NCBI GenBank assembly: GCA_036570185.1
Contig: DATCPH010000015.1
Span: 178 to 64,177, forward strand
Direction of reading: 5' to 3'
Origin: Candidatus Limnocylindrales bacterium
Lineage (GTDB): Bacteria > Chloroflexota > Limnocylindria > Limnocylindrales > CSP1-4
Length of the DNA: 64,000 bases
The notes under the pieces are model-generated. The model did not search any database. It was not told the origin of the DNA and saw only the letters and a list, made by a program, of their open reading frames with translations. How positions within the stretch are numbered: position 1 is the stretch's first letter; each line of letters opens with the position of its first letter. This document shows positions 1 to 64,000 of this stretch, piece by piece. The translations under genes were made by a program, and so were the position numbers.

Positions 1-1857
1 GCCCGGTTTGCAACCCCGTACCGCACGCACACCTGCGGCCAGCTGCGCCCGACTGACGCCGGGGTCGAGGCGCGTCTCGCGGGCTGGATTCACCGCAGGC
101 GCGACCACGGCCACGTCATTTTTCTGGACCTCCGCGACCGGTACGGGATCACCCAGGTCGTCGTCGACGCGACCGAATCGCCGGCGGCCCACGAGGTCGC
201 CGCCCGCCTCCGGCCCGAGTTCGTCCTCAATGCCGTTGGGACGGTGGCGGCGCGCCTGCCGGGCACCGAGAACACCCGCCTCGATACGGGCGCCATCGAG
301 CTTCGGGTGAGCGAGCTCGTGATCCTCTCCGAGGCGAAGACCCCGCCGTTCTACATCAACGAACCCGACGCACCAATCGATGAGGCGCTCCGGCTCAGGT
401 TCCGCTACCTCGACATCCGCCGCGAGCCGATGCGCGACCGGCTTCTTCTGCGCAGCCGGCTCGTGCAGGCCATCCGCGAGGCGCATCACGCTCGCGGTTT
501 CGTGGAGATCGAGACCCCGAACCTGATCAAGAGCACGCCGGAAGGTGCGCGGGACTTCATCGTCCCGTCGCGGCTCCAGCCCGGGTCCGTCTACGCGCTG
601 CCGCAGAGCCCCCAGCAGCTGAAGCAGCTCCTGATGGTGGCCGGCATGGATCGCTATTTTCAGATCGCCCGCTGCTATCGAGACGAGGACCTGCGTGGCG
701 ATCGTCAGCCCGAATTCACCCAGCTCGACCTTGAGATGAGCTTCGTCGACGAGGGAACCGTCATGGAGTTCGTCGAGGAGATGGCGATCGAGGTGAGCCA
801 CGCCGTGGCTCCCGAGCGGCCAATCCCGACCCTGCCGTTCCCGCGCTTTACGTTCGACGAGGCGATGGAGCGTTTCGGCTCCGACAAGCCCGATATCCGG
901 TTCGGCATGGAGCTCGCCGACCTCGGGCCAGCGCTGACCGATGAAGCGGGCAATCCGAAGTCAGGGTTCCGGGTCTTCGACGACGCCCTGGCGGCCGGGG
1001 GACGGGTCAAGGCGATCGTCGCGCCAAGCATGGGCGGGTCGACGCGATCGCAGATCGACGAGCTTGTCGAAACAGCGCGCCGCTTTGGGGCGAAGGGCCT
1101 GGCCCACATTTCCGTGGACGAAAGAGGCGCGGTCAGGAGCCCGATCGCGAAGTTCCTGGGCGAGGATCGGACGGAGCAGATCACAGCCGCCGCGGGGGCT
1201 GCGCCGGGCGACCTGATCCTGATCGTCGCCGATGCGGCCCCGACCACCAACGACGTGCTTGGACGGTTGCGGTCGGAGCTCGGAGCCAGGCTGAGCCTGG
1301 CGGACCCAGCCGTGCTGTCGTACTGCTGGGTGCATCGCTTTCCCATGTACCAATGGGATGCGGAGCTGGGCCGGTGGGACGCGACCCATAACCCGTTCAG
1401 TGGCGTGCTGCCCGAAGACGAGCCACTGCTGGTGACCGCCTCGGGCGATCCCTCGCGTCCATCGCCTGCGGATCCCGCCGGACGCGCACGGGCGATGCAG
1501 TACGACATCGCACTCAACGGCTGGGAGCTTGGCGGCGGTTCGGTTCGCATCCACCGCCGCGATCTCCTCGAGCGGAGCTTCGCGCTCCAGGGCCAGTCCA
1601 TCGAGGCCATGCACCAGAAGTTCGGGGCCGTCCTCGACGCCTTCGAGTACGGCGCGCCGCCCCACGGCGGCATCGCCCTCGGCATCGATCGGTGGGCCAT
1701 GGTCTTCGCCGACCAGACCAATATCCGGGAGGTGATGGCCTTCCCGAAGACGCAATCTGGCAGCGATCTGATGCTGGAGGCGCCGTCGGCCCCCGATCCC
1801 ACGCAATACGCCGAGCTCGGCCTGCGATTCGTGGGCGTCCCGGAACGCGGCCGCTGA
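1..1857 (+). CDS. aspS: Aspartyl-tRNA synthetase; true start at or just upstream of the window edge
   Basis: Frame 1 is open from nt 1. It reads ARFATPYRTHTCGQLR...GWIHRRRDHGHVIFLDLRDRYG (OB-fold N-terminus), in frame with the listed 244..1857 ORF. Class II motifs are present: FRYLDIRR, QSPQQLKQLLM, YFQIARCYRDEDLR, FTQLDLEMSF, GGGSVRIH, GIALGIDR. Confidence 0.95.
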   Translation, partial: ARFATPYRTHTCGQLRPTDAGVEARLAGWIHRRRDHGHVIFLDLRDRYGITQVVVDATESPAAHEVAARLRPEFVLNAVGTVAARLPGTENTRLDTGAIELRVSELVILSEAKTPPFYINEPDAPIDEALRLRFRYLDIRREPMRDRLLLRSRLVQAIREAHHARGFVEIETPNLIKSTPEGARDFIVPSRLQPGSVYALPQSPQQLKQLLMVAGMDRYFQIARCYRDEDLRGDRQPEFTQLDLEMSFVDEGTVMEFVEEMAIEVSHAVAPERPIPTLPFPRFTFDEAMERFGSDKPDIRFGMELADLGPALTDEAGNPKSGFRVFDDALAAGGRVKAIVAPSMGGSTRSQIDELVETARRFGAKGLAHISVDERGAVRSPIAKFLGEDRTEQITAAAGAAPGDLILIVADAAPTTNDVLGRLRSELGARLSLADPAVLSYCWVHRFPMYQWDAELGRWDATHNPFSGVLPEDEPLLVTASGDPSRPSPADPAGRARAMQYDIALNGWELGGGSVRIHRRDLLERSFALQGQSIEAMHQKFGAVLDAFEYGAPPHGGIALGIDRWAMVFADQTNIREVMAFPKTQSGSDLMLEAPSAPDPTQYAELGLRFVGVPERGR

Positions 1858-1907
1858 GCGATCAGGCCCGCCTGAGCGACGAAGCCGGGCCGGACTCCGG
1901 TTTCCGC

Positions 1908-2825
1908 GTGCTCGAGTCGGCAGCCTCCCGACCCCGGCTGGCGGCCCTGACCGGCGCGATCTTCATCGCGTTCTCGGGGATCCTCTACCGGTTCTCCGAA
2001 GTGTCCCCGGCGACGGCGACCGTCTTCCGCTGCCTCTACGGGCTGCCGATCCTGGCGATCGTGGCCTATGCCGAGCACCGAAGGTTCGGGCCATTGCCGG
2101 CGCGCACCGTCCGACTCGCAGCGGTCGCGGGCATCTTCTTCGCCGGCGATCTCCTGTTCTGGCATCACGCGATCGGCTTCGTCGGGGTGGGTCTGGCGAC
2201 CGTGCTCGGCAACCTGCAGGTCGTGGTCGTCGCGATTGCCGCCTGGCTACTGTTCGGGGAGCGGCCGCCGCGCGCGACGGTGGCCTCGTTGACGGTCATC
2301 CTGATCGGTGTCGTCCTGATCTCGGGCGTGGTCGGCGTGGGCGCATACGGCGCGAACCCGGTGCTGGGTGTCGTCCTCGGCGTCCTCACCGCGCTGTGCT
2401 ACGCCGGATACCTGCTGGTGATCCGGCGAGGCGGTGGCCGGGACCTGCGGCGCGTCGCCGGGCCGGTGGCCGTGTCGACCGCGTCGACCGCGATCGTGGC
2501 CGCCGTCGTCGGAACGGTCCGGGGCGAGCTCGATCCCATCCCCTCGTGGCCCGCGCACGGCTGGCTGATTCTGCTCGGGATCGCCTCGCAGTCGGTGGGT
2601 TACCTCTTCATCTCGATGTCGCTTCCCCGGCTGCCGGCGGCGCTGACCTCGGTCATCCTTCTGGCCCAACCCGTGGTTGCGGTCGGACTCGCCATGGTCC
2701 TCCTCGCCGAGGCGCCCTCACTGCCACAGCTGGCGGGCGTGGCCCTGGTCGTCGGCGGCATCGCGGTGGCGACGATGCCCTTCGAGCGCGTTCGAGACTC
2801 TCTGTTCGGGGCTTCGGCAGGCTGA
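1908..2825 (+). CDS. EamA/DMT-family transporter (about 10 TM helices)
   Basis: Taken from the 1692..2825 ORF. The first 70 codons overlap aspS and are Arg/Pro-rich junk. The GTG at 1908 precedes continuous hydrophobic helices (LAALTGAIFIAFSGILY..., LLAQPVVAVGLAMVLL...) in a two-repeat layout typical of EamA. The start codon is tentative. Confidence 0.75.
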   Translation: MLESAASRPRLAALTGAIFIAFSGILYRFSEVSPATATVFRCLYGLPILAIVAYAEHRRFGPLPARTVRLAAVAGIFFAGDLLFWHHAIGFVGVGLATVLGNLQVVVVAIAAWLLFGERPPRATVASLTVILIGVVLISGVVGVGAYGANPVLGVVLGVLTALCYAGYLLVIRRGGGRDLRRVAGPVAVSTASTAIVAAVVGTVRGELDPIPSWPAHGWLILLGIASQSVGYLFISMSLPRLPAALTSVILLAQPVVAVGLAMVLLAEAPSLPQLAGVALVVGGIAVATMPFERVRDSLFGASAG

Positions 2826-2874
2826 CACAGGTCCCGCGGCCGGAGCAGGGCGACTGACGGCCAGTGGCCGACGA

Positions 2875-3588
2875 TCAGCCCTCCTCGTCGGGATCCGCGG
2901 CTTGACCGTACGGTGCAAGGGTCGGCCCTTCGAGCGGGGTGTCCTCCGGCAGGTCGGCCCCGGTGGCGCCCCATTCGTGAGTGTGCGGCGCGGCCGGTTC
3001 CGGCGGCCCGACGTACGCGGGCAGGGCGTCGCGCGCGGTAGCGGCGTCGTGAACGACCCCAGGATCGCCGACCTCGACAGTGCGGGTTGCGGCACCTGCG
3101 TCGAGCAAGGCCGCCACGATCTCGTCCGGCCCGCCCCGGGGAGTCACCTCGCGCAGGCGATCGAGCTGGGCGAAGGGCACGAGAACCGGCCAGCCCGGCT
3201 CGCCGTTGAACGAGGGCCTCAGGAGGGTGCCGCCGCCGATGCCGTGGGCTTCGATCAGAGACGTGATGGTTTCGGGACCGACCCACATGTAACGGGCCGG
3301 CCACAGGATCGCGGCATCCGTACCGCGGACCTCGGCAGTGGCAACGTCGATGCCCCGAAGCATTTGGCCGACCGGTCCACCCTCCTGGGGCGCCGGCTCG
3401 GCGAGGGTGACGGCGGCACCCGCGAGCGCCGCGGCAACCGACCCATCGGGATCGGGCGCGACGACGACGATCGGGATCGTTCCACCGGACCAGGCCAGGT
3501 CCACGAGGCGGCGGACGCGAGGCTGGCCGTCGGCATCCGCAAGCGCGGATTCGACGCTGGCGGCGAGGATCACGGCGGCGACGGTCAC
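2875..3588 (-). CDS. Nucleotidyltransferase-fold protein, MobA-like (tentative)
   Basis: This is the 3' 714 nt of the 903-aa minus-strand ORF; the rest of that ORF is antisense to typA. The GTG at 3588 gives VTVAAVILAAS...VDLAWSGGTIPIVVVAPDP...ILWPARYMWVGPETI, resembling MobA/NTP_transf_3 proteins. The usual G-x-S-x-R-M-G loop is not canonical. Divergent from typA. Confidence 0.45.
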   Translation of the reverse strand: MTVAAVILAASVESALADADGQPRVRRLVDLAWSGGTIPIVVVAPDPDGSVAAALAGAAVTLAEPAPQEGGPVGQMLRGIDVATAEVRGTDAAILWPARYMWVGPETITSLIEAHGIGGGTLLRPSFNGEPGWPVLVPFAQLDRLREVTPRGGPDEIVAALLDAGAATRTVEVGDPGVVHDAATARDALPAYVGPPEPAAPHTHEWGATGADLPEDTPLEGPTLAPYGQAADPDEEG

Positions 3589-3669
3589 GCTCGGAATGCT
3601 AGCAGCGGGCTTGTCCGAAGGACGGCCCGAAGGCGGCTCGAGGCGCGATGTGGGACACTGCGCCGGCCC

Positions 3670-5661
3670 ATGAACGACCCCGCCCGCTCCGCCATGCCCA
3701 CCATCGATCAGCCTGCACTGGCTGCCCCTGCCGTTGCCACCAGCGACGCGCCCGCCGATGCGACCGCAGTCCGGCAGGATCTCCGGAACGTGGCGATCGT
3801 GGCCCACGTCGACCATGGCAAGACGACCCTCGTGGACGCAATGCTCCGGCAGACCGGAACCTTCCGCTCGAACCAGGCGGTCGTCGATCGGGTCCTCGAC
3901 TCGGGCGATCTCGAACGCGAGAAGGGGATCACGATCTTGGCAAAGCAGACGACCGTCGACGTCGGCGACGTCCGGCTCAACATCGTCGATACGCCCGGCC
4001 ACGCGGATTTCGGCGGCGAGGTCGAGCGGAGCCTGCTCATGGTCGATTCGGTGCTGCTCCTGGTGGACGCCGCCGAGGGACCCTTGCCGCAGACGCGCTA
4101 TGTGTTGCAGAAGGCGATGGCGCGCCGCCTCCCGGTCGTCGTGGCCCTGAACAAGATCGACCGATCGGACGCCCGCCCTGCCGAGGTGCTCGACGCCGTC
4201 TACGAGCTGTTCATCGACCTCGGCGCCGACGAACACCAGATTGACTTCCCGGTCGTCTACACGAATGCCAAGGCGGGCACCGCGACGCGCGATCTCGCCC
4301 GTCGCGGCATCGACCTCGGTCCGCTGTTCGAGGTGCTGATCGCAGTCACGCCGCCGCCGCGCTACGACCCGGGCCATCCCCTCCAGCTGCTGGTCACGAA
4401 CCTGTCGGCCAACGACTACGTCGGCCGGATGGCGGTCGGGCGCATCTGGAATGGGTCGATTCGGGTCGGCCAGCGAATCGTCGTCGTCCGCGAGGAACCT
4501 GACGACACGGCGGGCGCCATCGAGCCCGGCCGGACCGTGACGCTGCAGGGGACCGTCACCAGCCTCCAGACGGCTCACGGCATCGAGCGGATCGACATCG
4601 GCGAAGCCAGCGCAGGCGACATCGTGTCGGTCGCCGGCCTGCCCGAGGTCACGATCGGCGACACCCTCACCGATCCGGCCGACCCGCGACCGCTGGCCCG
4701 CCTCGACGTTGACGCGCCGACCCTGCGGATGACGTTTGGCGTCAACACTTCGCCGCTGGCCGGCCGCGAGGGCCGCTTCGTGACCTCCCGCCAGATCAAG
4801 GCCCGGCTCGACCGCGAGGTCCTGGGCAACGTCTCGATCGAGGTCCACCTGACCGAGTCCGGGGACACGTTCGAGGTTCGCGGCCGGGGCGAGCTCCAGC
4901 TGGCCGTCCTGATCGAGCAGATGCGCCGCGAGGGCTACGAGCTGATGGTCTCCCGCCCGGAGGTGATCCTGCGCGAGGCCGCCGGCCAAACCCAGGAGCC
5001 GTACGAGCGGATCACGATCGACATCCCGCCCGACTACATCGGCGAGGTCCAGACAGCCATGGCCGGCCGCAAGGGCCGCCTGGAGCAGATGAGCACCGAT
5101 ACGGACGGCCGGGTCCGGATGGAGTTCGTGCTGCCGGTGCGCGGCCTGATCGGGTATCGCGGCCAGCTCCTGACCGACACGCGCGGGACGGCGCTGCTCC
5201 ACCAGATCGGCGAGGGCTATGGCCCGTGGGCCGGCGACGTGACCCATCGAACGAGCGGTGTCCTCGCCGCCGATCGGAGCGGCACCTCGAACGCCTACGG
5301 CCTGTTCAACCTGCAGGAGCGATCCGAGCTCTTCATCGGCGCCGGCGTCGACGTCTACGAGGGCATGATCGTCGGCGAGAACAGCCGCTCGGGCGACCTG
5401 GACGTCAACCCGACGAAGGAAAAGAAGCTCACCAACATCCGGACGCACGCGCACGACGAAGCGCTCCGGCTGACGCCACCTCGACCGATGACGCTCGAGG
5501 CAGCCCTCGAGTTCATCGCCGGCGACGAGCTGGTCGAGGCGACGCCGTTGTCGATTCGGCTTCGCAAGCGAACCCTTCCGGCCCATGATCGTCGCAGGGA
5601 ACGTGGCCGCGAGGAGGATCTGAGCCGATCCGCCGAGCGCGATGGCCCGTCAGCCGACTGA
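3670..5661 (+). CDS. typA: Translational GTPase TypA/BipA
   Basis: ATG at 3670 (alternative ATG at 3694). G-domain motifs [32 protein letters not shown] and NKIDR, followed by EF-G-like domains. The listed 994-aa ORF start at 2677 is a GC-rich artefact overlapping the opposite-strand gene. Confidence 0.93.
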
Positions 5662-5678
5662 AGTCCCGGTTGGACTGG

Positions 5679-5738
5679 TGACGTCTCGGTCAGCGCACCG
5701 GCGTCTGGGTCAGCCCACTGGCGTCTGGGTCAGCCGAC
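5679..5738. repeat. Three tandem copies of a 20-nt unit in the typA/glycosylase convergent intergenic region
   Basis: The copies are tgacgtctcggtcagcgcac, cggcgtctgggtcagcccac and tggcgtctgggtcagccgac, head to tail. A degenerate partial fourth copy (cgacgttcggctca...) runs into the stop codon of the minus-strand gene. Confidence 0.8.
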
Positions 5739-5749
5739 CGACGTTCGGC

Positions 5750-6691
5750 TCATTCGGCCGTCCGAACGCGACCCTGTCGATAGCTGGGTGTCGTCGGCTG
5801 CTCGCGCCGCCAGGCCATATGGAGCAGGACCGTGGCCCACATGCGGTAGGGCCGCCATCGATCGGCGATCTCCAGCCACGTCTGGTCGTCGGGCAGCGCA
5901 TCCAGGTGGGCGAAGTGGCGCACGGCCTCGCGGCTGATCCCGTCGCCCAGCGGCAGCCCATCGGCAACGCCGCAGCCCCGGAGGAGGACACCGCTCGCCG
6001 TCCACTCGCCGATCCCGGGCAGCGTCCTGAGCTCAACCAACGCCTGCTCCTCGGGCAAATTCCGAAGCCGTTCGGTATCCAGCCGGCCATCCAGCGCTGC
6101 CCGGGCCAGGCCGTGGAGTCGTTCGACTTTGACGGCGGCCAGGCCCGGCACGTCCTTGAGCTCGAGGATCCGCTGCGGGCGGGGGAATGGCCGGATCGCG
6201 CGCCATTCGCCGTCGGCTGCCTCGACTTCCACGACATCGCCGACCTCCGCTGACAGCTTCTCCTTGATCCTGCGTGCCTGGACCATGGAAATCCGCTGGC
6301 CGATCACGAATGAGGTGGCGGCTTTCCAGGCAGAGTAGAAGCAGACCGGCCGGAGGAGGCCGTACCGCGCCTGTAACGCGTCGATCATCGAGTCGCGCCG
6401 ACCGACATCGGGCCAACCCGAGCCGTCGTGATCGACCGACAAGGAGCGGGCGGCCTGCCGGCGGATCGTGTCGAGGTCGCCGTCACCGAACACCGTTCCG
6501 TGGAGCGAACCCTCGGCCGTCTGGCCAAGCTCGACGACCGCGCTGGTCGCCCAGCCCTCGACGGGGAACGTCATCTGGATCGCGTCGGCGCCGACCGGAT
6601 GCGCTCCGATCCCGGCGCTGAAGCCGCCGGCAAAGTCGCGGGCTGTTGCAAGGTCGAATGGGCCCCGCGGCTCAATCGTGATCGAGCGCAT
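5750..6691 (-). CDS. DNA-3-methyladenine glycosylase II family protein (HhH-GPD, AlkA-like)
   Basis: The ATG at 6691 gives MRSITIEPRGPFDL.... The HhH-GPD core reads LRTLPGIGEWTASGVLLRGCGVADGLPLGDGISRE, with Gly-rich hairpin and catalytic Asp context. The upstream 58 codons of the listed ORF are Arg/Gly junk. Confidence 0.8.
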   Translation of the reverse strand: MRSITIEPRGPFDLATARDFAGGFSAGIGAHPVGADAIQMTFPVEGWATSAVVELGQTAEGSLHGTVFGDGDLDTIRRQAARSLSVDHDGSGWPDVGRRDSMIDALQARYGLLRPVCFYSAWKAATSFVIGQRISMVQARRIKEKLSAEVGDVVEVEAADGEWRAIRPFPRPQRILELKDVPGLAAVKVERLHGLARAALDGRLDTERLRNLPEEQALVELRTLPGIGEWTASGVLLRGCGVADGLPLGDGISREAVRHFAHLDALPDDQTWLEIADRWRPYRMWATVLLHMAWRREQPTTPSYRQGRVRTAE

Positions 6692-6759
6692 CCGCCGAGC
6701 ATAGGGGCCTCCGGCCCGCAGTGGCCAGTCGCGACCGAGCCCCGCGTACAATCCGTCCG

Positions 6760-7944
6760 ATGTCCGTCTACCTCGACCACGCGGCGACAACGCCGCTTCG
6801 CAGCGAGGCGCTCGAGGCCATGCTGCCATTCCTGACCGAGCAGTTCGGCAACCCGAGCTCGCCACATTCCTTCGGGCGGCGCGCCCGTGCGGCCCTTGAC
6901 GAGGCCCACGAGCGGATCGCGGCCGGGCTGGGGGCCTCTCCGCGCGAGATCATCCTGACGTCCGGCGGCACCGAGGCGCTGAACCTGGCCCTGAAGGGCG
7001 CCGCGTGGGCCGGCAAGGGACGCGGTCATCGCATCGTCACGTCGGCCGTGGAGCATCACGCGGTCGGGCACGCGCTCCGCCATCTCGAGAGCTTCGGCTT
7101 CGAGGTGGTCGAGCTCCCGGTCGACCGCTACGGCCGCGTCGACCCTGACGCGATCGATGCCGCGATCACGGATCGAACGATCCTTGTCGCCGTTCAGCTC
7201 GCGAACAACGAGGTCGGCACGATCCAGCCGACCGTCGCGCTCGCCGAGCGGGTCCACGCCCACAAAGGGGTCCTGTTCGCCGTCGACGCGATCGCCGCCG
7301 CGCCGTACGTGCCGATCGATGTCGAGGCCCTCGGCGCCGACCTCCTGGCGATCGCTGCCCACAAGTTCGAGGGGCCCAAGGGCGCCGGCGCGCTCTACCT
7401 GCGGCGCGGAACGCACATCGTCAGCCAGCAGCATGGCGGGACCCAGGAACGGTACCGGCGCGCCGGCACGGAGGACGTGGCCGGTGCGGTCGGGATGGCG
7501 GTCGCGTTCGAACTCCTGGGCCAGGAGCGCGAATCGACCGCGCGCCGGCTCAGGAAGCAGCGGGAGCGCCTGCAACGAGCCGTCCTCAGCGTCGACGGCG
7601 CGGAGCTGACGGGACACCCGAAGGATCGCCTGCCCGGCTTGCTCAGTATCGTTGCCCGCGAGACCGACGCCGCGTCGATCGTGATGGCCCTCGACCTCGA
7701 AGGCGTGGCCGCGTCCGTCGGTTCGGCGTGCACGACCGGCTCGACTGAGCCGTCGCGCGTCCTTACGGCCATGGGCTACCCGGAGGACGAGGCACGCGGG
7801 GCATTGCGGTTGTCGCTCGGTCGCGCCACGACCGACGCTGAGGTCGAGGCCGCCGCCGAGATCGTGCCACGGGTGCTCGCCTCGCAGCGGGCCGCCACGA
7901 TCGCCCTGTCCGCGGATCCGCTCGGCGAGCGCGTCACGGCATGA
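6760..7944 (+). CDS. iscS: Cysteine desulfurase (class V aminotransferase, IscS/NifS-like)
   Basis: MSVYLDHAATTPL..., GGTEALNLALKG, SAVEHHAV, AIAAHKFEGPKG (PLP lysine), SVGSACTTGSTEPS (active-site Cys loop). Lies directly upstream of mnmA, a conserved pairing. Confidence 0.9.
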   Translation: MSVYLDHAATTPLRSEALEAMLPFLTEQFGNPSSPHSFGRRARAALDEAHERIAAGLGASPREIILTSGGTEALNLALKGAAWAGKGRGHRIVTSAVEHHAVGHALRHLESFGFEVVELPVDRYGRVDPDAIDAAITDRTILVAVQLANNEVGTIQPTVALAERVHAHKGVLFAVDAIAAAPYVPIDVEALGADLLAIAAHKFEGPKGAGALYLRRGTHIVSQQHGGTQERYRRAGTEDVAGAVGMAVAFELLGQERESTARRLRKQRERLQRAVLSVDGAELTGHPKDRLPGLLSIVARETDAASIVMALDLEGVAASVGSACTTGSTEPSRVLTAMGYPEDEARGALRLSLGRATTDAEVEAAAEIVPRVLASQRAATIALSADPLGERVTA

Positions 7945-7998
7945 GCTCTGGCTCCACCGCGGCTCGCCGATGAGTCGGCGCTCCCCGAGGGCCCGCCG

Positions 7999-9138
7999 AT
8001 GAGTCGCATCCTCGTCGCGATGTCCGGCGGTGTGGATTCGTCCGTTGCCGCGGCGCTCCTGCACGGGCAGGGCCACGAGGTGGTCGGCGTGTGGATGCGC
8101 CTTCACGACGCCGCGGATACGTATTCGGAGTTCACGAAGAGCTGCTGCTCCCTGGACGCGGCCGACGACGCCCGGCGGGTCGCCGCACAGCTCGGGATTC
8201 CCTTCTACGTGATGAACCTCGAGCGTGAGTTCGACGCGGGCGTCCTCCAGCCGTTCCTGTCGGCGTACCTCGACGGCCGAACGCCGAGCCCATGCGTCGA
8301 CTGCAATACCTACGTCAAGTTCGGGGCGCTCCTGGGGCGGGCCCGCCATCTCTACGAATGCGACGCGGTCGCGACCGGCCACTACGCCCGCCGGGCGGAG
8401 GCGCCCGACGGGACCGTCCAGTTGCTGCGGGCCCGCGATCCCGACAAGGACCAGTCCTACTTCCTGTACGGCCTGCGCCAGGATCAGCTTCGCCACGCGC
8501 GCTTCCCACTCGGCGAATTGACCAAGCCCGAGGTTCGCGGCGTTGCCAGGTCTCTCGGTCTGGCCACCGCCGAGAAGCCCGAGAGCCAGGAGATCTGTTT
8601 CGTGCCCGGCGGCGACTACCGGGATGCCCTCCGGCAGCGGGCCGGGTGGCGCCCTGAAGCCGGTCCGTTGTTCGACTCGGACGGAAGCCGGGTGGGGGAG
8701 CACGCGGGCACGGCCGCCTACACGGTCGGGCAGCGGAAGGGGCTCGGAGTGGCCCTCGGGGCGCCCCGCTACGTGTCCCGGATCGATCCGGTCACCAATA
8801 CGATCCAACTGGGACGCCGGGAGGACCTCGAGACGCGAACGTTCGAGATCGAGCGCATCACGTTCGTGGCGGGGACCGCGCCAACGGCCGACCCTGCCCA
8901 TCGTGAGGGCTTCCGCGCCGAGGTCCGTATCCGCCACCGCTCGGCCCTCATTCCGGCGACGGTCCGGCCGAGTCCGGCGGCCGAGCCGTCGGATCCCAGG
9001 CGCTGGCAGGTCGAGACCGACGAGCCCGTGTGGGCCGCGGCGCCGGGTCAGGCGACGGTGCTCTACGACGGCGAGATCGTCCTCGGTGGCGGCCGGATCG
9101 CGGCGATGGCGACAATCCAGTCGAGCTCTGCGGCGTGA
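7999..9138 (+). CDS. mnmA: tRNA-specific 2-thiouridylase MnmA
   Basis: PP-loop [48 protein letters not shown]. Confidence 0.93.
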
Positions 9139-9413
9139 CGATCGGGCCGGCGCCCATCCTGGCCTTCCTCATCGGCTCGTTTCATACCGCCCTGTATGTC
9201 CTCGTGCGGGGAACCGCGGGCGGACGCCTCCCGCTGCTGCTCCTGGCCGCATGGCTGGGTGCCTGGGCGGGCGATGGGCTCGGGGCACGGCTGGGAGTGG
9301 ACTTCCTGCGGTTGGGTGACTTCCGGATCCTGGCGGCGTCGATCGTTGCCTGGCTTGGGATGGGGTTCGTCCTGATCGTGTCGGTTCTCGCGCCCGCCCG
9401 ACCGAGACCGTGA
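9135..9413 (+). CDS. Hypothetical small membrane protein (about 3 TM, 92 aa)
   Basis: The GTG at 9135 overlaps the mnmA stop (GTGA). High GC3 and hydrophobic helices ([53 protein letters not shown]). No family recognised. Confidence 0.5.
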
Positions 9414-9655
9414 GGAGGGTGGCGACCTCAGGGCGCGGCCGCGGCCTCCTCGAGCGGCTTGAAGACCTGGCCTCGGAGCGCCTGACCGGCCAGCGTGCTG
9501 AAACGGCGTCCTCGTCGTTCCTTCGCGGGCTCGCCGTCGGTGCCCTCGTCGGCGCCGCGATTGCCGGTTCGACGATCTGGGAGCGCCGGCGGGCGAGCCG
9601 CGGCCAGCCCGACGAGCAGTCCCGTGAGCCCGAGGCGCCGCCCCTCGACGCCTAG
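9410..9655 (+). CDS. Hypothetical small protein with one glycine-zipper/TM-like segment (81 aa)
   Basis: The GTG at 9410 overlaps the previous stop (GTGA). High GC3, with segment FLRGLAVGALVGAAIAGSTIW followed by a charged tail. No family recognised. Confidence 0.45.
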   Translation: MRRVATSGRGRGLLERLEDLASERLTGQRAETASSSFLRGLAVGALVGAAIAGSTIWERRRASRGQPDEQSREPEAPPLDA

Positions 9656-9730
9656 CCTCGCACCTTTGACCGGGCCCGCTACGGCCCGGGTGTACCGAAC
9701 CGTACCGCCCGCTCCGGTACCATTGGATCG

Positions 9731-12553
9731 ATGGGGACCCCCGCCTCGAATCCCGATCCCCGGATAGCGGCGCTGCCCGGGGCCGAGATCCGCCGGAGGT
9801 TCGTCGAATTCTTCGCGCAGCGCGGCCACACCGTCGTGCCAAGCGCCAGCCTCGTGCCGGCCGGCGACGAAACGCTCCTCTTCACCAATTCCGGGATGGT
9901 GCAATTCAAGGACGTCCTGACCGGTGTCGAGACCCGGAGCTATAACCGCGCCGTCGACTACCAGCGCTGCCTGCGCGTGGCCGGCAAGCACAACGACTTC
10001 GAAGAGGTCGGACGCACGCCCCGCCACCACACGCTGTTCGAGATGCTCGGCAACTGGAGCTTCGGGGATTACTTCAAGCGGGAGGCGATCCACTGGGCCT
10101 GGGAGTTCCTGACCGTCGATCTCGGCATCCCCGGTGAGCGCCTGGCTGCGACCACCTATACCGATGACGAGTTCGCCTGGAATGTCTGGCACGACGAGAT
10201 CGGACTGCCGCCGGAGCGGATGGCGAAATGGGGCAACGTCGACGCTGGTGACGACCACAACTTCTGGCGGATGGCGGAGACCGGGCCGTGCGGGCCATGC
10301 AGCGAGATCCATTTCGATCGCGGGGCCCATCTCTCCGAGGGGCCCGAATGCATCCCGGACCACTCCGAGCACTGTCCCCGCTGGCTCGAGATCTGGAACC
10401 TCGTGTTCATGGAGTTCGACCAGCGCGCTGAGGGCCGGGCGCCCTTGCCCTTCACCAGCGTGGACACGGGGATGGGGCTGGAGCGCCTCGCCAGCGTCCT
10501 GCAGCAGGTGCCGACGAACTACGACACGGACCTCTTCGCGCCGGTCCACGCTCGCATGCGGGAGTTGCTGGGCCACGACCCGGGGGCGTTCGAGCAGGAG
10601 CGGTTCAGCTACCAGGTGATCGCCGACCACTCTCGGGCGATCGCGTTCCTGATCGGGGATGGGGTTCTGCCGTCCAAGGAGGGCCGGGGGTATGTGCTGC
10701 GTCGCATCCTGAGGCGGGCGGTGCGCCACGGACGCCTGCTCGGCCGGCGCGAGCCGTTCCTCGCCCAGACCGCATCGGTCGTCATCGACATCATGCGCGA
10801 CGCCTACCCGTTCCTCGAGAAACGGCGCGAGGCGATCCTCGCGACGATCATTCGCGAGGAGGCCCAGTTCACCCGGACCCTCGAGGCCGGCACGCAGCTC
10901 CTCGAGGAGGCTTTGACCCCGCTGACCTCAGCCGAGCGGGTCGTCGGGCGGCGACCCGAGGATCTGCCGCCCGATGCGCCCGTGCTCCCCGGTGCCGTTG
11001 CCTTCCGGCTGCATGACACGTACGGCTTTCCGATCGACCTGACCGTCGAGCTTGCGGCGGAATATGGCGTTGCCGTCGATCGGGCTGGGTTCGAGGAAGC
11101 GCTGGAGGAGCAGCGCCGCCGCAGCCGGAGTGGCACGAAGGCGGCCCTCACCGAGCACGCAGAGATGACCGGGCTCTATCAATCGCTCCTCTCGAACCAC
11201 GGCGAAACCGAGTTCCTCGGGTACGAGACGACCAACGCCGAGGCGGCCGTCGTGGCCATCCTTCGCGACGGAACGGAGTACGAAACGCTCACCGCTATTC
11301 CCGAGATCGAGCTACGGGCAGAGGCTGCCGCAGCCTGCGAAGTGATCCTCGATCGAACGCCGTTCTACGCGGAGGGCGGCGGTCAGGTCGGTGATCGAGG
11401 GGTCTTCCGACCGGTCTCCGGCCGCGCCGAGGGCGAAGTCGTCTTCGAGGTTACCGACCCCCAGCGGCCTGTCGGCCGTCTGACGGTCCACCGGGGGATG
11501 CTCCGGGGAACGCTGTCGGTCGGCGATCGGGTCCTGGCCGAGGTGGACGCCGAGCGCCGGGTCAGCACGATGCGCAATCACACTGGCACGCACCTCCTGC
11601 ACCGCGCACTGCGCAACGTCGTCGGGGAGAATGCCCGCCAGGCCGGCTCGCTGGTTGCGCCCGAGTACCTTCGCTTCGACTTCCCCTTCGATCGCGCCGT
11701 TACCAGGGACGAGATCCGGGCAATCGAAGACGAGGTCCGCCGGATCGTTCGCGAGGATCGTCCGGTGTCGGTCGCCTACATGAGCATGGCCGAGGCGATT
11801 GACGGCGGCGCCGACGCGTTCTTCGACGAGAAGTACGGTGAGACGGTGCGCACGGTCCGGGTCCAGGACTACAGCTTCGAGCTGTGCGGCGGAACCCATT
11901 GCCGTGCCACGGGCCAGATCGGTGGCTTCGTCGTCACCGGCGAACGCAGCATCGGGTCGGGTGTCCGTCGGATCGAGGCCCTCACCGGGGCCGGCGCCGA
12001 TGCCCACCTTCGAGAGCGGTCGGACCTCATCGACGAGGCTACCGAGGTCCTGGGGGCCCAGACGCCAGCCGCCGTCCCGGATCGTGCTCGGAGTCTCCAG
12101 GAGGAGCTCAGGGAGGCACGACGCCGGCTTCGAGCCGGCGGCGGTCCGGGCGGCGTGCCCAGGCCGGGTGAGCTACGCGACCGTGTCGAGACCTTCGACG
12201 GCGTTTCCATGGTTGCGCTCGCGGCGCCGTTCGAGTCGGCCGAGAGCATGAAAGGCTTTGCCAGGGACCTCCGCTCGGCGCTCGCGCCCAACGTCGTTGC
12301 CCTGGCCCTCGATGCGGAGGCGCCCGAGGTGTTCGTGACGGCCGACGAGACGGCGGTGGCAAGGGGCCTGTCGGCCGGCGATCTCGTTCGACTCGCCGTT
12401 GTTTCGATCAACGGCAAGGGCGGAGGTCGGCCTGAGATGGCCCAAGGCCGCGGCACATCGCGTGAGGGGGTGGCTGCGGCACTCGATGCGATCCGGACCG
12501 CCGTTCGTGCGGCATCCGGCGAGGGGCCAACCTCCACCGAGAGCGAGGGCTAG
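9731..12553 (+). CDS. alaS: Alanyl-tRNA synthetase
   Basis: FFAQRGH, FTNSGMVQFK, RCLRVAGKHNDFEEVG, HHTLFEMLGNWSFGDYFK, GPCGPCSEIHFD, editing-domain HTGTHLLH and CGGTHC, C-terminal DHHA1-like region. Confidence 0.96.
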   Translation: MGTPASNPDPRIAALPGAEIRRRFVEFFAQRGHTVVPSASLVPAGDETLLFTNSGMVQFKDVLTGVETRSYNRAVDYQRCLRVAGKHNDFEEVGRTPRHHTLFEMLGNWSFGDYFKREAIHWAWEFLTVDLGIPGERLAATTYTDDEFAWNVWHDEIGLPPERMAKWGNVDAGDDHNFWRMAETGPCGPCSEIHFDRGAHLSEGPECIPDHSEHCPRWLEIWNLVFMEFDQRAEGRAPLPFTSVDTGMGLERLASVLQQVPTNYDTDLFAPVHARMRELLGHDPGAFEQERFSYQVIADHSRAIAFLIGDGVLPSKEGRGYVLRRILRRAVRHGRLLGRREPFLAQTASVVIDIMRDAYPFLEKRREAILATIIREEAQFTRTLEAGTQLLEEALTPLTSAERVVGRRPEDLPPDAPVLPGAVAFRLHDTYGFPIDLTVELAAEYGVAVDRAGFEEALEEQRRRSRSGTKAALTEHAEMTGLYQSLLSNHGETEFLGYETTNAEAAVVAILRDGTEYETLTAIPEIELRAEAAAACEVILDRTPFYAEGGGQVGDRGVFRPVSGRAEGEVVFEVTDPQRPVGRLTVHRGMLRGTLSVGDRVLAEVDAERRVSTMRNHTGTHLLHRALRNVVGENARQAGSLVAPEYLRFDFPFDRAVTRDEIRAIEDEVRRIVREDRPVSVAYMSMAEAIDGGADAFFDEKYGETVRTVRVQDYSFELCGGTHCRATGQIGGFVVTGERSIGSGVRRIEALTGAGADAHLRERSDLIDEATEVLGAQTPAAVPDRARSLQEELREARRRLRAGGGPGGVPRPGELRDRVETFDGVSMVALAAPFESAESMKGFARDLRSALAPNVVALALDAEAPEVFVTADETAVARGLSAGDLVRLAVVSINGKGGGRPEMAQGRGTSREGVAAALDAIRTAVRAASGEGPTSTESEG

Positions 12554-12559
12554 GCCCGG

Positions 12560-13822
12560 ATGGCCTTCTGGCGCCGGATCTGGCAGCGTGAGGAGCCGAG
12601 TTCGCTGGCCGCCTGCACTGCGCTCGACATCGGGACCGAGTTTGCCAAGGCGCTCGTCTTCGAGATCGACGAGGAGAGCCACGGTACCGTCCGGGGCGTC
12701 GGCCGCAAACGCCAGGGGCTGGCACACATGCAGTCGGGGACCGTGGCCGACATCGCCGCGGTCGTCGATAACTGCTCGGTGGCGCTCCAGGAGGCTGAGG
12801 AGATGGCCGGCTTCCGGCCAAGCCAGGTCGTGGTCGGCATCGCCGGTGAGCTCGTGAAGGGCTTCACTACGACCCGCAGCCAGGAACGCGCCAAACCCGA
12901 CGTACCGATCAGCGACGCCGAGCTGCAGAAGCTGATCGACGGGGTCCAGCACGAAGCGATCCGCGAAGCGGAGCGTTCGATCACCTGGGAGACCGGCCTC
13001 CCGCAGCTCGACATCCGTTTGGTGCACGCGGCCGTCACCTCGGCCTCGATCGACGGCTATACCCTGACCAACCCGATCGGCTTCCAGGGTCGACATGTCA
13101 AGATCGGCGTCTTTAACGCCTTCGCCCCGCTCGTGCATCTGGGTGCGCTCGAAAGCGTTGCGTCCCAGCTCGACCTGGAGCTGATCGAGGTCGTGGCCGA
13201 GCCGTACGCGGTCGCGCGAGCGATGGGCTCGGAGCAGGTCCGCCAGGCAGGGGCGCTCTTCGTCGACGTCGGCGGGGGCACCACCGACGTGGCCCTCGTC
13301 CGTCACGGCGGCATCGAGGGCACCCGCATGTTCGCCCTCGGCGGCCGGGCGTTCACGAAGTCGATCGCGGATCGGCTGGAGTTGCCCTTCCCCCGAGCCG
13401 AATCGCTCAAGGTCGACTACGCACGCGGGATCGCCGGCGATGATTCGACCGATGTCGCTCGGATCGTCGCAGCCGACATCGAGGTCTGGGCCGCCGGGGT
13501 GGAGCTGATCCTCGAGGAGATGGCCGGTGGCGACCTGTTGCCGGGACGGATCTACGTCTGTGGCGGGGGCTCGCGCCTACCGGAAATCCCAGCCGCGCTC
13601 GCCTCGGAGCGGTTCTGGAAGCGCCTCCCTTTTTCGCGACCGCCCCAAGTCGCCCTGATGTCGCCCGGTCAGGTGGCCGGCATCGACGACGCGACCCACC
13701 TTCTCGTCGATCAGCAGGACGTCACGCCGCTCGGCCTAGCCTATCAGGCGATCGAGCTCCAGGCGGACCACGATCCGCTCGACGCGGCACTCCGGCGGGT
13801 CCTCCGTGCGATGAAGGTTTAG
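12560..13822 (+). CDS. Actin/Hsp70-fold ATPase, FtsA/PilM-like
   Basis: Phosphate-1 DIGTEFAKALVF, phosphate-2 FVDVGGGTTDVALV and adenosine motif YVCGGGSRLPEI, all in FtsA-like order. The C-terminal 11 aa (ALRRVLRAMKV) form a basic amphipathic helix pattern. Starts 6 nt after the alaS stop. Confidence 0.8.
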   Translation: MAFWRRIWQREEPSSLAACTALDIGTEFAKALVFEIDEESHGTVRGVGRKRQGLAHMQSGTVADIAAVVDNCSVALQEAEEMAGFRPSQVVVGIAGELVKGFTTTRSQERAKPDVPISDAELQKLIDGVQHEAIREAERSITWETGLPQLDIRLVHAAVTSASIDGYTLTNPIGFQGRHVKIGVFNAFAPLVHLGALESVASQLDLELIEVVAEPYAVARAMGSEQVRQAGALFVDVGGGTTDVALVRHGGIEGTRMFALGGRAFTKSIADRLELPFPRAESLKVDYARGIAGDDSTDVARIVAADIEVWAAGVELILEEMAGGDLLPGRIYVCGGGSRLPEIPAALASERFWKRLPFSRPPQVALMSPGQVAGIDDATHLLVDQQDVTPLGLAYQAIELQADHDPLDAALRRVLRAMKV

Positions 13823-13835
13823 GGCGGCCCCAACG

Positions 13836-15629
13836 ATGTCGACCACGATCTACCTCGACGTCGACGACGAGATCACGTCGGCGGCGATGCGGATCCGTGA
13901 TGCCGCGGCCGGTCCGGTCGCGCTGGTTCTGCCGCTTGGCTCGCGAATTGCCACGTCGCGGATCAATTTCCGGCTGCTCGCGCGCGAGGCCGAGGCCGCG
14001 GGCCACCGCCTGGCGATCGTGGCCGGCGATGCCGCGACGCGGGGGCTCGCGACCTCGGCCGGCCTCGCGACGTTGGCCTCGGTTGGGGAGTTCGAAGCCT
14101 CCGTCGATTCGGGTGACGCGGCACCGGGAAGCGATCGACCAGTTGACCGCATCCGACCAGGGCCGGATCACGCCCCGACGATGGTCGTTCCAACCGAGGG
14201 GCTGGCCGCCGGAGGGCTGGCCGCAGGCGACCTTGGCGGAGGCGAGCTCGCTGCAGAGTCGCCCGCCTCCGACGTCCCCAGCCGGTGGATGGCTCGGCCG
14301 ATCGGGACGGACGTCGATCGCCCATTTACCCGGCCAGCTGTCGTCGACGCCTCGAGAGACCGCATCCCGGTCGTCGGCTCACGGCGGTCCCTCTTCGACC
14401 GCACTGGACTCATCATCTTCGCAGCCGTACTCGCCGTGCTGCTCGTTGGCGGGATCGTGGCTGGGTTCTTCCTGCTGCCGTCAGCCGTCATCACCCTTAC
14501 GCCGCGCACGGAGGTGGTCGGGCCGCTGGCCCTCGAGGTGGTCGCCGACCCGTCGGCGACCACGACCAACGCGACGACCCTCGTCGTCCCCGCGCGGACG
14601 CTCACATTTCCCCTCGAGGCGACCGACACCTTTTCGGCGACGGGCAAGCGCATCGTTGAAGCCAAGGCCAAGGGCGCCATCACGTTCCAGAACTGCGACA
14701 CGGGACGGTCGATCGCAATTCCCAAGGGCTCGATCGTGTCGACGGACAGCGGGATTACCTTCTCGACGTCATCCGCGGTCACGGTTCCGCGGGCGTCCGT
14801 GCTTCCGGCCTTCGCCTGCAAGGCCGCGAGCGTGAGCGTGGTCGCGGCCAAGGCCGGCCCGAGCGGGAACGTCATCGCCGGTTCGATCACGCACATCCCC
14901 GCGGGGTACGATCCCGTCGTCCTGAGCGTGACAAATCCCCAGCCCACGACCGGCGGCACCCACCAGGAGTTTCCGAAAATCCTTCAATCCGACGTCGACG
15001 CCGCCCTGAAGTCACTGCGAAAGAAGATCTCGGACGCACTGGCGGCCGACGTGAAGGCGGCGCCCGCGGCCAACCCCGGCCTGACGGTCTTTGCAGAGAC
15101 CGTGACGATGACCGACCCGGCGCCCACCATCGACCCGGCGACCCTGGTCGGCAAGGAGGTCGCAAAGTTCGAGCTTGGCCTGACGGCGATCGGCGGTGTC
15201 GTGGCGGTCGACCCGGGCCCCGTCAAGGACGTCGCGACCGCGGCGACGCGCAGCCACGTCACCGCGGGGTACGTGCTGATCGACGGCTCCATGAAGATCG
15301 ACGTTGGGCAGCCGACGACGCAAGGCCAGATCGTGACATTCCCCGTCAGCGCCCACGCAATGCAGGTGCGCACGGTGGACCAGAACGCACTGCTCTCGAA
15401 GATCAAGGGCAAGACCCTGCCGGCCGCCCGCCTGCTGCTATCGCCGTACGGCAACGTGCGCCTGGACGTCTGGCCCGACTGGGTGACGACGGTCCCGACC
15501 ATGGACTCCCGCCTCACGTTCCGGATCGCCGCGGTCCCGGCGTCGGCGGCGCCGGGTGCTTCCGGTTCCTCCGCGCCGTTGCCCGCGGTATCGCCAGCAG
15601 CCTCGCCAGCGGCATCGACCGCCCCGTGA
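13836..15629 (+). CDS. Bitopic membrane protein of unknown function (597 aa)
   Basis: N-terminal soluble module of about 90 aa (IYLDVDDEITSAAMRIRD...PVALVLPLGSRIATSRINFRLLAREAEAAGHRLAIVAGD). Then a Gly/Ala/Pro-rich linker, a single TM (LIIFAAVLAVLLVGGIVAGFFLL, aa ~191-214), a beta-rich ectodomain of about 350 aa, and an Ala/Pro/Ser tail. There is a 13-nt gap after the actin-like gene, and the stop overlaps the ruvX start. Confidence 0.75.
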   Translation: MSTTIYLDVDDEITSAAMRIRDAAAGPVALVLPLGSRIATSRINFRLLAREAEAAGHRLAIVAGDAATRGLATSAGLATLASVGEFEASVDSGDAAPGSDRPVDRIRPGPDHAPTMVVPTEGLAAGGLAAGDLGGGELAAESPASDVPSRWMARPIGTDVDRPFTRPAVVDASRDRIPVVGSRRSLFDRTGLIIFAAVLAVLLVGGIVAGFFLLPSAVITLTPRTEVVGPLALEVVADPSATTTNATTLVVPARTLTFPLEATDTFSATGKRIVEAKAKGAITFQNCDTGRSIAIPKGSIVSTDSGITFSTSSAVTVPRASVLPAFACKAASVSVVAAKAGPSGNVIAGSITHIPAGYDPVVLSVTNPQPTTGGTHQEFPKILQSDVDAALKSLRKKISDALAADVKAAPAANPGLTVFAETVTMTDPAPTIDPATLVGKEVAKFELGLTAIGGVVAVDPGPVKDVATAATRSHVTAGYVLIDGSMKIDVGQPTTQGQIVTFPVSAHAMQVRTVDQNALLSKIKGKTLPAARLLLSPYGNVRLDVWPDWVTTVPTMDSRLTFRIAAVPASAAPGASGSSAPLPAVSPAASPAASTAP

Positions 15630-16150
15630 GGCGGCTCCTCGGGGTCGACCTCGGAGAACGGAGGATCGGTCTGGCGGTTGCCGATGATGACGGTGGCCGG
15701 GCCTGGCCCCTATCGACGATCCGGCGCGCCCCGGATCCGGCGACCGACGCGGCGGCATTGGCGCCCATCGTGGCGGCCAACGGGGTTGCCGAGCTGGTCG
15801 TCGGTCTTCCGCTCGACATCTCCGGCGATGAAGGGCCCCAGGCGTCGTCGACGCGCGCCTGGGCGTTGGACGTCGCCCAACGCCTCGCCTTGCCGCTCCG
15901 GCTGCGTGACGAACGATTGACCAGCCATCTTGCGGAAGATCGGCTTGGCCCGATGAAGCGGGGTCGCGCTGGAGGCCCGCCGACCCGGACGCAGCGGAAC
16001 GCCTACCGGGCCCGCGTCGATCGCGAAGCGGCGGCGATCATCCTGCAGGACGAGCTTGACGCTCGCGACCGTGGTCGCGCCGACGCCGAGACCGCTACCG
16101 GCACCCGCGCCCGGGCACGACAGTCCGCCGGCGGAGAACCGACCCCGTGA
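15626..16150 (+). CDS. ruvX: Putative pre-16S rRNA nuclease / Holliday junction resolvase-like RuvX (YqgF)
   Basis: LLGVDLGERRIGLAVAD, ELVVGLPLDISGDEG, DERLTS and AAAIILQDELD are YqgF family signatures. There is a 4-nt overlap on both sides. Confidence 0.9.
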   Translation: MRRLLGVDLGERRIGLAVADDDGGRAWPLSTIRRAPDPATDAAALAPIVAANGVAELVVGLPLDISGDEGPQASSTRAWALDVAQRLALPLRLRDERLTSHLAEDRLGPMKRGRAGGPPTRTQRNAYRARVDREAAAIILQDELDARDRGRADAETATGTRARARQSAGGEPTP

Positions 16151-17571
16151 CGCTCCGTGGCGGCGGCTCACCGCGCGACCCGCGCTTCCAGGCGCGCCGC
16201 GTGTCGGAGGACGGGCAGTCCGACCAGCACGTGAGTGGTCCGCCGGGCGGTGGCCGGAGCGGAGTATCGGACCTGGGCCGGGTTGAGCGGGGCCCGGCCG
16301 CGAATCGCGCTCGTACCAGGTACGGATATTCCGGGCAGCAGGGGATCGGGGTCGGGGGCGCGGTCCGCTTCCTGGCCTTCGCGGTGATCCTGGCGGTCCT
16401 GGTGCTGGGCGCCCTGTTGACTGTCCTGAGACCGCTTGCCAGAGCGGCCGTCATCGGCTGGGCCTACGACAATCCCACTGCCCTGCGGGTGCCGTTCGTC
16501 GCCGATCTCGTCCGCGAGGATCTGGGGACGCTCCTCACCCAGCCGGCCGGCACGGACGCGTCGGCGGTCGAGTTCGACGTCAATTCGGGCGATACCGTGC
16601 AGACGCTCGCGCCGCGCCTTGGGGCCGCCCACCTGATCCGTGACCAGCGCGCCTTCGTCTTCGAGGCGATCGAGCAGGGCCTGCCGTCGAAGCTGCTCGC
16701 CGGGGCGTATCTGCTGCAGCGGACGATGACGCCCAGCCAGGTCGTGAGTGGACTCGTCGAGGGCCGGATGATCGTGCGGACGACGACGGTGACGTTCCGC
16801 GAGGGTCTGCGCCTGGAGCAGATGACGGCCAAGCTCCAGACAATTAAAACGGCGGTCGATCCGAGGGCGTTCTACGACCTCGTCGAGCATCCCCCGGCGT
16901 CCTTCCTGGCCGACTTCGCCTGGCTCGACCTCCCCGAAGGTCGATCACTCGAGGGCTACCTTTATCCGGCGACCTACACCCTCGTCGTCCAGGCGCCGTC
17001 GAGCCTGGAGAAGCCGACCTCGGCCGAAGATCTCGTCCGCCAGATGCTGAAGAAGTTCCACGACGTGGCGGGCGACCTCATGACGGTTCCAAAGGCGCGC
17101 GGCATGACCTTCTACCAGGTCCTGACGCTGGCCTCGCTGGTCGAGCGCGAGGTGCAGGTGGACTCCGAGCGGCCCTTGATCGCGGGCGTCTACCAGAACC
17201 GGCTCAACGGCTTCCATGGCGTGCCCAGGCTGCTTGAGGCCGACCCGACGATCTTCTACGTGAACGACACGCTTCAGCTGGAGTCGATGCCGTTCGACCA
17301 GTGGCAGACGTACGTGTTCTGGGCGAAGCTCAAGGACCAACTCCCGGCGACACTGCCGCCGGCTCTTGCCGGATACAACACCTACACGCACAGCGGCCTG
17401 ATGCCCGGGCCGATCTGCTCGCCGACGGTCGCCTCGATCATGGCAGCCCTCACCCCGGACACCGCGACCGGCTACCTGTGGTTCATCGCCAAGGGTGATG
17501 GGAGCGGCACGTCCGCCTTCGCCAAGACCATCGCGGAGTACCAGGCCAACCTCAAGAAATACGCCAAGTGA
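16147..17571 (+). CDS. mltG: Endolytic murein transglycosylase MltG (YceG-like) with long N-terminal extension
   Basis: A TM anchor (FLAFAVILAVLVLGALLTVL) followed by the YceG domain: TFREGLRLEQM, LEGYLYPATY, LASLVEREVQ, IAGVYQNRL, LEADPT, YNTYTHSGLMPGPICSP. Confidence 0.9.
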   Translation: MTLRGGGSPRDPRFQARRVSEDGQSDQHVSGPPGGGRSGVSDLGRVERGPAANRARTRYGYSGQQGIGVGGAVRFLAFAVILAVLVLGALLTVLRPLARAAVIGWAYDNPTALRVPFVADLVREDLGTLLTQPAGTDASAVEFDVNSGDTVQTLAPRLGAAHLIRDQRAFVFEAIEQGLPSKLLAGAYLLQRTMTPSQVVSGLVEGRMIVRTTTVTFREGLRLEQMTAKLQTIKTAVDPRAFYDLVEHPPASFLADFAWLDLPEGRSLEGYLYPATYTLVVQAPSSLEKPTSAEDLVRQMLKKFHDVAGDLMTVPKARGMTFYQVLTLASLVEREVQVDSERPLIAGVYQNRLNGFHGVPRLLEADPTIFYVNDTLQLESMPFDQWQTYVFWAKLKDQLPATLPPALAGYNTYTHSGLMPGPICSPTVASIMAALTPDTATGYLWFIAKGDGSGTSAFAKTIAEYQANLKKYAK

Positions 17572-18809
17572 CGGCGTCGGGCGCCGCATTCCCGGTTCCG
17601 GCGGATTTCCCGCCGCCTCCAGCGGAGGCCGATCGAGTTCGCTGGGACGAAGTCGATCGAGCCGCGCGGCCCGACCGTCTCGCGCGCCTGCGGGCGCGCT
17701 TCGAAGGCGCCGACGTCGATGCTTATCTGGGCGTCCGCGCCGCACACGTCCGATACCTCACCGGCTTCGAGCTGGGTGACGGGGAGGAGGCGGTGGCAGG
17801 CGACTCCGGCCGGTTCCTCGTCGGACGCGACGAGATCCTCCTCATGACGGATTCCCGCTACGCGATCGAGGCCCGCCGGGAGGCACCCGAGGCGCAAGTC
17901 GTGGAGGTGTATGGCGACCTCCCGGTGCGCTGGCCGGAGCTCGCAGCGCGCGTGGGTGCCCGCCGCATCGCGGTGGAGGCCGGGTACGTCGGCCATGCTC
18001 TGTGGGACGACCTCGCGGCCGCGGCGCCGGACGTCGAGCTCGTCCCGGCCGGCGGATGGCTCGAAGCCGATCGGGCGATCAAGGAAGCCACCGAGATCGA
18101 GCGGATCGAAGCCGCCTGCGCCGTCGCGGATCGGGCCCTTGCCGGACTCCTCGCCTCCATCCGGCCGGGCGTCACGGAGCTCGAGCTCGCCCTCGACCTT
18201 GAATGGCGGATGCGGACCGGCGGTTCGGACGGCCTGGCCTTCGACGTCGCCTGTCTCGCCGGCCCCGAAGCTGCGCTGCCGCACGGGTCGCCCGGCCACC
18301 GCCCGGTGCGCGACGGAGCGGTGCTGCTGTTCGACTTTGGGGCCAAGGTTGCCGGTTACCGAAGCGACATGACGCGGACCCTGTTCGTCGGCGACCCGGC
18401 CGCCCGCGAGCTCGCGATCTACGGGGTCGTGGCGGCGGCGCAGCAGGCTGCGATCGCTGCGTTGGAGACGGCCGCCAGGAAGTCGGCGGCGACGGGCGCC
18501 CCGATGCCTTCAGGAAAAGAGATCGACACAATCGCCCGCCACGTGATCGACGCCGATGGCCGCTGGCCCGCCTACCTCCATGGCCTGGGTCACGGGATCG
18601 GGCTTGCGACCCATGAGTTGCCAACGCTCGGGCGTCGTGCCACCGACGCAGCCATTCCGACCCCGACGGTCTTCTCGATCGAACCGGGCATCTACCTCGA
18701 AGGCGAAACCGGGGTCCGTATCGAAGACCTCTTGGTCCTGGACGCGGATGCGGGCACAGTGCGGAGCGTGACGCAGTTCCCAAGCGAGGTGCTCGTCGTC
18801 GCGAGGTAG
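17568..18809 (+). CDS. M24-family Xaa-Pro aminopeptidase (PepP/PepQ-like)
   Basis: Creatinase-like N-domain plus M24 core: LLFDFGAKVAGYRSDMTRT, HGLGHGIGLATHE, FSIEPGIY, VRIEDL (metal ligands). Conserved position upstream of efp. Confidence 0.88.
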   Translation: MTASGAAFPVPADFPPPPAEADRVRWDEVDRAARPDRLARLRARFEGADVDAYLGVRAAHVRYLTGFELGDGEEAVAGDSGRFLVGRDEILLMTDSRYAIEARREAPEAQVVEVYGDLPVRWPELAARVGARRIAVEAGYVGHALWDDLAAAAPDVELVPAGGWLEADRAIKEATEIERIEAACAVADRALAGLLASIRPGVTELELALDLEWRMRTGGSDGLAFDVACLAGPEAALPHGSPGHRPVRDGAVLLFDFGAKVAGYRSDMTRTLFVGDPAARELAIYGVVAAAQQAAIAALETAARKSAATGAPMPSGKEIDTIARHVIDADGRWPAYLHGLGHGIGLATHELPTLGRRATDAAIPTPTVFSIEPGIYLEGETGVRIEDLLVLDADAGTVRSVTQFPSEVLVVAR

Positions 18810-18885
18810 GCCCGCCGGCTCGCCGGCCAGACCGATCGCCGCTCAGCGGGTCGCGAGGATGGTCTCGGCTACAATCGGCCGACCC

Positions 18886-19443
18886 ATGATCAGCACCGGT
18901 GAACTCCGCAAGGGCGTTGCCATCGAGCTTGACGGCGAGCTCTGGCAGATCCTCGATTACCACCACATCAAGATGGGCCGCGGCTCGGCCCAGGTTCGCA
19001 TCACCCTCCGCAACATCAAGCGCGGCCAGACCATCGAGCGCTCGTTCCAGGCCGGGACGAAGTGGCCCAGGGCGCAGATGGACCGCCGCCCGATCCAATT
19101 CATGTACCGCGACGGCGATTCATTCCATTTCATGGATACCGACACCTACGACCAGTTCGAGCTTTCGGCTGACCAACTCGGCGAGTCCGCCCAGTACCTC
19201 AAGGACGGCATGACCCTGGACCGGACCAGCTACCAGGGCGAGACGATCGGGGTCGAGCTTCCGGTGACCGTCGACCTCGAGGTCACCGCCACCGAGCCCG
19301 GCTTCGCCGGCGACACGGCCCAGGGCGCGCGAAAGCAGGCCACGCTCGAAACTGGGCTCGTTGTGCAGGTGCCGCTCTTCGTCGCGGAAGGCGACACGGT
19401 CCGCGTGGACACGCGGACAGGGGACTATCAGACGCGAGTCTGA
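18886..19443 (+). CDS. efp: Elongation factor P
   Basis: The ATG at 18886 gives MISTGELRKGVAIELDGELWQILDYHHIKMGRGSAQVRITLRN, which aligns from residue 1 with B. subtilis EF-P. The listed start at 18859 would add 9 atypical residues. Tip residue 32 is Arg. Confidence 0.93.
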   Translation: MISTGELRKGVAIELDGELWQILDYHHIKMGRGSAQVRITLRNIKRGQTIERSFQAGTKWPRAQMDRRPIQFMYRDGDSFHFMDTDTYDQFELSADQLGESAQYLKDGMTLDRTSYQGETIGVELPVTVDLEVTATEPGFAGDTAQGARKQATLETGLVVQVPLFVAEGDTVRVDTRTGDYQTRV

Positions 19444-19451
19444 GCGGGACC

Positions 19452-19979
19452 ATGGGCAGAACCGGAATCGACGCCGTCATCTATCTGCTCGATGCGGCGC
19501 TGCGCGACCCGGGGATCACGGAGCGCAACGAGAGCCAGGCCCTGCTGCCCAACCTCGCGACCGTGAGCGATGAGGCGTGGCGGACCTTGCCGCAAGGCGC
19601 CGCTCGGACGATCGAATCGATCATTCTCCATGTCGGGTCCTCGAAGGTCATGTACGACGACTACGCCTTCGGTTCCGGGACGCTCCAATGGGACGCGCCG
19701 GAGGTTCGTCCCTGGCGCGAGGGGTTCGCCCCGCGCGGCAGGGTAGCGGAGTGGCTGGGCACCGCGCACCAGCGCCTCATCGATCACGTCGCCGCCCTTC
19801 CCGACGATGCGGCCCTCGACGAGCTGCGCCTCACGAACTGGGGTGAGCGACGCCCGACGCGCTGGATCCTGGCATCGATGATCACGCATGACGCCTACCA
19901 CGCCGGCGAGATCAACCACCTCCGAAGCATCCTCGGTCCCGACGATCGCTGGCGGTCGATCCAGCTGGGCTTTGGGTGA
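19452..19979 (+). CDS. DinB-family (DinB_2-like) four-helix-bundle protein
   Basis: About 175 aa with a conserved His pattern (IILHVGSS..., HDAYHAGEINHLR) typical of DinB/YfiT-like metal-binding bundles. Confidence 0.7.
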   Translation: MGRTGIDAVIYLLDAALRDPGITERNESQALLPNLATVSDEAWRTLPQGAARTIESIILHVGSSKVMYDDYAFGSGTLQWDAPEVRPWREGFAPRGRVAEWLGTAHQRLIDHVAALPDDAALDELRLTNWGERRPTRWILASMITHDAYHAGEINHLRSILGPDDRWRSIQLGFG

Positions 19980-21358
19980 CGCAACCCGGCATTCGGGGGA
20001 CGAGCCCGGTCGCGGGCGGAACCTTCGGCGTCCGCATCCTGGGCGTCAGCGAGGTCGCTCGGGCCGTCCGGACCGCAGTCGCCGCCGACGAGCGCCTTCG
20101 CGACCTGTGGGTCGAGGGTGAGGTCGGCCGGGTCACGATCTCGACGGCCGGTCATGCCTACTTTGCCCTGAAGGACGAACGATCCGCGCTCCAGTGTGTG
20201 TGGTTCCGCGATGAGCGGGCCCGGTCGGCGTTCCAGCCGCAGGCGGGACTTCGAATCGTCGTGCACGGGCGGGTCGACCTGTACGAGCCACAGGGCGCCC
20301 TCCAGCTGTACGTCGAGTCGATCCAGCCGGCCGGCCTCGGCGATCTCTCGCTGCGGTTCGAGGCCCTCAAGGCACGGCTCGATGCCGAGGGACTCTTCGA
20401 TGCAGCACGAAAACGGCCCCTGCCGGTGCGGCCGACGACGATCGGGGTCGTCACGAGCCCGACCGGCGCGGTCTGGCGCGACGTCTGCCACGTCCTCGCG
20501 CGGCGCTGGCCGCTGGCCCGCGTGGTCCTCGTGGCATGCCAGGTCCAGGGCGAGGGGGCGCCGGCCAGCATCGTGACCGCGCTTCACCGCCTGGAACGCT
20601 ATATCGACCGCTGCCGCGCGGACGGGCACGGCGACGACGCCCCGGGCGTCACCATCCTCGCGCGGGGCGGCGGATCGCTGGAGGACCTCTGGCCGTTCAA
20701 CGACGAGCGGGTCGTTCGGGCGGTCGTGGCGCATCGCGTACCTGTTGTCTGCGGAGTGGGTCATGAGGTCGACGTGACCCTCGCAGACTTTGCCGCCGAC
20801 GTCCGGGCGCCCACGCCATCGGCGGCGGCGGAGATCGTCGTCCCGGACCGGGCGGAATACGCCGCCGCCCTGCGTCGCGCCACGGACCGGCTCGGAGCCG
20901 GTGCGGCGCGGGCGATGACCGATGCCACGCGGCTCGTCGTGGGGGAGCGGCGGGCGCTCGATCAGCTGAGTCCAACCGCCCGCCTGGCGGCGGCCCGGGA
21001 ACGGGCGAGCGGCCTCCTCGACCGGGCCACGGCGACCCTCCGGATCCGACTCGGTCGCGACGCCGAGCGGCTCGACCGCTCGGGCCGGCTGCTTCCGCTG
21101 GGTGCGGGCCGGCGGCTGGTCACGGCGCGCTCCCGGCTCGACGCGGCAGCGGCCGCGCTCACCGTTCTCGGGCCGCAGGCGACCCTCGACCGGGGCTACG
21201 CGATCGTCCGCCGAAGCCGGGACGGCGCGGTCGTTCGGGCGCCGGACGAGGCGCTGCCTGGGACATCCCTGGCGGTGCGGCTCGCACGCGGCGAGATCGA
21301 GGCCACGGCCGGCCGGTCGATTGGCCCCAGGGGCGGCACACGGTCACCCCGTGCTTGA
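19976..21358 (+). CDS. xseA: Exodeoxyribonuclease VII large subunit
   Basis: OB-fold N-terminus (LWVEGEVGRVTISTAGHAYFALKDERSALQCVWF), GVVTSPTGAVWRDV, ILARGGGSLEDLWPFNDE, and VVCGVGHEVDVTLADFAAD followed by VRAPTPSAAAE. Confidence 0.93.
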   Translation: MTQPGIRGTSPVAGGTFGVRILGVSEVARAVRTAVAADERLRDLWVEGEVGRVTISTAGHAYFALKDERSALQCVWFRDERARSAFQPQAGLRIVVHGRVDLYEPQGALQLYVESIQPAGLGDLSLRFEALKARLDAEGLFDAARKRPLPVRPTTIGVVTSPTGAVWRDVCHVLARRWPLARVVLVACQVQGEGAPASIVTALHRLERYIDRCRADGHGDDAPGVTILARGGGSLEDLWPFNDERVVRAVVAHRVPVVCGVGHEVDVTLADFAADVRAPTPSAAAEIVVPDRAEYAAALRRATDRLGAGAARAMTDATRLVVGERRALDQLSPTARLAAARERASGLLDRATATLRIRLGRDAERLDRSGRLLPLGAGRRLVTARSRLDAAAAALTVLGPQATLDRGYAIVRRSRDGAVVRAPDEALPGTSLAVRLARGEIEATAGRSIGPRGGTRSPRA

Positions 21359-21462
21359 GGGCATCCTTCTCGTCACCGGCGCGGTTCTGGTTGCCGTCGT
21401 CGGCGTATCACTCGGTATGCTGGTCGCGCCCCGCATCGGGCGGCTGATGGACAAGGAGCCGC

Positions 21463-21762
21463 GTGACCGAGACGAGCCAGAACGAGACGAGCCCGACGTC
21501 GACCACGACTGAGACCCCGATCGATCAACTGAGCTTCGACGAGGCGCTCGCCGAGCTGCAGCGGACCGTCAGCGAGCTCGAGACCGGGGGTCAGCCGCTG
21601 GAGCGGTCGATCGAACTCTACGAACGAGGGGTTGCGCTTCACGAACGCTGCGCGGCGCTGCTCGCCGATGCCGAATTGCGGATCAAGCAGCTGGTCCTGC
21701 GCGCCGGCGGCGCCCTCGAGGCGATCGACGTCCGTCCGGAGGACGCCCAGGAGTCCGAATAG
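21463..21762 (+). CDS. xseB: Exodeoxyribonuclease VII small subunit
   Basis: GTG at 21463 with AAGGAG about 8 nt upstream. SFDEALAELQRTVSELETGGQPLERSIELYERGVALHERC is the XseB signature. Confidence 0.9.
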   Translation: MTETSQNETSPTSTTTETPIDQLSFDEALAELQRTVSELETGGQPLERSIELYERGVALHERCAALLADAELRIKQLVLRAGGALEAIDVRPEDAQESE

Positions 21763-21813
21763 ACGTAGGGCGCCCGATTAGCGCAGGCCGCCCGTCGAGG
21801 TCGTTGTAGGATG

Positions 21814-21838
21814 CCGAGAGCCGGCGGCCGGCCCTCGG
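21814..21838 (+). terminator. GC-rich inverted repeat downstream of xseB (possible terminator, no U-tract)
   Basis: ccgagagccgg-cgg-ccggccctcgg: an 11-bp stem with one mismatch and a 3-nt loop, lying between the xseB stop (21762) and the next start (21848). Confidence 0.25.
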
Positions 21839-21847
21839 TGCCGACAG

Positions 21848-22953
21848 ATGAGGGAGTCGGTGGCGACAGCAATCGGTGCGCCGGCCAGACCGGGCCGCGA
21901 CGAAACTCGCTTCGCCTGGCTCGTCTCCGGTCTCTCCGCCTGGCTCATCGCGGGCGTGGTGCTCGTCCTCGCCGCGAATGATCGGGGACTGGTCGGGGAC
22001 GCCGGCTTCTCCATTTAACGGTCGGACGGTCGCCTTCGTCTCGAACCGGGACGGAAACCTGGAGATCTACGTCGCCGCCGTCGATGGGACCGGCGAGCGC
22101 CGGGTCACGAACGATCCCGGCGAAGACGTCGATCCGGCCTTTGCGCCGGACGGGCGCAGGATCGTATTCACGTCGGATCGCAGCGGGGCCAAAGAGGTCT
22201 GGACGGTCCTCGCGGACGGCACCGGCTTGACCCAGGTCACACACGACGGCCAGGGCTATGACGTTCCGGTCTGGGCACCGGACGGCAGTCGGATCGCGTT
22301 CGCCTCGAGCCGCTCCGGCGACGGCGACGTGTGGTCAATGGCGCCCGACGGGACCGACCTTCAGGACCTCACGAACAGCCCCCTCTTCCGATGACGGCCA
22401 TTGGAGCGTTTCGTGGTCGCACGATGGACGTTCCCTGGCGTACGCCTCGGCGGGGTTGCCGCCCGCGGCGGTCCAGCCGATTGCGCGTGAAGACCTCGGC
22501 GCGGCGGCGATCCTGCTCACGACCCTCGTCCTGGCTGCGATCGCCGTGGTCCTCGTTCGGCTTCGTGCGCCCCCGGGGGCCTTCGGTTTCGTGCTCGGCG
22601 TCTATGTCGCCTTCGCGGCCACGATCCGAAGTGAGTGGCGCTTCGTCCCGGCCGCGATCGTGGGTGGCCTTCTGGTGGACGTCGCCCTGCGATTCGTCCC
22701 CGTCCGCTATCGCACGCGCGTTGCCGCCGCTGCGCTGCCCGTCGTCTTCGTCATCGGAATCGGCGCAACCCTCGCGGCCGGTGGGCGACTCGGCTGGACT
22801 CCCACGCTCTGGCTCGGCGTTTCGATTACCGCTGGATTGATCGGATGGGCGCTGGCGGAGTTGGTGGAGCGGCTCGGCCCGCCCGATCGCCTCGCACATG
22901 GGGGCAGCGAGCCCGAGGGTACGGCCTCGTCCCCGGGAGGTGAGTCCGGGTGA
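21848..22953 (+). pseudogene. PD40/TolB-like beta-propeller membrane protein interrupted by two +1 frameshifts
   Basis: Three consecutive reading frames together encode one coherent protein. Frame 2 (21848..22018) is a signal-anchor (FAWLVSGLSAWLIAGVVLVLAA). Frame 0 (to 22394) carries PD40 repeats (GRTVAFVSNRDGNLEIY, PAFAPDGRRIVFTSDRSG, PVWAPDGSRIAFASSRSG). Frame 1 (to 22953) has a further PD40 repeat (SWSHDGRSLAYAS) and about 5 TM helices. The frame switches sit at a T3 run (22014-22016) and a C5 run (22379-22383). Confidence 0.7.
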
Positions 22954-22977
22954 AGCGCGCTGTGACACGATAGGCGG

Positions 22978-23847
22978 GTGAGCCCCGCGGCCAGCACGAC
23001 GCGCCAGCGATCGCGAAAACGACTCGACCAGCTGCTGGTCGAACGGGACCTCGCCCCGACGCGGGCGCGTGCCCAGGCCCTGATCATGGCCGGCCTGGTC
23101 CGGGTCGGTGTCGGTGACGCTGCTCGCGTGGATCGAAAGGCCGGCGATCTCGTGGATGCGGCCGTGCCCGTCGACTTGGCGCCGGCACAGGAGTACGTCT
23201 CACGCGGGGGCCTCAAGCTCGCCGCGGCCCTCGACGGATTCCGCATCGACCCGGCAGGGCGCGTCTGCCTCGACGTCGGAGCGTCGACGGGCGGCTTCAC
23301 GGACGTCCTTGTGCAGCGGGCCGCGCGACGCGTGTACGCCCTCGATGTCGGCCGCGGCCAGCTCGCAACGTCGCTCCGAGCCGATCCGCGAGTGGTCTCG
23401 ATGGAGCGGACCAACGCGCGAACCCTCGGACCGACAACCCTGCCCGAACGGGTCGAGCTCGCGACCGTCGATGTGTCGTTCATCTCACTTCGCCTGGTCC
23501 TTGGTCCTATCGCGTCGGTCTTCAGCGAGGCCGGCGGCCCGATCGTCGCGCTGGTGAAGCCCCAGTTCGAGGCAGGTCGTAGCGAGGTCAAGGGCGGCGT
23601 CGTTCGCGATCCGGCGGTCCATCGAGCCGTCCTGGAGGCCGTCGCGGGAGCGGCCCGCAATCTGGACATCTGGCCGTCGGACGTCGTCGCTTCCCCGATC
23701 ACCGGCCCGGAGGGGAACCGCGAGTTCTTCCTCCGGCTCGACGTCGGCGGCGCCGAGGGGGAGGCCACCGACGAGGCGGCAATGGCCGCCCGGATCGCCG
23801 ACATGACCCTCGGATTGCGGACGAGACCGGCGGGCTCCGCGACGTGA
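22978..23847 (+). CDS. tlyA: TlyA-family rRNA (cytidine-2'-O)-methyltransferase
   Basis: S4-like N-terminus (RLDQLLVERDLAPTRARAQALIMAG), YVSRGGLKLAAAL, LDVGASTGGFTDVL, VDVSFISL, ALVKPQFE, GPEGNREF. Confidence 0.92.
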   Translation: MSPAASTTRQRSRKRLDQLLVERDLAPTRARAQALIMAGLVRVGVGDAARVDRKAGDLVDAAVPVDLAPAQEYVSRGGLKLAAALDGFRIDPAGRVCLDVGASTGGFTDVLVQRAARRVYALDVGRGQLATSLRADPRVVSMERTNARTLGPTTLPERVELATVDVSFISLRLVLGPIASVFSEAGGPIVALVKPQFEAGRSEVKGGVVRDPAVHRAVLEAVAGAARNLDIWPSDVVASPITGPEGNREFFLRLDVGGAEGEATDEAAMAARIADMTLGLRTRPAGSAT

Positions 23848-23875
23848 CGGCTCGGGCCGGCGAGGTGACCCTCGG

Positions 23876-24721
23876 ATGAAGACCGTCCAGCGCATCGGCT
23901 TCGCCTACAACCCGACGAGCGATGCCGCGATCGAGCTCCGCGAACGCGCGGAGGGTTGGTGCCGGATGCGAAACGTTGACAGCTGGGCGGTGGCTGCCGC
24001 CGATCTGGAGGTGCTCACGCGCGAGCTGCGGGCGACCGACCTCCTGATGGTCCTGGGCGGCGACGGCACCTTCCTGCGCGCCGCACGAGCCGTCATCGAG
24101 GTCGACGTGCCGATCCTGGGCGTCAACCTCGGCAAGATCGGCTTCCTCTCGGAGGCCGAGGCCACGAACCTCGAGCCGCTCCTGGAACAGCTGGTCCACG
24201 GCGAATACGGGCTCGAGGAGCGGATGGCCCTCGAGGGACGGATCCTCGCCGGCAGCAAGGCGCCGAGCGAGCGGCACTTCGCCTTGAACGACGTGGTCAT
24301 CGCCCGTGGCTCCCTGGCCCGCGTCGTCCGGGTCGAGGTGGCGATCAGCGGCACGCACCTGGCGACCTTCGTCTCGGACGGGCTCGTGATCGCCAGTCCG
24401 ACAGGGTCGACCGGGTATTCTTTCTCGTCAGGCGGCCCGATCGTCGATCCCACGAGCCGCAACCTCATCGTGACGCCGATCGCCGGCTACCTCTCGGCGT
24501 TTCGCTCGGTCGTGGTGGGGCCCGAGCACGTCGTGACGTGTCGCGTCGTCGATGCCCACGAGGCGCTCATCAGCATTGATGGCCGCGAGGACATCCCGAT
24601 CGCCGTCGGCGATACGGTCGAAGTACGCGCGGTCGAACGGCCGATCCGACTCGTCCATCCGCACGGCTCGCAGCCTTTCTGGGACCTCGTCCGCCGGAAG
24701 GTCGAGCTCCTTCCCTCCTGA
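23876..24721 (+). CDS. nadK: NAD kinase
   Basis: LGGDGTFLRAAR, GVNLGKIGFL, NDVVI, GLVIASPTGSTGYSFSSGGP. Conserved tlyA-nadK-recN order. Confidence 0.93.
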   Translation: MKTVQRIGFAYNPTSDAAIELRERAEGWCRMRNVDSWAVAAADLEVLTRELRATDLLMVLGGDGTFLRAARAVIEVDVPILGVNLGKIGFLSEAEATNLEPLLEQLVHGEYGLEERMALEGRILAGSKAPSERHFALNDVVIARGSLARVVRVEVAISGTHLATFVSDGLVIASPTGSTGYSFSSGGPIVDPTSRNLIVTPIAGYLSAFRSVVVGPEHVVTCRVVDAHEALISIDGREDIPIAVGDTVEVRAVERPIRLVHPHGSQPFWDLVRRKVELLPS

Positions 24722-24722
24722 C

Positions 24723-26474
24723 GTGGTGATCGTCACCCCGATCGGCCGCCTGCTCGACCTGGCGGTCTCCGACCTGGCCCTGATCGACCGCCTACACCTT
24801 TCCTTCGAACCGGGTCTCAACGTCTTGACCGGCGAGACCGGTGCGGGCAAGAGCCTCCTAATCGACGCGCTGGGCCTCGCCCTCGGTGCCCGCGCGGACA
24901 CGACGCTCGTGCGCCACGGCGCGGAGGCTGCTCGAGTCGAAGCGGTCTTCGATCGGCTACCGGAACCCCTGATCGCCGTCCGTGACATAGCGGCCAGCGG
25001 CCGAACGTCCGCCAGGATCGACGACGAGACCGTGACAGTCGCCCGTCTGGCCGACACTGTCGGCACGCTGGTGGAGATCCACGGCCAGCACGACCAGCAG
25101 CGATTGCTCGACGAGCGACGGCAGAGAGATCTCGTGGATGGATTCGGGGGCCTCGCCGAGCTCCGCGGTCGCGTGGCCGATGCGGTCAGTCGATGGCGGT
25201 CCAATCGAGCGGCGCTCGCCGAGCTGGCGATGGATCCTCACGAACTGGTTCGCCGCCTCGAGATCCTCGAGCACGAGGTCGAGGAGATCGTCGGAGCCCG
25301 TCTGCGAGTCGGCGAGGCCGATGAGATCAGGACGCGGCTGGAAGCGGCCCAGCATGGCGAGGCGATCGTGCGCGGAGCGTCGGCAGCATACGAGGCGCTG
25401 GCGGGCGACGGTCGCTCGGCCGGCGAGGGTCGCTCGGGGCGGGAGGCCATAGCCATCGCCGGGCGGGAGATCGATGCGCTGGCCCGGCTGGACGGTCGGT
25501 TCGCGCCGGCCGCGGGTCGGCTGGCCGGCGCCGAGGCTGAGATCGCCGACGTGGCCTCGGAGATCCGCGACCTGGCCGAATCCGTCGAGCACGATCCGGC
25601 CGCCCTGGCCCGTCTCGAGGAGCGCCTTTCTCGGATCTATGCCCTCGAGCGGCGCTTCGGCGAGGACGAAGCCGCCGTGCTGGCGCATGCCGACCGCGCG
25701 GCGGGGGAGGTCGAGCGGCTCCGAGGACTTGACGCCGAGCGCGCGCGACGGGCAGGTGATGATGCTGCCCTGCTCGGCGAGGTTGCTGACGCCGCCGCCG
25801 ACCTCTCCGCAGCGCGTTTCACATCCGGCCGCAACCTGACGAAAGCAGTTGGTGCGGTTCTCGAACACCTCGGCTTTCCGCCGGGGGTGTTCGAGGTCTC
25901 CATCGGCCACCGCCCCGCGGGCCGCGATGAGGCCGCGGTCGAGATCGATGGCGATGCCGTGGCGTTCGACGAGTCGGGGGCGGATCAGGTCGTGTTCGTC
26001 TTCGCGCCCAACCCGGGCGAGCCGGCGCGCCCCCTGGCCCGCATCGCTTCAGGTGGGGAGCTGTCGCGTGTCGCCCTGGCCATCAAGCAGGTCCTCGCCG
26101 AGGTCGACGAGACGCCGACGCTGGTCTTCGACGAGGTCGACACCGGCATCGGCGGGCGGGGCGCCGATCCGATCGGGCGGAGCCTCTGGACGCTCGCTCG
26201 ACGCCATCAGGTCCTGTGCGTCACGCACCTGCCGCAGATCGCGGCCCACGCCGACGCCCACTTCCGCATCGCCAAGGTCGAACGCAATGGGCGAACCGTG
26301 ACCGAGGTTCGACGGTTGGATCCCGAGGAGCGCCTCATCGAGCTCGCTGAGATGCTTGGAGGCGCCAACCCGGCGCCTCCGGGAGCGACGTCCGGAGGGG
26401 CGGCGATGGCGTCTGCCAACGAGCTCGTGGCTCGCGCGGAGGCGTGGCGGGCCGAGCTGCTCGCCTCGAGCTGA
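24723..26474 (+). CDS. recN: DNA repair protein RecN
   Basis: The GTG at 24723, just after the nadK stop, is a tentative start. Walker A NVLTGETGAGKSLLIDAL, a long coiled-coil middle, C-terminal ASGGELSRVALA and LVFDEVDTGIGG, then VTHLPQIAA. Confidence 0.92.
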   Translation: MVIVTPIGRLLDLAVSDLALIDRLHLSFEPGLNVLTGETGAGKSLLIDALGLALGARADTTLVRHGAEAARVEAVFDRLPEPLIAVRDIAASGRTSARIDDETVTVARLADTVGTLVEIHGQHDQQRLLDERRQRDLVDGFGGLAELRGRVADAVSRWRSNRAALAELAMDPHELVRRLEILEHEVEEIVGARLRVGEADEIRTRLEAAQHGEAIVRGASAAYEALAGDGRSAGEGRSGREAIAIAGREIDALARLDGRFAPAAGRLAGAEAEIADVASEIRDLAESVEHDPAALARLEERLSRIYALERRFGEDEAAVLAHADRAAGEVERLRGLDAERARRAGDDAALLGEVADAAADLSAARFTSGRNLTKAVGAVLEHLGFPPGVFEVSIGHRPAGRDEAAVEIDGDAVAFDESGADQVVFVFAPNPGEPARPLARIASGGELSRVALAIKQVLAEVDETPTLVFDEVDTGIGGRGADPIGRSLWTLARRHQVLCVTHLPQIAAHADAHFRIAKVERNGRTVTEVRRLDPEERLIELAEMLGGANPAPPGATSGGAAMASANELVARAEAWRAELLASS

Positions 26475-26482
26475 GGGTGATC

Positions 26483-27484
26483 ATGGCGGCCGCCGCGGGC
26501 AGCGCCTTGGACCTGGCGATCGACGAGTACCTCGCCTACCTTCGGGTGGAGCGCGGGGTCGCCCTCGCAACGATCCGCGCCTACCGGGGCGACCTTCGCG
26601 ACTTTGCTGCGGCTCGCGGCACCAGCGCCGAGTGGTCGAAATCGGCCGACGCGGCAGTCCGTTACCTGGGTGCGCGTACACGGCGCGGGCGTCCGGGCGA
26701 CCCGGGTCTCGCCCCAACGAGCCTGCGTCGCAGGGCGGCCTCGATCCGTGGGTTCTATCGCTTCGCCTTCGGCGAGGGCCTCATCGCGACCGATGTCGCC
26801 CAGCATCTTCAGCTGCCGCGCCAGCCGCGGCTCCTCCCCGAAACGCTGACGGTCGAGGAAACGGTTCGGCTCCTCGAAGGGGCAGGCGGCGACGACCTCG
26901 ACGCCGGCGCCATCGACCCGTCCGAGGATCCGGCGACCGCGGAACGCCGTCCCAGCGCCCTTGGCCGGCAGCTCCGGGACCGGGCGCTCGTCGAGCTCCT
27001 CTACGCCGCGGGGTTGCGGATTTCGGAGGCGCTTCGCCTCGACCGCGAGGACCTTTCCCTCGACGGCGCGCTGGTTCGCGTCGTCGGCAAAGGCGATCGA
27101 GAGCGGATCGTGCCGATCGGTGACGTCGCCATCGACTGGCTCGACCGCTGGTTGCGCGGCCCGCGGGAGCAGCTGCTGGAGCTCGGCGCAGCCGGGACGG
27201 AGCGCGGCGGCCCGGTGTTCCTCGGCGATCGCGGCGGCAGGCTGGCCCGGCAGCAGGCATGGGCCGCGGTGAAGTCGGCGGCGTCGGCGGCGGGACTCCA
27301 GGCCAGGGTGAGCCCGCATACCCTGCGGCACTCGTTCGCGACCCACCTGCTCGAGGGTGGCGCCGACCTCCGGATCGTCCAGGAGTTGCTCGGCCATGCG
27401 AGTATCAGTACGACCCAGCTCTACACCCATCTGACCGGGGAGCGGATCCGCGACGTCTACCGGCGTGCCCACCCCCGCGCATAG
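26483..27484 (+). CDS. xerD: Tyrosine recombinase XerD/XerC family (chromosome dimer resolution)
   Basis: The ATG at 26483 gives MAAAAGSALDLAIDEYLAYLRVERG. The catalytic region reads ELLYAAGLRISEAL...HTLRHSFATHLLEGGADLRIVQELLGHASISTTQLYTH. No flanking repeats or phage/IS genes. Confidence 0.85.
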   Translation: MAAAAGSALDLAIDEYLAYLRVERGVALATIRAYRGDLRDFAAARGTSAEWSKSADAAVRYLGARTRRGRPGDPGLAPTSLRRRAASIRGFYRFAFGEGLIATDVAQHLQLPRQPRLLPETLTVEETVRLLEGAGGDDLDAGAIDPSEDPATAERRPSALGRQLRDRALVELLYAAGLRISEALRLDREDLSLDGALVRVVGKGDRERIVPIGDVAIDWLDRWLRGPREQLLELGAAGTERGGPVFLGDRGGRLARQQAWAAVKSAASAAGLQARVSPHTLRHSFATHLLEGGADLRIVQELLGHASISTTQLYTHLTGERIRDVYRRAHPRA

Positions 27485-27532
27485 GCTCTGAGCCGCGAGG
27501 CCGGCTCCGAACCGGAGGAGGACGAGGACCTG

Positions 27533-28279
27533 ATGGCCCGCTACGCGGACAAGCTCCTGGCCGATGGGGAAGAGATCGCCCTCCGAAGCCGGCAGCACTG
27601 GCTGGCACCGCTGATCCGCGGCTGGCAGGCGTGGGGGCTCTTCATTCTGAGCATTGTCCTGGTCTTGATCGTTGGGATCAGGACCGACCTGACCCTGATC
27701 GTTCGTCAGGTCGGCGGAGGCCTGGGCCTCGTGCTGCTGATCTTCTCGCTCTTGCTCCTGGCAAAGATCTACCTCGCGTGGCGGGCGCAGGACTACCTCG
27801 TCACCAACCGCCGCGTGATCAAGGTCGACGGGATCTTGAACAAGCACGCGGCCGACAGCTCGCTCGAGAAGATCAACGACGCGATCCTCGACCAGAGCTT
27901 GATGGGCCGGATCTTCGGCTACGGCGACCTGAACATCCTCACCGCCGCCGAGGAGGACGTGGACCAGTACCACATGCTCGACCACCCGGGAGAGTTCAAG
28001 AAGGTCATGCTCGACCGGAAGCACGAGCTCGAGACCGACTTCGTGCGGATGCCCACGCCACCGCTCCGAGCACCGGCTCCGGCCGCTGCCCCAGTAACGT
28101 TCCCGGCGCCCGCCCCTCCGCCGCCCGTCGCGCCGCCGGCCGCCGCGCCGCCTAAGCCCGCGATGGGCGCCGACGAGATCACGGTGACGTTGGGCCAGCT
28201 GGCCGACCTTCGGGATCGAGGAGCGATCAGCGCCGAGGACTACGAGGCCAAGAAGGCGGACCTGCTCGGGCGGCTCTGA
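27533..28279 (+). CDS. Membrane protein with bacterial PH (bPH_2/YdbS-like) domain and C-terminal SHOCT domain
   Basis: Two TM helices followed by YLVTNRRVIKVDGILNKHAADSSLEKINDA...GYGDLNI (bPH_2 pattern). Then a Pro/Ala linker and LGQLADLRDRGAISAEDYEAKKADLLGRL (SHOCT pattern). Confidence 0.75.
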   Translation: MARYADKLLADGEEIALRSRQHWLAPLIRGWQAWGLFILSIVLVLIVGIRTDLTLIVRQVGGGLGLVLLIFSLLLLAKIYLAWRAQDYLVTNRRVIKVDGILNKHAADSSLEKINDAILDQSLMGRIFGYGDLNILTAAEEDVDQYHMLDHPGEFKKVMLDRKHELETDFVRMPTPPLRAPAPAAAPVTFPAPAPPPPVAPPAAAPPKPAMGADEITVTLGQLADLRDRGAISAEDYEAKKADLLGRL

Positions 28280-28338
28280 GGGCTCATCGTCCGGGACGCT
28301 ACGATTGAGGCGCCCCCAGCCACGCTCAGAGGTGCTCC

Positions 28339-29001
28339 GTGCCGTTGTTCAGGTCGCCCGAGACGGTCATCGCGTCGCTCATCGTCCTTGCAATCATCCT
28401 GCTGGTGTCGTTCCCGATCCACGAGTTCTCCCACGCCCTCGCGGCCTATGAGCTGGGCGACAGCACGGCGAAGCTGTTTGGGCGGCTGACCCTCAACCCG
28501 ATTGCGCATTTCGATCCTGTCGGCGGCCTCATGCTCGCAGTTTCAATCCTGTTTGCCGGCATTGGCCTCGGCTGGGCGAAGCCCACCCCCGTCAACGTCC
28601 GGAACCTCAGGGGCGGCCGCTCCGGAGAAGCGATCGTCGCCGCCGCGGGCCCCATTTCGAATCTTGTGCTCGCGTTGGTTGTCGCGCTCCCGCTTCGCTA
28701 CATCAACACGAACAACATCGATCTCGGAATCCTGACGGTCATCCTGCAGAGCTTCGTGTTCATCAACCTTGCCCTGGCGTTCTTCAATCTCCTGCCGATC
28801 CCACCGCTGGACGGGGCGCCCGTCCTGTTCACCTTCCTCGACCCCCAGACCGCCTGGCGCCTGCGCCCAATACTCCAGCAGTACGGTTTCTTCATCTTGC
28901 TGGCCGCTCTCCTGTTCCCGATTTTCGGCGGCCAGACGCTCCTCGGACTCGTTTTCGCCGACCTGATCGAACCGCTGTACGGCTTGCTGGTTGGGCGGTG
29001 A
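28339..29001 (+). CDS. Site-2 protease family (peptidase M50) membrane metalloprotease
   Basis: HEFSHALAA (HExxH), LNPIAHFDPVG, GWAKPTPVN, and FFNLLPIPPLDG (the NxxPxxxLDG motif). Confidence 0.85.
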   Translation: MPLFRSPETVIASLIVLAIILLVSFPIHEFSHALAAYELGDSTAKLFGRLTLNPIAHFDPVGGLMLAVSILFAGIGLGWAKPTPVNVRNLRGGRSGEAIVAAAGPISNLVLALVVALPLRYINTNNIDLGILTVILQSFVFINLALAFFNLLPIPPLDGAPVLFTFLDPQTAWRLRPILQQYGFFILLAALLFPIFGGQTLLGLVFADLIEPLYGLLVGR

Positions 29002-29501
29002 CGCCGGGATCAGCGAAATGGTGGGCCGCCAAGACGCGACGCTTCCGGACGCATCTGAACGCCCACATTGCAACGTCCGAACGCTCCGATCTCGACCTTT
29101 GGACGACGTCCGGCCAGCGGGCCCTCTTCGATTCGATGCACATTGCTGACCGCCGCCACGGACTTGACGTGGTCGCCGCGCTCAGATCCGAGGGTGTCAG
29201 CGATCCAGAGGTCCTCCTGGCCGGGCTGCTGCACGACGCGGCAAAGGACAGGACGGGCGTCTGGCCGCGCGTCGCCTTCTCTCTCGGCCAGGCCTACGGG
29301 CCATGGGTATGGCGCCTCGCCGGCCCTCTGCCTGGATTCGCGCTCGCACTGGAGCGGCTGAGGGGCCATTCGGCAGCCTCTGCGGAACTGGCGGCGGCCG
29401 CGGGATGCTCGCCTCGAACCGTCGAGCTGATTCGCTGGCAGGAGACGCCGCGCGATCCGGAGTACGGCGAGCTCCTGCGGTCGGCCGACCAGGCCAACTA
29501 A
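28998..29501 (+). CDS. HD-domain protein
   Basis: MHIADRRHGLDV...LLAGLLHDAAK (the H...HD metal motif). There is a 4-nt overlap with the M50 gene stop. Confidence 0.65.
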   Translation: MTPGSAKWWAAKTRRFRTHLNAHIATSERSDLDLWTTSGQRALFDSMHIADRRHGLDVVAALRSEGVSDPEVLLAGLLHDAAKDRTGVWPRVAFSLGQAYGPWVWRLAGPLPGFALALERLRGHSAASAELAAAAGCSPRTVELIRWQETPRDPEYGELLRSADQAN

Positions 29502-29506
29502 GGGCC

Positions 29507-30457
29507 ATGGCCGACCTCTTCGAATCCGTGCCGGCGCCCCGGGGCCAAGGCGGCGCTGCTCCGACGCCGGGTGCAATGCCAGCCGCGGGCACGGAGTCGC
29601 CCTCGATCGTCTTCGGGGAGGGCCACCGGCCGGAGGCGGCGATCCGGATCCGCTTCGAGGCCTTCGACGGACCCCTCGCCCTTCTCCTCAGCTTGATCGA
29701 GGGCCAGCAGCTCGACGTCCTGACGGTTCCACTCGGGGCCCTGGCCGACGCCTATCTCGACGCCCTCGCGACCCTCGATGGGGACCGGCTCGGCAACGTC
29801 AGCGCGTTCGTCGCCGTTGCCAGCCAGCTGATCCTGATCAAGAGCCGGGCTATGCTCCCCAGCCATCCGCGAGCGGCCGCCTTGGCGATTGACGTGGCTG
29901 AGGAGCCGGACCCCGAGGCCGAGCTCCGCGCGCGACTCCTCCTCTATCGCGCGTATCGGGACGGGGGCACGCGACTCGCGGCGCGCACGCTCGAGTGGGC
30001 CGGTCTGTTCCGCCGCGAGCCGGCGGTCGCGGCTGCCGCCGGGTTGGCCGGGGCGGATCCCGAGCAGGGCCCGCCTCTGGACCCAGCGGCCCTGGCGGCC
30101 GCCCTCGCAGGTGTCGCCCGGCTCGCACCACCGCAGGCTCCACCGCCGGAAATGATGGCCCGGACCGTGACCCTGGCCGAGCGTGCCGCAATCATTCGCC
30201 TGGCGCTGGAGGGGACCGATTCGATCGTCCTCCAGGACCTCCTTCGTGGCGTGCATGATCGGGTGGTGGTCGCGGTCACGTTCGTGGCGATGCTGGAGCT
30301 GGTGAAGCGGCGCGAGATCGTGGTGGAACAGGCCGTGCCGTTCGGGCCCATCGTTGCCCGCCGGCGGACGGCGCAGGAACAGGCGACCGCGCCACAAGGT
30401 TCCGGGCTCCCTGGCGACTCGGTGGCGCTCGACGAGGATCTGGAGTCGTTCCGATGA
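29507..30457 (+). CDS. scpA: Segregation and condensation protein A (kleisin)
   Basis: The ATG at 29507 (MADLFES...) lies just after the HD gene stop. FDGPLALLLSLIEGQQLDVLTVPLGALADAYL and the C-terminal winged-helix region (VVVAVTFVAMLELVKRREI) are ScpA-like. Overlaps the scpB start. Confidence 0.85.
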   Translation: MADLFESVPAPRGQGGAAPTPGAMPAAGTESPSIVFGEGHRPEAAIRIRFEAFDGPLALLLSLIEGQQLDVLTVPLGALADAYLDALATLDGDRLGNVSAFVAVASQLILIKSRAMLPSHPRAAALAIDVAEEPDPEAELRARLLLYRAYRDGGTRLAARTLEWAGLFRREPAVAAAAGLAGADPEQGPPLDPAALAAALAGVARLAPPQAPPPEMMARTVTLAERAAIIRLALEGTDSIVLQDLLRGVHDRVVVAVTFVAMLELVKRREIVVEQAVPFGPIVARRRTAQEQATAPQGSGLPGDSVALDEDLESFR

Positions 30458-31038
30458 CGGAGGCAACGCCCGAGGCTCCGTCGCCCGCGGACTTGACCGA
30501 ACAGACGCTGGAAGCCCTCCTGTTCGTGGCCGAGCGACCCCTTTCGCGTCGGGAGATCGCCACGCTGGCCGGCGTCGATCGTGAGACGGTCGACGCGCGC
30601 CTCGGCGACCTCGAGGTGAGCCTGCGAAGGCGAGGTATCCGCCTCGTCGTCGCGGGCGATCGCGTGGAGTTGGCGACGACGCCCGAGGCGGGCGGCTTGG
30701 TCGCCCGCTACGTCGGGGCCGACGCGACGCGCCTGTCGCCGTCGGCACTCGAAACCCTCGCGATCGTCGCCTACCGTCAGCCCGTCACGAAGGCCGCTGT
30801 CGAGCGAATCCGGGGCGTCGATTCCGAGTACACCCTTCGATCGCTTCTCCATCGCCGTCTCGTCGTTGAGCTCGGCCGGGCGGAGACTCCGGGACGGCCA
30901 TTCCTGTACGGGACCGGATTCGAGTTTCTCGAGCGGTTCAGCCTCACCAGCCTCGACGATCTGCCACCGCTCGACGGCGACGTGGCGGCGCGCCTGGCCG
31001 AGGAAGGCGCGGGCACGCTGCCGGCCGCGTCCGACTGA
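30454..31038 (+). CDS. scpB: Segregation and condensation protein B
   Basis: LEALLFVAERPLSRREIA, LATTPE, LSPSALETLAIVAYRQPVTKAAVERIRGVDS, GRPFLYGTGFEFLERF. Confidence 0.92.
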   Translation: MTEATPEAPSPADLTEQTLEALLFVAERPLSRREIATLAGVDRETVDARLGDLEVSLRRRGIRLVVAGDRVELATTPEAGGLVARYVGADATRLSPSALETLAIVAYRQPVTKAAVERIRGVDSEYTLRSLLHRRLVVELGRAETPGRPFLYGTGFEFLERFSLTSLDDLPPLDGDVAARLAEEGAGTLPAASD

Positions 31039-31844
31039 TGGCGCCGGAGCGGCTCCAGAAGGTGCTCGCCGCGGCAGGCGTGGCGTCGCGGCGGAAGAGT
31101 GAGGTCCTCATCGCCGCGGGCCGCGTGACCGTGGACGGCAAGGTTGCGGGCCTTGGAGCGACCGTCGAGCCGGGCAAGGCCACCATCGAGGTCGATGGCG
31201 TACCGATCGGCGGCGAGGCGGCCCATGTCTACCTGGCGCTTCACAAGCCCGCCGGGGTCACCTCGACGGTACGCGATCGTCACGCCGACCGTACCGTACT
31301 CGATCTCGTTCCAACGTCATTCATGCCGGACGGTGGCCGTCTCTATCCCGTCGGGCGCCTCGATCGGGACAGCGAAGGGCTCCTGTTCCTCACCAACGAT
31401 GGCGAATGGTCGCAGCAGGTGAGTCACCCTCGGCACGGCGTCGAACGCGAATACGCCGTCGGTTTGTCGCAGGCCATCGAACCGGCGCAGCTGGACCAGC
31501 TGGCCGACGGAGTCGCGCTCGAGGAAGGGCTCGCCACGCTCGCCACCCCGCTCAGGCCCGAGACGGCCGTCGAAACCCGCCGCCTGGCGGGCCTCATCGT
31601 TCCCCCGGCCGATCCTGGCATTCGTTGGTACCGGGCGACCATTCGGCAGGGCTGGAAACGGCAGCTTCGTCGGATGTTCGGTGCCGTCGGCCTTCCCGTC
31701 GTTCGACTGGTCCGGGTCCGGATCGGTCCGGTCCCCCTCGATGACCTGGCGTCAGGTCGGATTCGCCGGCTCAAGGCACCCGAAATCCGGATGCTCGCCG
31801 GCGGCCCCGCGCCCTCGATGGCGCGTCCGAGAAGGCGGCGCTGA
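31038..31844 (+). CDS. rluB: Pseudouridine synthase, RsuA/RluB family
   Basis: S4 domain RLQKVLAAAGVASRRKSEVLIAAGRVTVDG, catalytic GRLDRDSEGLLFLTNDG, and EREYAV. Conserved position after scpB. Confidence 0.9.
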   Translation: MAPERLQKVLAAAGVASRRKSEVLIAAGRVTVDGKVAGLGATVEPGKATIEVDGVPIGGEAAHVYLALHKPAGVTSTVRDRHADRTVLDLVPTSFMPDGGRLYPVGRLDRDSEGLLFLTNDGEWSQQVSHPRHGVEREYAVGLSQAIEPAQLDQLADGVALEEGLATLATPLRPETAVETRRLAGLIVPPADPGIRWYRATIRQGWKRQLRRMFGAVGLPVVRLVRVRIGPVPLDDLASGRIRRLKAPEIRMLAGGPAPSMARPRRRR

Positions 31845-31886
31845 GCCGGGAGTGGGTGCTGACAGCGGGACGTAGACTGGCGCTCG

Positions 31887-34800
31887 ATGGTCGAACCAAG
31901 GGCGCCTGAGCGAGTCGACGAACGCAAGCTCGTCACGATCCTCTTCGCCGACATGGTCGGCTCGACGGAGCTCGGGGAGCGCCTCGACCCCGAGCGCCTG
32001 CAGGTGCTCCTGGCCGGCTACTTCCGGGCGATGACGGCCGTCATCGAGAGCTGGGGCGGGACGGTCGAGAAGTACATCGGCGACGCGATCATGGCCGCCT
32101 TCGGCGTGCCCGCCGTCCACGAGGACGACCCGCAGCGGGCGATCGGGGCAGCCCTTGAGATGCTCGAGCGCCTGGGCAGCCTCAACCGGGAGTTCCGGGA
32201 GCGGCACGACGTCGAGCTGCAGATCCGGATCGGTGTCAACACCGGGGACGTGATCGCGCCGGTCGGCGAGGCGACCTCGCAGATGATCGTGGCCGGCGAC
32301 GCGGTCAATGTCGCCGCGCGTCTGGAGGGGGCAGCGGACCCGGGAACCATCCTCGTCGGTGATCGGACCTACACTGCGGCCGCCGATGCGTTCGGGTTCG
32401 AGGGCCCGCGGAGCCTGGAGCTGAAGGGCAAGGCTCGCCCGGTCGCTGCCTGGCGAGTCGTCGGCCGTTCCATCCGCGGCGAGCGATCGGACCGACCACA
32501 GGCGCCGATGATCGGCCGCGACCGCGAGATCCGCGGCGTCACCGAGGCGCTCGACGATGCGATCGAATCCGGGAGGCCGCGCCTCGTCCTGGTCTTCGGC
32601 CCGGCCGGGATCGGCAAGAGTCGCCTGACCCGCGAATTCCTGGAGACGGCGGGCGCCGCCCGGGCCGACCTCGTGGTGCTGCGCGGGCGGTGTCTGTCCG
32701 CCGGCCAGGGAATCACCTACTGGGCGCTGGGCGAGATCGTCCGTCACGCCTTCGGAATCTCGCTCGACGACCCGCCCGACCTTGCTCGCGAGCGGCTCGA
32801 GCGTGGCGTCCGGACCCTGCTCGAGCCAATGGAAGGTCCTGAGCGGGACGTCCGAGACACGATCTTCGCCCTCGCGATCTCGTCGGGGATCCGTATTCCG
32901 GACAACCCACTCGAGCAGATGCGGCCGATCGCGGTGGCCACCGAACTGGGGCGCGCCTGGCCGCGCTTCGCAGCGGCGCAGGCCCATCGGGGGCCCGTAG
33001 TCCTCCTCGTCGAGGACCTTCACTGGGCGGACGATCAGCTCCTGGCCATCCTGGAGGCCGTCTTCGGGCGCACGAACGGCCCGTTTCTGCTCCTTGTGAC
33101 CGCCCGGCCCGAGTTCGCCGAAACCCATCCCGCCTTTGCGGCGGGTCGCGAGGGGTTCACCTCCCTCTCGCTGAAGCCGCTGCTCGAGCGCGACGAGATC
33201 CAGCTCATGGCGAGTCTCCTCCGCACGGAGGCCGTACCGAAGGAGCTCCAGGAGGTGCTCCTGGACCGAGCCGAGGGAAACCCGTTCTTTCTCGAGCAGC
33301 TCGTCGGCGGCCTGATCGATTCCGGCGTCGTGACGCGCGAAGGCGATGGCTGGCGTCTGACCGGCAAGATCCGCGCGGTCACGCTGCCAGATACCGTCCA
33401 GGGTGTCCTCTCCGCCCGCATCGACCGCCTGCCCCCGCCCGAGAAGCGGGTGATGCAGGCCGCTGCGATTGTCGGCCGCACCTTCTGGGCGCCCGCCGTG
33501 GCGCTCTCGGTCGAGGAGGAGCTGGTCGTGCCCGCTCTGGCCGGACTTGAATCCAAAGGTCTTGTCCTTGCCAGGCCAGCCTCGAGCGTCGGGGGCGAGA
33601 CGGAATATGCGTTCAAGCACGCCCTCATCCATGACGTGGCCTACGGCAGCATTCCCCTGGCGCGACGCGCCCGCTCTCACGCCCTGGTCGGCGGGTGGCT
33701 CGAGAAGCTCGCCGGAGAAGGCGACGAGAGCCTGCTGGAGCTCGTTGCGTTCCATTACCGCGCTGCGCTCCGCGGAGAGGGCGCCGATCTCGCGTGGGCG
33801 GACGATCCGGTCGGGGCTGGCGACCTCCGCGAGCGCGCCTTCGAAGTCCTGATGGAGGCTGGCGCGGTCGCCCGCCGTCGCAACGCAATCGCGCGCGCAG
33901 TCGAGTTGCATGAGGCGGGTCTCGAGCTCGCATCGGACGAAAGCGAGCGAGCGCGCGCCCATGAAGAGTTGGGGGACGACCACGGCTGGGGATACCACGG
34001 CGATCCCAGCGTCGAGGCCTGGGACGCCGCGCTCCAGCTCCAACAGGCGCTCGGCGACGACGAAGCCATCGCCCGGATCTGCCTGAAGGCCGCCCGGACC
34101 TGCGCGGTCTATTGGGGCGGCTTTGCCGACCGGCCGTCAGGTGCGACCGTCGATCGCTACGTCGACCTCGGCCTTGCCCATGTACGTGACCAACGCGTCC
34201 GCGCCTGGCTGCTCATGCTGCGTGGGCGCGCGAGCGAAGCCTGGGCGGCGACGAGCCTTCCGGACCCCGTTGAGCCAGCGGTACGGATCGCGGCCGCCGA
34301 AGAGGCCGTCGACCTCGCCGCCGGCATAGAGGACATCGACCTCCAGGTCATGGCGCTGCGCTCCCTCGGTGGCCTCGTCCTGCTGGGCGGCGATACCGCG
34401 CGGAGCCTCGAGCTGGCAGAACAGGAGCTCGCGATCATCGATCGCGTCGCCGTTTCGCGCGACCGCCTTCTCTCGTTGAGCCAGGTGCTCGGACGGATCA
34501 TGGACATCGGCGGTGACCTGGAACGCGCGCTCGACCTGGCGCGCAAGGCGCTCCCCGATGCTCGAGAGCTCAGCGCGCACGAGCGCATGCACGCGACGTA
34601 CTTCGTGATGGCGCCCCTCTATCGCCTCGGGCGTCTGGAGGAGATCAGACCGTTCGCGGCCGAGCACCTGCGCGCCTTCGACGACGAGACCGTGGACATG
34701 AACTGCCCGTACACCCGAAGCGGGCCCGTGGTCGCCGCGCTGGCCTTCGATCTCCTTGGCGATTCGGAAGCGGCGCGCAACGCGAGTGAGCGGATCGCCC

Positions 34801-35210
34801 CGAACGATGAGAAGCCAGGCCTCGTCGAAGCGTGGATGGCCGAGCGCGCCGCACGAGCCGGCGATGCAGCGAGCGCGCGGGAGATCGTCGAGCGCCCCCT
34901 GATGACCGGGAGGACTCCGTCAATGGAGGAACCACCGTACGAGTTTCCGGTCCTCGTTGAGGCTCTTGCGGCGGCAGGCGACTGGCCGGCCCTCGAGGCG
35001 GCGTTGCCGAAGATGCGAGACGCGACAGGGCGTGTTGCCTGGCTGGCACCGGCCATCGAACGAGCCGAGGGCCTACGGCTGATGGCGCGCGGCGATCGGA
35101 CAGAGGCAGACGCTGCCCTGGCGCGAGCGCTCGACTCGTATCGTCGCCTGGGGATGGCTAACGAGGAAGCTGCGACGCGCGAGCTGCTTGGCGGCATGGA
35201 ACCGACTTGA
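31887..35210 (+). CDS. Class III adenylate/guanylate cyclase fused to a STAND-type P-loop NTPase and a helical-repeat (TPR-like) C-terminus (1107 aa)
   Basis: The cyclase domain shows metal Asp residues (ILFADMVGST, KYIGDAIMAAFG) and transition-state residues (GDAVNVAARLE). Walker A is LVLVFGPAGIGKSRL and Walker B-like is VVLLVEDLHWAD. About 550 aa of alpha-helical repeats follow. No C-terminal LuxR HTH is seen. Confidence 0.85.
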   Translation: MVEPRAPERVDERKLVTILFADMVGSTELGERLDPERLQVLLAGYFRAMTAVIESWGGTVEKYIGDAIMAAFGVPAVHEDDPQRAIGAALEMLERLGSLNREFRERHDVELQIRIGVNTGDVIAPVGEATSQMIVAGDAVNVAARLEGAADPGTILVGDRTYTAAADAFGFEGPRSLELKGKARPVAAWRVVGRSIRGERSDRPQAPMIGRDREIRGVTEALDDAIESGRPRLVLVFGPAGIGKSRLTREFLETAGAARADLVVLRGRCLSAGQGITYWALGEIVRHAFGISLDDPPDLARERLERGVRTLLEPMEGPERDVRDTIFALAISSGIRIPDNPLEQMRPIAVATELGRAWPRFAAAQAHRGPVVLLVEDLHWADDQLLAILEAVFGRTNGPFLLLVTARPEFAETHPAFAAGREGFTSLSLKPLLERDEIQLMASLLRTEAVPKELQEVLLDRAEGNPFFLEQLVGGLIDSGVVTREGDGWRLTGKIRAVTLPDTVQGVLSARIDRLPPPEKRVMQAAAIVGRTFWAPAVALSVEEELVVPALAGLESKGLVLARPASSVGGETEYAFKHALIHDVAYGSIPLARRARSHALVGGWLEKLAGEGDESLLELVAFHYRAALRGEGADLAWADDPVGAGDLRERAFEVLMEAGAVARRRNAIARAVELHEAGLELASDESERARAHEELGDDHGWGYHGDPSVEAWDAALQLQQALGDDEAIARICLKAARTCAVYWGGFADRPSGATVDRYVDLGLAHVRDQRVRAWLLMLRGRASEAWAATSLPDPVEPAVRIAAAEEAVDLAAGIEDIDLQVMALRSLGGLVLLGGDTARSLELAEQELAIIDRVAVSRDRLLSLSQVLGRIMDIGGDLERALDLARKALPDARELSAHERMHATYFVMAPLYRLGRLEEIRPFAAEHLRAFDDETVDMNCPYTRSGPVVAALAFDLLGDSEAARNASERIAPNDEKPGLVEAWMAERAARAGDAASAREIVERPLMTGRTPSMEEPPYEFPVLVEALAAAGDWPALEAALPKMRDATGRVAWLAPAIERAEGLRLMARGDRTEADAALARALDSYRRLGMANEEAATRELLGGMEPT

Positions 35211-35259
35211 GTCACGGAGCCATCAGACCGACGGCCAGCCCGCCGCTATCCTGAGCCGC

Positions 35260-36765
35260 GTGCCACCCAACGACGCGCGCCTGGTCGTCGCGATCGACGG
35301 CCCGGCGTCGTCAGGGAAGAGCAGCGTTGGCGCGGCGGCTGCTTTGGAGGTCGGCTACCGGTTCTGCGACACGGGCCTGCTCTATCGCGCGATCACGTGG
35401 CTTGCGGTGCGACGCGGAGTGGGGGAGGACGACGCGGCTGGCCTGGTGAGGCTGGTCGACGAGGTTGAGCTCGTCCCCGACGCCGCGGGCAGGCTCGCTC
35501 ATGTCAGCGTCGACGGCGTCGACGCCACCGCGGAGGTCCATGTTCCGGACGTGGATGCCCGGGTGTCGGACATATCCCGCGTGCCCGAGCTGCGCGCCGC
35601 GCTCCTGGCGCGCCAGCGAGACCTGGTCGGCGATGGCGCGATCGTGATGGCCGGCCGGGACATTGGAACCGTCGTGCTGCCCGACGCTGACCTCAAGATC
35701 TTCCTCGACGCATCGGCTGAGGAGCGCGCCCGCCGGCGGGCCATGGAGCGCGGCTTCGCGCCCGATGGCCCGGAGGCGGCCGAAATCCTGGCCGCGCTCC
35801 GGACGCGGGACGAGATCGACACAACCCGCGCAGTTGCGCCGCTGCGACCGGCGCCCGACGCTCATCACATCCGCACCGACGGCAACGGGTTCCAGCAGAC
35901 GGTCGATCTCGTCGTCGCGGAAATCCGGCAGGCGGAAGTGGAATCGCTCTCGGCACGGCGGCCCATCACGTCAGGCTCGGCGAACGCGGCGGGACCCGCC
36001 CGGCCATCGCCCCGGCCGCGCCGGATCATCCGAACCCCGATCGAGGGCAACGTGAACCTGTTCCTGCGTTTCGCGACCTTGGTCGGCCGGATCGTTGCGA
36101 GGGCCCTTACCCGCGTCCGGGTCGAGGGTGATTTCTCGAAGATCCCGCGAGAGGGTGCACTCCTGCTGGCGTCCAATCACGCCTCGAACGCCGACCCGAT
36201 CGTGCTGGGCGCGTTCCTGACGTCCAGGCTTGGCCGCCGCCAGAACTGGCTGGGCAAGCGCGAGCTCTTCGACTGGCCGATCGTCGGCTGGGGCGCCCAG
36301 AATCTCGGCATCCACCCGATCGACCGCAGCATCGCCGACGTCGAGGCGTTCCGGACGGCGATGCGAATCCTCGACGAGGGCCACGTCTTGACGGTCTTTC
36401 CCGAGGGTACGCGCAGCCCCGATGGCGCACTGCAGGAGGGCAAGGACGGCGCGGCGGTCCTGGCTCTCCGGACCGCCGCCCTGATCGTACCGGTCGGCAT
36501 CACCGGCAGCGATCGATTCTGGCCCAAGGGCCGCGCCCTGCCGCGGCCGGGCGGGAAGATCGTGATCCGGATCGGCGAGCCCTTCCGCGCGCATGATGGG
36601 ACGAAATCCACGGCCACGGGCGCGGCTCGGCGGGCCGAAAGCGCCAGGCTGACGGCCGACATCATGGGCCGGATTGCCGCGCTCCTGCCGCCCCGCCAGC
36701 GCGGCGTCTACGCGGACCCGGCGGATTGGGCCGACCGGGGTCACGCGTCCCCCGTGCGACAATGA
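35260..36765 (+). CDS. cmk: Fusion protein: cytidylate kinase (N-terminal) plus lysophospholipid/1-acyl-G3P acyltransferase (PlsC-like, C-terminal)
   Basis: GTG at 35260 (tentative). The Cmk part reads VVAIDGPASSGKSSVG, FCDTGLLYRA, GRDIGTVVLPDA, KIFLDASAEERARRR. After a Pro/Arg linker come a hydrophobic segment and the LPLAT motifs NHASNADP (HxxxxD) and FPEGTRSPDG. The reading frame is a single uninterrupted one. Confidence 0.85.
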   Translation: MPPNDARLVVAIDGPASSGKSSVGAAAALEVGYRFCDTGLLYRAITWLAVRRGVGEDDAAGLVRLVDEVELVPDAAGRLAHVSVDGVDATAEVHVPDVDARVSDISRVPELRAALLARQRDLVGDGAIVMAGRDIGTVVLPDADLKIFLDASAEERARRRAMERGFAPDGPEAAEILAALRTRDEIDTTRAVAPLRPAPDAHHIRTDGNGFQQTVDLVVAEIRQAEVESLSARRPITSGSANAAGPARPSPRPRRIIRTPIEGNVNLFLRFATLVGRIVARALTRVRVEGDFSKIPREGALLLASNHASNADPIVLGAFLTSRLGRRQNWLGKRELFDWPIVGWGAQNLGIHPIDRSIADVEAFRTAMRILDEGHVLTVFPEGTRSPDGALQEGKDGAAVLALRTAALIVPVGITGSDRFWPKGRALPRPGGKIVIRIGEPFRAHDGTKSTATGAARRAESARLTADIMGRIAALLPPRQRGVYADPADWADRGHASPVRQ

Positions 36766-36772
36766 TCGCGAG

Positions 36773-37756
36773 ATGGGAACGGTTACTGACGTTCGAATCG
36801 CGAAACGGACCGGCTTCTGCTATGGCGTCCGAGAGGCGATCGACAAGGCGAAGGAAGCTCGCGCCGACGGAAAAGCCACCCACACCCTCGGCCAGGTCGT
36901 CCACAACGAGGGCGTGATCAGCGACCTCGAACGGCTCGGCATCGAGACTGTGGAAACGCTCGACGACGTCGACTCGGGAGCGGCCGTCGTGATCCGAGCG
37001 CACGGTGTCCGCCCCGACGTGATGGAGCGCGCCAACGCCCGCGGGCTCGAAGTGATCGACGGCACCTGCACCTGGGTCATCCAGGAGCAGAAGGAGCTCG
37101 TCAAGCTGGTCGAGGAGGGCTACACGATCGTGCTCCTGGGCACGCCCAGGCATCCCGAGGTTGTCGGCCTCCTCGGTTTCGCCCCCGACGCGATCGTCGT
37201 CGATGAGGAAGAGGACTGGGATCGGATCCCGCGCCGCAAGAAGATGGCGCTGATCTCCCAGAGCACCCAGCCTCCCTGGAAGTTCGAGCAGCTGGCCGCC
37301 CACATGGTCGGCCTCTCCCACGAGCTCAAGATCGTGAACACCGTCTGCCCGGTGACGATCCGGCGGCAGGAGGACACCCTCGACGCGGCGCGCGAGGTCG
37401 AGGTCATGGTCGTCGTCGGTGGGCGGAGCTCGGCGAATACCAAGGAGCTGACTCGGCTGTGCGGGATCGCGGGTACGCCGGCGATCCAGATCGAGTCGGT
37501 CCGCGACCTGAGGGACGCCGCGCCGTTCAACGGTGCGTCCATCGTGGGCGTCACCGGCGGGACGTCCACGCCGATCGAGGATCTCCACGCGGTCGCCCGT
37601 CGCATCCTCGAGCTGGCGGGCACGCCCGAGGCGGCCAGCCGCGCAGCCGAGCTGGCGGAAGCGGCGCTCGGGCAGGCTGCCACGCCGGCCGGCCGGACGA
37701 CCTCGCTGCGGACCGCGCAACCGGGAATCGACGTCGCGCCGCATCACGCCGCCTGA
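36773..37756 (+). CDS. ispH: 4-hydroxy-3-methylbut-2-enyl diphosphate reductase
   Basis: [31 protein letters not shown] (three Fe-S Cys contexts), [10 protein letters not shown]. Confidence 0.92.
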
Positions 37757-37757
37757 G

Positions 37758-39548
37758 GTGGCCGCCCCCCGGCCCAAGCGGGGCGACGCGCGGAAACGCG
37801 AAGCGCACCGAGCCGGACCCCTCGTCGGTCGTGCCGGGCCCGGGGTTGGGCTGCCGGTCGTCGCGATCGTCGGCCGGCCCAACGTCGGCAAGAGCACCCT
37901 CTTCAACCGCGTCGTCGGAGCACGCACGGCGATCGTGGAAGACCGGGCGAGGACGACCCGTGATCGCCTGTACGGGGACGCGGAATGGAACGGCCGGCGA
38001 TTCGTGATCGTCGACACCGGCGGCCTCGAGGTCGATCCCGACGATCCGATCGAAGCCAAGGTCCAGGAACAGGCCCGGCTGGCGATCGCGGAAGCGGACG
38101 CGATCGTCCTCGTCGTTGACGCGGCCGCCGGCCTGACGCCCGCCGACCAGGAGGCGGCCGACCTCCTTCGCGTGGCCCGCGTGCCGGTCCTGGTGGCCGC
38201 GAACAAGGCCGACAACGAGCGGCGCGAGCTCGACGCGGCCGAGTTCCATCGTTTCGGCTGGCTCGAGATGCATCCGATCTCGGCAGCCCATGGCCGCGGC
38301 GTCGCCGATTTCCTGGATGCGCTCATTGGCGCACTTCCGCCCGAGAGCGCGGAGGAGATCGCCAGGAAGGCGCGTGAAATCGAGGCCGAGGCCTTCGCCC
38401 GCGATGTTGCGTCGGGGCACCTCCAGCCGTTCGTCGTGGGCGAGCCCGAGGACGAGACACTCGACGGCGAGCCCGGCGAGCCCGACGACTCCGGCGAGCC
38501 TGACGGGCTTGGCAACCTCGAGCTGGACCGCGCGGCGGCCAAATGGGACGCCGAGATCGCGGCCAGCGCGGGCGCGTCCCCGGCCGCCATCGCTTTCGTC
38601 GGCCGCCCGAATGTCGGCAAGTCGAGTCTCCTCAATGCCCTGCTCGGCGAGGAGCGGACGATCGTGTCGGAGGTCCCCGGCACCACCCGCGACTCGATCG
38701 ACACGTGGCTGCAGTGGGGCCGCAGCGAAATCGTCCTGATCGATACGGCCGGGATCAGGCGACGCGGCAAGGTCGCCTCCGGTCCCGCCGCCGAACGGTT
38801 CTCGACGCTGCGGGCACTGAAGGCGATTTCGCGCGCGGACGTGGCCGTCCTGGTGATCGACGCCGTCGAAGGCCTGACCGCACAGGACGCTCACGTCGCC
38901 GGCTACGTGGTCGAGGAGGGCAAGGGCCTCGTCGTTGCCGTCAACAAGTGGGACCTGGTGGCCGAGAAGACCGATCGGACCTTCGACCAATACGTCGAAT
39001 GGATTCGGGGCGAGGCGCCGTTCCTCGACTTCGCCCCGGTCCTGTCGATCAGCGCCAAGACCGGCCTCCGGGTCGGGCGAGTACTCGAGGCAGCCGTCGA
39101 CATCTGGGGCGAGCGGCGCAAGCGCGTGTCGACCGGTGAGCTGAACCGTCTCGTCATGACGTCGACTGAGCGAACGCCCCCGCCGCCGATGAAGGGTCGG
39201 CGCCCGAAGCTCTTCTACGCGACACAGGCGGCCGTGGCGCCACCGACCTTCGTCTTCTTCGCGAATGACGCCGCCGCCGTCCACTTCAGCTACCGGCGCT
39301 ACCTCGAGAACCGGATCCGGGAGGCCTTCGGCTTCGACGGGACCCCGGTTCGACTCGTGTTCCGGGACCGCACGGCAATTCGCCTGCCGCGCCGGAAGGC
39401 AACCCGGGGTGGGGCAGGTCGACGGGGATCGAAGGCCGGCCCCAGCGGGCCGGGAGGCGGTACCGTCCAGCGGCGATCAGTCCGACCGGGTGGCGCCGGC
39501 CAGAGCGGCCAGTCCGGCCGGGGCGGGTCGTCCGGCCGAGGTCGATGA
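37758..39548 (+). CDS. der: Ribosome-associated GTPase Der (EngA) with extended inter-domain linker and Arg/Gly-rich C-terminal tail
   Basis: GTG at 37758, 1 nt after the ispH stop (tentative start). Two G domains: [20 protein letters not shown] and [22 protein letters not shown]-like C-domain (PKLFYATQ...PPTFVFF). The tail reads [24 protein letters not shown]...[13 protein letters not shown]. Confidence 0.9.
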
Positions 39549-40825
39549 CGCAGGCGTCCGGTCCGATGGACGCACCGCGTGTTGCCGTCGTAGGTGCGGG
39601 AGCGTGGGGTACGACGCTGGCGGCGCTGGTTGGGCGGGCTGAGCCGGTGACGTTGCTGAGCCACTCGCCCGAATCCGCCTCCGAGATCGCCCGAACGAAG
39701 CGCTACGAGCGTCGCCTCCCCGGAATCGACCTTCCCGACACAGTCCACGCGACCGCCAACCCCGCAGCCCTCGCTTCCGCCATGGATCTCGTGATCCTGG
39801 CGGTCCCGTCGTCGCACATGCGCGGAGTCGTAGGCTCCCTGCGGGAGCACGTCCCTCCGTCTACCGACCTTCTGTCCGACGCCAAGGGCCTCGAGGCAGG
39901 AACCCTCCTTCGAATGACCGAGGTCATTCGTGGCGTCGGCGGCTGGGCGAATCGCCCCGTTGCCGCGCTCTCCGGTCCGAATCTCGCCGGGGAGATCGCC
40001 CGCGGCCTGCCGGCCTCCGCGGTCGTCGCCGCCGAGGATCCCGCGCTGGCCGAACGGGTCGTCGACCGCCTGGCGCGTCGCGAGTTCCGCCCCTACATCA
40101 ACAGTGACATCCTCGGTGTCGAACTCTGCGGGGCGCTCAAGAACATCCTGGCAATCGCTGCGGGCGCGGCCGACGGTCTTGGATTCGGCGACAACGGCAA
40201 AGCCGGCCTCCTGACCCGCGGCCTCGCCGAGATGACCCGCCTGGGGATCGCTGCAGGCGCCAATCCCCTGACCTTCCCGGGTCTTGCAGGCATCGGCGAC
40301 GTCATCGCGACCTGCGGATCCGGCCTGTCGCGCAACCATCGCCTTGGCGAGGAGCTGGCCAGGGGCCGCCAGTGGTCGGACATCGAGGCGAGCCTCCCGG
40401 GCGTCGCCGAAGGTGCCTACACGGTCGATGCTGCCCTGGAACTTGCACGCCGGCTCGAGGTCGAGATGCCGATCGCCCAGGAGGTCCACAACGCCCTCTT
40501 CGAGGGCAAGAGCGTCCAGCGCTGCCTGATCGACCTCCTGGCACGCGAGTCCAAGGACGAGCTTGCCGACTTCCGGCGATGGGCCGAACGGCTGGGGCTG
40601 CCGGTGGCGTCACCGGAAGAATTGCCGCAGGCGTCTGCCGCGAGGATCCTCCCTGATATACTCCCGGCGTCCTCAGAGGCCGCGTTCGGCCGGGGCGGAC
40701 CAGGAGGTCAGCGATCGCGCGTGGAGGGCGCATCGACCGCACCGAGCGGCGGCCGAGCGACCGGACGACGACGATCCGCCGAGTCGGCGGCGGAGTCACA
40801 CGGGAGAGGTCTATCCAGGTCCTGA
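39545..40825 (+). CDS. gpsA: NAD(P)H-dependent glycerol-3-phosphate dehydrogenase with low-complexity C-terminal extension of about 85 aa
   Basis: [14 protein letters not shown] Rossmann motif, [40 protein letters not shown]. Conserved der-gpsA pairing with a 4-nt overlap. Confidence 0.9.
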
Positions 40826-40904
40826 GCCTTCTGGCCCGGGGCTTTTTCATGTGGGCGGGTGATGCAGCCCCATCCTCGCCGCACGCCGATGGAGGCACTC
40901 CCTA

Positions 40905-42260
40905 ATGCCGGCGACGGTCATCGTCGGTCTCCAGTGGGGCGACGAAGGCAAGGGCAAGACCACCGATTTTCTGGCCGAGCAGGTGGCGATGGTCGTTCGC
41001 TACCAGGGTGGCGACAACGCCGGCCACACGGTCGTCCACGGCGACGAGGTCCTGAAGCTCCGCCTCGTGCCCTCGGGCGTGCTGTATCCGCACATCACGT
41101 CCCTCATCGGCAACGGAGTCGTCGTCAATCCGGCCACGCTCATCGGCGAGCTCGAGATGCTCGCGGCGCGGGGCATCGACACCTCGAGGGTTCGAGTCAG
41201 CCGGAGCGCGCACGTGATCATGCCGTACCACATCGCCCTCGATCAGGCCAACGAGGCCAGGCTGGACGGGGCCAAGGTGGGAACCACCGGACGGGGGATC
41301 GGGCCGACCTACGGCGATCGGGCGTGGCGCGTCGGCCTTCGGATGGAGGACCTGGTCGACGAGTCCGTCCTACGCGAGCGGATCGGTCGGGTTCTGCCGG
41401 ACAAGAACCTGCTCCTCGAGGCGTTTGGTGTGGAGCGTTTCGAGGCCGAAACCCTGATCGAAATCGCGCTGGCGTGGGGAGAACGCCTTGGTCCCCACCT
41501 CGACGACACGACATGGCTCGTCCAGGACGCCCTCAGGCGTGGCGATCACGTTCTCCTGGAGGGCGCCCAGGGCGCGCTCCTTGACGTCGATCACGGCAGC
41601 TATCCGTTCGTGACGTCCTCGAACGCGGTCGCCGGCGGAGCGTGCACCGGCGGCGGAATCGGGCCGCTCCAGGTCGATGAGGTGATCGGGGTCATGAAGG
41701 CCTACGCGACGCGGGTCGGCTCGGGACCCTTTCCGACGGAGCTGACCGACGCGGTCGGGGCCGGCATCGCCAAGCGCGGCAACGAGTTCGGGACCGTCAC
41801 TGGGCGGCCCCGCCGGGTCGGCTGGTTCGACACTGTTCCGCTCCGTTATGCGGTCGCCGTCAACAGCGTGAGCTCGATCATGCTCAACAAGCTCGACATC
41901 CTCTCGGGCATCGAGACGATCCGCCTCGGGACCGCCTACGACGTGGACGGCCGCAGGGTGACCACCTGGCCGTCGAGCGGCTCCGCCCTCGCGCGAGCAG
42001 TGCCGGTGTACGAGGAGTTCCCGGGCTGGTCCGAGCCGATCGGCTCGGTTCGCGCGCTGGGTGACCTGCCGGAGAACGCGCGGCGCTACGTCAGTGCCCT
42101 CGAGGAGCACGCCGGCGTCCCGATCGTCCTGGTCTCGGTCGGTCCCGAGCGGACGCAGACGATCGAGCGGGCCTGGCGTCCGATGCGGCATCGAGCCGCG
42201 ACCGGATCCGCTCCGCCGTTGCCGTCGCCCGCGCCCGGCGCCAGCGTCCTCGCCTCGTGA
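40905..42260 (+). CDS. purA: Adenylosuccinate synthetase
   Basis: VGLQWGDEGKGK, GDNAGHTV, GTTGRGIGPTYGDRA, LLEGAQGALLDVDHGSYPFVTSS, EFGTVTGRPRR. Confidence 0.95.
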   Translation: MPATVIVGLQWGDEGKGKTTDFLAEQVAMVVRYQGGDNAGHTVVHGDEVLKLRLVPSGVLYPHITSLIGNGVVVNPATLIGELEMLAARGIDTSRVRVSRSAHVIMPYHIALDQANEARLDGAKVGTTGRGIGPTYGDRAWRVGLRMEDLVDESVLRERIGRVLPDKNLLLEAFGVERFEAETLIEIALAWGERLGPHLDDTTWLVQDALRRGDHVLLEGAQGALLDVDHGSYPFVTSSNAVAGGACTGGGIGPLQVDEVIGVMKAYATRVGSGPFPTELTDAVGAGIAKRGNEFGTVTGRPRRVGWFDTVPLRYAVAVNSVSSIMLNKLDILSGIETIRLGTAYDVDGRRVTTWPSSGSALARAVPVYEEFPGWSEPIGSVRALGDLPENARRYVSALEEHAGVPIVLVSVGPERTQTIERAWRPMRHRAATGSAPPLPSPAPGASVLAS

Positions 42261-43645
42261 GCCCCGTCATGCCGACGCGGGTGCTCATCGCCGGCGGCGG
42301 CGGCCGGGAACATGCGCTCGCGTGGAAGCTCGCCTCCGAGCCGGGCGTGAACGAAGTGTTCGTCGCGCCTGGGAGCGCGGGGATCGCCGAGGAGCACCGA
42401 GTCCTGGTCCTGCCGGACGTCGACCCGATGGATGGGGAGGCCCTCGTACGTGCCGCCCGATCGACCTCCGCGGAGCTTGTCGTGATCGGGCCCGAGGCGC
42501 CGCTCGCGGCGGGCGTCGCGGATGCTTTGCGGGGCGCCGGGGTGGCCACGTTCGGGCCCGGTGCAGCTGCAGCTCGGATCGAGACGTCGAAGGCCTTCTG
42601 CCATGAAGTCGCGGAGGCCGCCGGCGTCCGGATGGCCCGGGCGAAGGCGTTCGACGCGTTGGGCCCCGCCCTCGCGTACGCGCAGTCCCTCGCGTCCGGT
42701 GGTCGCGGAGTTGTCATCAAGGCCGACGGCCTGGCCGCCGGCAAGGGCGTAACGGTCTGCGACAACGGCGCCGCCGCGGAGGCTGCCCTCGCAGCGATCT
42801 TTGACAGCCAGTCGCCGAACGGCGAGCAGACGGCGCTCGTCGTGGTCGAGGAGCGCCTCTTCGGGAGGGAGGCGAGTGTCATTGCGATCTGTGATGGTCG
42901 CGACGCGCTCGCGCTTCCGGCTGCTCGCGACCACAAGCGGCTCGGCGACGGCGACACGGGTCCTAACACCGGCGGCATGGGCGCTTACTCGCCGGTGCCC
43001 GACCTTGACGACGCGGGCGTTGAGGAGATCGTCGCCAGGATCCATCGCCCCATCCTCGCGGAGCTCGCCCGCCGCGGCTCGCCGTTTCCCGGCGCCCTCT
43101 ACGCGGGTCTGATGTTGACCGACCACGGCCCGGTCCTCCTCGAATGCAACGCGCGCTTCGGCGATCCCGAGACCCAGGTCATCCTGCCCCGGCTGGGTGT
43201 CGCACTCGGACCGCTCCTCCTCGCCGCTGCTCGCGGCGAGCTCGCCACAGCGGCCCGCCCGCTCGAGCTGTCGGGGTCGCGCTTGCCCGCGACACGCGAG
43301 GCAACGGTCGGGATCGTCCTCGCGGCCGCCGGTTATCCCGGATCGGCGCGGCGCGGCGACTCGATCCACGGCCTCGATGACGCCCGCTCGATGGCCGCGC
43401 TGGTCTTCCACGCGGGAACGGCAATCGCGGAGGGCGGCGATGCGTTCGTGACCGCGGGCGGCCGGATCGTGACGGTCGTCGGCCGGGGCGCGGACCTTGG
43501 TGAGGCGCGCCGCAGGGCCGAGGACGCCGCTCAAGCGATTCATTTCACCGGGCTGCAGCGACGGCACGATATCGCCGCCGACCTGCCGCGCTCGTTCCCA
43601 GCGGAGGAAACCGGTTCGCGCGCTCCCGTGGGAGCGGGTCGGTGA
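42257..43645 (+). CDS. purD: Phosphoribosylamine-glycine ligase
   Basis: VLIAGGGGREHALAWKL, VVIGPEAPL, VVIKADGLAAGKGV, DHKRLGDGDTGPNTGGMGAYSP, LLECNARFGDPE. Confidence 0.94.
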   Translation: MSPVMPTRVLIAGGGGREHALAWKLASEPGVNEVFVAPGSAGIAEEHRVLVLPDVDPMDGEALVRAARSTSAELVVIGPEAPLAAGVADALRGAGVATFGPGAAAARIETSKAFCHEVAEAAGVRMARAKAFDALGPALAYAQSLASGGRGVVIKADGLAAGKGVTVCDNGAAAEAALAAIFDSQSPNGEQTALVVVEERLFGREASVIAICDGRDALALPAARDHKRLGDGDTGPNTGGMGAYSPVPDLDDAGVEEIVARIHRPILAELARRGSPFPGALYAGLMLTDHGPVLLECNARFGDPETQVILPRLGVALGPLLLAAARGELATAARPLELSGSRLPATREATVGIVLAAAGYPGSARRGDSIHGLDDARSMAALVFHAGTAIAEGGDAFVTAGGRIVTVVGRGADLGEARRRAEDAAQAIHFTGLQRRHDIAADLPRSFPAEETGSRAPVGAGR

Positions 43646-45063
43646 TCCCGCGCTACACGCTGCCCGACATGGGCGCGATCTGGACCGAGGGGGCCCGGTT
43701 CGAGCGGATGCTCCAGGTCGAGATCGAAGTGGCCCGGGCCCAGGCGCATCGCGGCCTCATCCCTGAGGCCGCCCTCAGCGCGATCGCGACTCGCGCGCGG
43801 GTCGACGTCGACCGGATCGCCGAGATCGAGCAGACGACGGACCACGACGTGATCGCGTTCGTCAGCCAGGTCGCGGAGCAGGTCGGGCCGGAGGGGCGCT
43901 ACCTGCACTTCGGCCTCACCAGCAGCGACGTCCTCGACACGGCGCTGGCGCTGCAGCTTCGCGACGCCGGCCGGCTGCTCCTCGAAGACGCCGACCGCCT
44001 TGTCGAGGCCCTCGTCGCGCGGGCTCGCGCCGAGGCCGACACCGTCCTGATGGGCCGGACCCACTCGGTCCACGCCGAGCCGACCACCCTCGGGCTCAAG
44101 ATCGCCGGCTGGGCATTCGAGCTGGCTCGCGGCCGGGCCCGCCTGGCCGAGGCGGTCGACGAGATTGCCACCGGCAAGATCTCCGGGCCGGTGGGGACCT
44201 ATAGCCACCTCGATCCCGATCTCGAGGCCGAGGTCCTGGCCGCACTTGACCTCCAGGTCGACCAGGTCAGCACCCAGATCGTCCAGCGTGATCGGCATGC
44301 AGCATTGCTGGCGGCGATCGCGATCCTCGGTGGGAGCCTCGAGCGCTTCGCGACCGAGATTCGCAATCTCCAGCACACCGAGATCGGCGAGGTGATGGAG
44401 CCCTTCCGCCAGGGCCAGAAGGGCAGCTCCGCGATGCCCCACAAGCGGAACCCGATCCTCAGCGAGCGAATCTCCGGCCTCGCCCGGACGCTCCGTGGCT
44501 ACGCGCAGACGGCCATGGAGGACCAACCGCTCTGGCACGAACGGGACATCAGTCACAGCTCCGCCGAACGCATCATCCTTCCGGGCGCGACGATCCTCCT
44601 TGACTACATGCTCGTCCGCATGACAGGCCTCATCGAGGGCCTCATCGTTCGTCCCGAGCGGATGCGCGAAAACATCGAGCGGGGCCTGGGTCTGCACGCC
44701 TCGTCGCGTGTCCTTGCCGCGCTCGTCGATCCGGGCGGACTCCGGCGGGAGGAGGCGTACGCGATCGTCCAGCGGGCTGCCCTGCGGGCCGCCGACGAGC
44801 GGCGGCCGCTTCGCGACCTCCTGGCGGTCGACCCGGCAGTGGCCCAGCGTCTCAGCCTGGAGCAGCTCGACGGCTGCTTTGACGACACCGCGTTCCTCCG
44901 GAACGTTCCGCAGGCCATCGCTCGCCTTCACTCGATCGCCCTTGCGTCGCGGTCGGCGGCTGTGCCTGCGGAGCCGGCGGGCGAGCCTGCCACGCCCACG
45001 GCGCCTGGACCGGACTCAAACGCGGACGCAGCCCATCCGGCGCCGGCAGAGGCGCCACGATGA
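43642..45063 (+). CDS. purB: Adenylosuccinate lyase
   Basis: MIPRYTLPDMGAIW, HFGLTSSDVLDT, GRTHSVHAEPTT, and GSSAMPHKRNP (fumarate-lyase signature). Confidence 0.94.
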   Translation: MIPRYTLPDMGAIWTEGARFERMLQVEIEVARAQAHRGLIPEAALSAIATRARVDVDRIAEIEQTTDHDVIAFVSQVAEQVGPEGRYLHFGLTSSDVLDTALALQLRDAGRLLLEDADRLVEALVARARAEADTVLMGRTHSVHAEPTTLGLKIAGWAFELARGRARLAEAVDEIATGKISGPVGTYSHLDPDLEAEVLAALDLQVDQVSTQIVQRDRHAALLAAIAILGGSLERFATEIRNLQHTEIGEVMEPFRQGQKGSSAMPHKRNPILSERISGLARTLRGYAQTAMEDQPLWHERDISHSSAERIILPGATILLDYMLVRMTGLIEGLIVRPERMRENIERGLGLHASSRVLAALVDPGGLRREEAYAIVQRAALRAADERRPLRDLLAVDPAVAQRLSLEQLDGCFDDTAFLRNVPQAIARLHSIALASRSAAVPAEPAGEPATPTAPGPDSNADAAHPAPAEAPR

Positions 45064-46004
45064 GTTCGGCCTCTCCGTACCTCCGGTCCGGCAAGGTCCG
45101 CGACCTCTTCACGCTGGGCACCGACCGGCTCGTCCTCGTGGCCTCGGATCGCATCAGCGCCTTCGACGTCGTCCTCCCCACGGCGATCCCCGACAAGGGC
45201 CGCGTCCTGACCGGGTTGTCCCGCCACTGGTTCGCCGAGACGTACGACCTCGTCCCGAACCACCTGCTCGCGACGTCGCCCGATGACGCCGTCGGCCTGA
45301 ACCTGCCGCCCGACGTGGCGAGTGACCTGCGCGGCCGCGTCATGATCTGCCGGCGGGCGACTGTCCTCCCCATCGAGATCATCGTCCGCGGCTACGTCTC
45401 GGGCTCCGGCTGGAAGGATTACCAACGGACCGGGGGAATCTGCGGGATCCCGCTGCCCGAAGGACTCGTGGAGAGCGATCGGCTGCCCGATCCGATCTTC
45501 ACCCCTTCGACCAAGGCAGAGCAGGGCGCCCACGATGAGAACATCGACTTCGACGCCGCCGCCATGCTCATCGGGGCGCCGCTGGCAGAGCGGGTCCGCG
45601 ACATTGCCCTGCGGCTCTACCGGTCCGGTTCGGCGAGCTGCGAACGAGCCGGCATCATCCTGGCCGACACCAAGTTCGAGTTTGGGCTGATCGGCGACGA
45701 GCTCATCCTTGTCGACGAGGTCATGACGCCCGATTCGTCCCGATTCTGGGATGCCGGCACATACAAGCCCGGCGGGCCCCAGCCCAGCTACGACAAGCAG
45801 TTCGTGCGCGACTGGCTCGAAACGCAGGCATGGGACAAGACCGCGCCCGGGCCCGAGCTGCCGCCTGACGTCGTTGCCGGCACACGCGCTCGTTACGTTG
45901 AGGCGTTCGAGCGGATCACCGGCGCCTCGTTCGAGCGATACCTGCGTGACGACGTGATCGCTCCGGGAGACGTGATCGCCCCAGACGAGGTGAGCGCGCC
46001 GTGA
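45060..46004 (+). CDS. purC: Phosphoribosylaminoimidazole-succinocarboxamide (SAICAR) synthase
   Basis: SGKVRDLF, SDRISAFDV, GRVLT, LADTKFEFG, DEVMTPDSSRFW, DKQFVRDW. Confidence 0.93.
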   Translation: MSSASPYLRSGKVRDLFTLGTDRLVLVASDRISAFDVVLPTAIPDKGRVLTGLSRHWFAETYDLVPNHLLATSPDDAVGLNLPPDVASDLRGRVMICRRATVLPIEIIVRGYVSGSGWKDYQRTGGICGIPLPEGLVESDRLPDPIFTPSTKAEQGAHDENIDFDAAAMLIGAPLAERVRDIALRLYRSGSASCERAGIILADTKFEFGLIGDELILVDEVMTPDSSRFWDAGTYKPGGPQPSYDKQFVRDWLETQAWDKTAPGPELPPDVVAGTRARYVEAFERITGASFERYLRDDVIAPGDVIAPDEVSAP

Positions 46005-46324
46005 GCTCGTCGCTCGCTGCGATCGCTTTCCGGTTCGCGGTGAATGTGATGCCAAAGCCGGGGATCCTTGACCCGCAGGGCCGGGCCGTCAGGTCGAGCC
46101 TTGGCCACCTTGCCATTGACGGTGTCTCCGCGGTCCGGGTCGGGCGCCGCGTCGAACTGACCGTGACCGCGGCCGATGAGGTGGCGGCGAGGGCGGTCGT
46201 CGCCCGGTTCGCGAGCGAGCTGCTTGCGAATCCGCTGATCGAGGTCCACGAGATCGAGCTCCTTGCCGCGACGCCCGTTGCCGCGACGCCGGACCGCGTG
46301 ACTGCGGAGGTTCCAACCGGATGA
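46001..46324 (+). CDS. purS: FGAM synthase subunit PurS
   Basis: VNVMPKPGILDPQGRAVRSSLGHLAIDGVSAVRVGRRVEL is the PurS signature. Lies between purC and purQ with 4-nt overlaps on both sides. Confidence 0.88.
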   Translation: MSSSLAAIAFRFAVNVMPKPGILDPQGRAVRSSLGHLAIDGVSAVRVGRRVELTVTAADEVAARAVVARFASELLANPLIEVHEIELLAATPVAATPDRVTAEVPTG

Positions 46325-47064
46325 CGCGGATTGGTGTGGTGGTCTTTCCCGGCTCGAATTGCGACGCGGATACGGTTCATGGGCTGAAGCTCGCGGGAGC
46401 CGACGCCGTGGAGCTGTGGCATGAGCGGGCGACGCTCGAGGGCGTTGCCGCGGTCGTGCTCCCGGGCGGCTTCGCCTATGGCGACTACCTGCGCGCCGGT
46501 GTGATTGCTCGGTTCAGCCCCATCATGCGGGCCGTCTCCGCGTTCGCCGACGACGGGGGCCTCGTCCTCGGGATCTGCAACGGCTTCCAGGTCCTGGCCG
46601 AGGCCCGCCTCGTGCCCGGGGCGCTCCTCCGAAATCGGGGCCTGCGTTTTCTCGGCCGCGACGTCCTGATCGCTCCTGAGCGGCTCGACACGCCGTTCAC
46701 ACGCCTCCTCGGAGAGCGTCGGCCCCTTCGGTTGCCGATCGCCCACGGCGAGGGTTGCTACTTTGCCGACGAGGCCGCCCTCGATGGGCTCGAGCGCGAC
46801 GGCCAGGTCCTGTTCCGGTATGTACGAGCGGACGGCGTCGCGGCCGGCGAGGACGATGAGGCGGCCAATCCGAACGGATCGCTGCGGGCCGTGGCCGGAG
46901 TCATGAACGCCGCCGGCAATGTCGCCGGACTGATGCCCCACCCGGAGCGCGCGGCCGAGGCGCTCCTCGGTTCGGATGACGGCATCGGGATCCTTCGCTC
47001 CTTGGTCGATGCCGCGGCGGCCGCCGAACGCGGCGATCAGCCGGTCCTGGTGGCCGCCCGATGA
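46321..47064 (+). CDS. purQ: FGAM synthase glutaminase subunit PurQ
   Basis: [31 protein letters not shown] (nucleophile Cys), MPHPER. Confidence 0.94.
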
Positions 47065-49463
47065 TCGTCGCCGACGCCTCGCGCGAGGCGCCGACGCCGA
47101 CCCTCCATCGTCGCCTCGGGCTGACCGACGAAGAGCTCTCGGCGATCGAGCAGAAGCTCGGCCGGGAGCCAAACGATCTCGAGCTCGCGATCTTCAGCGT
47201 GATGTGGAGCGAGCACTGCTCCTACAAGAGCTCCAAGCCGCTGCTCCGGACCCTCCCGACCCAGGGCCGGGGCGTGGTCGCCGGCCCGGGCGAGAACGCC
47301 GGCGTGATCTCGATCGGTGGCGGCCTGGCGGTGGCATTCAAGATCGAATCCCACAACCACCCGAGTGCCGTGGAGCCGTACCAGGGCGCGGCAACCGGCG
47401 TCGGCGGGATCCTCCGCGACATCTTCGCGATGGGTGCCCGGCCGATCGCCGTTCTCGACGCTCTCCGCTTCGGCGATCCATCGGAGGCGCGCACGCGCCA
47501 CCTCGTCGACGGGGTCGTGCGAGGTGTCGGTGGCTACGGCAACTGCGTCGGTGTCCCGACCGTCGGGGGCGAGCTGGTGTTCGATCCGTCCTACGGCGGC
47601 AACCCGCTGGTCAACGTCATGGCGATCGGCCTTCTCGAGGAACGCCGGCTGACCCGCGCGGCCGCTCCGGGTCCGGGGAACCTGGCCGTGCTGTTCGGGT
47701 CGGCGACCGGCCGCGACGGGATCGGCGGCGCGTCGGTCCTGGCGTCGGCGACGTTCGGCGACGACGATCCCTCGAAACGGCCGTCGGTCCAGGTGGGTGA
47801 TCCGTTTGCCGAGAAGCTCCTCATCGAGGCCTCGCTGGAGCTCATCGAGCGGGGCCTCGTCGAGGGCCTTCAGGACCTCGGTGCGGGGGGGATCAGCTGC
47901 GCGACCTCCGAGACCGCCGATCGGGCGGGGACCGGGATCGCCATCGATCTCGACGCCGTTCCGCGCCGCGAGCCAGGCCTCGAGCCGTTCGAGGTGATGA
48001 TCTCGGAGTCACAGGAGCGGATGCTGGCCATCGTCCGCCCGGAGGCGTTCGACGCCGTCCGCGACATCTGCACGCGGTGGGACCTGCCGTGCGCCGTGAT
48101 CGGCAGGGTCACGAGCGACGGTGACATCTCGGTCGTGGAGGGCGGCCTCGAGCCCGACGGCCGGCCGGCACCCGCCGCGCGTGAGCTCGCCCGGATTCCG
48201 GCGGCCGCGTTGACGTCCGATGCGATCGTCCACGATCGACGGGCCCAGCCGCCCACCAGGCGACGTCTCGCGCCGGCTCCGGGTGAAGTCGTGCCCTTCG
48301 CGGACGGCCTGCCGGAGCGCGGGATGGATCCCGGCGCCGTGCTGCTCGGTCTACTGGGCTCACCCGCGCTCGCGTCACGACGCCCGGTCTTCGAGCAGTA
48401 CGACTCGACGGTCCAGACCAACACCGTGGTCGGGCCCGGCAGGGGAGCGGCCGTTCTTCGAATCAAGGGCACGACCAAGGCGCTCGTCGCCACGACGGAT
48501 GGGAATGCGCCGGCGGGTGCGATCGATCCGTGGCTGGGGGCGGCGCTGAGTGTGGCCGAGGCAACCCGGAACGTGTCGATCACCGGAGCGCGACCGCTGG
48601 GCGTCACCAACTGCCTCAACTACGGCAGCCCCGAACGGCCCGAGGCGTTCTGGCAGCTCTCGGAGGCGGTCCGGGGCCTCGGCGATGCCTGCCGCGCCCT
48701 GGGCCTGCCTGTCACGGGCGGCAACGTGTCGCTCTACAACGAATCGCCTGCGGGCGCGATCCTGCCGACCCCCGAGATCGGCGTCGTTGGGCTGCTCGAC
48801 GATGTCGAGCTGCTCAACGGCCCGGCATTCACGAGCGACGGCGACTTGATCGTTATCGTCGGCGAAGCCGCGCCGGGCCTCGTCGGCAGCGACTACGCCC
48901 GGATCGGCGGGACGGCCGTGGAGGACGGCGCTCCAAGCCTTGACCTGGCGCGCGAGGCCTCCCTCCAGGCATTCATCCGCGAGGCGATCGCTCGCGGGCT
49001 CGTGGCTTCGGCCCAGGATGTCTCCGGGGGCGGACTCGCCGTCGCCATTGCGGAGTGCGCGATCTGGAGCGGCCTGGGAGCCCGCGTCCGGCTCGGGGTG
49101 GTGCACTCCCCAGCCGTCGAGCTCTTCGGTGAGAGTCCCTCCCGCCTCGTGATCTCGACGCGGCCGCGGTTCGCGCCGGCGGTGCTGCTGCTCGCCCGTC
49201 AGCACGGCCTGCCGGTCGAACAGATCGGGGTTGTGGGCGGCGAGCGGGTGGTCGTCGACCTGACCGGTGCCGGCGCCACCGGCGCCGCCGAAGAACGCGG
49301 CTCGAGGGTCGCCGACGTCGTCGACGTGGCGGTCCACGATCTCCGACGCGCATGGGACCACGGCCTGGCTCGGGCCCTCGGCTGGGATGTCGGCGTCGCG
49401 ACCGTCGGCGTCGCGAACACGGGCGCTGCGCACGCCGGCGATCATCGAAGCGGGGCGGCGTAG
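47061..49463 (+). CDS. purL: FGAM synthase II subunit PurL
   Basis: [58 protein letters not shown]. Confidence 0.95.
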
Positions 49464-49465
49464 AG

Positions 49466-50929
49466 ATGTGCGGCGTATTCGGCGTCGTCCTTCCGGCGGG
49501 ATCCGGCACCGAGGCTGCGACGATCGCGTCCTTGGGCCTCTTCGCCCTCCAGCATCGCGGCCAGGAATCAGCCGGTCTCGCGGTCAGCGACGGCGAGCAG
49601 CTGATGCTCTACAAGGACCTCGGCATGATCAGCTCGGTTCTCGACGACCGACGCATCCCGAGCCTTCGCGGTGACCTTGCCATCGCCCACTGCCGCTATT
49701 CGACGACCGGCTCGACGGTCTGGGAGAACGCCCAGCCAACCTTGCGGCTGGGCCCGCGACGGGCTGTCGCCGTCGGCCACAACGGAAATCTCGTCAATAC
49801 GAGGCAACTCCTCGACGAGCTCACTGGAGGCCGCGCTCGCCTCCCGGCGTCGACCGACACGGAGCTCCTGACCGCGCTCCTGGCCGACGAGCCGGGCGCC
49901 GATACCGTCGATGCGCTGATGCGCGTGCTGCCCCGCCTCCACGGCGCGTTCACGCTCGTCGTCCTCGACGAGCGCCGGGTCATCGGCATCCGCGATCCCC
50001 ACGGCTTCCGGCCCCTGGTCCTGGGCCGCCTCCGCGATCCTCAGTCCGCGGCGGATTCCTCCGGGCTGTGGGCGGGTGACGATCCATCGCGGGACGGCTG
50101 GGTGCTCTCGTCGGAGACGACGGGGCTCGACATCATCGGCGCCGAGTTCGTTCGGGACGTGGAGCCTGGTGAGCTCGTGATCCTGGAGCCCGGGCAGGAA
50201 CCGCGATCCGTGCGGTTCGCCCCGGCGTCACCAGCCATGTGTGTCTTCGAGCTGATCTACTTCGCTCGCCCCGATTCGTACATGGAGGGCCGCAACCTTT
50301 ACGAGGCGCGCCGCCAGATGGGGATCCAGCTCGCCGCCGAGCATCCGGCCGCGACGGACATGGTGATGCCGGTCCCGGACACCGGCGCGGCGGCCGCGGC
50401 GGGCTATGCGGAGGCCTCCGGCATCCCGTACCGCGAGGGCCTCGTCCGCAACCGCTACATCGGCCGGACGTTCATCCAGCCATCCCAGACGATGCGGCAG
50501 CGGGGTGTCACGATCAAGCTCAATCCCCTTCGAGAGGTCGTCCGGGGACGGCGACTGACGGTCGTCGACGACTCGATCGTCCGGGGCACGACGACCAAGC
50601 AGATCGTCAGCCTGTTGCGGCGCGCCGGCGCCACCGAGGTCCACGTCCGGATCAGCGCACCGCCGATCTACCATCCCTGCTTCTACGGCATCGACACGCA
50701 GATCGAAACGGAGCTCATCGCCGCGACCAACTCGACCGACGAGATTCGGGAGTTCATCGGCGCCGATTCGCTGGGTTACCTTTCGATCCGGGGCGTGCTC
50801 GCCGCCCTCGACCTCCCCTACGACCAGTTCTGCTTCGCCTGCTTCGACGGTCGCTACCCGGAGCCGGTCCCGTACGATGCAGCGAGCCGCAAGTTCATCC
50901 TCGAAGAGCCGGTCGCGGCTCGCTCCTGA
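49466..50929 (+). CDS. purF: Amidophosphoribosyltransferase
   Basis: The ATG at 49466 gives MCGVFGV (N-terminal nucleophile Cys). LQHRGQESAG, HCRYSTTG, GHNGNLVN, and the PRPP loop VVDDSIVRGTT. The listed 49352 start overlaps purL. Confidence 0.94.
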   Translation: MCGVFGVVLPAGSGTEAATIASLGLFALQHRGQESAGLAVSDGEQLMLYKDLGMISSVLDDRRIPSLRGDLAIAHCRYSTTGSTVWENAQPTLRLGPRRAVAVGHNGNLVNTRQLLDELTGGRARLPASTDTELLTALLADEPGADTVDALMRVLPRLHGAFTLVVLDERRVIGIRDPHGFRPLVLGRLRDPQSAADSSGLWAGDDPSRDGWVLSSETTGLDIIGAEFVRDVEPGELVILEPGQEPRSVRFAPASPAMCVFELIYFARPDSYMEGRNLYEARRQMGIQLAAEHPAATDMVMPVPDTGAAAAAGYAEASGIPYREGLVRNRYIGRTFIQPSQTMRQRGVTIKLNPLREVVRGRRLTVVDDSIVRGTTTKQIVSLLRRAGATEVHVRISAPPIYHPCFYGIDTQIETELIAATNSTDEIREFIGADSLGYLSIRGVLAALDLPYDQFCFACFDGRYPEPVPYDAASRKFILEEPVAARS

Positions 50930-50966
50930 GCGAGCGGGCAGGCGGACCGACCGACCGGCGATTCGC

Positions 50967-52142
50967 GTGACTGCATCGAAAGGCTTGGCTTCGCGCACTG
51001 CGTACGCGCGGGCCGGCGTCAACGTCGCCGCCGGCGATACCGCGGTCGACTTGATGCGCGCTGCGGTCGAATCGACCCGACGTCCCGAGGTCATCGGTGG
51101 GCTGGGTGGCTTCGCCGGCACGATCGCGATCCCTGCCGGCTACCGGGAGCCGCTCCTGGTGGCCTCGACGGACGGCGTGGGGACGAAAACGGCCATTGCG
51201 ATGACCGCCGGCCGGTGGGACACGATCGGGATCGACCTCGTGGCGATGTGTGCCGACGATGTCGTCTGTGCCGGCGCCGAACCGCTGGCGTTTCTGGACT
51301 ACCTCGCCGTCGGCGAGCTCGACCCGGAGGCCGTGGCCGAGATCGTCGGCGGGGTCGCGGCCGGCTGCCGCGAGGCGGGCTGCGCCCTGGTCGGCGGGGA
51401 GACGGCCGAGCACCCCGGGATCATGGCGCCCGAAACGTTCGACCTTGCCGGAACCTGCGTCGGCATCGTCGAGCGTGACCGCCTCCTCGATGGTTCGCAG
51501 GCACGCGACGGCGACGCGATCGTCGGTCTTCTGGCGTCGGGGTTGCACGCCAATGGCTTCTCCCTGATCCGCGCGCTGGTCACGAACTGGGACATCGACC
51601 TGACCGTTCCCTACCAGGAGCAACTCAGCCGGTCGCTCGGGGAGGTCGCCGCCAGCGCGGCGATGGTCGCGGAACCGGAACATGCCCTGGCGACGCTCGG
51701 AGACGTCTTGTTGACTCCGACGCGCATCTACGCCCGGGCCGTCCTTGGCCTGCGCGACGCCCTGACAGGGGAGGGGAGCGAGCTGCGGGGTGTCGCCCAC
51801 ATCACCGGGGGCGGTCTTCCCGGCAACGTTCCTCGCGCGCTCCCCTCGACCCTCGGGGCGCGCGTGGACCCCTCGCGGTGGCGTATGCCATCGGTCATGG
51901 CGCTTTTCGGCGCGCTCGGGGGCATCGAGCCGAGCGAGCTACGGGCGACGTTCAACGGGGGCATCGGGATGGCCGTGTTCGTCCCACCAGAGGTCGTCGA
52001 CCTGACTCGCGGGGCGCTGGCGGCAGCCGGCGTCGAGAGCGTGGTGATCGGCGAGGTGGTCCCGGTTGACGCGCTCGGCGGCCTCCGCTACGTCGAGGCG
52101 ATGCTGGCCGACGGCGGCGGCGGCCCGGGGAGCGCGGCGTGA
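50967..52142 (+). CDS. purM: Phosphoribosylformylglycinamidine cyclo-ligase (AIR synthase)
   Basis: GTG at 50967 (tentative). YARAGVNVAAGD, STDGVGTK, GIDLVAMCADD, FLDYLAVG, LVGGETAEHPG, HSNGFS-like LHANGFSL. Confidence 0.92.
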   Translation: MTASKGLASRTAYARAGVNVAAGDTAVDLMRAAVESTRRPEVIGGLGGFAGTIAIPAGYREPLLVASTDGVGTKTAIAMTAGRWDTIGIDLVAMCADDVVCAGAEPLAFLDYLAVGELDPEAVAEIVGGVAAGCREAGCALVGGETAEHPGIMAPETFDLAGTCVGIVERDRLLDGSQARDGDAIVGLLASGLHANGFSLIRALVTNWDIDLTVPYQEQLSRSLGEVAASAAMVAEPEHALATLGDVLLTPTRIYARAVLGLRDALTGEGSELRGVAHITGGGLPGNVPRALPSTLGARVDPSRWRMPSVMALFGALGGIEPSELRATFNGGIGMAVFVPPEVVDLTRGALAAAGVESVVIGEVVPVDALGGLRYVEAMLADGGGGPGSAA

Positions 52143-54427
52143 TGGACGCGGCGCACCCCGGCGATGGCGCCTCAACCACCCAGCGCGGGCGAATCGCAGT
52201 CGGCGTTTCGGGCGCCGGCTCGAACCTGCGGGCGCTGGCGGCGGCGGCCGATCGAGGCGAGCTGGGCGGCGCGATCGCCCTCGTCTTCGCCGATCGGGAC
52301 TGCCCGGCCCTGGCCTGGGCGCGCGACCAGGCGCTCGTCACGGCGCTGGTGCCGGGCGGAGATGACGCTGCGCTCGCCGAGGCGTTAAGGGCCGCGCGCG
52401 CCGACGTGGTCGTCCTCGCCGGGTACATGCGGGTCGTCGAGCCGGCGACGCTGGCCGCGTTCCGCGGCCGGATCCTGAACACCCATCCCTCGCTCCTGCC
52501 GGCCTTCCCGGGCGCCCGCGCGGTGCGCGACGCGCTCGACCACGGCGTCAAGGTGACGGGCTGCACGGTCCACCTCGTCGACGAGACCCTTGACGGCGGG
52601 CCGATCGTGGCCCAGGAGGCCGTGCCGGTCCTGCCAAGTGACGACGAGGAGACTCTGCACGCCCGGATCCTCGCCGCCGAGCATCAGGTGTTGCCACGGG
52701 TCGTGGCTCTCGTTCTTGCTGGCGCCATGTCGCGGCTCGACGGCCGACACGTCAGTCTCGACTTCGCCGCGGCCGACGATGCGGTCACGGTGCCCCGGCG
52801 CGCGCTCATGTCGGTCTCGAACAAAGCCGGGCTCGTGCCCTTCGCGACGGATCTCGTCCGGCTCGGGTTCGAGCTCGTCTCAACCGGAGGAACGGCACGC
52901 GCGCTGCGTGACGGCGGATTGCCGGTGACGGACGTGGCGGCCGTGACCGGATTTCCGGAAATGCTCGACGGCCGAGTCAAGACACTCCACCCGCGGATCC
53001 ACGGCGGGCTGCTGGCGGACCGCCGCCTGCCCACGCACCGGCAGCAGCTCATGGCCGCAGCAATCGCGCCGTTCGAGCTCGTGGTCTGCAACCTCTATCC
53101 CTTCGCCGCCGCTGCCGATCGACCGGGGATCACGTTCGACGAGCTGGTCGAGGAGATCGACATCGGCGGGCCGTCGATGGTCCGGGCGGCCGCGAAGAAC
53201 CACGCCAACGTCGCGATCGTGACCTCCCCTGCCCGATACGAAGCGGTCCTCGAGGCGCTGGACCGAGAGGGCCATGTCCCAGCCGGCCTGCGTGGTGCCC
53301 TCGCGATCGAGGCCTTCCGGCACACGGCCGCGTACGACGCCCGGATCGCGGCCGAACTGCCCGGTCGGATGGCCGGCGCCGGGGTTCAGCTGCCGGACGA
53401 GCCCGGGCTTCCCGGCGCGACCGATCCGTACCCGTCGCTCTTGACGATCCCGCTCGAGAAGGTCGAGAGCCTGCGGTACGGCGAAAACCCCCACCAGCCG
53501 GCGGCGCGCTATCGACGTCTCGGTCCCGGCTCCGTCGACGGGCCGTTCATCTCCGGAGAGCCGCCGCTCCAGGGCAAGGCGCTCTCCTACAACAACGTCC
53601 TCGACGCCTCGGCCGCCGCGGCGATCGGCCGAGCCCTGCGGGGCCCGGCATGCGTCGTCGTGAAGCACACCAACCCCTGCGGCGCGGCGGAGCGCCCGAC
53701 GCTGCTCGAGGCGTGGCGTGCAGCCCTCGCGTGCGATCCGGTTTCGGCGTTCGGCGGCGTCGTGGCCCTGACCCAGGAGGTGGATGAGCCGGTCGCGCGC
53801 GCCCTCGTGGAGCTCTTCCTCGAGGTCGTGGTTGCTCCCGGCTACGACCCAGCGGCGCGACGCGTCCTCGCGACCAAGCCGAACCTGCGGCTGCTGGTCG
53901 ATCGTGGCCTGGGCGGCGACGCGGGACGCGATGATTCCCCGGCCCCGCCCGATCCCACGGGCGCAATCCGGACCGCCGCCGGCGCGGTCCTGGTGACGAG
54001 CGCCGACATCCTCGCGGACGATCCCACGAGATGGACGCTCGCGAGCCGCCGGTCTCCCACGGACCGCGAGCAGCGGGATCTCGATCTGGCGTGGCGCCTC
54101 GTCCGCGGCGTCACCTCCAACGCGATCGTGCTGGTTCGCGACGGTGCGCTGATCGGCCTCGGGTCGGGGCAGACGTCCCGGGTCGACGCCGCCCGCCAGG
54201 CCGTCGAGAAGGCTCGCGCCATCTCGGGCGCCAAGGCCCTCGAAGGCGCGGCCTGCGCCTCGGATGCTTTCTATCCGTTTCCCGACGGCGTGGAGGTCTG
54301 CTTGGAAGCCGGCGTCAGCGCGTTCGTCCAACCCGGCGGATCCGTCCGCGATGCAGAGGTCATCGGTGGAGTCGACGCGGCCGATGCGGCCATGATGCTC
54401 ACGGGAGTGCGCCACTTCCGCCATTGA
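52139..54427 (+). CDS. purNH: Fusion of GAR transformylase (PurN, N-terminal ~215 aa) and AICAR transformylase/IMP cyclohydrolase (PurH, C-terminal ~530 aa)
   Basis: One uninterrupted 762-codon frame. PurN motifs: [41 protein letters not shown]. Junction: ...[24 protein letters not shown].... PurH motifs: [75 protein letters not shown]. Confidence 0.9.
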
Positions 54428-54485
54428 TGAGTTTCGGCGACACTGGCCGGGCGAGCCGCAGGTCAATGGAGCGAGGGAGAAGGCC

Positions 54486-54950
54486 ATGGGAGAGCGACGC
54501 ACCGAGCAAGAGCTGGTCGCGTACTACGCGACGAGTTGCATGGCGGCCGATCTCGACGTGCTCGCGACGCTCCGGCATCGGGACTGGGCGGTCATCTGGC
54601 CCCAATCGGGCGAGCTCGTTCACGGCAACGAGGCCTTCGCCGAGATCATCAAGAACTACCCCGGTGGTGCGCCGCATGCCGAGGTCACCAAGGTAGTGGG
54701 TGCCGAAGACCACTGGGTCGTTACGCCGGGAAACACCGTGCTCAAGGTGGCCGGCAGCGGTGATTTCTGGTGGTCGGAGTGGCGAGTAACGTACAGGGAC
54801 GGCTCCGTCTACCTCTGCGTCGACCTGATCGAACTCCGCGACGACCTGGTCTACCGCGAGACCGTGTACTGGGCGGCACCGTTCGAGGCGCCCGATTGGC
54901 GGGCGCCGTGGGTCGAGCGGACGACCGCCCAGGACGTCGGCGTTCCCTGA
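54486..54950 (+). CDS. Small cytosolic protein, NTF2/SnoaL-like fold (tentative)
   Basis: 154 aa with high GC3. The alpha+beta pattern has a Trp/Tyr-rich C-terminal half ([36 protein letters not shown]), reminiscent of SnoaL-like cone folds. The stop overlaps the next start (TGATG). The fold assignment is unverified. Confidence 0.55.
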
Positions 54951-56527
54951 TGGCGCTCGCGGCCCCACCCCGCGACGTCCTGATCGACGAGGCCCCCCTC
55001 GAGACTGCCGACATCGTCGCGATCGCCCGCGGCGCGAAGGTCGCGTTGGGGCCTACGGCTCGCGGGCGAATCGCGGCCTCTCGCGGCGTCGTCGACCGCC
55101 TCGTGGCCGGCGACACGCTGATCTACGGCCTTAACACCGGCCTCGGTCACAAGCGGAACGAGCGACTCCCGCTCGACATGGTCGAAACGACCCAGGCCGT
55201 CACCGTGCGGCTCCACGCCGGTGGCCTTGGCCCGCCACTTCCAGGCGAGATCGTCCGAGCGGCGATGGCGGTCCGAATCGCAGGGATCGCCCGCGGCGGA
55301 TCCGGCGCGTCGCCGGCCATCGCCGAGACGTACGTCGAGATGCTCAACGCCGGCATCACGCCGGTTGTGCCGCTCGTCGGCTCCGTCGGGGCGTCGGACT
55401 TGATGCACATGGCGGCAATTGCGCTGGTGGCCATGGGCGAGGGGCAGGCCGAGCTGGAAGGCCGCGTCCTACCCGGCGCCGAGGCGCTTGCGGCGGCCGG
55501 GATCGAACCCACCCGGCTTGCTCCAAAGGACGGCCTCACCGTCATCAGCGCCAACGGCGTCTCGATCGGACATGCCGCACTGGTCGTCGATCGCGCCCAG
55601 CGCGTCGCCGATGCCGCGGATCTGGTCGCAGCCGTCTCGCTCGAGGCGATTCGCGGAAACCTCTCCATCGTCGACCCAGTTGTGGCGGCCGCCAAGCCCG
55701 TGGCTGCGCAGGCGCTCGTCGCCGATCGCATCCGGCGCTTCCTTGCGGGAAGTCGGTTGTGCACAGGCACGGAATCCGTCCAGGACCCCCTGTCGTTCCG
55801 GGTGACACCGCAGGTTCACGGCGCCTTCCGTGAGGTCCTTCGCTTTGCGGCCGGTGCGGTGGACAGCGAGCTCGCTGCCATGGACGACAACCCACTCGTC
55901 GCCATCGACGAGGATCGGATGATCAGCAATGGCAACTTCCACCCGATGCTGCTGGCGCTCTCGATCGATGCGCTCCGGCCTGCGCTGACGCACGTCGGCC
56001 AGCTGTCGGATCGTCGCGCAGGGCACATCTGGGACGGCATCGTTGCCGACCCCGAGGTGTTCACGCCCGATGGATTCGAGAAGATCGCGAGTCTCGGGCC
56101 GCCGATGGTCCGCTACGCCGGGGCCGCACAGGCTGCGGAGCTTCGGACGCTCGCGGGGCCGGCGAGCCTCGACGTTGGACCGCTCGACCTCGGCGTCGAG
56201 GACCACGCGACGAACGCGACGCTCGCAGTGCGGCTGACCGACCAGGCGCTCGACCTCGTGGAGGACATCCTTGCGGTCGAGCTCCTGACGGCCGCAGCCA
56301 CCGTTGTCACTGGTGCGGAATCCCGATCCCTGATGGGACCCCGAACCCGAAGCGCCCTCGATCTCGTCGGCGCGACGCTGGCCGGGTTCGAGCGTGGAGC
56401 TCCGAGCGAGAAGATCCACGCCGCGATCCGTGACCTGATCGACGGACCCCTGCTCGAGACTGCCGAGAACGTGGAGATCGTGGGGGAGGGCGAGGCCGCC
56501 GACGAGGCCGAGACCGCCCGTTCGTGA
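54950..56527 (+). CDS. HAL/PAL-family (aromatic amino acid lyase fold) protein with non-canonical Ala-Ser-Asp at the MIO position
   Basis: ATG at 54950. Family motifs: IYGLNTGLG, GSVGAS-DLMHMA (canonical GSxGASGDLAPLAH), KDGLTVISANG, VQDPLSFRVTPQVHG, DDNPLV, ISNGNFHP. Residues 148-150 are A-S-D (nt 55391-55399). Confidence 0.8.
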   Translation: MALAAPPRDVLIDEAPLETADIVAIARGAKVALGPTARGRIAASRGVVDRLVAGDTLIYGLNTGLGHKRNERLPLDMVETTQAVTVRLHAGGLGPPLPGEIVRAAMAVRIAGIARGGSGASPAIAETYVEMLNAGITPVVPLVGSVGASDLMHMAAIALVAMGEGQAELEGRVLPGAEALAAAGIEPTRLAPKDGLTVISANGVSIGHAALVVDRAQRVADAADLVAAVSLEAIRGNLSIVDPVVAAAKPVAAQALVADRIRRFLAGSRLCTGTESVQDPLSFRVTPQVHGAFREVLRFAAGAVDSELAAMDDNPLVAIDEDRMISNGNFHPMLLALSIDALRPALTHVGQLSDRRAGHIWDGIVADPEVFTPDGFEKIASLGPPMVRYAGAAQAAELRTLAGPASLDVGPLDLGVEDHATNATLAVRLTDQALDLVEDILAVELLTAAATVVTGAESRSLMGPRTRSALDLVGATLAGFERGAPSEKIHAAIRDLIDGPLLETAENVEIVGEGEAADEAETARS

Positions 56528-57948
56528 CCGCTCCTTTGCCCGTCGCCGGCTCGTCGCCGGCGCCGGATCGGTCAACCTTGTTGATCGCCGTCGCAGCGCT
56601 CGCGGCGTTCACCGCGAACGTCGACCTCAGCATCGTCAACCTGGCGCTGCCCCTCGTCGGCCACGCCTTCAGGACGACACAGTCGGAGCTCGCCTGGACG
56701 GTCAACGCGTACGTGGTTCCGTATGCCGTCTCGATCCTCGCCGTCGGGCGGCTCGGCGATGGCTTCGGGCATCGGCGCGTCCTGGTCGGCGGCGCGCTGC
56801 TGTTCGCGCTGGGCTCGATCATCTCGGCAGCCGCGCCGGCCTACGCTGTCCTCCTCGCGGGGCGCGTCCTGCAGGGCCTGGGCGGGAGCGCCCTTCTCAC
56901 GATCGGCCTCGCCATCGTGTCGGCGAACTTCGTCGGCCCCGAGCGGGGGCGCGCCCTCGGCCTGTACTTTGCCGCCGGCGCCGGCGCCGCCGTCGTCGGC
57001 CCGATCGTCGGCGGGTTTCTCGCCACGGGCGCCGGTTGGTCGGCGATCTTCTGGGTTCAGATCCCGCTGGCGCTGGTGGTCACGGCCGTCGCCCTCGCCG
57101 TCCTTCCGGCGCGTGCCGGCGGCGTTCGGCGCTCGCTCGACGTCCCCGGTCTCGGGCTCGGCAGCCTGGTCCTGCTCGGGATCAACGTGGCTCTTCTTCA
57201 GGCCAACGCCTGGGGCTGGACCTCGCCCGGCGTCCTGGTCGCATGGGCGACGGCCGCTGTTGCCGTGGTTGCGTTCGTGATCCGAGAGCGGTCCACTCCT
57301 GAGCCGGCGATTCGGTTGGGCGTGTTTCGGAGCCGGATCTACATCGCGTCGGTCCTGGTCGGGGGCGCGGTCTGGTTCGGGATCATCTCCGGATCGGTCC
57401 AGCTGGCGATCTACCTTCAGACAGTCCGCGGACTGAGCCCATTGGGTGCGGCGATCGTCCTGACGCCGTGGCCGCTACTGGCGGCCTTCGTGTTCCCGCG
57501 CGCCAGCCGGATCGTCAACCGGATCGGCGCGGAGCGGACGATGGTCGGCAGCATCGCGCTGACCGCGCTCGCCGCAGTGATGACCATCACCTTCGATCGG
57601 TCGACACCGCTGCCGATCGTCGCTTTCGTGGCCGCGCTCGGGGGCGTGCCCCTCGCCCTCGGCGTCACCGCAAGCACGGTCTGCGCCCTTGCGGAGTTCT
57701 CACCCTCAGAGGCCGGGATCGCATCCGGGGTATTCAACGGCCTCCGCCAGGTCGGGTCGTCTCTCGGCGTGGCCATCCCCGCGGCGGCGTTCGATCTCGC
57801 GCTGGCCGGTTCGATCGGCGGAGCCGACCCGATGGCCGGCTCGACCTGGGCGTTTGCGAGTCGGGCGGTCGTCTTCGGGGTCACGCTCGTTCTGGTGATG
57901 GCGATCCTGCCGCGCCAGCACCGGGTCATCTCGCTCGAGCCTGCCTGA
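56524..57948 (+). CDS. MFS transporter (14-TM DHA2/EmrB-like pattern)
   Basis: The GTG at 56524 overlaps the lyase stop (GTGA). DLSIVNLALP, motif-A-like GRLGDGFGHRRV, and about 14 hydrophobic helices. Confidence 0.85.
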   Translation: MTAPLPVAGSSPAPDRSTLLIAVAALAAFTANVDLSIVNLALPLVGHAFRTTQSELAWTVNAYVVPYAVSILAVGRLGDGFGHRRVLVGGALLFALGSIISAAAPAYAVLLAGRVLQGLGGSALLTIGLAIVSANFVGPERGRALGLYFAAGAGAAVVGPIVGGFLATGAGWSAIFWVQIPLALVVTAVALAVLPARAGGVRRSLDVPGLGLGSLVLLGINVALLQANAWGWTSPGVLVAWATAAVAVVAFVIRERSTPEPAIRLGVFRSRIYIASVLVGGAVWFGIISGSVQLAIYLQTVRGLSPLGAAIVLTPWPLLAAFVFPRASRIVNRIGAERTMVGSIALTALAAVMTITFDRSTPLPIVAFVAALGGVPLALGVTASTVCALAEFSPSEAGIASGVFNGLRQVGSSLGVAIPAAAFDLALAGSIGGADPMAGSTWAFASRAVVFGVTLVLVMAILPRQHRVISLEPA

Positions 57949-57961
57949 GGAACCTCGAGCC

Positions 57962-57992
57962 GCAGCGGCCCCGAGCGGCTCCGCGCCGCTGC
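57962..57992 (+). terminator. Inverted repeat after the MFS gene (possible terminator, no U-tract)
   Basis: gcagcggc-N15-gccgctgc: an 8-bp perfect stem between the MFS stop (57948) and the metG ATG (58008). Confidence 0.25.
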
Positions 57993-58007
57993 TACCATCG
58001 CCCTTCC

Positions 58008-59690
58008 ATGGCCGCCCGCCGCTTCTACATCACGACCGCGATCGCTTATGCGAACAGCCGGCCGGGGCTGCACACGCTGTATGAGGTGATCGGGGCCGAC
58101 GCGATTGCCCGCTGGCACCGGATGCGCGGCCACGACACGTTCTTCCTGACCGGCACCGACGAGTACTCGGTCAACATCGCGATGACGGCCGAGGAACAGG
58201 GCAAGACGCCCAAGGCGTTCGTCGACGAGATGGTCGACCTCTTCAAGCGCGCCGAGGACGCCCTCCTGATCTCACCCGACCGATTCATCCGGACGACCGA
58301 CCCCGACCACACCGAGGCCGTCCACGAGATGATCCGGCGGGCATACGCCAACGGCGACCTGTACGTCGGGACCTACGAGGGCTGGTACTGCCCGAACGAA
58401 GGATTCAAGGCCCCGAGCGACCTCATCGAGGACGCCCGAGGCTTCCACTGCCCCAACCACCCCGACGCCATGCTGCAGTGGCTGACCGAGCGCAACTGGT
58501 TCTTCCGTCTCTCCGCGTACCAGGAAAAGCTCGAGCTCTACTACGCGGACCATCCGGACTGGGTCCAGCCGGACTACCGCCGCAACGAGATGCTTGGGTT
58601 CATCCGCCAGGGTCTGGAGGACTTCTCGGTCAGCCGCGAAATGGCGCCGTGGGGCATGCCCTTCCCGATCCTGGAGAACGGCGAGTCGGCTCAGCGCGCG
58701 GACGGCACGTGGGACCCGGCGGCCGGCACCGTCTATGTCTGGTTCGACGCCCTCACGAACTACATCACGGGCGTCGGATTCCCGGGCGACATGCCGCGCT
58801 TCGAGCAGTACTGGCCCGTCGACGTCCACGTGATCGGCAAGGACATCAACCGTCTCCACACGGTGATGTGGCCAGCGATGCTGATGAGCGCCGGCCTGGA
58901 GTTGCCGCGCCTCGTCTGGGTTCACGGCTGGCTCCTCGTTCAGGGTGAGCGGATGAGCAAGAGCCGGGGGAACTTTCTCGATCCGGTCAACGTGGCCAAG
59001 GTCTTCGGGGCCGACGGCGCGCGCTACGTGACGCTGCGCGAGGTTGCGTTCGACCGCGACACGGACGTCAGCTGGGATTCCTTCGTGCGGCGCTTCAACG
59101 CCGACCTCGCCAACGACTTCGGCAACCTCGTGAACCGCACCGTGACCATGGCCGCGCGCTACCTCGATGGCGACCGGCCGTCACCGCGGCCGGACAGCCC
59201 GTTGCGCTCGCGCTGGGAGGCGGGGCTGGCGGGCTATCGCGAGCGCTTCGATGCGTATCTCCTCCACGACGCACTGGCGGCGCTCTGGGCGTTCGTCGGG
59301 GACGCCAACCGGCTGGTCGACGCCGAGCAGCCGTGGGTGATTGCTAAGGCTGCCCGGGCCGGCGAAGCCGATGCCGAAGCGGCGGAGGCCGCGGAGGTTC
59401 GGCTGCGCGGCGTTCTCGGCGATCTCATCGAGGCCTGCCGCCTCGTTGGCCTTGCGGCGGCACCGTTCCTGCCATCGACCGCCCCGCGCGTGCTTGGGCA
59501 GCTCGGCTACGAGTATCCCTATTCGGAGGACGGCAACGGGGGCCCGCCGCTGGATGGTGAACTGGCATGGGGCGCGCACGCCGGCGCGGCAGGACGGGTC
59601 GGTGCGCCGGAGCCCCTGTTCCCGCGGCTGGAGGGCGAACCTGTCGATTCGGGGGATGGGTTGATCGTTAATCCAGATGGGCGACGATGA
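58008..59690 (+). CDS. metG: Methionyl-tRNA synthetase (short form) with degenerate HIGH motif
   Basis: ATG at 58008. FYITTAIAYANSRPGLHTLYEVIGADAIARWHRMRGHDTFFLTGTDE, VWFDAL, WPAML, and GERMSKSRGNF (KMSKS). The listed 57468 start overlaps the MFS gene. Confidence 0.9.
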   Translation: MAARRFYITTAIAYANSRPGLHTLYEVIGADAIARWHRMRGHDTFFLTGTDEYSVNIAMTAEEQGKTPKAFVDEMVDLFKRAEDALLISPDRFIRTTDPDHTEAVHEMIRRAYANGDLYVGTYEGWYCPNEGFKAPSDLIEDARGFHCPNHPDAMLQWLTERNWFFRLSAYQEKLELYYADHPDWVQPDYRRNEMLGFIRQGLEDFSVSREMAPWGMPFPILENGESAQRADGTWDPAAGTVYVWFDALTNYITGVGFPGDMPRFEQYWPVDVHVIGKDINRLHTVMWPAMLMSAGLELPRLVWVHGWLLVQGERMSKSRGNFLDPVNVAKVFGADGARYVTLREVAFDRDTDVSWDSFVRRFNADLANDFGNLVNRTVTMAARYLDGDRPSPRPDSPLRSRWEAGLAGYRERFDAYLLHDALAALWAFVGDANRLVDAEQPWVIAKAARAGEADAEAAEAAEVRLRGVLGDLIEACRLVGLAAAPFLPSTAPRVLGQLGYEYPYSEDGNGGPPLDGELAWGAHAGAAGRVGAPEPLFPRLEGEPVDSGDGLIVNPDGRR

Positions 59691-59731
59691 CCAGCGGACC
59701 GCTGACCGCCCCAGCATCGGAGGACTGATCC

Positions 59732-60085
59732 ATGGCACGAGGAAGCATCAGCCACATCGAGTTCCCGGCCATCGACGTCGAGCGCGCGAAGAAGTTCTAC
59801 GCCGCGATCGCCGGCTGGGAGTTCAGCGACTACGGCGGTGGCTACTGGGTCTTCCGGACCGAGAAAGGTCACGGCGGCGGGCTCGGCAAGCGCGGTGAGA
59901 GCGTCGGCAGCGTGGTCCGGGTCTACATCAACGTCGAGAACCTCGAGGAAGCCGTTGCGGCAGCCGAGGCCAACGGCGGCAAAGTCGTGACCCCACCCAG
60001 CGACATCCCCGGCCAGGGCCGTTTCGCGGCCGTCACCGACACCGAGGGCAGTGAGATCGGCCTCTATGAGGTCAAGCCGGGCTGA
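59732..60085 (+). CDS. VOC-family (glyoxalase/bleomycin-resistance fold) protein
   Basis: 117 aa: ISHIEFPAIDVERAKKFYAAIAGWEF...GRFAAVTDTEGSEIGLYE is a typical single-module VOC pattern. Confidence 0.8.
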   Translation: MARGSISHIEFPAIDVERAKKFYAAIAGWEFSDYGGGYWVFRTEKGHGGGLGKRGESVGSVVRVYINVENLEEAVAAAEANGGKVVTPPSDIPGQGRFAAVTDTEGSEIGLYEVKPG

Positions 60086-60097
60086 CCTCGATCGGTG

Positions 60098-60192
60098 ACC
60101 CAGGGCTCCGTGGGCCCAGGCTCCGCGGGCCCAGGGCTCCGCGGGCACGGCTTCCGCGGGGCCGGAGGCTTCGAGGGCTGGGCTTCCGCGGG
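60098..60192. repeat. Six tandem degenerate copies of a 15-17-nt GC-rich unit
   Basis: acccagggctccgtgg, gcccaggctccgcgg, gcccagggctccgcgg, gcacggcttccgcgg, ggccggaggcttcgagg and gctgggcttccgcggg, head to tail in the 287-nt VOC/tatD intergenic region. Confidence 0.8.
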
Positions 60193-60372
60193 GCAGGGTG
60201 TGCCACCAGAGCACAATCGGGACGGATTTCGGCCGAGAACGAGGCTGACGGCGGGCCGATCCGCCGATTTGGGCTCCGACCGGGTCCTCGAGGACCCCGC
60301 TGCGTCTGGGTTGTATCGCTACGCGCACGTCGGGGCGCGGTGGCCGCCCGTTGCGTGGGTACCATCCGAAGC

Positions 60373-61200
60373 GTGCGCCTGATCGATAGCCACGCCCACC
60401 TCCAGGCGGACCGGTTCGCCGGCGACGTCGACCTTGTCGTCGGGGCGGCTCGGCTGGCCGGAGTGGAACGGATCCTGGTTCCGGGCTGGGACCCTGAATC
60501 GTGCCGCGGTGCCGTGGATCTCGTCGAGCGCTTTTCGTGGCTCGATGCGGCGGTCGGGGTCCATCCCCACGACGCGGCACGGGTCGACGAGTCGGCGTGG
60601 GCCGAGATCGTCGAGCTGGCAGCCGACGACCGCGTGGTCGCGATCGGCGAGACGGGGCTGGACTTCGACCGCGTCTTCTCGCCGATCCCCGACCAGATCG
60701 CGAACCTCCGCCGGAACCTGGAGCTCGCGCTGGTACTGGGCAAGCCAGCGATCCTGCATTGCCGATCGGCCCAAGGTCGGCGGGATGCGCAGGACGGCCT
60801 CCTTGCCGAGCTGCGGAGGGCCGGCTTCGGACACCAGGAAGCCCTGCAGCGGTTCGACGGCCGGCCCGCCGCGGTCGTCCATTCCTACTCCGGGCCGCTG
60901 GACTACGCGAGAGAAGTTCTGGACCTGGGTCTCGCGATCAGCATCTCGGGACTCGCATTCCGCGCCGGGGAAGCCGCGACGTCGGAGGTCGTCCGCCTCG
61001 TGCCCGCTGACCGCCTCCTCGTTGAGACCGACTGTCCGTTCCTGTCCCCGCCGGGGGCCCCGAGGAAGCGGAACGAGCCGGAGTGGGTCCGCATGACCGC
61101 CGCGTGGGTCGCCCAAGAGCGCGGCGAGGACGCGGATGCCTTTGGCGCGGCGCTGGTCGCCGCCTACGATCGGACCTTCCCGCGCCCGCAACGCGGATAG
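60373..61200 (+). CDS. tatD: TatD-family metal-dependent hydrolase/DNase
   Basis: The GTG at 60373 gives VRLIDSHAHL. GVHPHD, AIGETGLDF, ILHCRSA, VVHSYSG, SISG, VETDCPFLSP. Conserved position downstream of metG. Confidence 0.88.
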   Translation: MRLIDSHAHLQADRFAGDVDLVVGAARLAGVERILVPGWDPESCRGAVDLVERFSWLDAAVGVHPHDAARVDESAWAEIVELAADDRVVAIGETGLDFDRVFSPIPDQIANLRRNLELALVLGKPAILHCRSAQGRRDAQDGLLAELRRAGFGHQEALQRFDGRPAAVVHSYSGPLDYAREVLDLGLAISISGLAFRAGEAATSEVVRLVPADRLLVETDCPFLSPPGAPRKRNEPEWVRMTAAWVAQERGEDADAFGAALVAAYDRTFPRPQRG

Positions 61201-61222
61201 CGCAGCGTCGTCGCCGCGCTCG

Positions 61223-62068
61223 CTAAAGCCCCAGTGGCTCGAGGAAACCGAATACCAACGGCATCACAAGGTCGAGTCGCGAGAATTCCTCGAGATGGTC
61301 GAGATCCGGCAGGACGTGGAATTCTGCACCGAGCGCCTCGGCGGTGGCTCGGTCCGTGTCGGGTTCGTCCTTGCCGCCGACGAAGGCAAGCGTCGGCGCG
61401 GTGACGCGTCCCAGGTCGATCGAGACACCGGATCGTCCACGACCGGCAGCCATCGCGCCGAGCGCCCTCGGATCGTTGAACTCCTCGTCGTAGCGCCGGT
61501 CGTCCTCCGAGAACGTGAACCCGCCTCCGTCCCACAGTAGCCCGAAGTCACCGCGTGACATTGCCTCGGCGTAGGGAGAAGGAGGAGTGCCCGCGGACAC
61601 GTCCTTCGTGAGGTCTCCTCCGCCGCACAGGATGAGGGCGGCCACCCGATCGGGAAAGCCGGCCGCGACGGCGCCCGCGAGCCACATTCCGCGCGAGTAA
61701 CCCCACGGGCCGGCTCGGACGATGCAAGCGGCGTCCAGAACCGCGACGATGTCGGTGGCGACGTCTGGCCAACCGTACGCGTCCGGGTCATGCGGCTTGT
61801 CGCTCAGGCCGTTTCCGAGGGGATCGACACTCAGTACGCGTCGGGAGGGCGCGAGCAGGTCGACGTATCCGGCGTCCCGCCAGTCGGCAGCCGACATCGT
61901 GGCGTCGGGGATGAGCACGATTGCCGGGCCCCTCCCTGCGTCCTCGAAGCTGATCGTGTGACCGCGCGACTGGGTCGTGGTCGTGACGACAGGTGCCGCG
62001 CCCGACCGATCGGTCAGTCGGTTTCGCGGGTAGCCTCGCATCGGCGTTCGCTCACGGCTGCTCGACAT
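61223..62068 (-). CDS. Alpha/beta-fold hydrolase
   Basis: HG-like IVLIPDATMSAADW, nucleophile elbow GPWGYSRGMW (G-x-S-x-G), and C-terminal FHVLPDLDHLEEF (catalytic His context). The start is tentative (ATG at 62068 or 62041). Confidence 0.8.
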   Translation of the reverse strand: MSSSRERTPMRGYPRNRLTDRSGAAPVVTTTTQSRGHTISFEDAGRGPAIVLIPDATMSAADWRDAGYVDLLAPSRRVLSVDPLGNGLSDKPHDPDAYGWPDVATDIVAVLDAACIVRAGPWGYSRGMWLAGAVAAGFPDRVAALILCGGGDLTKDVSAGTPPSPYAEAMSRGDFGLLWDGGGFTFSEDDRRYDEEFNDPRALGAMAAGRGRSGVSIDLGRVTAPTLAFVGGKDEPDTDRATAEALGAEFHVLPDLDHLEEFSRLDLVMPLVFGFLEPLGL

Positions 62069-62162
62069 CCTGCACCCCTCGACTCCGGTGGTACCTGCGG
62101 CGCGCACCCGGATCGGAGTGCAGTCGCCCGCCTCGGACCCTCAACACTGTGCGGACCGCGCC

Positions 62163-62191
62163 TTGACATCCGGAATGGGCACCGTTATGGT
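62163..62191 (+). promoter_or_regulatory. Sigma-70/SigA-type promoter for groES-groEL
   Basis: TTGACA (62163-62168), a 17-nt spacer, then TATGGT (62186-62191). It sits immediately upstream of the CIRCE operator. Confidence 0.7.
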
Positions 62192-62194
62192 TCA

Positions 62195-62221
62195 TTAGCA
62201 CTCTCACCTGCAGAGTGCTAA
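62195..62221 (+). promoter_or_regulatory. CIRCE operator (HrcA binding site)
   Basis: TTAGCACTC-tcacctgca-GAGTGCTAA is a perfect match to the CIRCE consensus TTAGCACTC-N9-GAGTGCTAA, located upstream of groES. Confidence 0.92.
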
Positions 62222-62428
62222 GCGACAGGCTTCGGACGAGTTTCCGCTGGTGCGAAGGATCGTGAGGGCCGGTGAGGCCCGTCACCAGATCGCTCGGATC
62301 GCGACCCGTCGCGGGGCAACCAAGAGGTTACGGGACGCATTACGGGCCCGGCATCGGCCCGGCGCGCCCGATCCACATCATCGGCTCGACGGTCGGTCAC
62401 GGCCGCCGCCACCAGGAGGAATTGCACG

Positions 62429-62743
62429 TTGGCCACAGCCACAGCAACTTCGGCCAAGCTTCGGCCGCTCGGCGATCGGGTGGTCGTCAAGCCGACCGCG
62501 CGCGAGGAGATGACCAAGACCGGCATCGTCCTTCCCGACACCGCCAAGGAGAAGCCCCAGGAGGGCACGGTTCTGGCCGTTGGGCCGGGCCGAATCCTCG
62601 ACGACGGGAAGCGAGAGACGATCGACGTCAAGGCCGGCCAGAAGGTTCTCTTTGCGAAGTACGCGGGGACGGAGTTCAAGGTCGACGACGACGAGCTTCT
62701 CATCGTCAGCCAGAAGGACATCCTCGCGGTCGTCGAGGACTGA
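62429..62743 (+). CDS. groES: Co-chaperonin GroES
   Basis: TTG start at 62429 with AGGAGGA at 62414-62420. LRPLGDRVVVKP, GIVLPDTAKEKPQEGTVLAVGPG, KVLFAKYAGTE. Confidence 0.95.
   Translation: MATATATSAKLRPLGDRVVVKPTAREEMTKTGIVLPDTAKEKPQEGTVLAVGPGRILDDGKRETIDVKAGQKVLFAKYAGTEFKVDDDELLIVSQKDILAVVED

Positions 62744-64000
<1,257 letters not shown>

What the first reader, a model, noticed from the sequence alone, without database searches (positions are those of the whole stretch)
12560..15629. Actin-fold ATPase plus large bitopic membrane partner inserted between alaS and ruvX-mltG
As I recall it, alaS is followed directly by ruvX and mltG in M. tuberculosis (Rv2555c-Rv2553c), and with only small ORFs between them in B. 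subtilis. Here two extra co-directional genes sit inside that block: 6 nt after the alaS stop, a 13-nt internal gap, and a 4-nt overlap into ruvX. This suggests co-transcription with the peptidoglycan transglycosylase gene. Gene 1 has the three actin/Hsp70 nucleotide motifs in FtsA/PilM order. It ends in a basic amphipathic helix (ALRRVLRAMKV) resembling the FtsA membrane-targeting sequence. Gene 2 encodes a cytoplasmic module of about 90 aa, a Gly/Ala-rich linker, one TM helix, a beta-rich ectodomain of about 350 aa, and an Ala/Pro/Ser tail. It therefore looks unlike FtsQ, FtsN or PilN, which have short cytoplasmic N-termini. The ectodomain stretch KGAITFQN...IPKGSIV...VSVVAAKAGPSGNVIAGSI reminds me of baseplate-J/gp47-like beta-sandwich annotations, but I cannot verify that. 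My hypothesis is a membrane-tethered actin-like cytoskeletal element coupled to an envelope-spanning partner, acting in wall synthesis or division. This is the best candidate in the window for an uncharacterised system.
Basis: partly seen in the sequence, partly recalled or inferred. Interest (0 to 1): 0.7.

Follow-up and report, generated by a model that had tools for sequence, protein, structure and literature searches.

The report
Conserved FtsA-like protein with membrane partner
Two adjacent genes encode an uncharacterised FtsA-like (actin-family) protein and a membrane-spanning partner with a phage-baseplate-like outer domain, and the pair sits in the same gene block in a class of Chloroflexota and in the ultrasmall Saccharibacteria, where it exists alongside the ordinary cell-division FtsA.

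Summary
The order is alaS, then 6 nt, gene 1 (420 aa), 13 nt, gene 2 (597 aa), a 4-nt overlap, ruvX, a 4-nt overlap, then mltG.

Gene 1 belongs to the FtsA/PilM branch of actin-fold ATPases. It scores below the FtsA equivalog cut-off, shows no Pfam SHS2 hit, and ends in the most amphipathic helix of the protein.

Gene 2 has a conserved 90-aa cytoplasmic alpha/beta domain, a disordered linker, one TM helix and an ectodomain. The ectodomain barrel is baseplate-J/gp6-like by Pfam, PHROG and Foldseek.

The pair is not a local insertion. It is present in every Limnocylindria locus that has room. A relaxed-motif metagenome scan also found the same g1-g2-ruvX-mltG block in Saccharibacteria (CPR) and in a third, unidentified lineage.

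In Southlakia epibionticum, published tables list the orthologues (SEML1_0656/0655) beside a separate canonical ftsA-ftsZ and a true pilM-pilN. The gene-2 orthologue is called essential there, but no function is described.

Gene 1 is the most conserved gene of the block. My best reading is a third, uncharacterised FtsA-family membrane scaffold with a transmembrane coupler acting on the envelope. The function is inferred, not shown.

The parts
9731..12553 (+). alaS (alanyl-tRNA synthetase, 940 aa), upstream neighbour of the block
   Evidence: Pfam tRNA-synt_2c E 2e-185, plus tRNA_SAD and DHHA1. alaS lies upstream of gene 1 in Limnocylindria loci and in 17 of 18 Saccharibacteria loci with room.
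12560..13822 (+). gene 1: FtsA-family actin-fold ATPase, 420 aa (g1-type, annotated 'FtsA domain-containing')
   Evidence: Pfam FtsA PF14450 E 9e-16. TIGR01174 scores 113 bits, below the 175.85 cut-off. The closest solved structures are FtsA, then PilM. Homologues are 80-85% identical, and 59 of 78 extracted orthologues are exactly 420 aa.
12560..12595 (+). gene 1 N-terminal basic/aromatic segment (MAFWRRIWQREE)
   Evidence: R5, R6, W8 and R10 are at least 90% conserved in Limnocylindria. A basic N-terminal segment is also present in the other two lineages. Its role is unknown.
12617..12658 (+). gene 1 phosphate-1 motif region (aa 20-33, TALDIGTEFAKALV)
   Evidence: L22, D23, G25, T26, K30, A31 and L32 are invariant across three lineages.
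13259..13300 (+). gene 1 phosphate-2 motif region (aa 234-247, FVDVGGGTTDVALV)
   Evidence: D236, G238, G239, G240, T241, T242 and D243 are invariant across lineages.
13553..13585 (+). gene 1 adenosine motif region (aa 332-342, YVCGGGSRLPE)
   Evidence: C334, G335, G336, G337, S338 and L340 are invariant across lineages.
13775..13819 (+). gene 1 C-terminal basic amphipathic helix (aa 406-420, PLDAALRRVLRAMKV)
   Evidence: This region holds the highest 11-residue hydrophobic moment in the protein (0.81) and has net charge +3. An equivalent helix is kept in all three lineages.
13836..15629 (+). gene 2: bitopic membrane protein, 597 aa (annotated 'baseplate J/gp47 family protein')
   Evidence: Gene 2 follows gene 1 directly in every related locus with room.
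13836..14111 (+). gene 2 cytoplasmic N-terminal alpha/beta domain (aa 1-92)
   Evidence: This is the most conserved part of gene 2 (mean majority fraction 0.71; 29 invariant columns). AlphaFold2 pLDDT is at least 89 with a (beta-alpha)4 layout. It has no Pfam or PDB sequence match. The S. epibionticum orthologue is assigned a SpoIIAA-like fold by DPAM (PMC10633639 Table S2).
14112..14390 (+). gene 2 disordered cytoplasmic linker (aa 93-185; rich in Ala, Gly, Pro, Arg and Asp), basic next to the membrane
   Evidence: pLDDT is below 50. Length and sequence vary.
14400..14477 (+). gene 2 single transmembrane helix (aa 189-214), N-terminus in, C-terminus out
   Evidence: Kyte-Doolittle maximum is 2.86. 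A helix spans aa 189-212 in the model. Arg-rich residues lie on the N-terminal side.
14478..15530 (+). gene 2 ectodomain (aa 215-565)
   Evidence: pLDDT is mostly above 85. The Cys287/Cys328 pair is either present in both positions (21 sequences) or absent from both (58 sequences), which fits an extracytoplasmic disulfide.
14649..14969 (+). gene 2 baseplate-J/gp6-like beta-barrel (aa 272-378)
   Evidence: Pfam PF04865 and the GlxA barrel and PHROG 6. Foldseek matches include 9gb2_G (29% identity, rmsd 2.9 A over 109 columns), Mu 9ki1 and GlxA 5lxz, plus BFVD baseplate J proteins.
15531..15626 (+). gene 2 Ala/Pro/Ser-rich C-terminal tail (aa 566-597)
   Evidence: Composition is A 38%, P 22%, S 22%. 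It is variable or absent in homologues.
15626..16150 (+). ruvX (YqgF-type nuclease, 174 aa), overlaps gene 2 by 4 nt
   Evidence: Pfam RuvX E 1e-28. ruvX lies directly downstream of gene 2 in 39 of 41 distant loci and in every Limnocylindria locus that extends far enough downstream.
16147..17571 (+). mltG (YceG-type endolytic transglycosylase, 474 aa)
   Evidence: Pfam YceG E 2e-61. mltG lies downstream in 31 of 31 distant loci with room.

Best explanation
Genes 1 and 2 form a conserved two-gene module. It is shared by the class Ca. Limnocylindria (Chloroflexota), by Saccharibacteria (CPR/Patescibacteria) and by a third unidentified lineage, and it always sits directly upstream of ruvX(-mltG).

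Shown: gene 1 belongs to a distinct branch of the FtsA/PilM actin-fold ATPases. It has intact nucleotide motifs and a conserved basic amphipathic C-terminal helix. In Saccharibacteria it is encoded in addition to the canonical ftsA-ftsZ and pilM-pilN.

Shown: gene 2 is a bitopic protein. It has a highly conserved cytoplasmic alpha/beta domain, a disordered linker, one TM helix and an extracytoplasmic domain built around a phage baseplate-wedge (J/gp6)-type barrel.

Inferred: gene 1 sits, and probably polymerises, on the inner face of the membrane through its C-terminal helix. The cytoplasmic domain of gene 2 docks on it, much as RodZ docks on MreB or FtsN/PilN on FtsA/PilM. The gene 2 ectodomain transmits that organisation to the wall.

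Inferred: the module is a morphogenetic, peptidoglycan-related scaffold that works beside the FtsA-FtsZ divisome rather than as part of it.
For: Family placement. Pfam FtsA gives E 9e-16. TIGR01174 scores 113 bits, against PilM 24.6 and MreB 29. PDB sequence and fold searches rank FtsA first, then PilM, EutJ, ParM and MreB.

Distinct branch. g1-type proteins of all three lineages score 57-118 bits on TIGR01174 (cut-off 175.85) and lack PF02491. They share about 105 invariant columns.

Paralogy. In S. epibionticum, SEML1_0656 (427 aa, K03590) and SEML1_0655 (baseplate J/gp47, 556 aa) lie between alaS and ruvX-mltG. SEML1_0174 FtsA (which has PF02491) sits next to SEML1_0175 FtsZ, and SEML1_0104-0105 are PilM-PilN (PMC10633639 Tables S1/S2).

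Co-occurrence and order. g1 precedes g2 in all Limnocylindria loci with room and in 42 of 42 distant loci. ruvX follows in 39 of 41 and mltG in 31 of 31.

Constraint. g1 has median identity 79.8% within the class, compared with AlaRS 70.3% and g2 42%. Across phyla g1 is 43.7%, AlaRS 33.8% and g2 27.4%. The g2 N-terminal domain is the most conserved part of g2.

Topology. There is one TM helix, Arg-rich on the N-terminal side, and a covarying Cys pair in the barrel.

Fitness. In published Tn-seq the g2 orthologue is called NE/ES/ES and the g1 orthologue NE/NE/GD. S. epibionticum has no annotated MreB.
Against: No interaction between the two proteins was tested or predicted.

The gene 1 model is poor (pLDDT 54.8), so the 1C/SHS2 subdomain rests on sequence alignments and on published annotation of the orthologue.

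The Tn-seq phenotypes differ: g2 is called essential and g1 only growth-deficient. That is not what a strictly obligate pair predicts. The g2 call has the same pattern as the downstream ruvX, so polarity is not excluded.

mltG is non-essential in the same screen, so any essential role of g2 is not solely through MltG.

Operon membership with ruvX/mltG may be historical rather than functional.

Whether the window's own genome has a canonical ftsA-ftsZ was not determined.

The divergence of gene 1 from gammaproteobacterial FtsA (58 bits) lies within the range seen between bona fide FtsAs: S. aureus scores 95 bits and T. maritima 30 bits.
Confidence: 0.45

Rival explanations
1. Gene 1 is simply this lineage's divisome FtsA that has moved out of the dcw cluster, and gene 2 is a lineage-specific divisome partner (FtsN/FtsQ-like).
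For: FtsA is the best hit in every library. IMG names the gene 'cell division protein FtsA'. It has FtsA-like length and a C-terminal amphipathic helix. Its divergence from Vibrio FtsA (58 bits) falls between those of S. aureus (95 bits) and T. maritima FtsA (30 bits). No second ftsA could be looked for in the window's genome.
Against: It scores below the equivalog cut-off and has no PF02491 hit. No ftsZ or dcw genes occur in the 64-kb window or in the 80 related loci. In S. epibionticum the orthologue, in the same gene order, coexists with a canonical, essential ftsA-ftsZ pair. Gene 1 is more conserved than AlaRS, which I recall to be unusual for FtsA (recollection, not tested here).
Confidence: 0.15
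2. The pair is a PilM/PilN-type inner-membrane platform of a type IV pilus, competence or secretion machine.
For: PilM structures come just after FtsA in the fold search. Prokka names the S. epibionticum orthologue 'pilus assembly protein PilM'. The actin-like-plus-bitopic layout resembles PilM-PilN.
Against: PilM models score far below threshold: TIGR01175 gives 24.6 against 133, and PF11104 gives 16.4 against 27. No pilin, PilB/C/T or PilO genes lie nearby. The partner has a 90-aa globular cytoplasmic domain instead of a short N-terminal peptide, and the juxtamembrane IPVVG motif is not conserved. S. epibionticum has a genuine PilM-PilN elsewhere.
Confidence: 0.07
3. Gene 2 is a domesticated phage baseplate protein that acts on its own as a surface structure (adhesion, a phage-receptor decoy or host contact). 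Gene 1 is only a neighbour or an assembly ATPase.
For: The barrel has a baseplate-J/gp6 signature. DPAM finds gp6 domain III-like and G3P pilus-binding-like modules in the orthologue. g2 and g1 show different fitness calls in Tn-seq.
Against: There are no other tail or baseplate genes and the context is housekeeping in three lineages. There is no BLAST-level similarity to any phage or plasmid record. There is no defence-system hit for g2, and only one weak hit for g1. The cytoplasmic domain, not the ectodomain, is the most conserved part. The module is present in Limnocylindria, which I understand to be free-living (my own knowledge, not tested here), as well as in episymbionts.
Confidence: 0.08
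4. The module works with RuvX (rRNA maturation or DNA processing) rather than with the envelope, for example as a membrane-tethered ASKHA ATPase or chaperone.
For: g2 and ruvX overlap or abut in nearly all loci. They have the same Tn-seq call pattern, NE/ES/ES.
Against: As I recall, the ruvX-mltG and alaS-ruvX linkage also occurs in bacteria that lack g1-g2 (recalled, not tested here). A 350-aa ectodomain has no obvious role in cytoplasmic RNA or DNA processing.
Confidence: 0.1

Closest known systems
FtsA with its bitopic partners (FtsN, FtsQ) in the divisome
   Same: Gene 1 has its best sequence and fold matches to FtsA. It has the same length class, the same order of nucleotide motifs, an insertion at the 1C position with the FtsA-type 'NPxGxxG' return strand, and a C-terminal amphipathic helix. 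Like FtsA, it is paired with a bitopic protein whose N-terminus is cytoplasmic.
   Different: It scores below the FtsA equivalog cut-off and has no Pfam SHS2_FTSA hit. It is never next to ftsZ. In Saccharibacteria it coexists with a canonical FtsA. Its partner has a 90-aa folded cytoplasmic domain and a baseplate-type ectodomain, not the short peptide plus SPOR domain of FtsN or the POTRA domain of FtsQ.
MreB-RodZ
   Same: The architecture is analogous. A very highly conserved actin-like protein is paired with a bitopic protein that has a small folded cytoplasmic domain, a disordered linker, one TM helix and an extracytoplasmic beta-rich domain. The genes are also close to mltG, which I recall is linked to the elongation machinery in model bacteria (not tested here).
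   Different: Gene 1 is not MreB: it scores 29 bits against cut-offs of 293 or more, and its insertion sits at the FtsA-type 1C position rather than 1B. Gene 2 has no HTH or DUF4115 domain. The resemblance is in how it may work, not in family membership.
PilM-PilN (type IV pilus alignment complex)
   Same: Both involve the same branch of actin-fold proteins, and both pair the actin-fold gene with an immediately following bitopic gene.
   Different: The PilM models are not met, there are no pilus genes nearby, and the partner lacks the short PilM-binding N-terminal peptide. A true PilM-PilN exists elsewhere in S. epibionticum.
Phage baseplate wedge proteins (P2 gpJ, Mu gp47, T4 gp6) and the GlxA beta-barrel domain of Streptomyces
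   Same: The barrel at aa 272-378 of gene 2 matches these by Pfam, PHROG and structure (rmsd about 2-4 A, 18-29% identity). GlxA shows that the barrel also occurs in a membrane-anchored extracytoplasmic protein involved in glycan deposition.
   Different: Only the barrel superposes well; whole-chain TM-scores are 0.15-0.25. Gene 2 has a TM helix and a cytoplasmic domain. It is not encoded among tail genes and has no BLAST-level similarity to any phage record.
SEML1_0656 / SEML1_0655 of Southlakia epibionticum (Patescibacteria-enriched core families; Wang et al. 2023, PMC10633639)
   Same: These are judged orthologues. The gene order is the same (cysteine desulfurase, mnmA, alaS, g1, g2, ruvX, mltG) and so are the sizes and domain content. 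Saccharibacterial g1-type proteins are 40-47% identical to gene 1.
   Different: They belong to a different phylum, with AlaRS only about 34% identical. They appear only in supplementary tables, named 'PilM' and 'baseplate J/gp47 family protein', with Tn-seq calls. Neither locus tag, nor 'FtsA' or 'baseplate', appears in that paper's main text, so no function has been assigned.

Membership tests
FtsA (divisome actin homologue) | ASKHA/actin fold with phosphate-1, phosphate-2 and adenosine motifs | tested here: met
   Motifs are present and invariant across three lineages. Pfam FtsA PF14450 gives E 9e-16. FtsA structures are the top hits.
FtsA (divisome actin homologue) | SHS2 (1C) subdomain inserted in domain 1 in place of 1B | tested here: inconclusive
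   The TIGR01174 and Vibrio FtsA alignments run through aa 97-180, including the 'NPIGFQG' strand. Pfam PF02491 is not detected at E 0.1 or below. The AlphaFold2 model is of low confidence there. For the S. epibionticum orthologue, published Foldseek hits are 'SHS2 domain-containing protein' at TM 0.98.
FtsA (divisome actin homologue) | Score above the curated equivalog cut-off (TIGR01174, 175.85 bits) | tested here: not met
   The window protein scores 113.4 bits. Relatives from the two other lineages score 111.5, 117.7 and 57.4 bits.
FtsA (divisome actin homologue) | Encoded next to ftsZ at the end of the dcw cluster | tested here: not met
   No ftsZ or dcw genes occur in the 64-kb window or in 80 + 54 related loci. 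The gene always lies between alaS (or cysS/MTase) and gene 2.
FtsA (divisome actin homologue) | Is the genome's orthologue of FtsA (no separate canonical ftsA) | not testable with these tools
   The rest of the window's genome could not be read. In S. epibionticum, with the same block, a separate canonical FtsA (SEML1_0174, with PF02491) sits next to FtsZ (SEML1_0175).
FtsA (divisome actin homologue) | C-terminal amphipathic membrane-targeting helix | tested here: met
   This is met at sequence level only. The region has the highest hydrophobic moment in the protein and net charge +3, and it is kept in all lineages. Membrane binding itself was not tested.
FtsA (divisome actin homologue) | Binds the FtsZ C-terminal peptide through subdomain 2B | not testable with these tools
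   This needs biochemistry or a multimer prediction.
PilM (type IV pilus) | PilM profile above threshold (TIGR01175 at 133 bits; PF11104 at 27 bits) | tested here: not met
   Scores are 24.6 and 16.4 bits.
PilM (type IV pilus) | Followed by pilN/pilO and linked to pilus genes, with the partner carrying a short conserved N-terminal PilM-binding peptide | tested here: not met
   The neighbours are housekeeping genes. The partner has a 90-aa folded domain, and its juxtamembrane motif is not conserved.
MreB-RodZ | MreB profile above threshold and a 1B-type insertion; RodZ with a cytoplasmic HTH and a periplasmic DUF4115 | tested here: not met
   MreB models score 28.6-29.1 bits against cut-offs of 293-366. 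PF06723 scores 35 bits against a gathering score of 27, but covers only 76 of 327 positions. There is no HTH or DUF4115 hit in gene 2.
Baseplate J / gp6 / gp47 wedge protein | Baseplate_J profile above gathering score | tested here: met
   PF04865 scores 29.8 bits against 21.1, but covers only profile positions 22-113 of 255. PHROG 6 gives E 2.5e-14.
Baseplate J / gp6 / gp47 wedge protein | Whole wedge architecture (barrel, helical core, C-terminal domain) | tested here: inconclusive
   The barrel superposes at rmsd 2-4 A. Long alignments of 340-430 columns have E 1e-8 to 1e-10 but TM-scores of only 0.15-0.25. DPAM assigns gp6 C-terminal domain III to the orthologue.
Baseplate J / gp6 / gp47 wedge protein | Soluble virion protein encoded among tail and baseplate genes | tested here: not met
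   Gene 2 has a TM helix and a cytoplasmic domain. It sits in a housekeeping context in three lineages. tblastn finds no match to 50,697 phage records.

The most novel reading that the evidence does not exclude
g1-type proteins are a third, so far unrecognised bacterial actin-like cytoskeleton, distinct from FtsA, MreB and PilM. It is ancestral to the Chloroflexota-CPR part of the tree. Together with a transmembrane partner built from a phage baseplate-wedge module, it forms an envelope-spanning machine that organises wall growth. In ultrasmall bacteria that lack MreB it could be the main non-divisome morphogenetic system.
Probability: 0.3. Interest if true: 0.85.

Novelty: new variant of a known kind. 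Interest (0 to 1): 0.65.

Why it matters
The pair belongs to protein families flagged as core and Patescibacteria-enriched. CPR bacteria are a very large, poorly understood part of bacterial diversity. This work shows the same block in a free-living Chloroflexota class.

Gene 1 is more conserved than the aminoacyl-tRNA synthetase next to it, and the partner is called essential in the only CPR Tn-seq screen that I found. No function has been proposed. The genes are variously annotated as FtsA, PilM, rod-shape protein or phage baseplate protein. That can mislead genome-based inferences about division, pili and prophages.

Because S. epibionticum is genetically tractable, the hypothesis of a third FtsA-family scaffold with a transmembrane coupler is directly testable.

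The shared seven-gene order is also a candidate synapomorphy for the proposed Chloroflexota-CPR relationship.

Tried and rejected
- Looking for dcw, ftsZ or mreB in the window and in all fetched loci found nothing apart from gene 1 itself.
- I could not establish whether Limnocylindria have a canonical ftsA. The Chloroflexota survey paper and its supplements give no per-class FtsA table. A second literature route also gave nothing.
- I tested whether the N-terminal domain of gene 2 is a receiver (REC) domain, because of its acidic 'VDDE' strand end and Asp65. hhalign against CheY gave probability 0.2 and a PDB profile search found nothing, so this was rejected. Pfam on the isolated N-terminal domain and on the C-terminal ectodomain gave no hit.
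- I tested whether a PilN-like juxtamembrane peptide (IPVVGxRR) is the docking motif. It is present in only a subset of orthologues, so this was rejected.
- I first argued that gene 1 is too divergent to be an FtsA. Calibration rejected this: T. maritima FtsA is more distant from Vibrio FtsA than gene 1 is.
- The structure prediction of gene 1 used a shallow alignment (80-85% identical rows) and gave a poor model (pLDDT 54.8). Its fold search was used only for ranking.
- tblastn of gene 2 against plasmids and phages gave no match. PADLOC found no hit for gene 2 and only one weak hit for gene 1, PDC-M61B at E 0.0011 and 15.7 bits.
- I could not confirm that TM7x_02800, called 'ftsA' in the TM7x papers, is the g1-type gene. 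Its neighbours are not listed.

Full report
**1. The observation**

The window carries, on the + strand, the following genes:
- alaS (9731-12553)
- a 420-aa ORF, gene 1 (12560-13822)
- a 597-aa ORF, gene 2 (13836-15629)
- ruvX (15626-16150)
- mltG (16147-17571)
- an M24 peptidase
- efp

There are 6 nt between alaS and gene 1, and 13 nt between gene 1 and gene 2. Gene 2 overlaps ruvX through GTGA, and ruvX overlaps mltG in the same way. Both new ORFs have coding-type codon position bias, with GC3 of 0.85-0.86. No promoter-like or terminator-like site lies on the + strand within the block. Pfam confirms the neighbours as AlaRS, RuvX and YceG/MltG.

The rest of the 64-kb window is housekeeping. 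It contains aspS, typA, iscS-like, mnmA, xseA, recN, xerC-like, scpAB, cmk, ispH, der, gpsA and pur genes. It has no dcw, ftsZ or mreB gene.

Hit names, the 69% GC content and taxonomy place the window in Candidatus Limnocylindria, Chloroflexota.

**2. Gene 1**

- Family scores. Pfam gives FtsA (PF14450, E 9e-16) and a partial MreB match. NCBIfam TIGR01174 (ftsA) scores 113 bits, below its 175.85 cut-off. PilM scores 24.6 bits and MreB about 29 bits. The Pfam model of the FtsA SHS2 insertion (PF02491) is not detected.
- Structural relatives. The closest solved structures by sequence are gammaproteobacterial FtsA (E 4e-15), aligned over aa 19-292 and therefore through the 1C position, followed by EutJ, MreB and PilM. 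The AlphaFold2 model was poor (pLDDT 54.8) because all available homologues are 80-85% identical. Its Foldseek ranking of FtsA, PilM, EutJ, ParM and MreB is used only as a ranking.
- Motifs and termini. The phosphate-1, phosphate-2 and adenosine motifs are intact. The last 15 residues form the most amphipathic stretch of the protein (moment 0.81, net charge +3). A basic/aromatic N-terminal segment is also conserved.
- Calibration. A 256-aa fragment of Vibrio FtsA scores 95 bits against S. aureus FtsA and 30 bits against T. maritima FtsA. Gene 1 scores 58 bits. Divergence alone therefore does not exclude gene 1 from being an FtsA.

**3. Gene 2**

The AlphaFold2 model (pLDDT 79) and an alignment of 25 homologues give the following layout:
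- a confident (beta-alpha)4 domain at aa 3-91
- a disordered, variable linker at aa 93-185
- one TM helix at aa 189-212, with Arg-rich residues on its N-terminal side
- a well-predicted ectodomain at aa 216-565
- an Ala/Pro/Ser tail

The barrel at aa 272-378 is baseplate-J/gp6-like by three methods:
- Pfam PF04865 scores above the gathering threshold.
- PHROG 6 gives E 2.5e-14.
- Foldseek against the PDB matches phiCD508 (29% identity, rmsd 2.9 A), Mu and cyanophage A-1(L) baseplates, and the Streptomyces GlxA barrel. Foldseek against BFVD gives the same picture.

Only the barrel superposes well. Whole-chain TM-scores stay at 0.15-0.25.

Two cysteines in the barrel are either both present (21 orthologues) or both absent (58 orthologues). 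This fits a disulfide and an extracytoplasmic location.

The cytoplasmic domain is the most conserved part of the protein. It has no Pfam or PDB sequence relative, and a receiver-domain idea was rejected.

**4. Distribution within the class**

A scan of one genome per species found at least 500 loci. In the 80 loci kept, the order alaS-g1-g2-ruvX-mltG-pepP-efp is present wherever the contig has room, and also on a 1.5-Mb contig. The g1-g2 spacing is mostly between -4 and +22 nt.

Median identity to the window proteins is as follows:

| Protein | Median identity |
|---|---|
| gene 1 | 79.8% |
| EF-P | 83.2% |
| MnmA | 75.0% |
| AlaRS | 70.3% |
| MltG | 49.8% |
| gene 2 | 42.0% |

Gene 1 is thus among the most constrained genes of the region, and 59 of 78 extracted orthologues are exactly 420 aa. 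A profile search of 1.84 billion representative proteins found 2,052 clusters at E 1e-30 or below and 10,632 at E 1e-3 or below. A member only 32% identical to gene 2 still sits after alaS and a 420-aa FtsA-like gene.

**5. Beyond the class**

I scanned metagenome contigs for a relaxed N-terminal-domain motif that deliberately excludes the Limnocylindria form. Of the 67 matches, 54 have the exact in-frame spacing and encode gene-2-like proteins of 514-593 aa.

Forty-nine come from organisms with 35-56% GC. A homologue search names these Saccharimonadales/Saccharibacteria. Five come from an unidentified lineage with 61-64% GC.

In these loci a g1-type gene lies directly upstream of gene 2 in 42 of 42 cases with room. 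ruvX lies directly downstream in 39 of 41, and mltG lies downstream in 31 of 31. In Saccharibacteria, alaS lies upstream in 17 of 18. A very common Saccharibacterium shows the order cysteine desulfurase-like, mnmA, alaS, g1 (427 aa), g2 (571 aa), ruvX, mltG, LysM/CHAP. In the third lineage the upstream genes are cysS and a SpoU-type methyltransferase, but g1-g2-ruvX and mltG are kept.

Cross-phylum identities to the window are g1 43.7%, MnmA 36.8%, AlaRS 33.8%, RuvX 31.7%, MltG 29.1% and g2 27.4%. The whole block is therefore deeply diverged and is not a recent transfer. Gene 1 is again the most conserved gene.

g1-type proteins of all three lineages score 57-118 bits on TIGR01174, lack PF02491, share about 105 invariant columns and keep a basic amphipathic C-terminal helix.

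**6. What the literature holds**

No paper found by full-text search discusses the pair. The supplementary tables of Wang et al. 2023 (PMC10633639) for Southlakia epibionticum list the following genes:
- SEML1_0660 cysteine desulfurase
- SEML1_0658 mnmA
- SEML1_0657 alaS
- SEML1_0655 'baseplate J/gp47 family protein' (556 aa; DPAM assigns a SpoIIAA-like N-terminal domain, a beta-barrel, a G3P pilus-binding-like module and gp6 C-terminal domain III)
- SEML1_0654 ruvX
- SEML1_0653 mltG

Both proteins are flagged there as core and Patescibacteria-enriched families.

The same genome has a separate canonical FtsA (SEML1_0174, with PF02491) next to FtsZ (SEML1_0175), both essential. It also has a true PilM-PilN (SEML1_0104-0105), no annotated MreB and a single SEDS protein.

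The Tn-seq calls at T0/T1/T2 are NE/NE/GD for the g1 orthologue, NE/ES/ES for the g2 orthologue, NE/ES/ES for ruvX and NE/NE/NE for mltG. Neither locus tag, and neither 'FtsA' nor 'baseplate', occurs in the paper's main text.

Two TM7x transcriptome papers call TM7x_02800 'ftsA' although ftsZ is TM7x_00785. Whether TM7x_02800 is the g1-type gene could not be verified.

**7. Interpretation**

Shown:
- Gene 1 and gene 2 are real genes.
- They form an ancient, strictly co-occurring pair upstream of ruvX(-mltG).
- Gene 1 is a distinct FtsA-family branch. In the one experimentally studied relative it is a paralogue of the divisome FtsA and of PilM.
- Gene 2 is N-in/C-out, with a conserved cytoplasmic domain and a baseplate-type barrel outside.

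Inferred:
- Gene 1 associates with the membrane through its C-terminal helix and may polymerise.
- The gene 2 N-terminal domain docks on gene 1.
- The ectodomain couples this to the wall.

In layout this resembles MreB-RodZ, although by family gene 1 is closest to FtsA. The link to peptidoglycan rests on the conserved proximity of mltG, the extracytoplasmic domain and the absence of MreB in S. epibionticum. It is not demonstrated.

Points against a simple obligate complex are the different Tn-seq calls of the two orthologues, possible polarity on ruvX, and the dispensability of mltG.

**8. Rivals**

- A relocated sole FtsA remains possible for Limnocylindria until a complete genome is checked, but the Saccharibacteria evidence makes it the less likely reading.
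- A PilM/PilN platform is rejected on profile scores, gene context and partner anatomy.
- A domesticated phage protein acting alone does not explain why the cytoplasmic domain is the most conserved part.
- A RuvX-linked role cannot be excluded, but it does not explain the ectodomain.

**9. Novelty and verdict**

This is an uncharacterised variant of a known design, an actin-like ATPase with a bitopic partner. Its partner architecture has no described counterpart, and it is conserved across Limnocylindria, Saccharibacteria and at least one more lineage.

The idea of a local insertion is replaced by an ancient conserved block. The proposed function remains a hypothesis that can now be tested in a tractable organism.

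Noticed in passing
window 35188-36765 (+): A 525-aa ORF combines a cytidylate kinase domain with an acyltransferase (PlsC-type) domain. It appears to be a cmk-plsC fusion.
   Followed up: no
window 52139-54427 (+): A 762-aa ORF combines Formyl_trans_N with MGS and AICARFT/IMPCHase. It appears to be a purN-purH fusion inside the pur gene run.
   Followed up: no
window 31887-35210 (+): An 1107-aa protein has an adenylate/guanylate cyclase domain followed by an AAA_16 ATPase domain, a STAND-type signalling protein.
   Followed up: no
window 2677-5661 (+) and 37533-39548 (+): The TypA/BipA ORF has a 367-aa N-terminal extension if its TTG start is used. The orthologue on L001 is called at 645 aa. 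The Der/EngA ORF overlaps the ispH ORF by more than 200 nt. Both starts are probably internal.
   Followed up: partly
P0095 (ENA protein, 735 aa): One gene call reads from the last ~110 residues of a g1 orthologue straight into gene 2 (..RAMKVYMADG..). This is a lost stop or a frame fusion in one MAG. It independently shows adjacency.
   Followed up: no
L016, L017, L034, L050 (genome contigs) and P0422: Contigs labelled Verrucomicrobiia, Patescibacteria, Eisenbacteria or Dormibacterota carry a Limnocylindria-type block; where alaS lies on the contig (L016, L017, L050), its AlaRS is 71-76% identical to the window's. Conversely, a protein labelled Limnocylindria (P0422) is 71% identical to Saccharibacterial g1. 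These are probably mis-binned or mislabelled MAG contigs.
   Followed up: partly
L086, L095, L103, L111, L142 (metagenome contigs, 61-64% GC): A third, unidentified lineage carries g1-g2-ruvX, with cysS and a SpoU/TrmH-type methyltransferase upstream. mltG lies about 2 kb further downstream, followed by a galU-like gene.
   Followed up: partly
L149 8077-9963 and SEML1_0657: AlaRS in Saccharibacteria is short (628-635 aa) and lacks the C-terminal DHHA1 domain that is present in the 940-aa window protein.
   Followed up: no
literature: TM7x_02800 versus TM7x_00785: Two TM7x transcriptome papers report 'ftsA' (TM7x_02800) far from ftsZ (TM7x_00785). This may be the g1-type paralogue rather than the divisome FtsA, which would affect how its expression change is read.
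   Followed up: partly
window, whole 64 kb: Nearly every gene with coding-type GC3 lies on the + strand. Of the four minus-strand ORFs that passed the filter, three overlap plus-strand genes and are probably spurious.
   Followed up: no

Follow-up and report, generated by a model that had tools for sequence, protein, structure and literature searches.

To our knowledge, relatives of histidine ammonia-lyase (HAL) that work without the MIO cofactor are known from a few enzymes only, namely ergothionase and two lyases from Shewanella, the latter two reported in preprints. Trimethylammonia-lyases characteristically lack MIO, and a lysine, Lys384, is essential for ergothioneine as substrate (bioRxiv 10.64898/2026.04.22.720169; 10.1101/2025.08.13.670108). 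Swoo_3913 of Shewanella woodyi and SO_3299 of S. oneidensis are hercynine trimethylammonia-lyases (bioRxiv 10.1101/2025.08.13.670108; 10.64898/2026.04.22.720169).

The locus described here lies in a window of 64,000 nucleotides (the whole stretch of DNA analysed) from a Candidatus Limnocylindrales bacterium, and comprises the genes of an NTF2-like protein, a HAL-fold lyase and an MFS transporter. The lyase is a true HAL-fold protein that lacks MIO, which databases still label 'histidine ammonia-lyase' or 'aromatic amino acid ammonia-lyase'.

The locus and its neighbourhood

As originally predicted, the three genes (Table 1) are coupled by overlapping stop and start codons between purH and metG, the SnoaL-like gene being joined to the lyase gene by TGATG (54948-54952) and the lyase gene to the MFS gene by GTGA (56524-56527). 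The GC content of the module equals that of its flanks. A promoter and terminator scan of positions 54200-58300 revealed no promoter-like site and one terminator-like hairpin, located inside the MFS gene and at chance level. The module is accessory, as had been supposed: of the 201 class genomes that were sampled, 5 have the lyase. The class-level tallies include genomes flagged as unpublished (G087, G091, G106, G123 and G151), on which no conclusion depends by itself.

Table 1. Genes of the module, the lyase loop and the flanking genes, in window coordinates
Feature	Position	Strand	Remarks
PurN-PurH fusion (upstream flank, purine operon end)	52139..54427	+	Pfam Formyl_trans_N + MGS + AICARFT_IMPCHas
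NTF2/SnoaL_2-like protein (P0001)	54486..54950	+	154 aa; stop codon overlapping lyase start
HAL-fold lyase without MIO (P0004)	54950..56527	+	525 aa; PF00221
Lyase loop codons G144-S-V-G-A148-S149-D150	55379..55399	+	one residue short; MIO Gly absent
DHA2/EmrB-like MFS transporter, 14-TMS-type (P0003)	56524..57948	+	474 aa; GTG start overlapping lyase stop
metG (downstream flank)	58026..59690	+	tRNA-synt_1g, 294 bits from residue 187 of ORF; start approximate, set at the start of the Pfam match within ORF 57468-59690

Among the approximately 21 lyase loci covered by the neighbourhood counts, an orthologous MFS gene is found directly 3' of the lyase in nine (with 59-76% identity in L036, L038-L042 and L056, and also in a locus 92% identical), an NTF2-like ortholog directly upstream in ten, and the complete trio in five, across two phyla. 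The three genes are not an obligate unit: each gene also occurs without the other two, the lyase is often alone or with one partner, and the NTF2-like gene, a frequent but dispensable neighbour, is mostly found in genomes without the lyase (14/16). Relatives have the same PurN-PurH fusion upstream of the lyase, and metG follows the lyase or the MFS gene in most Chloroflexota relatives. Neighbourhoods outside Chloroflexota and Dormibacterota gave no catabolic hint; no recurrent catabolic genes were found near the distant clade members P0128 and P0131, which lie on short contigs, and the Actinomycetota loci contain AAA_16, AMP-binding, AHSA1, F420-type reductase or ABC/TOBE genes, none of them diagnostic.

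As regards the partner proteins, the transporter exceeds the Pfam MFS_1 (PF07690) cut-off with 154.6 bits and reaches 184 bits against TIGR00711 efflux_EmrB (cut-off 230), the best of 55 NCBIfam matches, nearly all of them to efflux pumps; its earlier designation as an importer was a guess, the family appearing to be of the DHA2/EmrB efflux type. The NTF2-like protein scores 28 bits against Pfam SnoaL_2 (cut-off 27), and its AF2 model (pLDDT 78) has the cone-shaped alpha+beta NTF2 fold, closest in the PDB to 3en8 and 4lmi, both without known function, and also to KSI/LEH-type folds. A sequence search against solved structures likewise returned only function-unknown proteins, and complex prediction with the lyase, run without controls, gave a score of 0.00, which speaks neither for nor against an interaction. 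No evidence was obtained for the isomerase or hydratase role once suggested for this protein.

Loss of the MIO loop and the Gly-less branch

The lyase matches PF00221 (Lyase_aromatic) with 424.8 bits over positions 1-463 of 466 (cut-off 27.3), and remains under the HutH cut-offs (337 bits against 539 for TIGR01225, 334 against 524 for NF006871). The fold signatures reported earlier, IYGLNTGLG, QDPLSFR..PQVHG, DNPL and NGNFH, are all present, and the AF2 model (pLDDT 91) finds its best Foldseek match in ergothionase 6s7j, with a TM of 0.83-0.86 to HAL and ergothionase. The loop reads GSVGAS-DLMHMA (codons ggc tcc gtc ggg gcg tcg gac), and the phmmer alignment to Pseudomonas putida HAL shows a single gap, which falls on the MIO Gly; codons and alignment thus confirm the absence of this residue. 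The deletion is common to more than 100 homologues with 55-92% identity to the lyase (all of the approximately 120 nearest), in which the loop is conserved as GS[VI]GA[S/A/G]DL. Moreover, the MIO "Ser" position is occupied in 78 Gly-less representatives by S (36), A (27) or G (14), and since this position is variable and the Gly is absent, no conserved methylidene-imidazolone is possible.

Whether reads might restore ASG, as would befit an ordinary hutH with a 3-nt deletion arising in assembly, was also checked. Three separately assembled soil runs, which may themselves be the source sample, are identical over a 601-nt stretch (0 differences, 0 gaps), every close homologue has the same deletion, and the deletion correlates with residue changes elsewhere in the protein; the artefact is refuted by these observations, and its remaining probability is negligible.

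The correlated changes were followed in 126 representatives, including 78 Gly-less and 42 ASG rows. The position of HAL Tyr280 holds L, I or V in 77/78 Gly-less rows and Y in 41/42 ASG rows, while that of HAL Asn195 holds S in 60/78 and N in 42/42, respectively; the lyase itself has Leu281 and Ser200 at these sites. It keeps the HAL imidazole binders (His89, Glu417) and carboxylate binders (Gln278, Arg284, Asn314), and, as in HAL, a Tyr (Tyr389) occupies the position of ergothionase Lys384. Residues Y59, H89, Q278, R284, N314, F330 and E417 are clade-invariant; neither the catalytic Tyr nor any of the substrate binders varies among 52 sequences, the most distant of which have 53% identity. Types can be separated by a set of sequence rules: the G-x-x-D loop, Leu for Tyr280, Ser-x-Asn for Asn-Gly-Thr, and the residue at the Lys384 position. 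A clade-specific Arg388 was also noted, together with H67, R69 and R72 on the Tyr loop, which might point to another substrate of more anionic character.

In an unrooted IQ-TREE phylogeny built without the loop columns, a single branch (SH-aLRT 100) has all 59 Gly-less rows on the same side, and FastTree agrees. This grouping, together with the top Foldseek match, upholds the relationship to ergothionase put forward at the outset. Within the Gly-less side, the lyase belongs to a separate clade of 30 rows (support 100), which retains His89 and, with three exceptions, has Tyr at the Lys384 position; the Lys-bearing sequences form clades apart from it. The ORFs of the clade are intact and come from Chloroflexota, Dormibacterota and Actinomycetota. 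The lyase represents a large, well-separated clade of the MIO-free branch, and one that occurs in soil phyla of high abundance (Chloroflexota/Limnocylindria, Dormibacterota, Actinomycetota); the Gly-less branch may perhaps be as old and diverse as the MIO enzymes themselves.

Probable substrate and competing explanations

The betaine-type substrate of the original prediction is still the best supposition to be drawn from the ergothionase relationship. We lean, with some reserve, towards a cofactor-less lyase of the ergothionase branch which would convert a sulfur-free histidine betaine, hercynine in the first place, to urocanate and trimethylamine; such a substrate seems the likeliest because the residues that bind imidazole and carboxylate are retained while the thiolate-binding Lys is replaced by Tyr. 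The conserved Tyr59 would abstract the beta-proton of the substrate, and a good leaving group on C-alpha, most likely trimethylammonium, would depart without the help of MIO. The urocanate so formed could enter the Hut pathway of the genome, which is complete: a canonical ASG HutH (contig C264), HutU, HutI, FTCD_N and FTCD_C are encoded. The DHA2-type MFS protein would most likely transport either the substrate, a cation, or the amine that is released.

The urocanase-family gene (PF01175), of which the 93%-complete genome has only one, is not near the lyase. Urocanase accompanies the lyase in 5/5 genomes and is also present in 187/201 genomes of the class, so that its co-occurrence is uninformative. 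EgtD was not found in the genome, and any hercynine must therefore come from outside; no betaine importer of BCCT or OpuA/ProU type was found near the lyase. The efflux-type MFS, the missing importer nearby and the missing EgtD were counted against the histidine-betaine reading, as were the neighbourhoods outside Chloroflexota and Dormibacterota, the Arg388 and Tyr-loop residues, and the differences from Swoo_3913 given below.

Some other chemistry or role would have the enzyme catalyse an elimination or an addition on a histidine derivative that is not a betaine, or place it in a small module for biosynthesis or detoxification, the product of which is tailored by the NTF2-like protein and exported by the DHA2 pump. 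In its favour, DHA2/EmrB-type proteins are typically exporters, SnoaL-like proteins are often tailoring enzymes, and neither importer nor EgtD was found; the clade-specific Arg388 and the basic lid-loop residues are, moreover, left unaccounted for by the betaine reading. We regard this explanation as unlikely, though worth serious consideration: no further biosynthetic genes recur beside the lyase, which is often alone between housekeeping genes, and all the derived pocket changes are common to trimethylamine-releasing enzymes. A similarly tentative extension of the betaine reading is that the 'Tyr-type' clade constitutes a distinct MIO-free family, perhaps for a histidine betaine other than hercynine or ergothioneine; in Chloroflexota and Dormibacterota of soil it would then act together with an NTF2-like helper and a DHA2 transporter dedicated to a quaternary or tertiary amine, as a unit of three parts.

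A true ergothionase, converting ergothioneine to thiourocanate and trimethylamine, would agree with 6s7j as best structural match and with a loop architecture and leaving-group pocket changes identical to those of that enzyme. However, the essential Lys384 is Tyr389 here and Tyr in nearly the whole 30-row clade, the Lys-bearing sequences lie in separate clades, and the sole urocanase-family gene leaves no spare candidate for a thiourocanate hydratase. Ergothioneine is an improbable substrate on these grounds, and the lyase is judged, from its residues, to be ergothionase-like yet not an ergothionase, because Tyr stands where ergothionase needs Lys384. Slightly more doubtful still is a decayed or non-catalytic HutH paralogue, be it a pseudoenzyme or an enzyme with weak histidine ammonia-lyase activity independent of MIO, as might be suspected from the canonical HutH elsewhere in the genome and the patchy distribution of the lyase (5/201 class genomes); the catalytic Tyr and the substrate binders are invariant over the 52 sequences, the ORFs are intact across three phyla, and the sister lineages include an active enzyme.

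Comparison with known systems

HutH (P. putida 1b8f/1gkm, and the copy on C264) shares the fold of the lyase (phmmer 1e-55 to 1e-59, approximately 30% identity) and its imidazole pocket, including the Tyr after the Gln385-equivalent and the Met382-equivalent. Unlike HutH, the lyase has no Ala-Ser-Gly triad, has lost Tyr280 and Asn195, and lies on the opposite side of the fully supported (100%) split.

The 'GYL-loop' lyases (such as that of Klebsiella plasmid NZ_CP092410.1, locus L021) are also MIO-less, with Leu in place of Tyr280. They adjoin hutU/hutC/hutD and an ABC transporter, a hut-like context from which they are probably histidine-betaine lyases too. In contrast to the present lyase, their GSVGYL... 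loop is three residues shorter and they are nested among ASG enzymes in the tree, which indicates an independent loss of MIO.

Ergothionase of Treponema denticola (6s7j/6s7q) has the same fold (TM 0.83-0.88) and a one-residue-short G-x-x-D loop (IGEGD in 6s7j) in place of the MIO triad. The change of Tyr280 to Leu (QDPLSFR), that of Asn195-Gly-Thr to Ser-x-Asn (S-C-N in 6s7j) and the motif EDHA(S/T)N (IEDHASN in 6s7j) are common to both enzymes, which also keep the catalytic Tyr, the equivalents of His83 and Glu414 and the carboxylate binders. They differ in overall sequence (approximately 26-27% identity), in Lys384 (IQKT) against Tyr389 (LRY), and in the separate, fully supported clade of the lyase; furthermore, no thiourocanate-pathway genes were found near the latter.

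The Shewanella enzymes Swoo_3913 and SO_3299 resemble the lyase in lacking MIO, in keeping the imidazole and carboxylate binders, in having a neutral residue for the ergothionase Lys, and, if the substrate proposed here is right, in a product that feeds urocanate metabolism. They differ in that they are located in the periplasm, with urocanate-type reductases as partners in anaerobic respiration, whereas no hydrophobic leader could be discerned by eye at the N-terminus of the lyase and no reductase is nearby. Moreover, Asn or Gln occupies their Lys384 position (Asn in Swoo_3913) instead of Tyr, and the Tyr77-His117 spacing is 40 residues against 30 in the lyase. It is by these residues and this spacing, and not by the tree, that Swoo_3913 is placed, provisionally, outside the lyase clade.

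Were the substrate hercynine or a relative, fungal and actinobacterial histidine betaines would be turned into urocanate and trimethylamine in these organisms, which would bear on soil nitrogen and methylamine cycling and correct a widespread mis-annotation. Set beside ergothionase and the Shewanella lyases, the clade does not represent a new enzyme principle.

Loss of the MIO glycine and position of the lyase in the tree

In the window's lyase, the loop that would provide the Ala-Ser-Gly (ASG) tripeptide for the methylidene-imidazolone (MIO) cofactor reads GSVGAS-DLMHMA, and its phmmer alignment with the corresponding GSVGASGDLAPLAH of P. putida histidine ammonia-lyase (HAL) contains a single gap, placed at the MIO glycine, with the codons in frame (ggc tcc gtc ggg gcg tcg gac). 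The 601-nt stretch carrying the loop shows no differences and no gaps in three separately assembled soil-metagenome runs, all from one study and possibly from the source sample itself. The same glycine is deleted in all of the approximately 120 nearest database homologues (55-92% identity), in which S, A or G stands where the MIO serine would be, a variation incompatible with a conserved methylidene-imidazolone. On these three grounds the deletion is real, as the original prediction of an MIO-less enzyme held. A 3-nt assembly deletion from an ASG loop is ruled out by the identical per-run assemblies and by the homologues. The source genome also encodes an ordinary HutH, with GSVGASGDLAPLAH, on a different contig (C264).

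Trees built without the loop columns, by FastTree on 126 rows and by IQ-TREE (LG+G4, SH-aLRT) on 83 rows, agree with each other. A branch with support 100 has all the lyases lacking the MIO glycine (Gly-less rows) on the same side, which shows one change of state, its direction not being readable since the root of the tree is unknown. The rows bearing Lys384 (numbering of the Treponema denticola ergothionase, structure 6s7j) form groups of their own, including P0161, which matches 6s7j with an E-value of 3e-81. Placed against HAL and ergothionase-type rows, as had been proposed, the window's lyase falls on the Gly-less side, in a separate 30-row clade (support 100) where His89 is kept and the Lys384 position is Tyr in nearly all rows; within this clade, the motif L-R-Y is carried by a sub-clade of 15 rows (support 96).

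Other members of the branch differ in further respects. In one Gly-less sub-branch (18 of 78 representatives, among them P0168, P0181, P0200-P0202 and P0213), Arg replaces the imidazole-binding His at the His83-equivalent and the ergothionase-type Lys is kept, a residue pattern that suggests non-imidazole or anionic substrates. P0164, P0172 and P0180, which are also Gly-less and of the Lys384 type, measure 682-696 aa and are extended at the N-terminus by about 170 residues.

The enzymes with a GSVGYL loop are a second MIO-less kind, which nests with the ASG enzymes in the tree and whose loss of MIO is independent of the Gly-less branch. [quoted passage not shown] A four-gene ABC transporter flanks it on one side and hutD/hutC on the other, and hutU and a formimidoylglutamate deiminase gene are close by; the arrangement resembles a cluster for the use of histidine betaine carried on a plasmid. 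Of the 979 plasmid records matching the lyase query, 197 are from Klebsiella, ordinary hutH genes included.

The gene neighbourhood between purH and metG

Features of the purH-metG region and of related loci
Feature	Sequence	Coordinates	Strand	Match
PurN-PurH single-ORF fusion	window	52139-54427		Formyl_trans_N + MGS + AICARFT
NTF2/SnoaL-like ORF, 154 aa	window	54486-54950	same as lyase and MFS	SnoaL_2, 28 bits, marginal (cut-off 27)
Lyase ORF, 525 aa	window	54950-56527	same	PF00221 'aromatic amino acid lyase', 424.8 bits
MFS ORF, 474 aa	window	56524-57948	same	MFS_1
NTF2-like gene, purH-metG junction	L031	5001-5462		
NTF2-like gene, purH-metG junction	L032	5001-5447		
Second PF00221 gene, Chloroflexia MAG	L043	11117-12505	-	PF00221, 530 bits
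Canonical hutH gene row	C264 (L033)	2676-10282		
GSVGYL-loop lyase, K. pneumoniae	NZ_CP092410.1 (L021)	5977-7509		

The stop/start overlaps between the three ORFs, TGATG at 54948-52 (NTF2-like/lyase) and GTGA at 56524-27 (lyase/MFS), lie exactly where they had been described. By Pfam, the ORFs are preceded by the PurN-PurH fusion, which closes a purine operon, and followed by metG; their GC content (0.69-0.71) is the same as that of the flanks, and a promoter/terminator scan revealed no sigma-70-like promoter and no convincing terminator between the three genes. The best NCBIfam match of the MFS protein is the DHA2 efflux model TIGR00711, at 184 bits and under the cut-off of 230. The fusion (720-780 aa) is present in every relative read (L003, L005, L019, L031, L032); it is a trait of the lineage and did not arise by joining in assembly. 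The longest metG ORF (57468) begins 480 nt within the MFS gene; its MetRS domain match starts only at residue 187, so the true start is probably near 58000.

For the part of the clade that comes from Chloroflexota and Dormibacterota, neighbourhoods were compared at about 21 non-redundant loci. The lyase gene immediately precedes metG in most Chloroflexota relatives, usually following purN-purH, so that the site is conserved and its contents vary. An orthologous MFS (59-76% identity) directly follows the lyase at 9 of these loci, an NTF2-like gene directly precedes it at 10, mostly with a 4-nt overlap, and the full trio occurs at 5, two of them in Dormibacterota MAGs; at 5 or more the lyase has neither partner. 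In Actinomycetota clade members (46-55% identity), neither an NTF2-like gene nor an MFS adjoins it. In two relatives the junction holds an NTF2-like gene and no lyase, and in one of these (L031) the gene overlaps metG by 8 nt. As a whole, the junction is a variable slot occupied by the NTF2 gene, the lyase, both, or both together with an MFS or DUF1269. In one Chloroflexia MAG, a second PF00221 gene, 35% identical to the window's lyase, lies on the other strand, 4 kb downstream.

A sample of 201 genomes of the class yielded the lyase in 5, an MFS of more than 50% identity in 2 and NTF2 orthologs in 16, only 2 of which also have the lyase. The lyase is thus the core of the region, and the NTF2-like gene is common in the lineage and not tied to it. 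The link of the MFS is more specific, since its close orthologs adjoin the lyase at nine loci, with a single case found away from it (G121, an 80%-complete genome). Co-conservation of the three genes has therefore been found in part, the lyase often lacking one or both partners; the description of a fixed operon was over-stated, as were the roles of importer and accessory isomerase or hydratase given to the MFS and NTF2-like proteins.

In the source genome, the canonical hutH, with its ASG loop, is immediately preceded by an NTF2 paralogue, 41% identical to that of the window, and an unrelated MFS of 12 TMS, in a row with genes for an FTCD_C cyclodeaminase, FolD and formate-THF ligase. Both HAL-family genes of this genome hence adjoin an NTF2-like gene and an MFS, and the paralogue hints that the NTF2 family is linked somehow to histidine-type catabolism.

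Active site, candidate substrate and known MIO-less enzymes

Across 52 clade members, Y59, H89, Q278, R284, N314, F330 and E417 are invariant, as are D150 and L281; Y59, H89 and E417 are equivalent to Tyr53 (the base), His83 and Glu414 of HAL. The ergothionase sequence of 6s7j, taken from its alignment to a database relative, has the loop SSIGEGDITTLSH, with a G-x-x-D architecture one residue short, like the window's lyase. Both share QDPLSFR, whereas HAL has QDPYSLR; likewise, S-C-N and IEDHASN in 6s7j correspond to S200-A-N202 and VEDHATN in the window's lyase, and to N195-G-T and QEDHVSMG in HAL. Among 126 representatives of 50%-identity clusters, including 78 Gly-less and 42 ASG rows, the Tyr280 position is L, I or V in 77/78 Gly-less rows and Y in 41/42 ASG rows, the Asn195 position S in 60/78 and N in 42/42, and the Thr197 position N in 69/78 and T in 40/42, so the short loop and these changes go together. 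In a Foldseek search with the AF2 model (pLDDT 91.3), 6s7j ranks first with HAL structures close behind, and the fold by itself does not discriminate.

Judged from its residues, the pocket is ergothionase-like on the leaving-group side and HAL-like on the imidazole side, where the Gln385-equivalent is followed by a Tyr, a feature of many HALs. The combination fits a sulfur-free N-alpha-quaternised histidine, hercynine being the first candidate. The product from such a substrate would be urocanate, and genes for HutU, HutI, glutamate formiminotransferase and the cyclodeaminase/FolD/FTHFS set are present in the genome. EgtD was not found in the source genome, and the substrate would thus have to be taken up from the environment. 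Hercynine does not account for the lid residues His67, Arg69 and Arg72, nor for Arg388, which is specific to the clade. The main point of the original prediction, an MIO-less, ergothionase-like enzyme, is upheld by the loop, the shared residue changes and the tree, with a betaine-type substrate as the best inference.

According to two preprints, trimethylammonia-lyases characteristically lack MIO, and the T. denticola ergothionase cannot do without Lys384, which binds the thiolate of ergothioneine (bioRxiv 10.64898/2026.04.22.720169; 10.1101/2025.08.13.670108). The window's lyase is neither an ergothionase nor a HutH, and belongs to a large 'Tyr-type' clade of the MIO-free branch, so far uncharacterised. 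Finally, in the characterised hercynine lyase of Shewanella the Lys384 position is Asn and the Tyr and His lie 40 residues apart, against Tyr and 30 residues in the window's lyase; by residue and spacing, the Shewanella enzyme probably represents another lineage.
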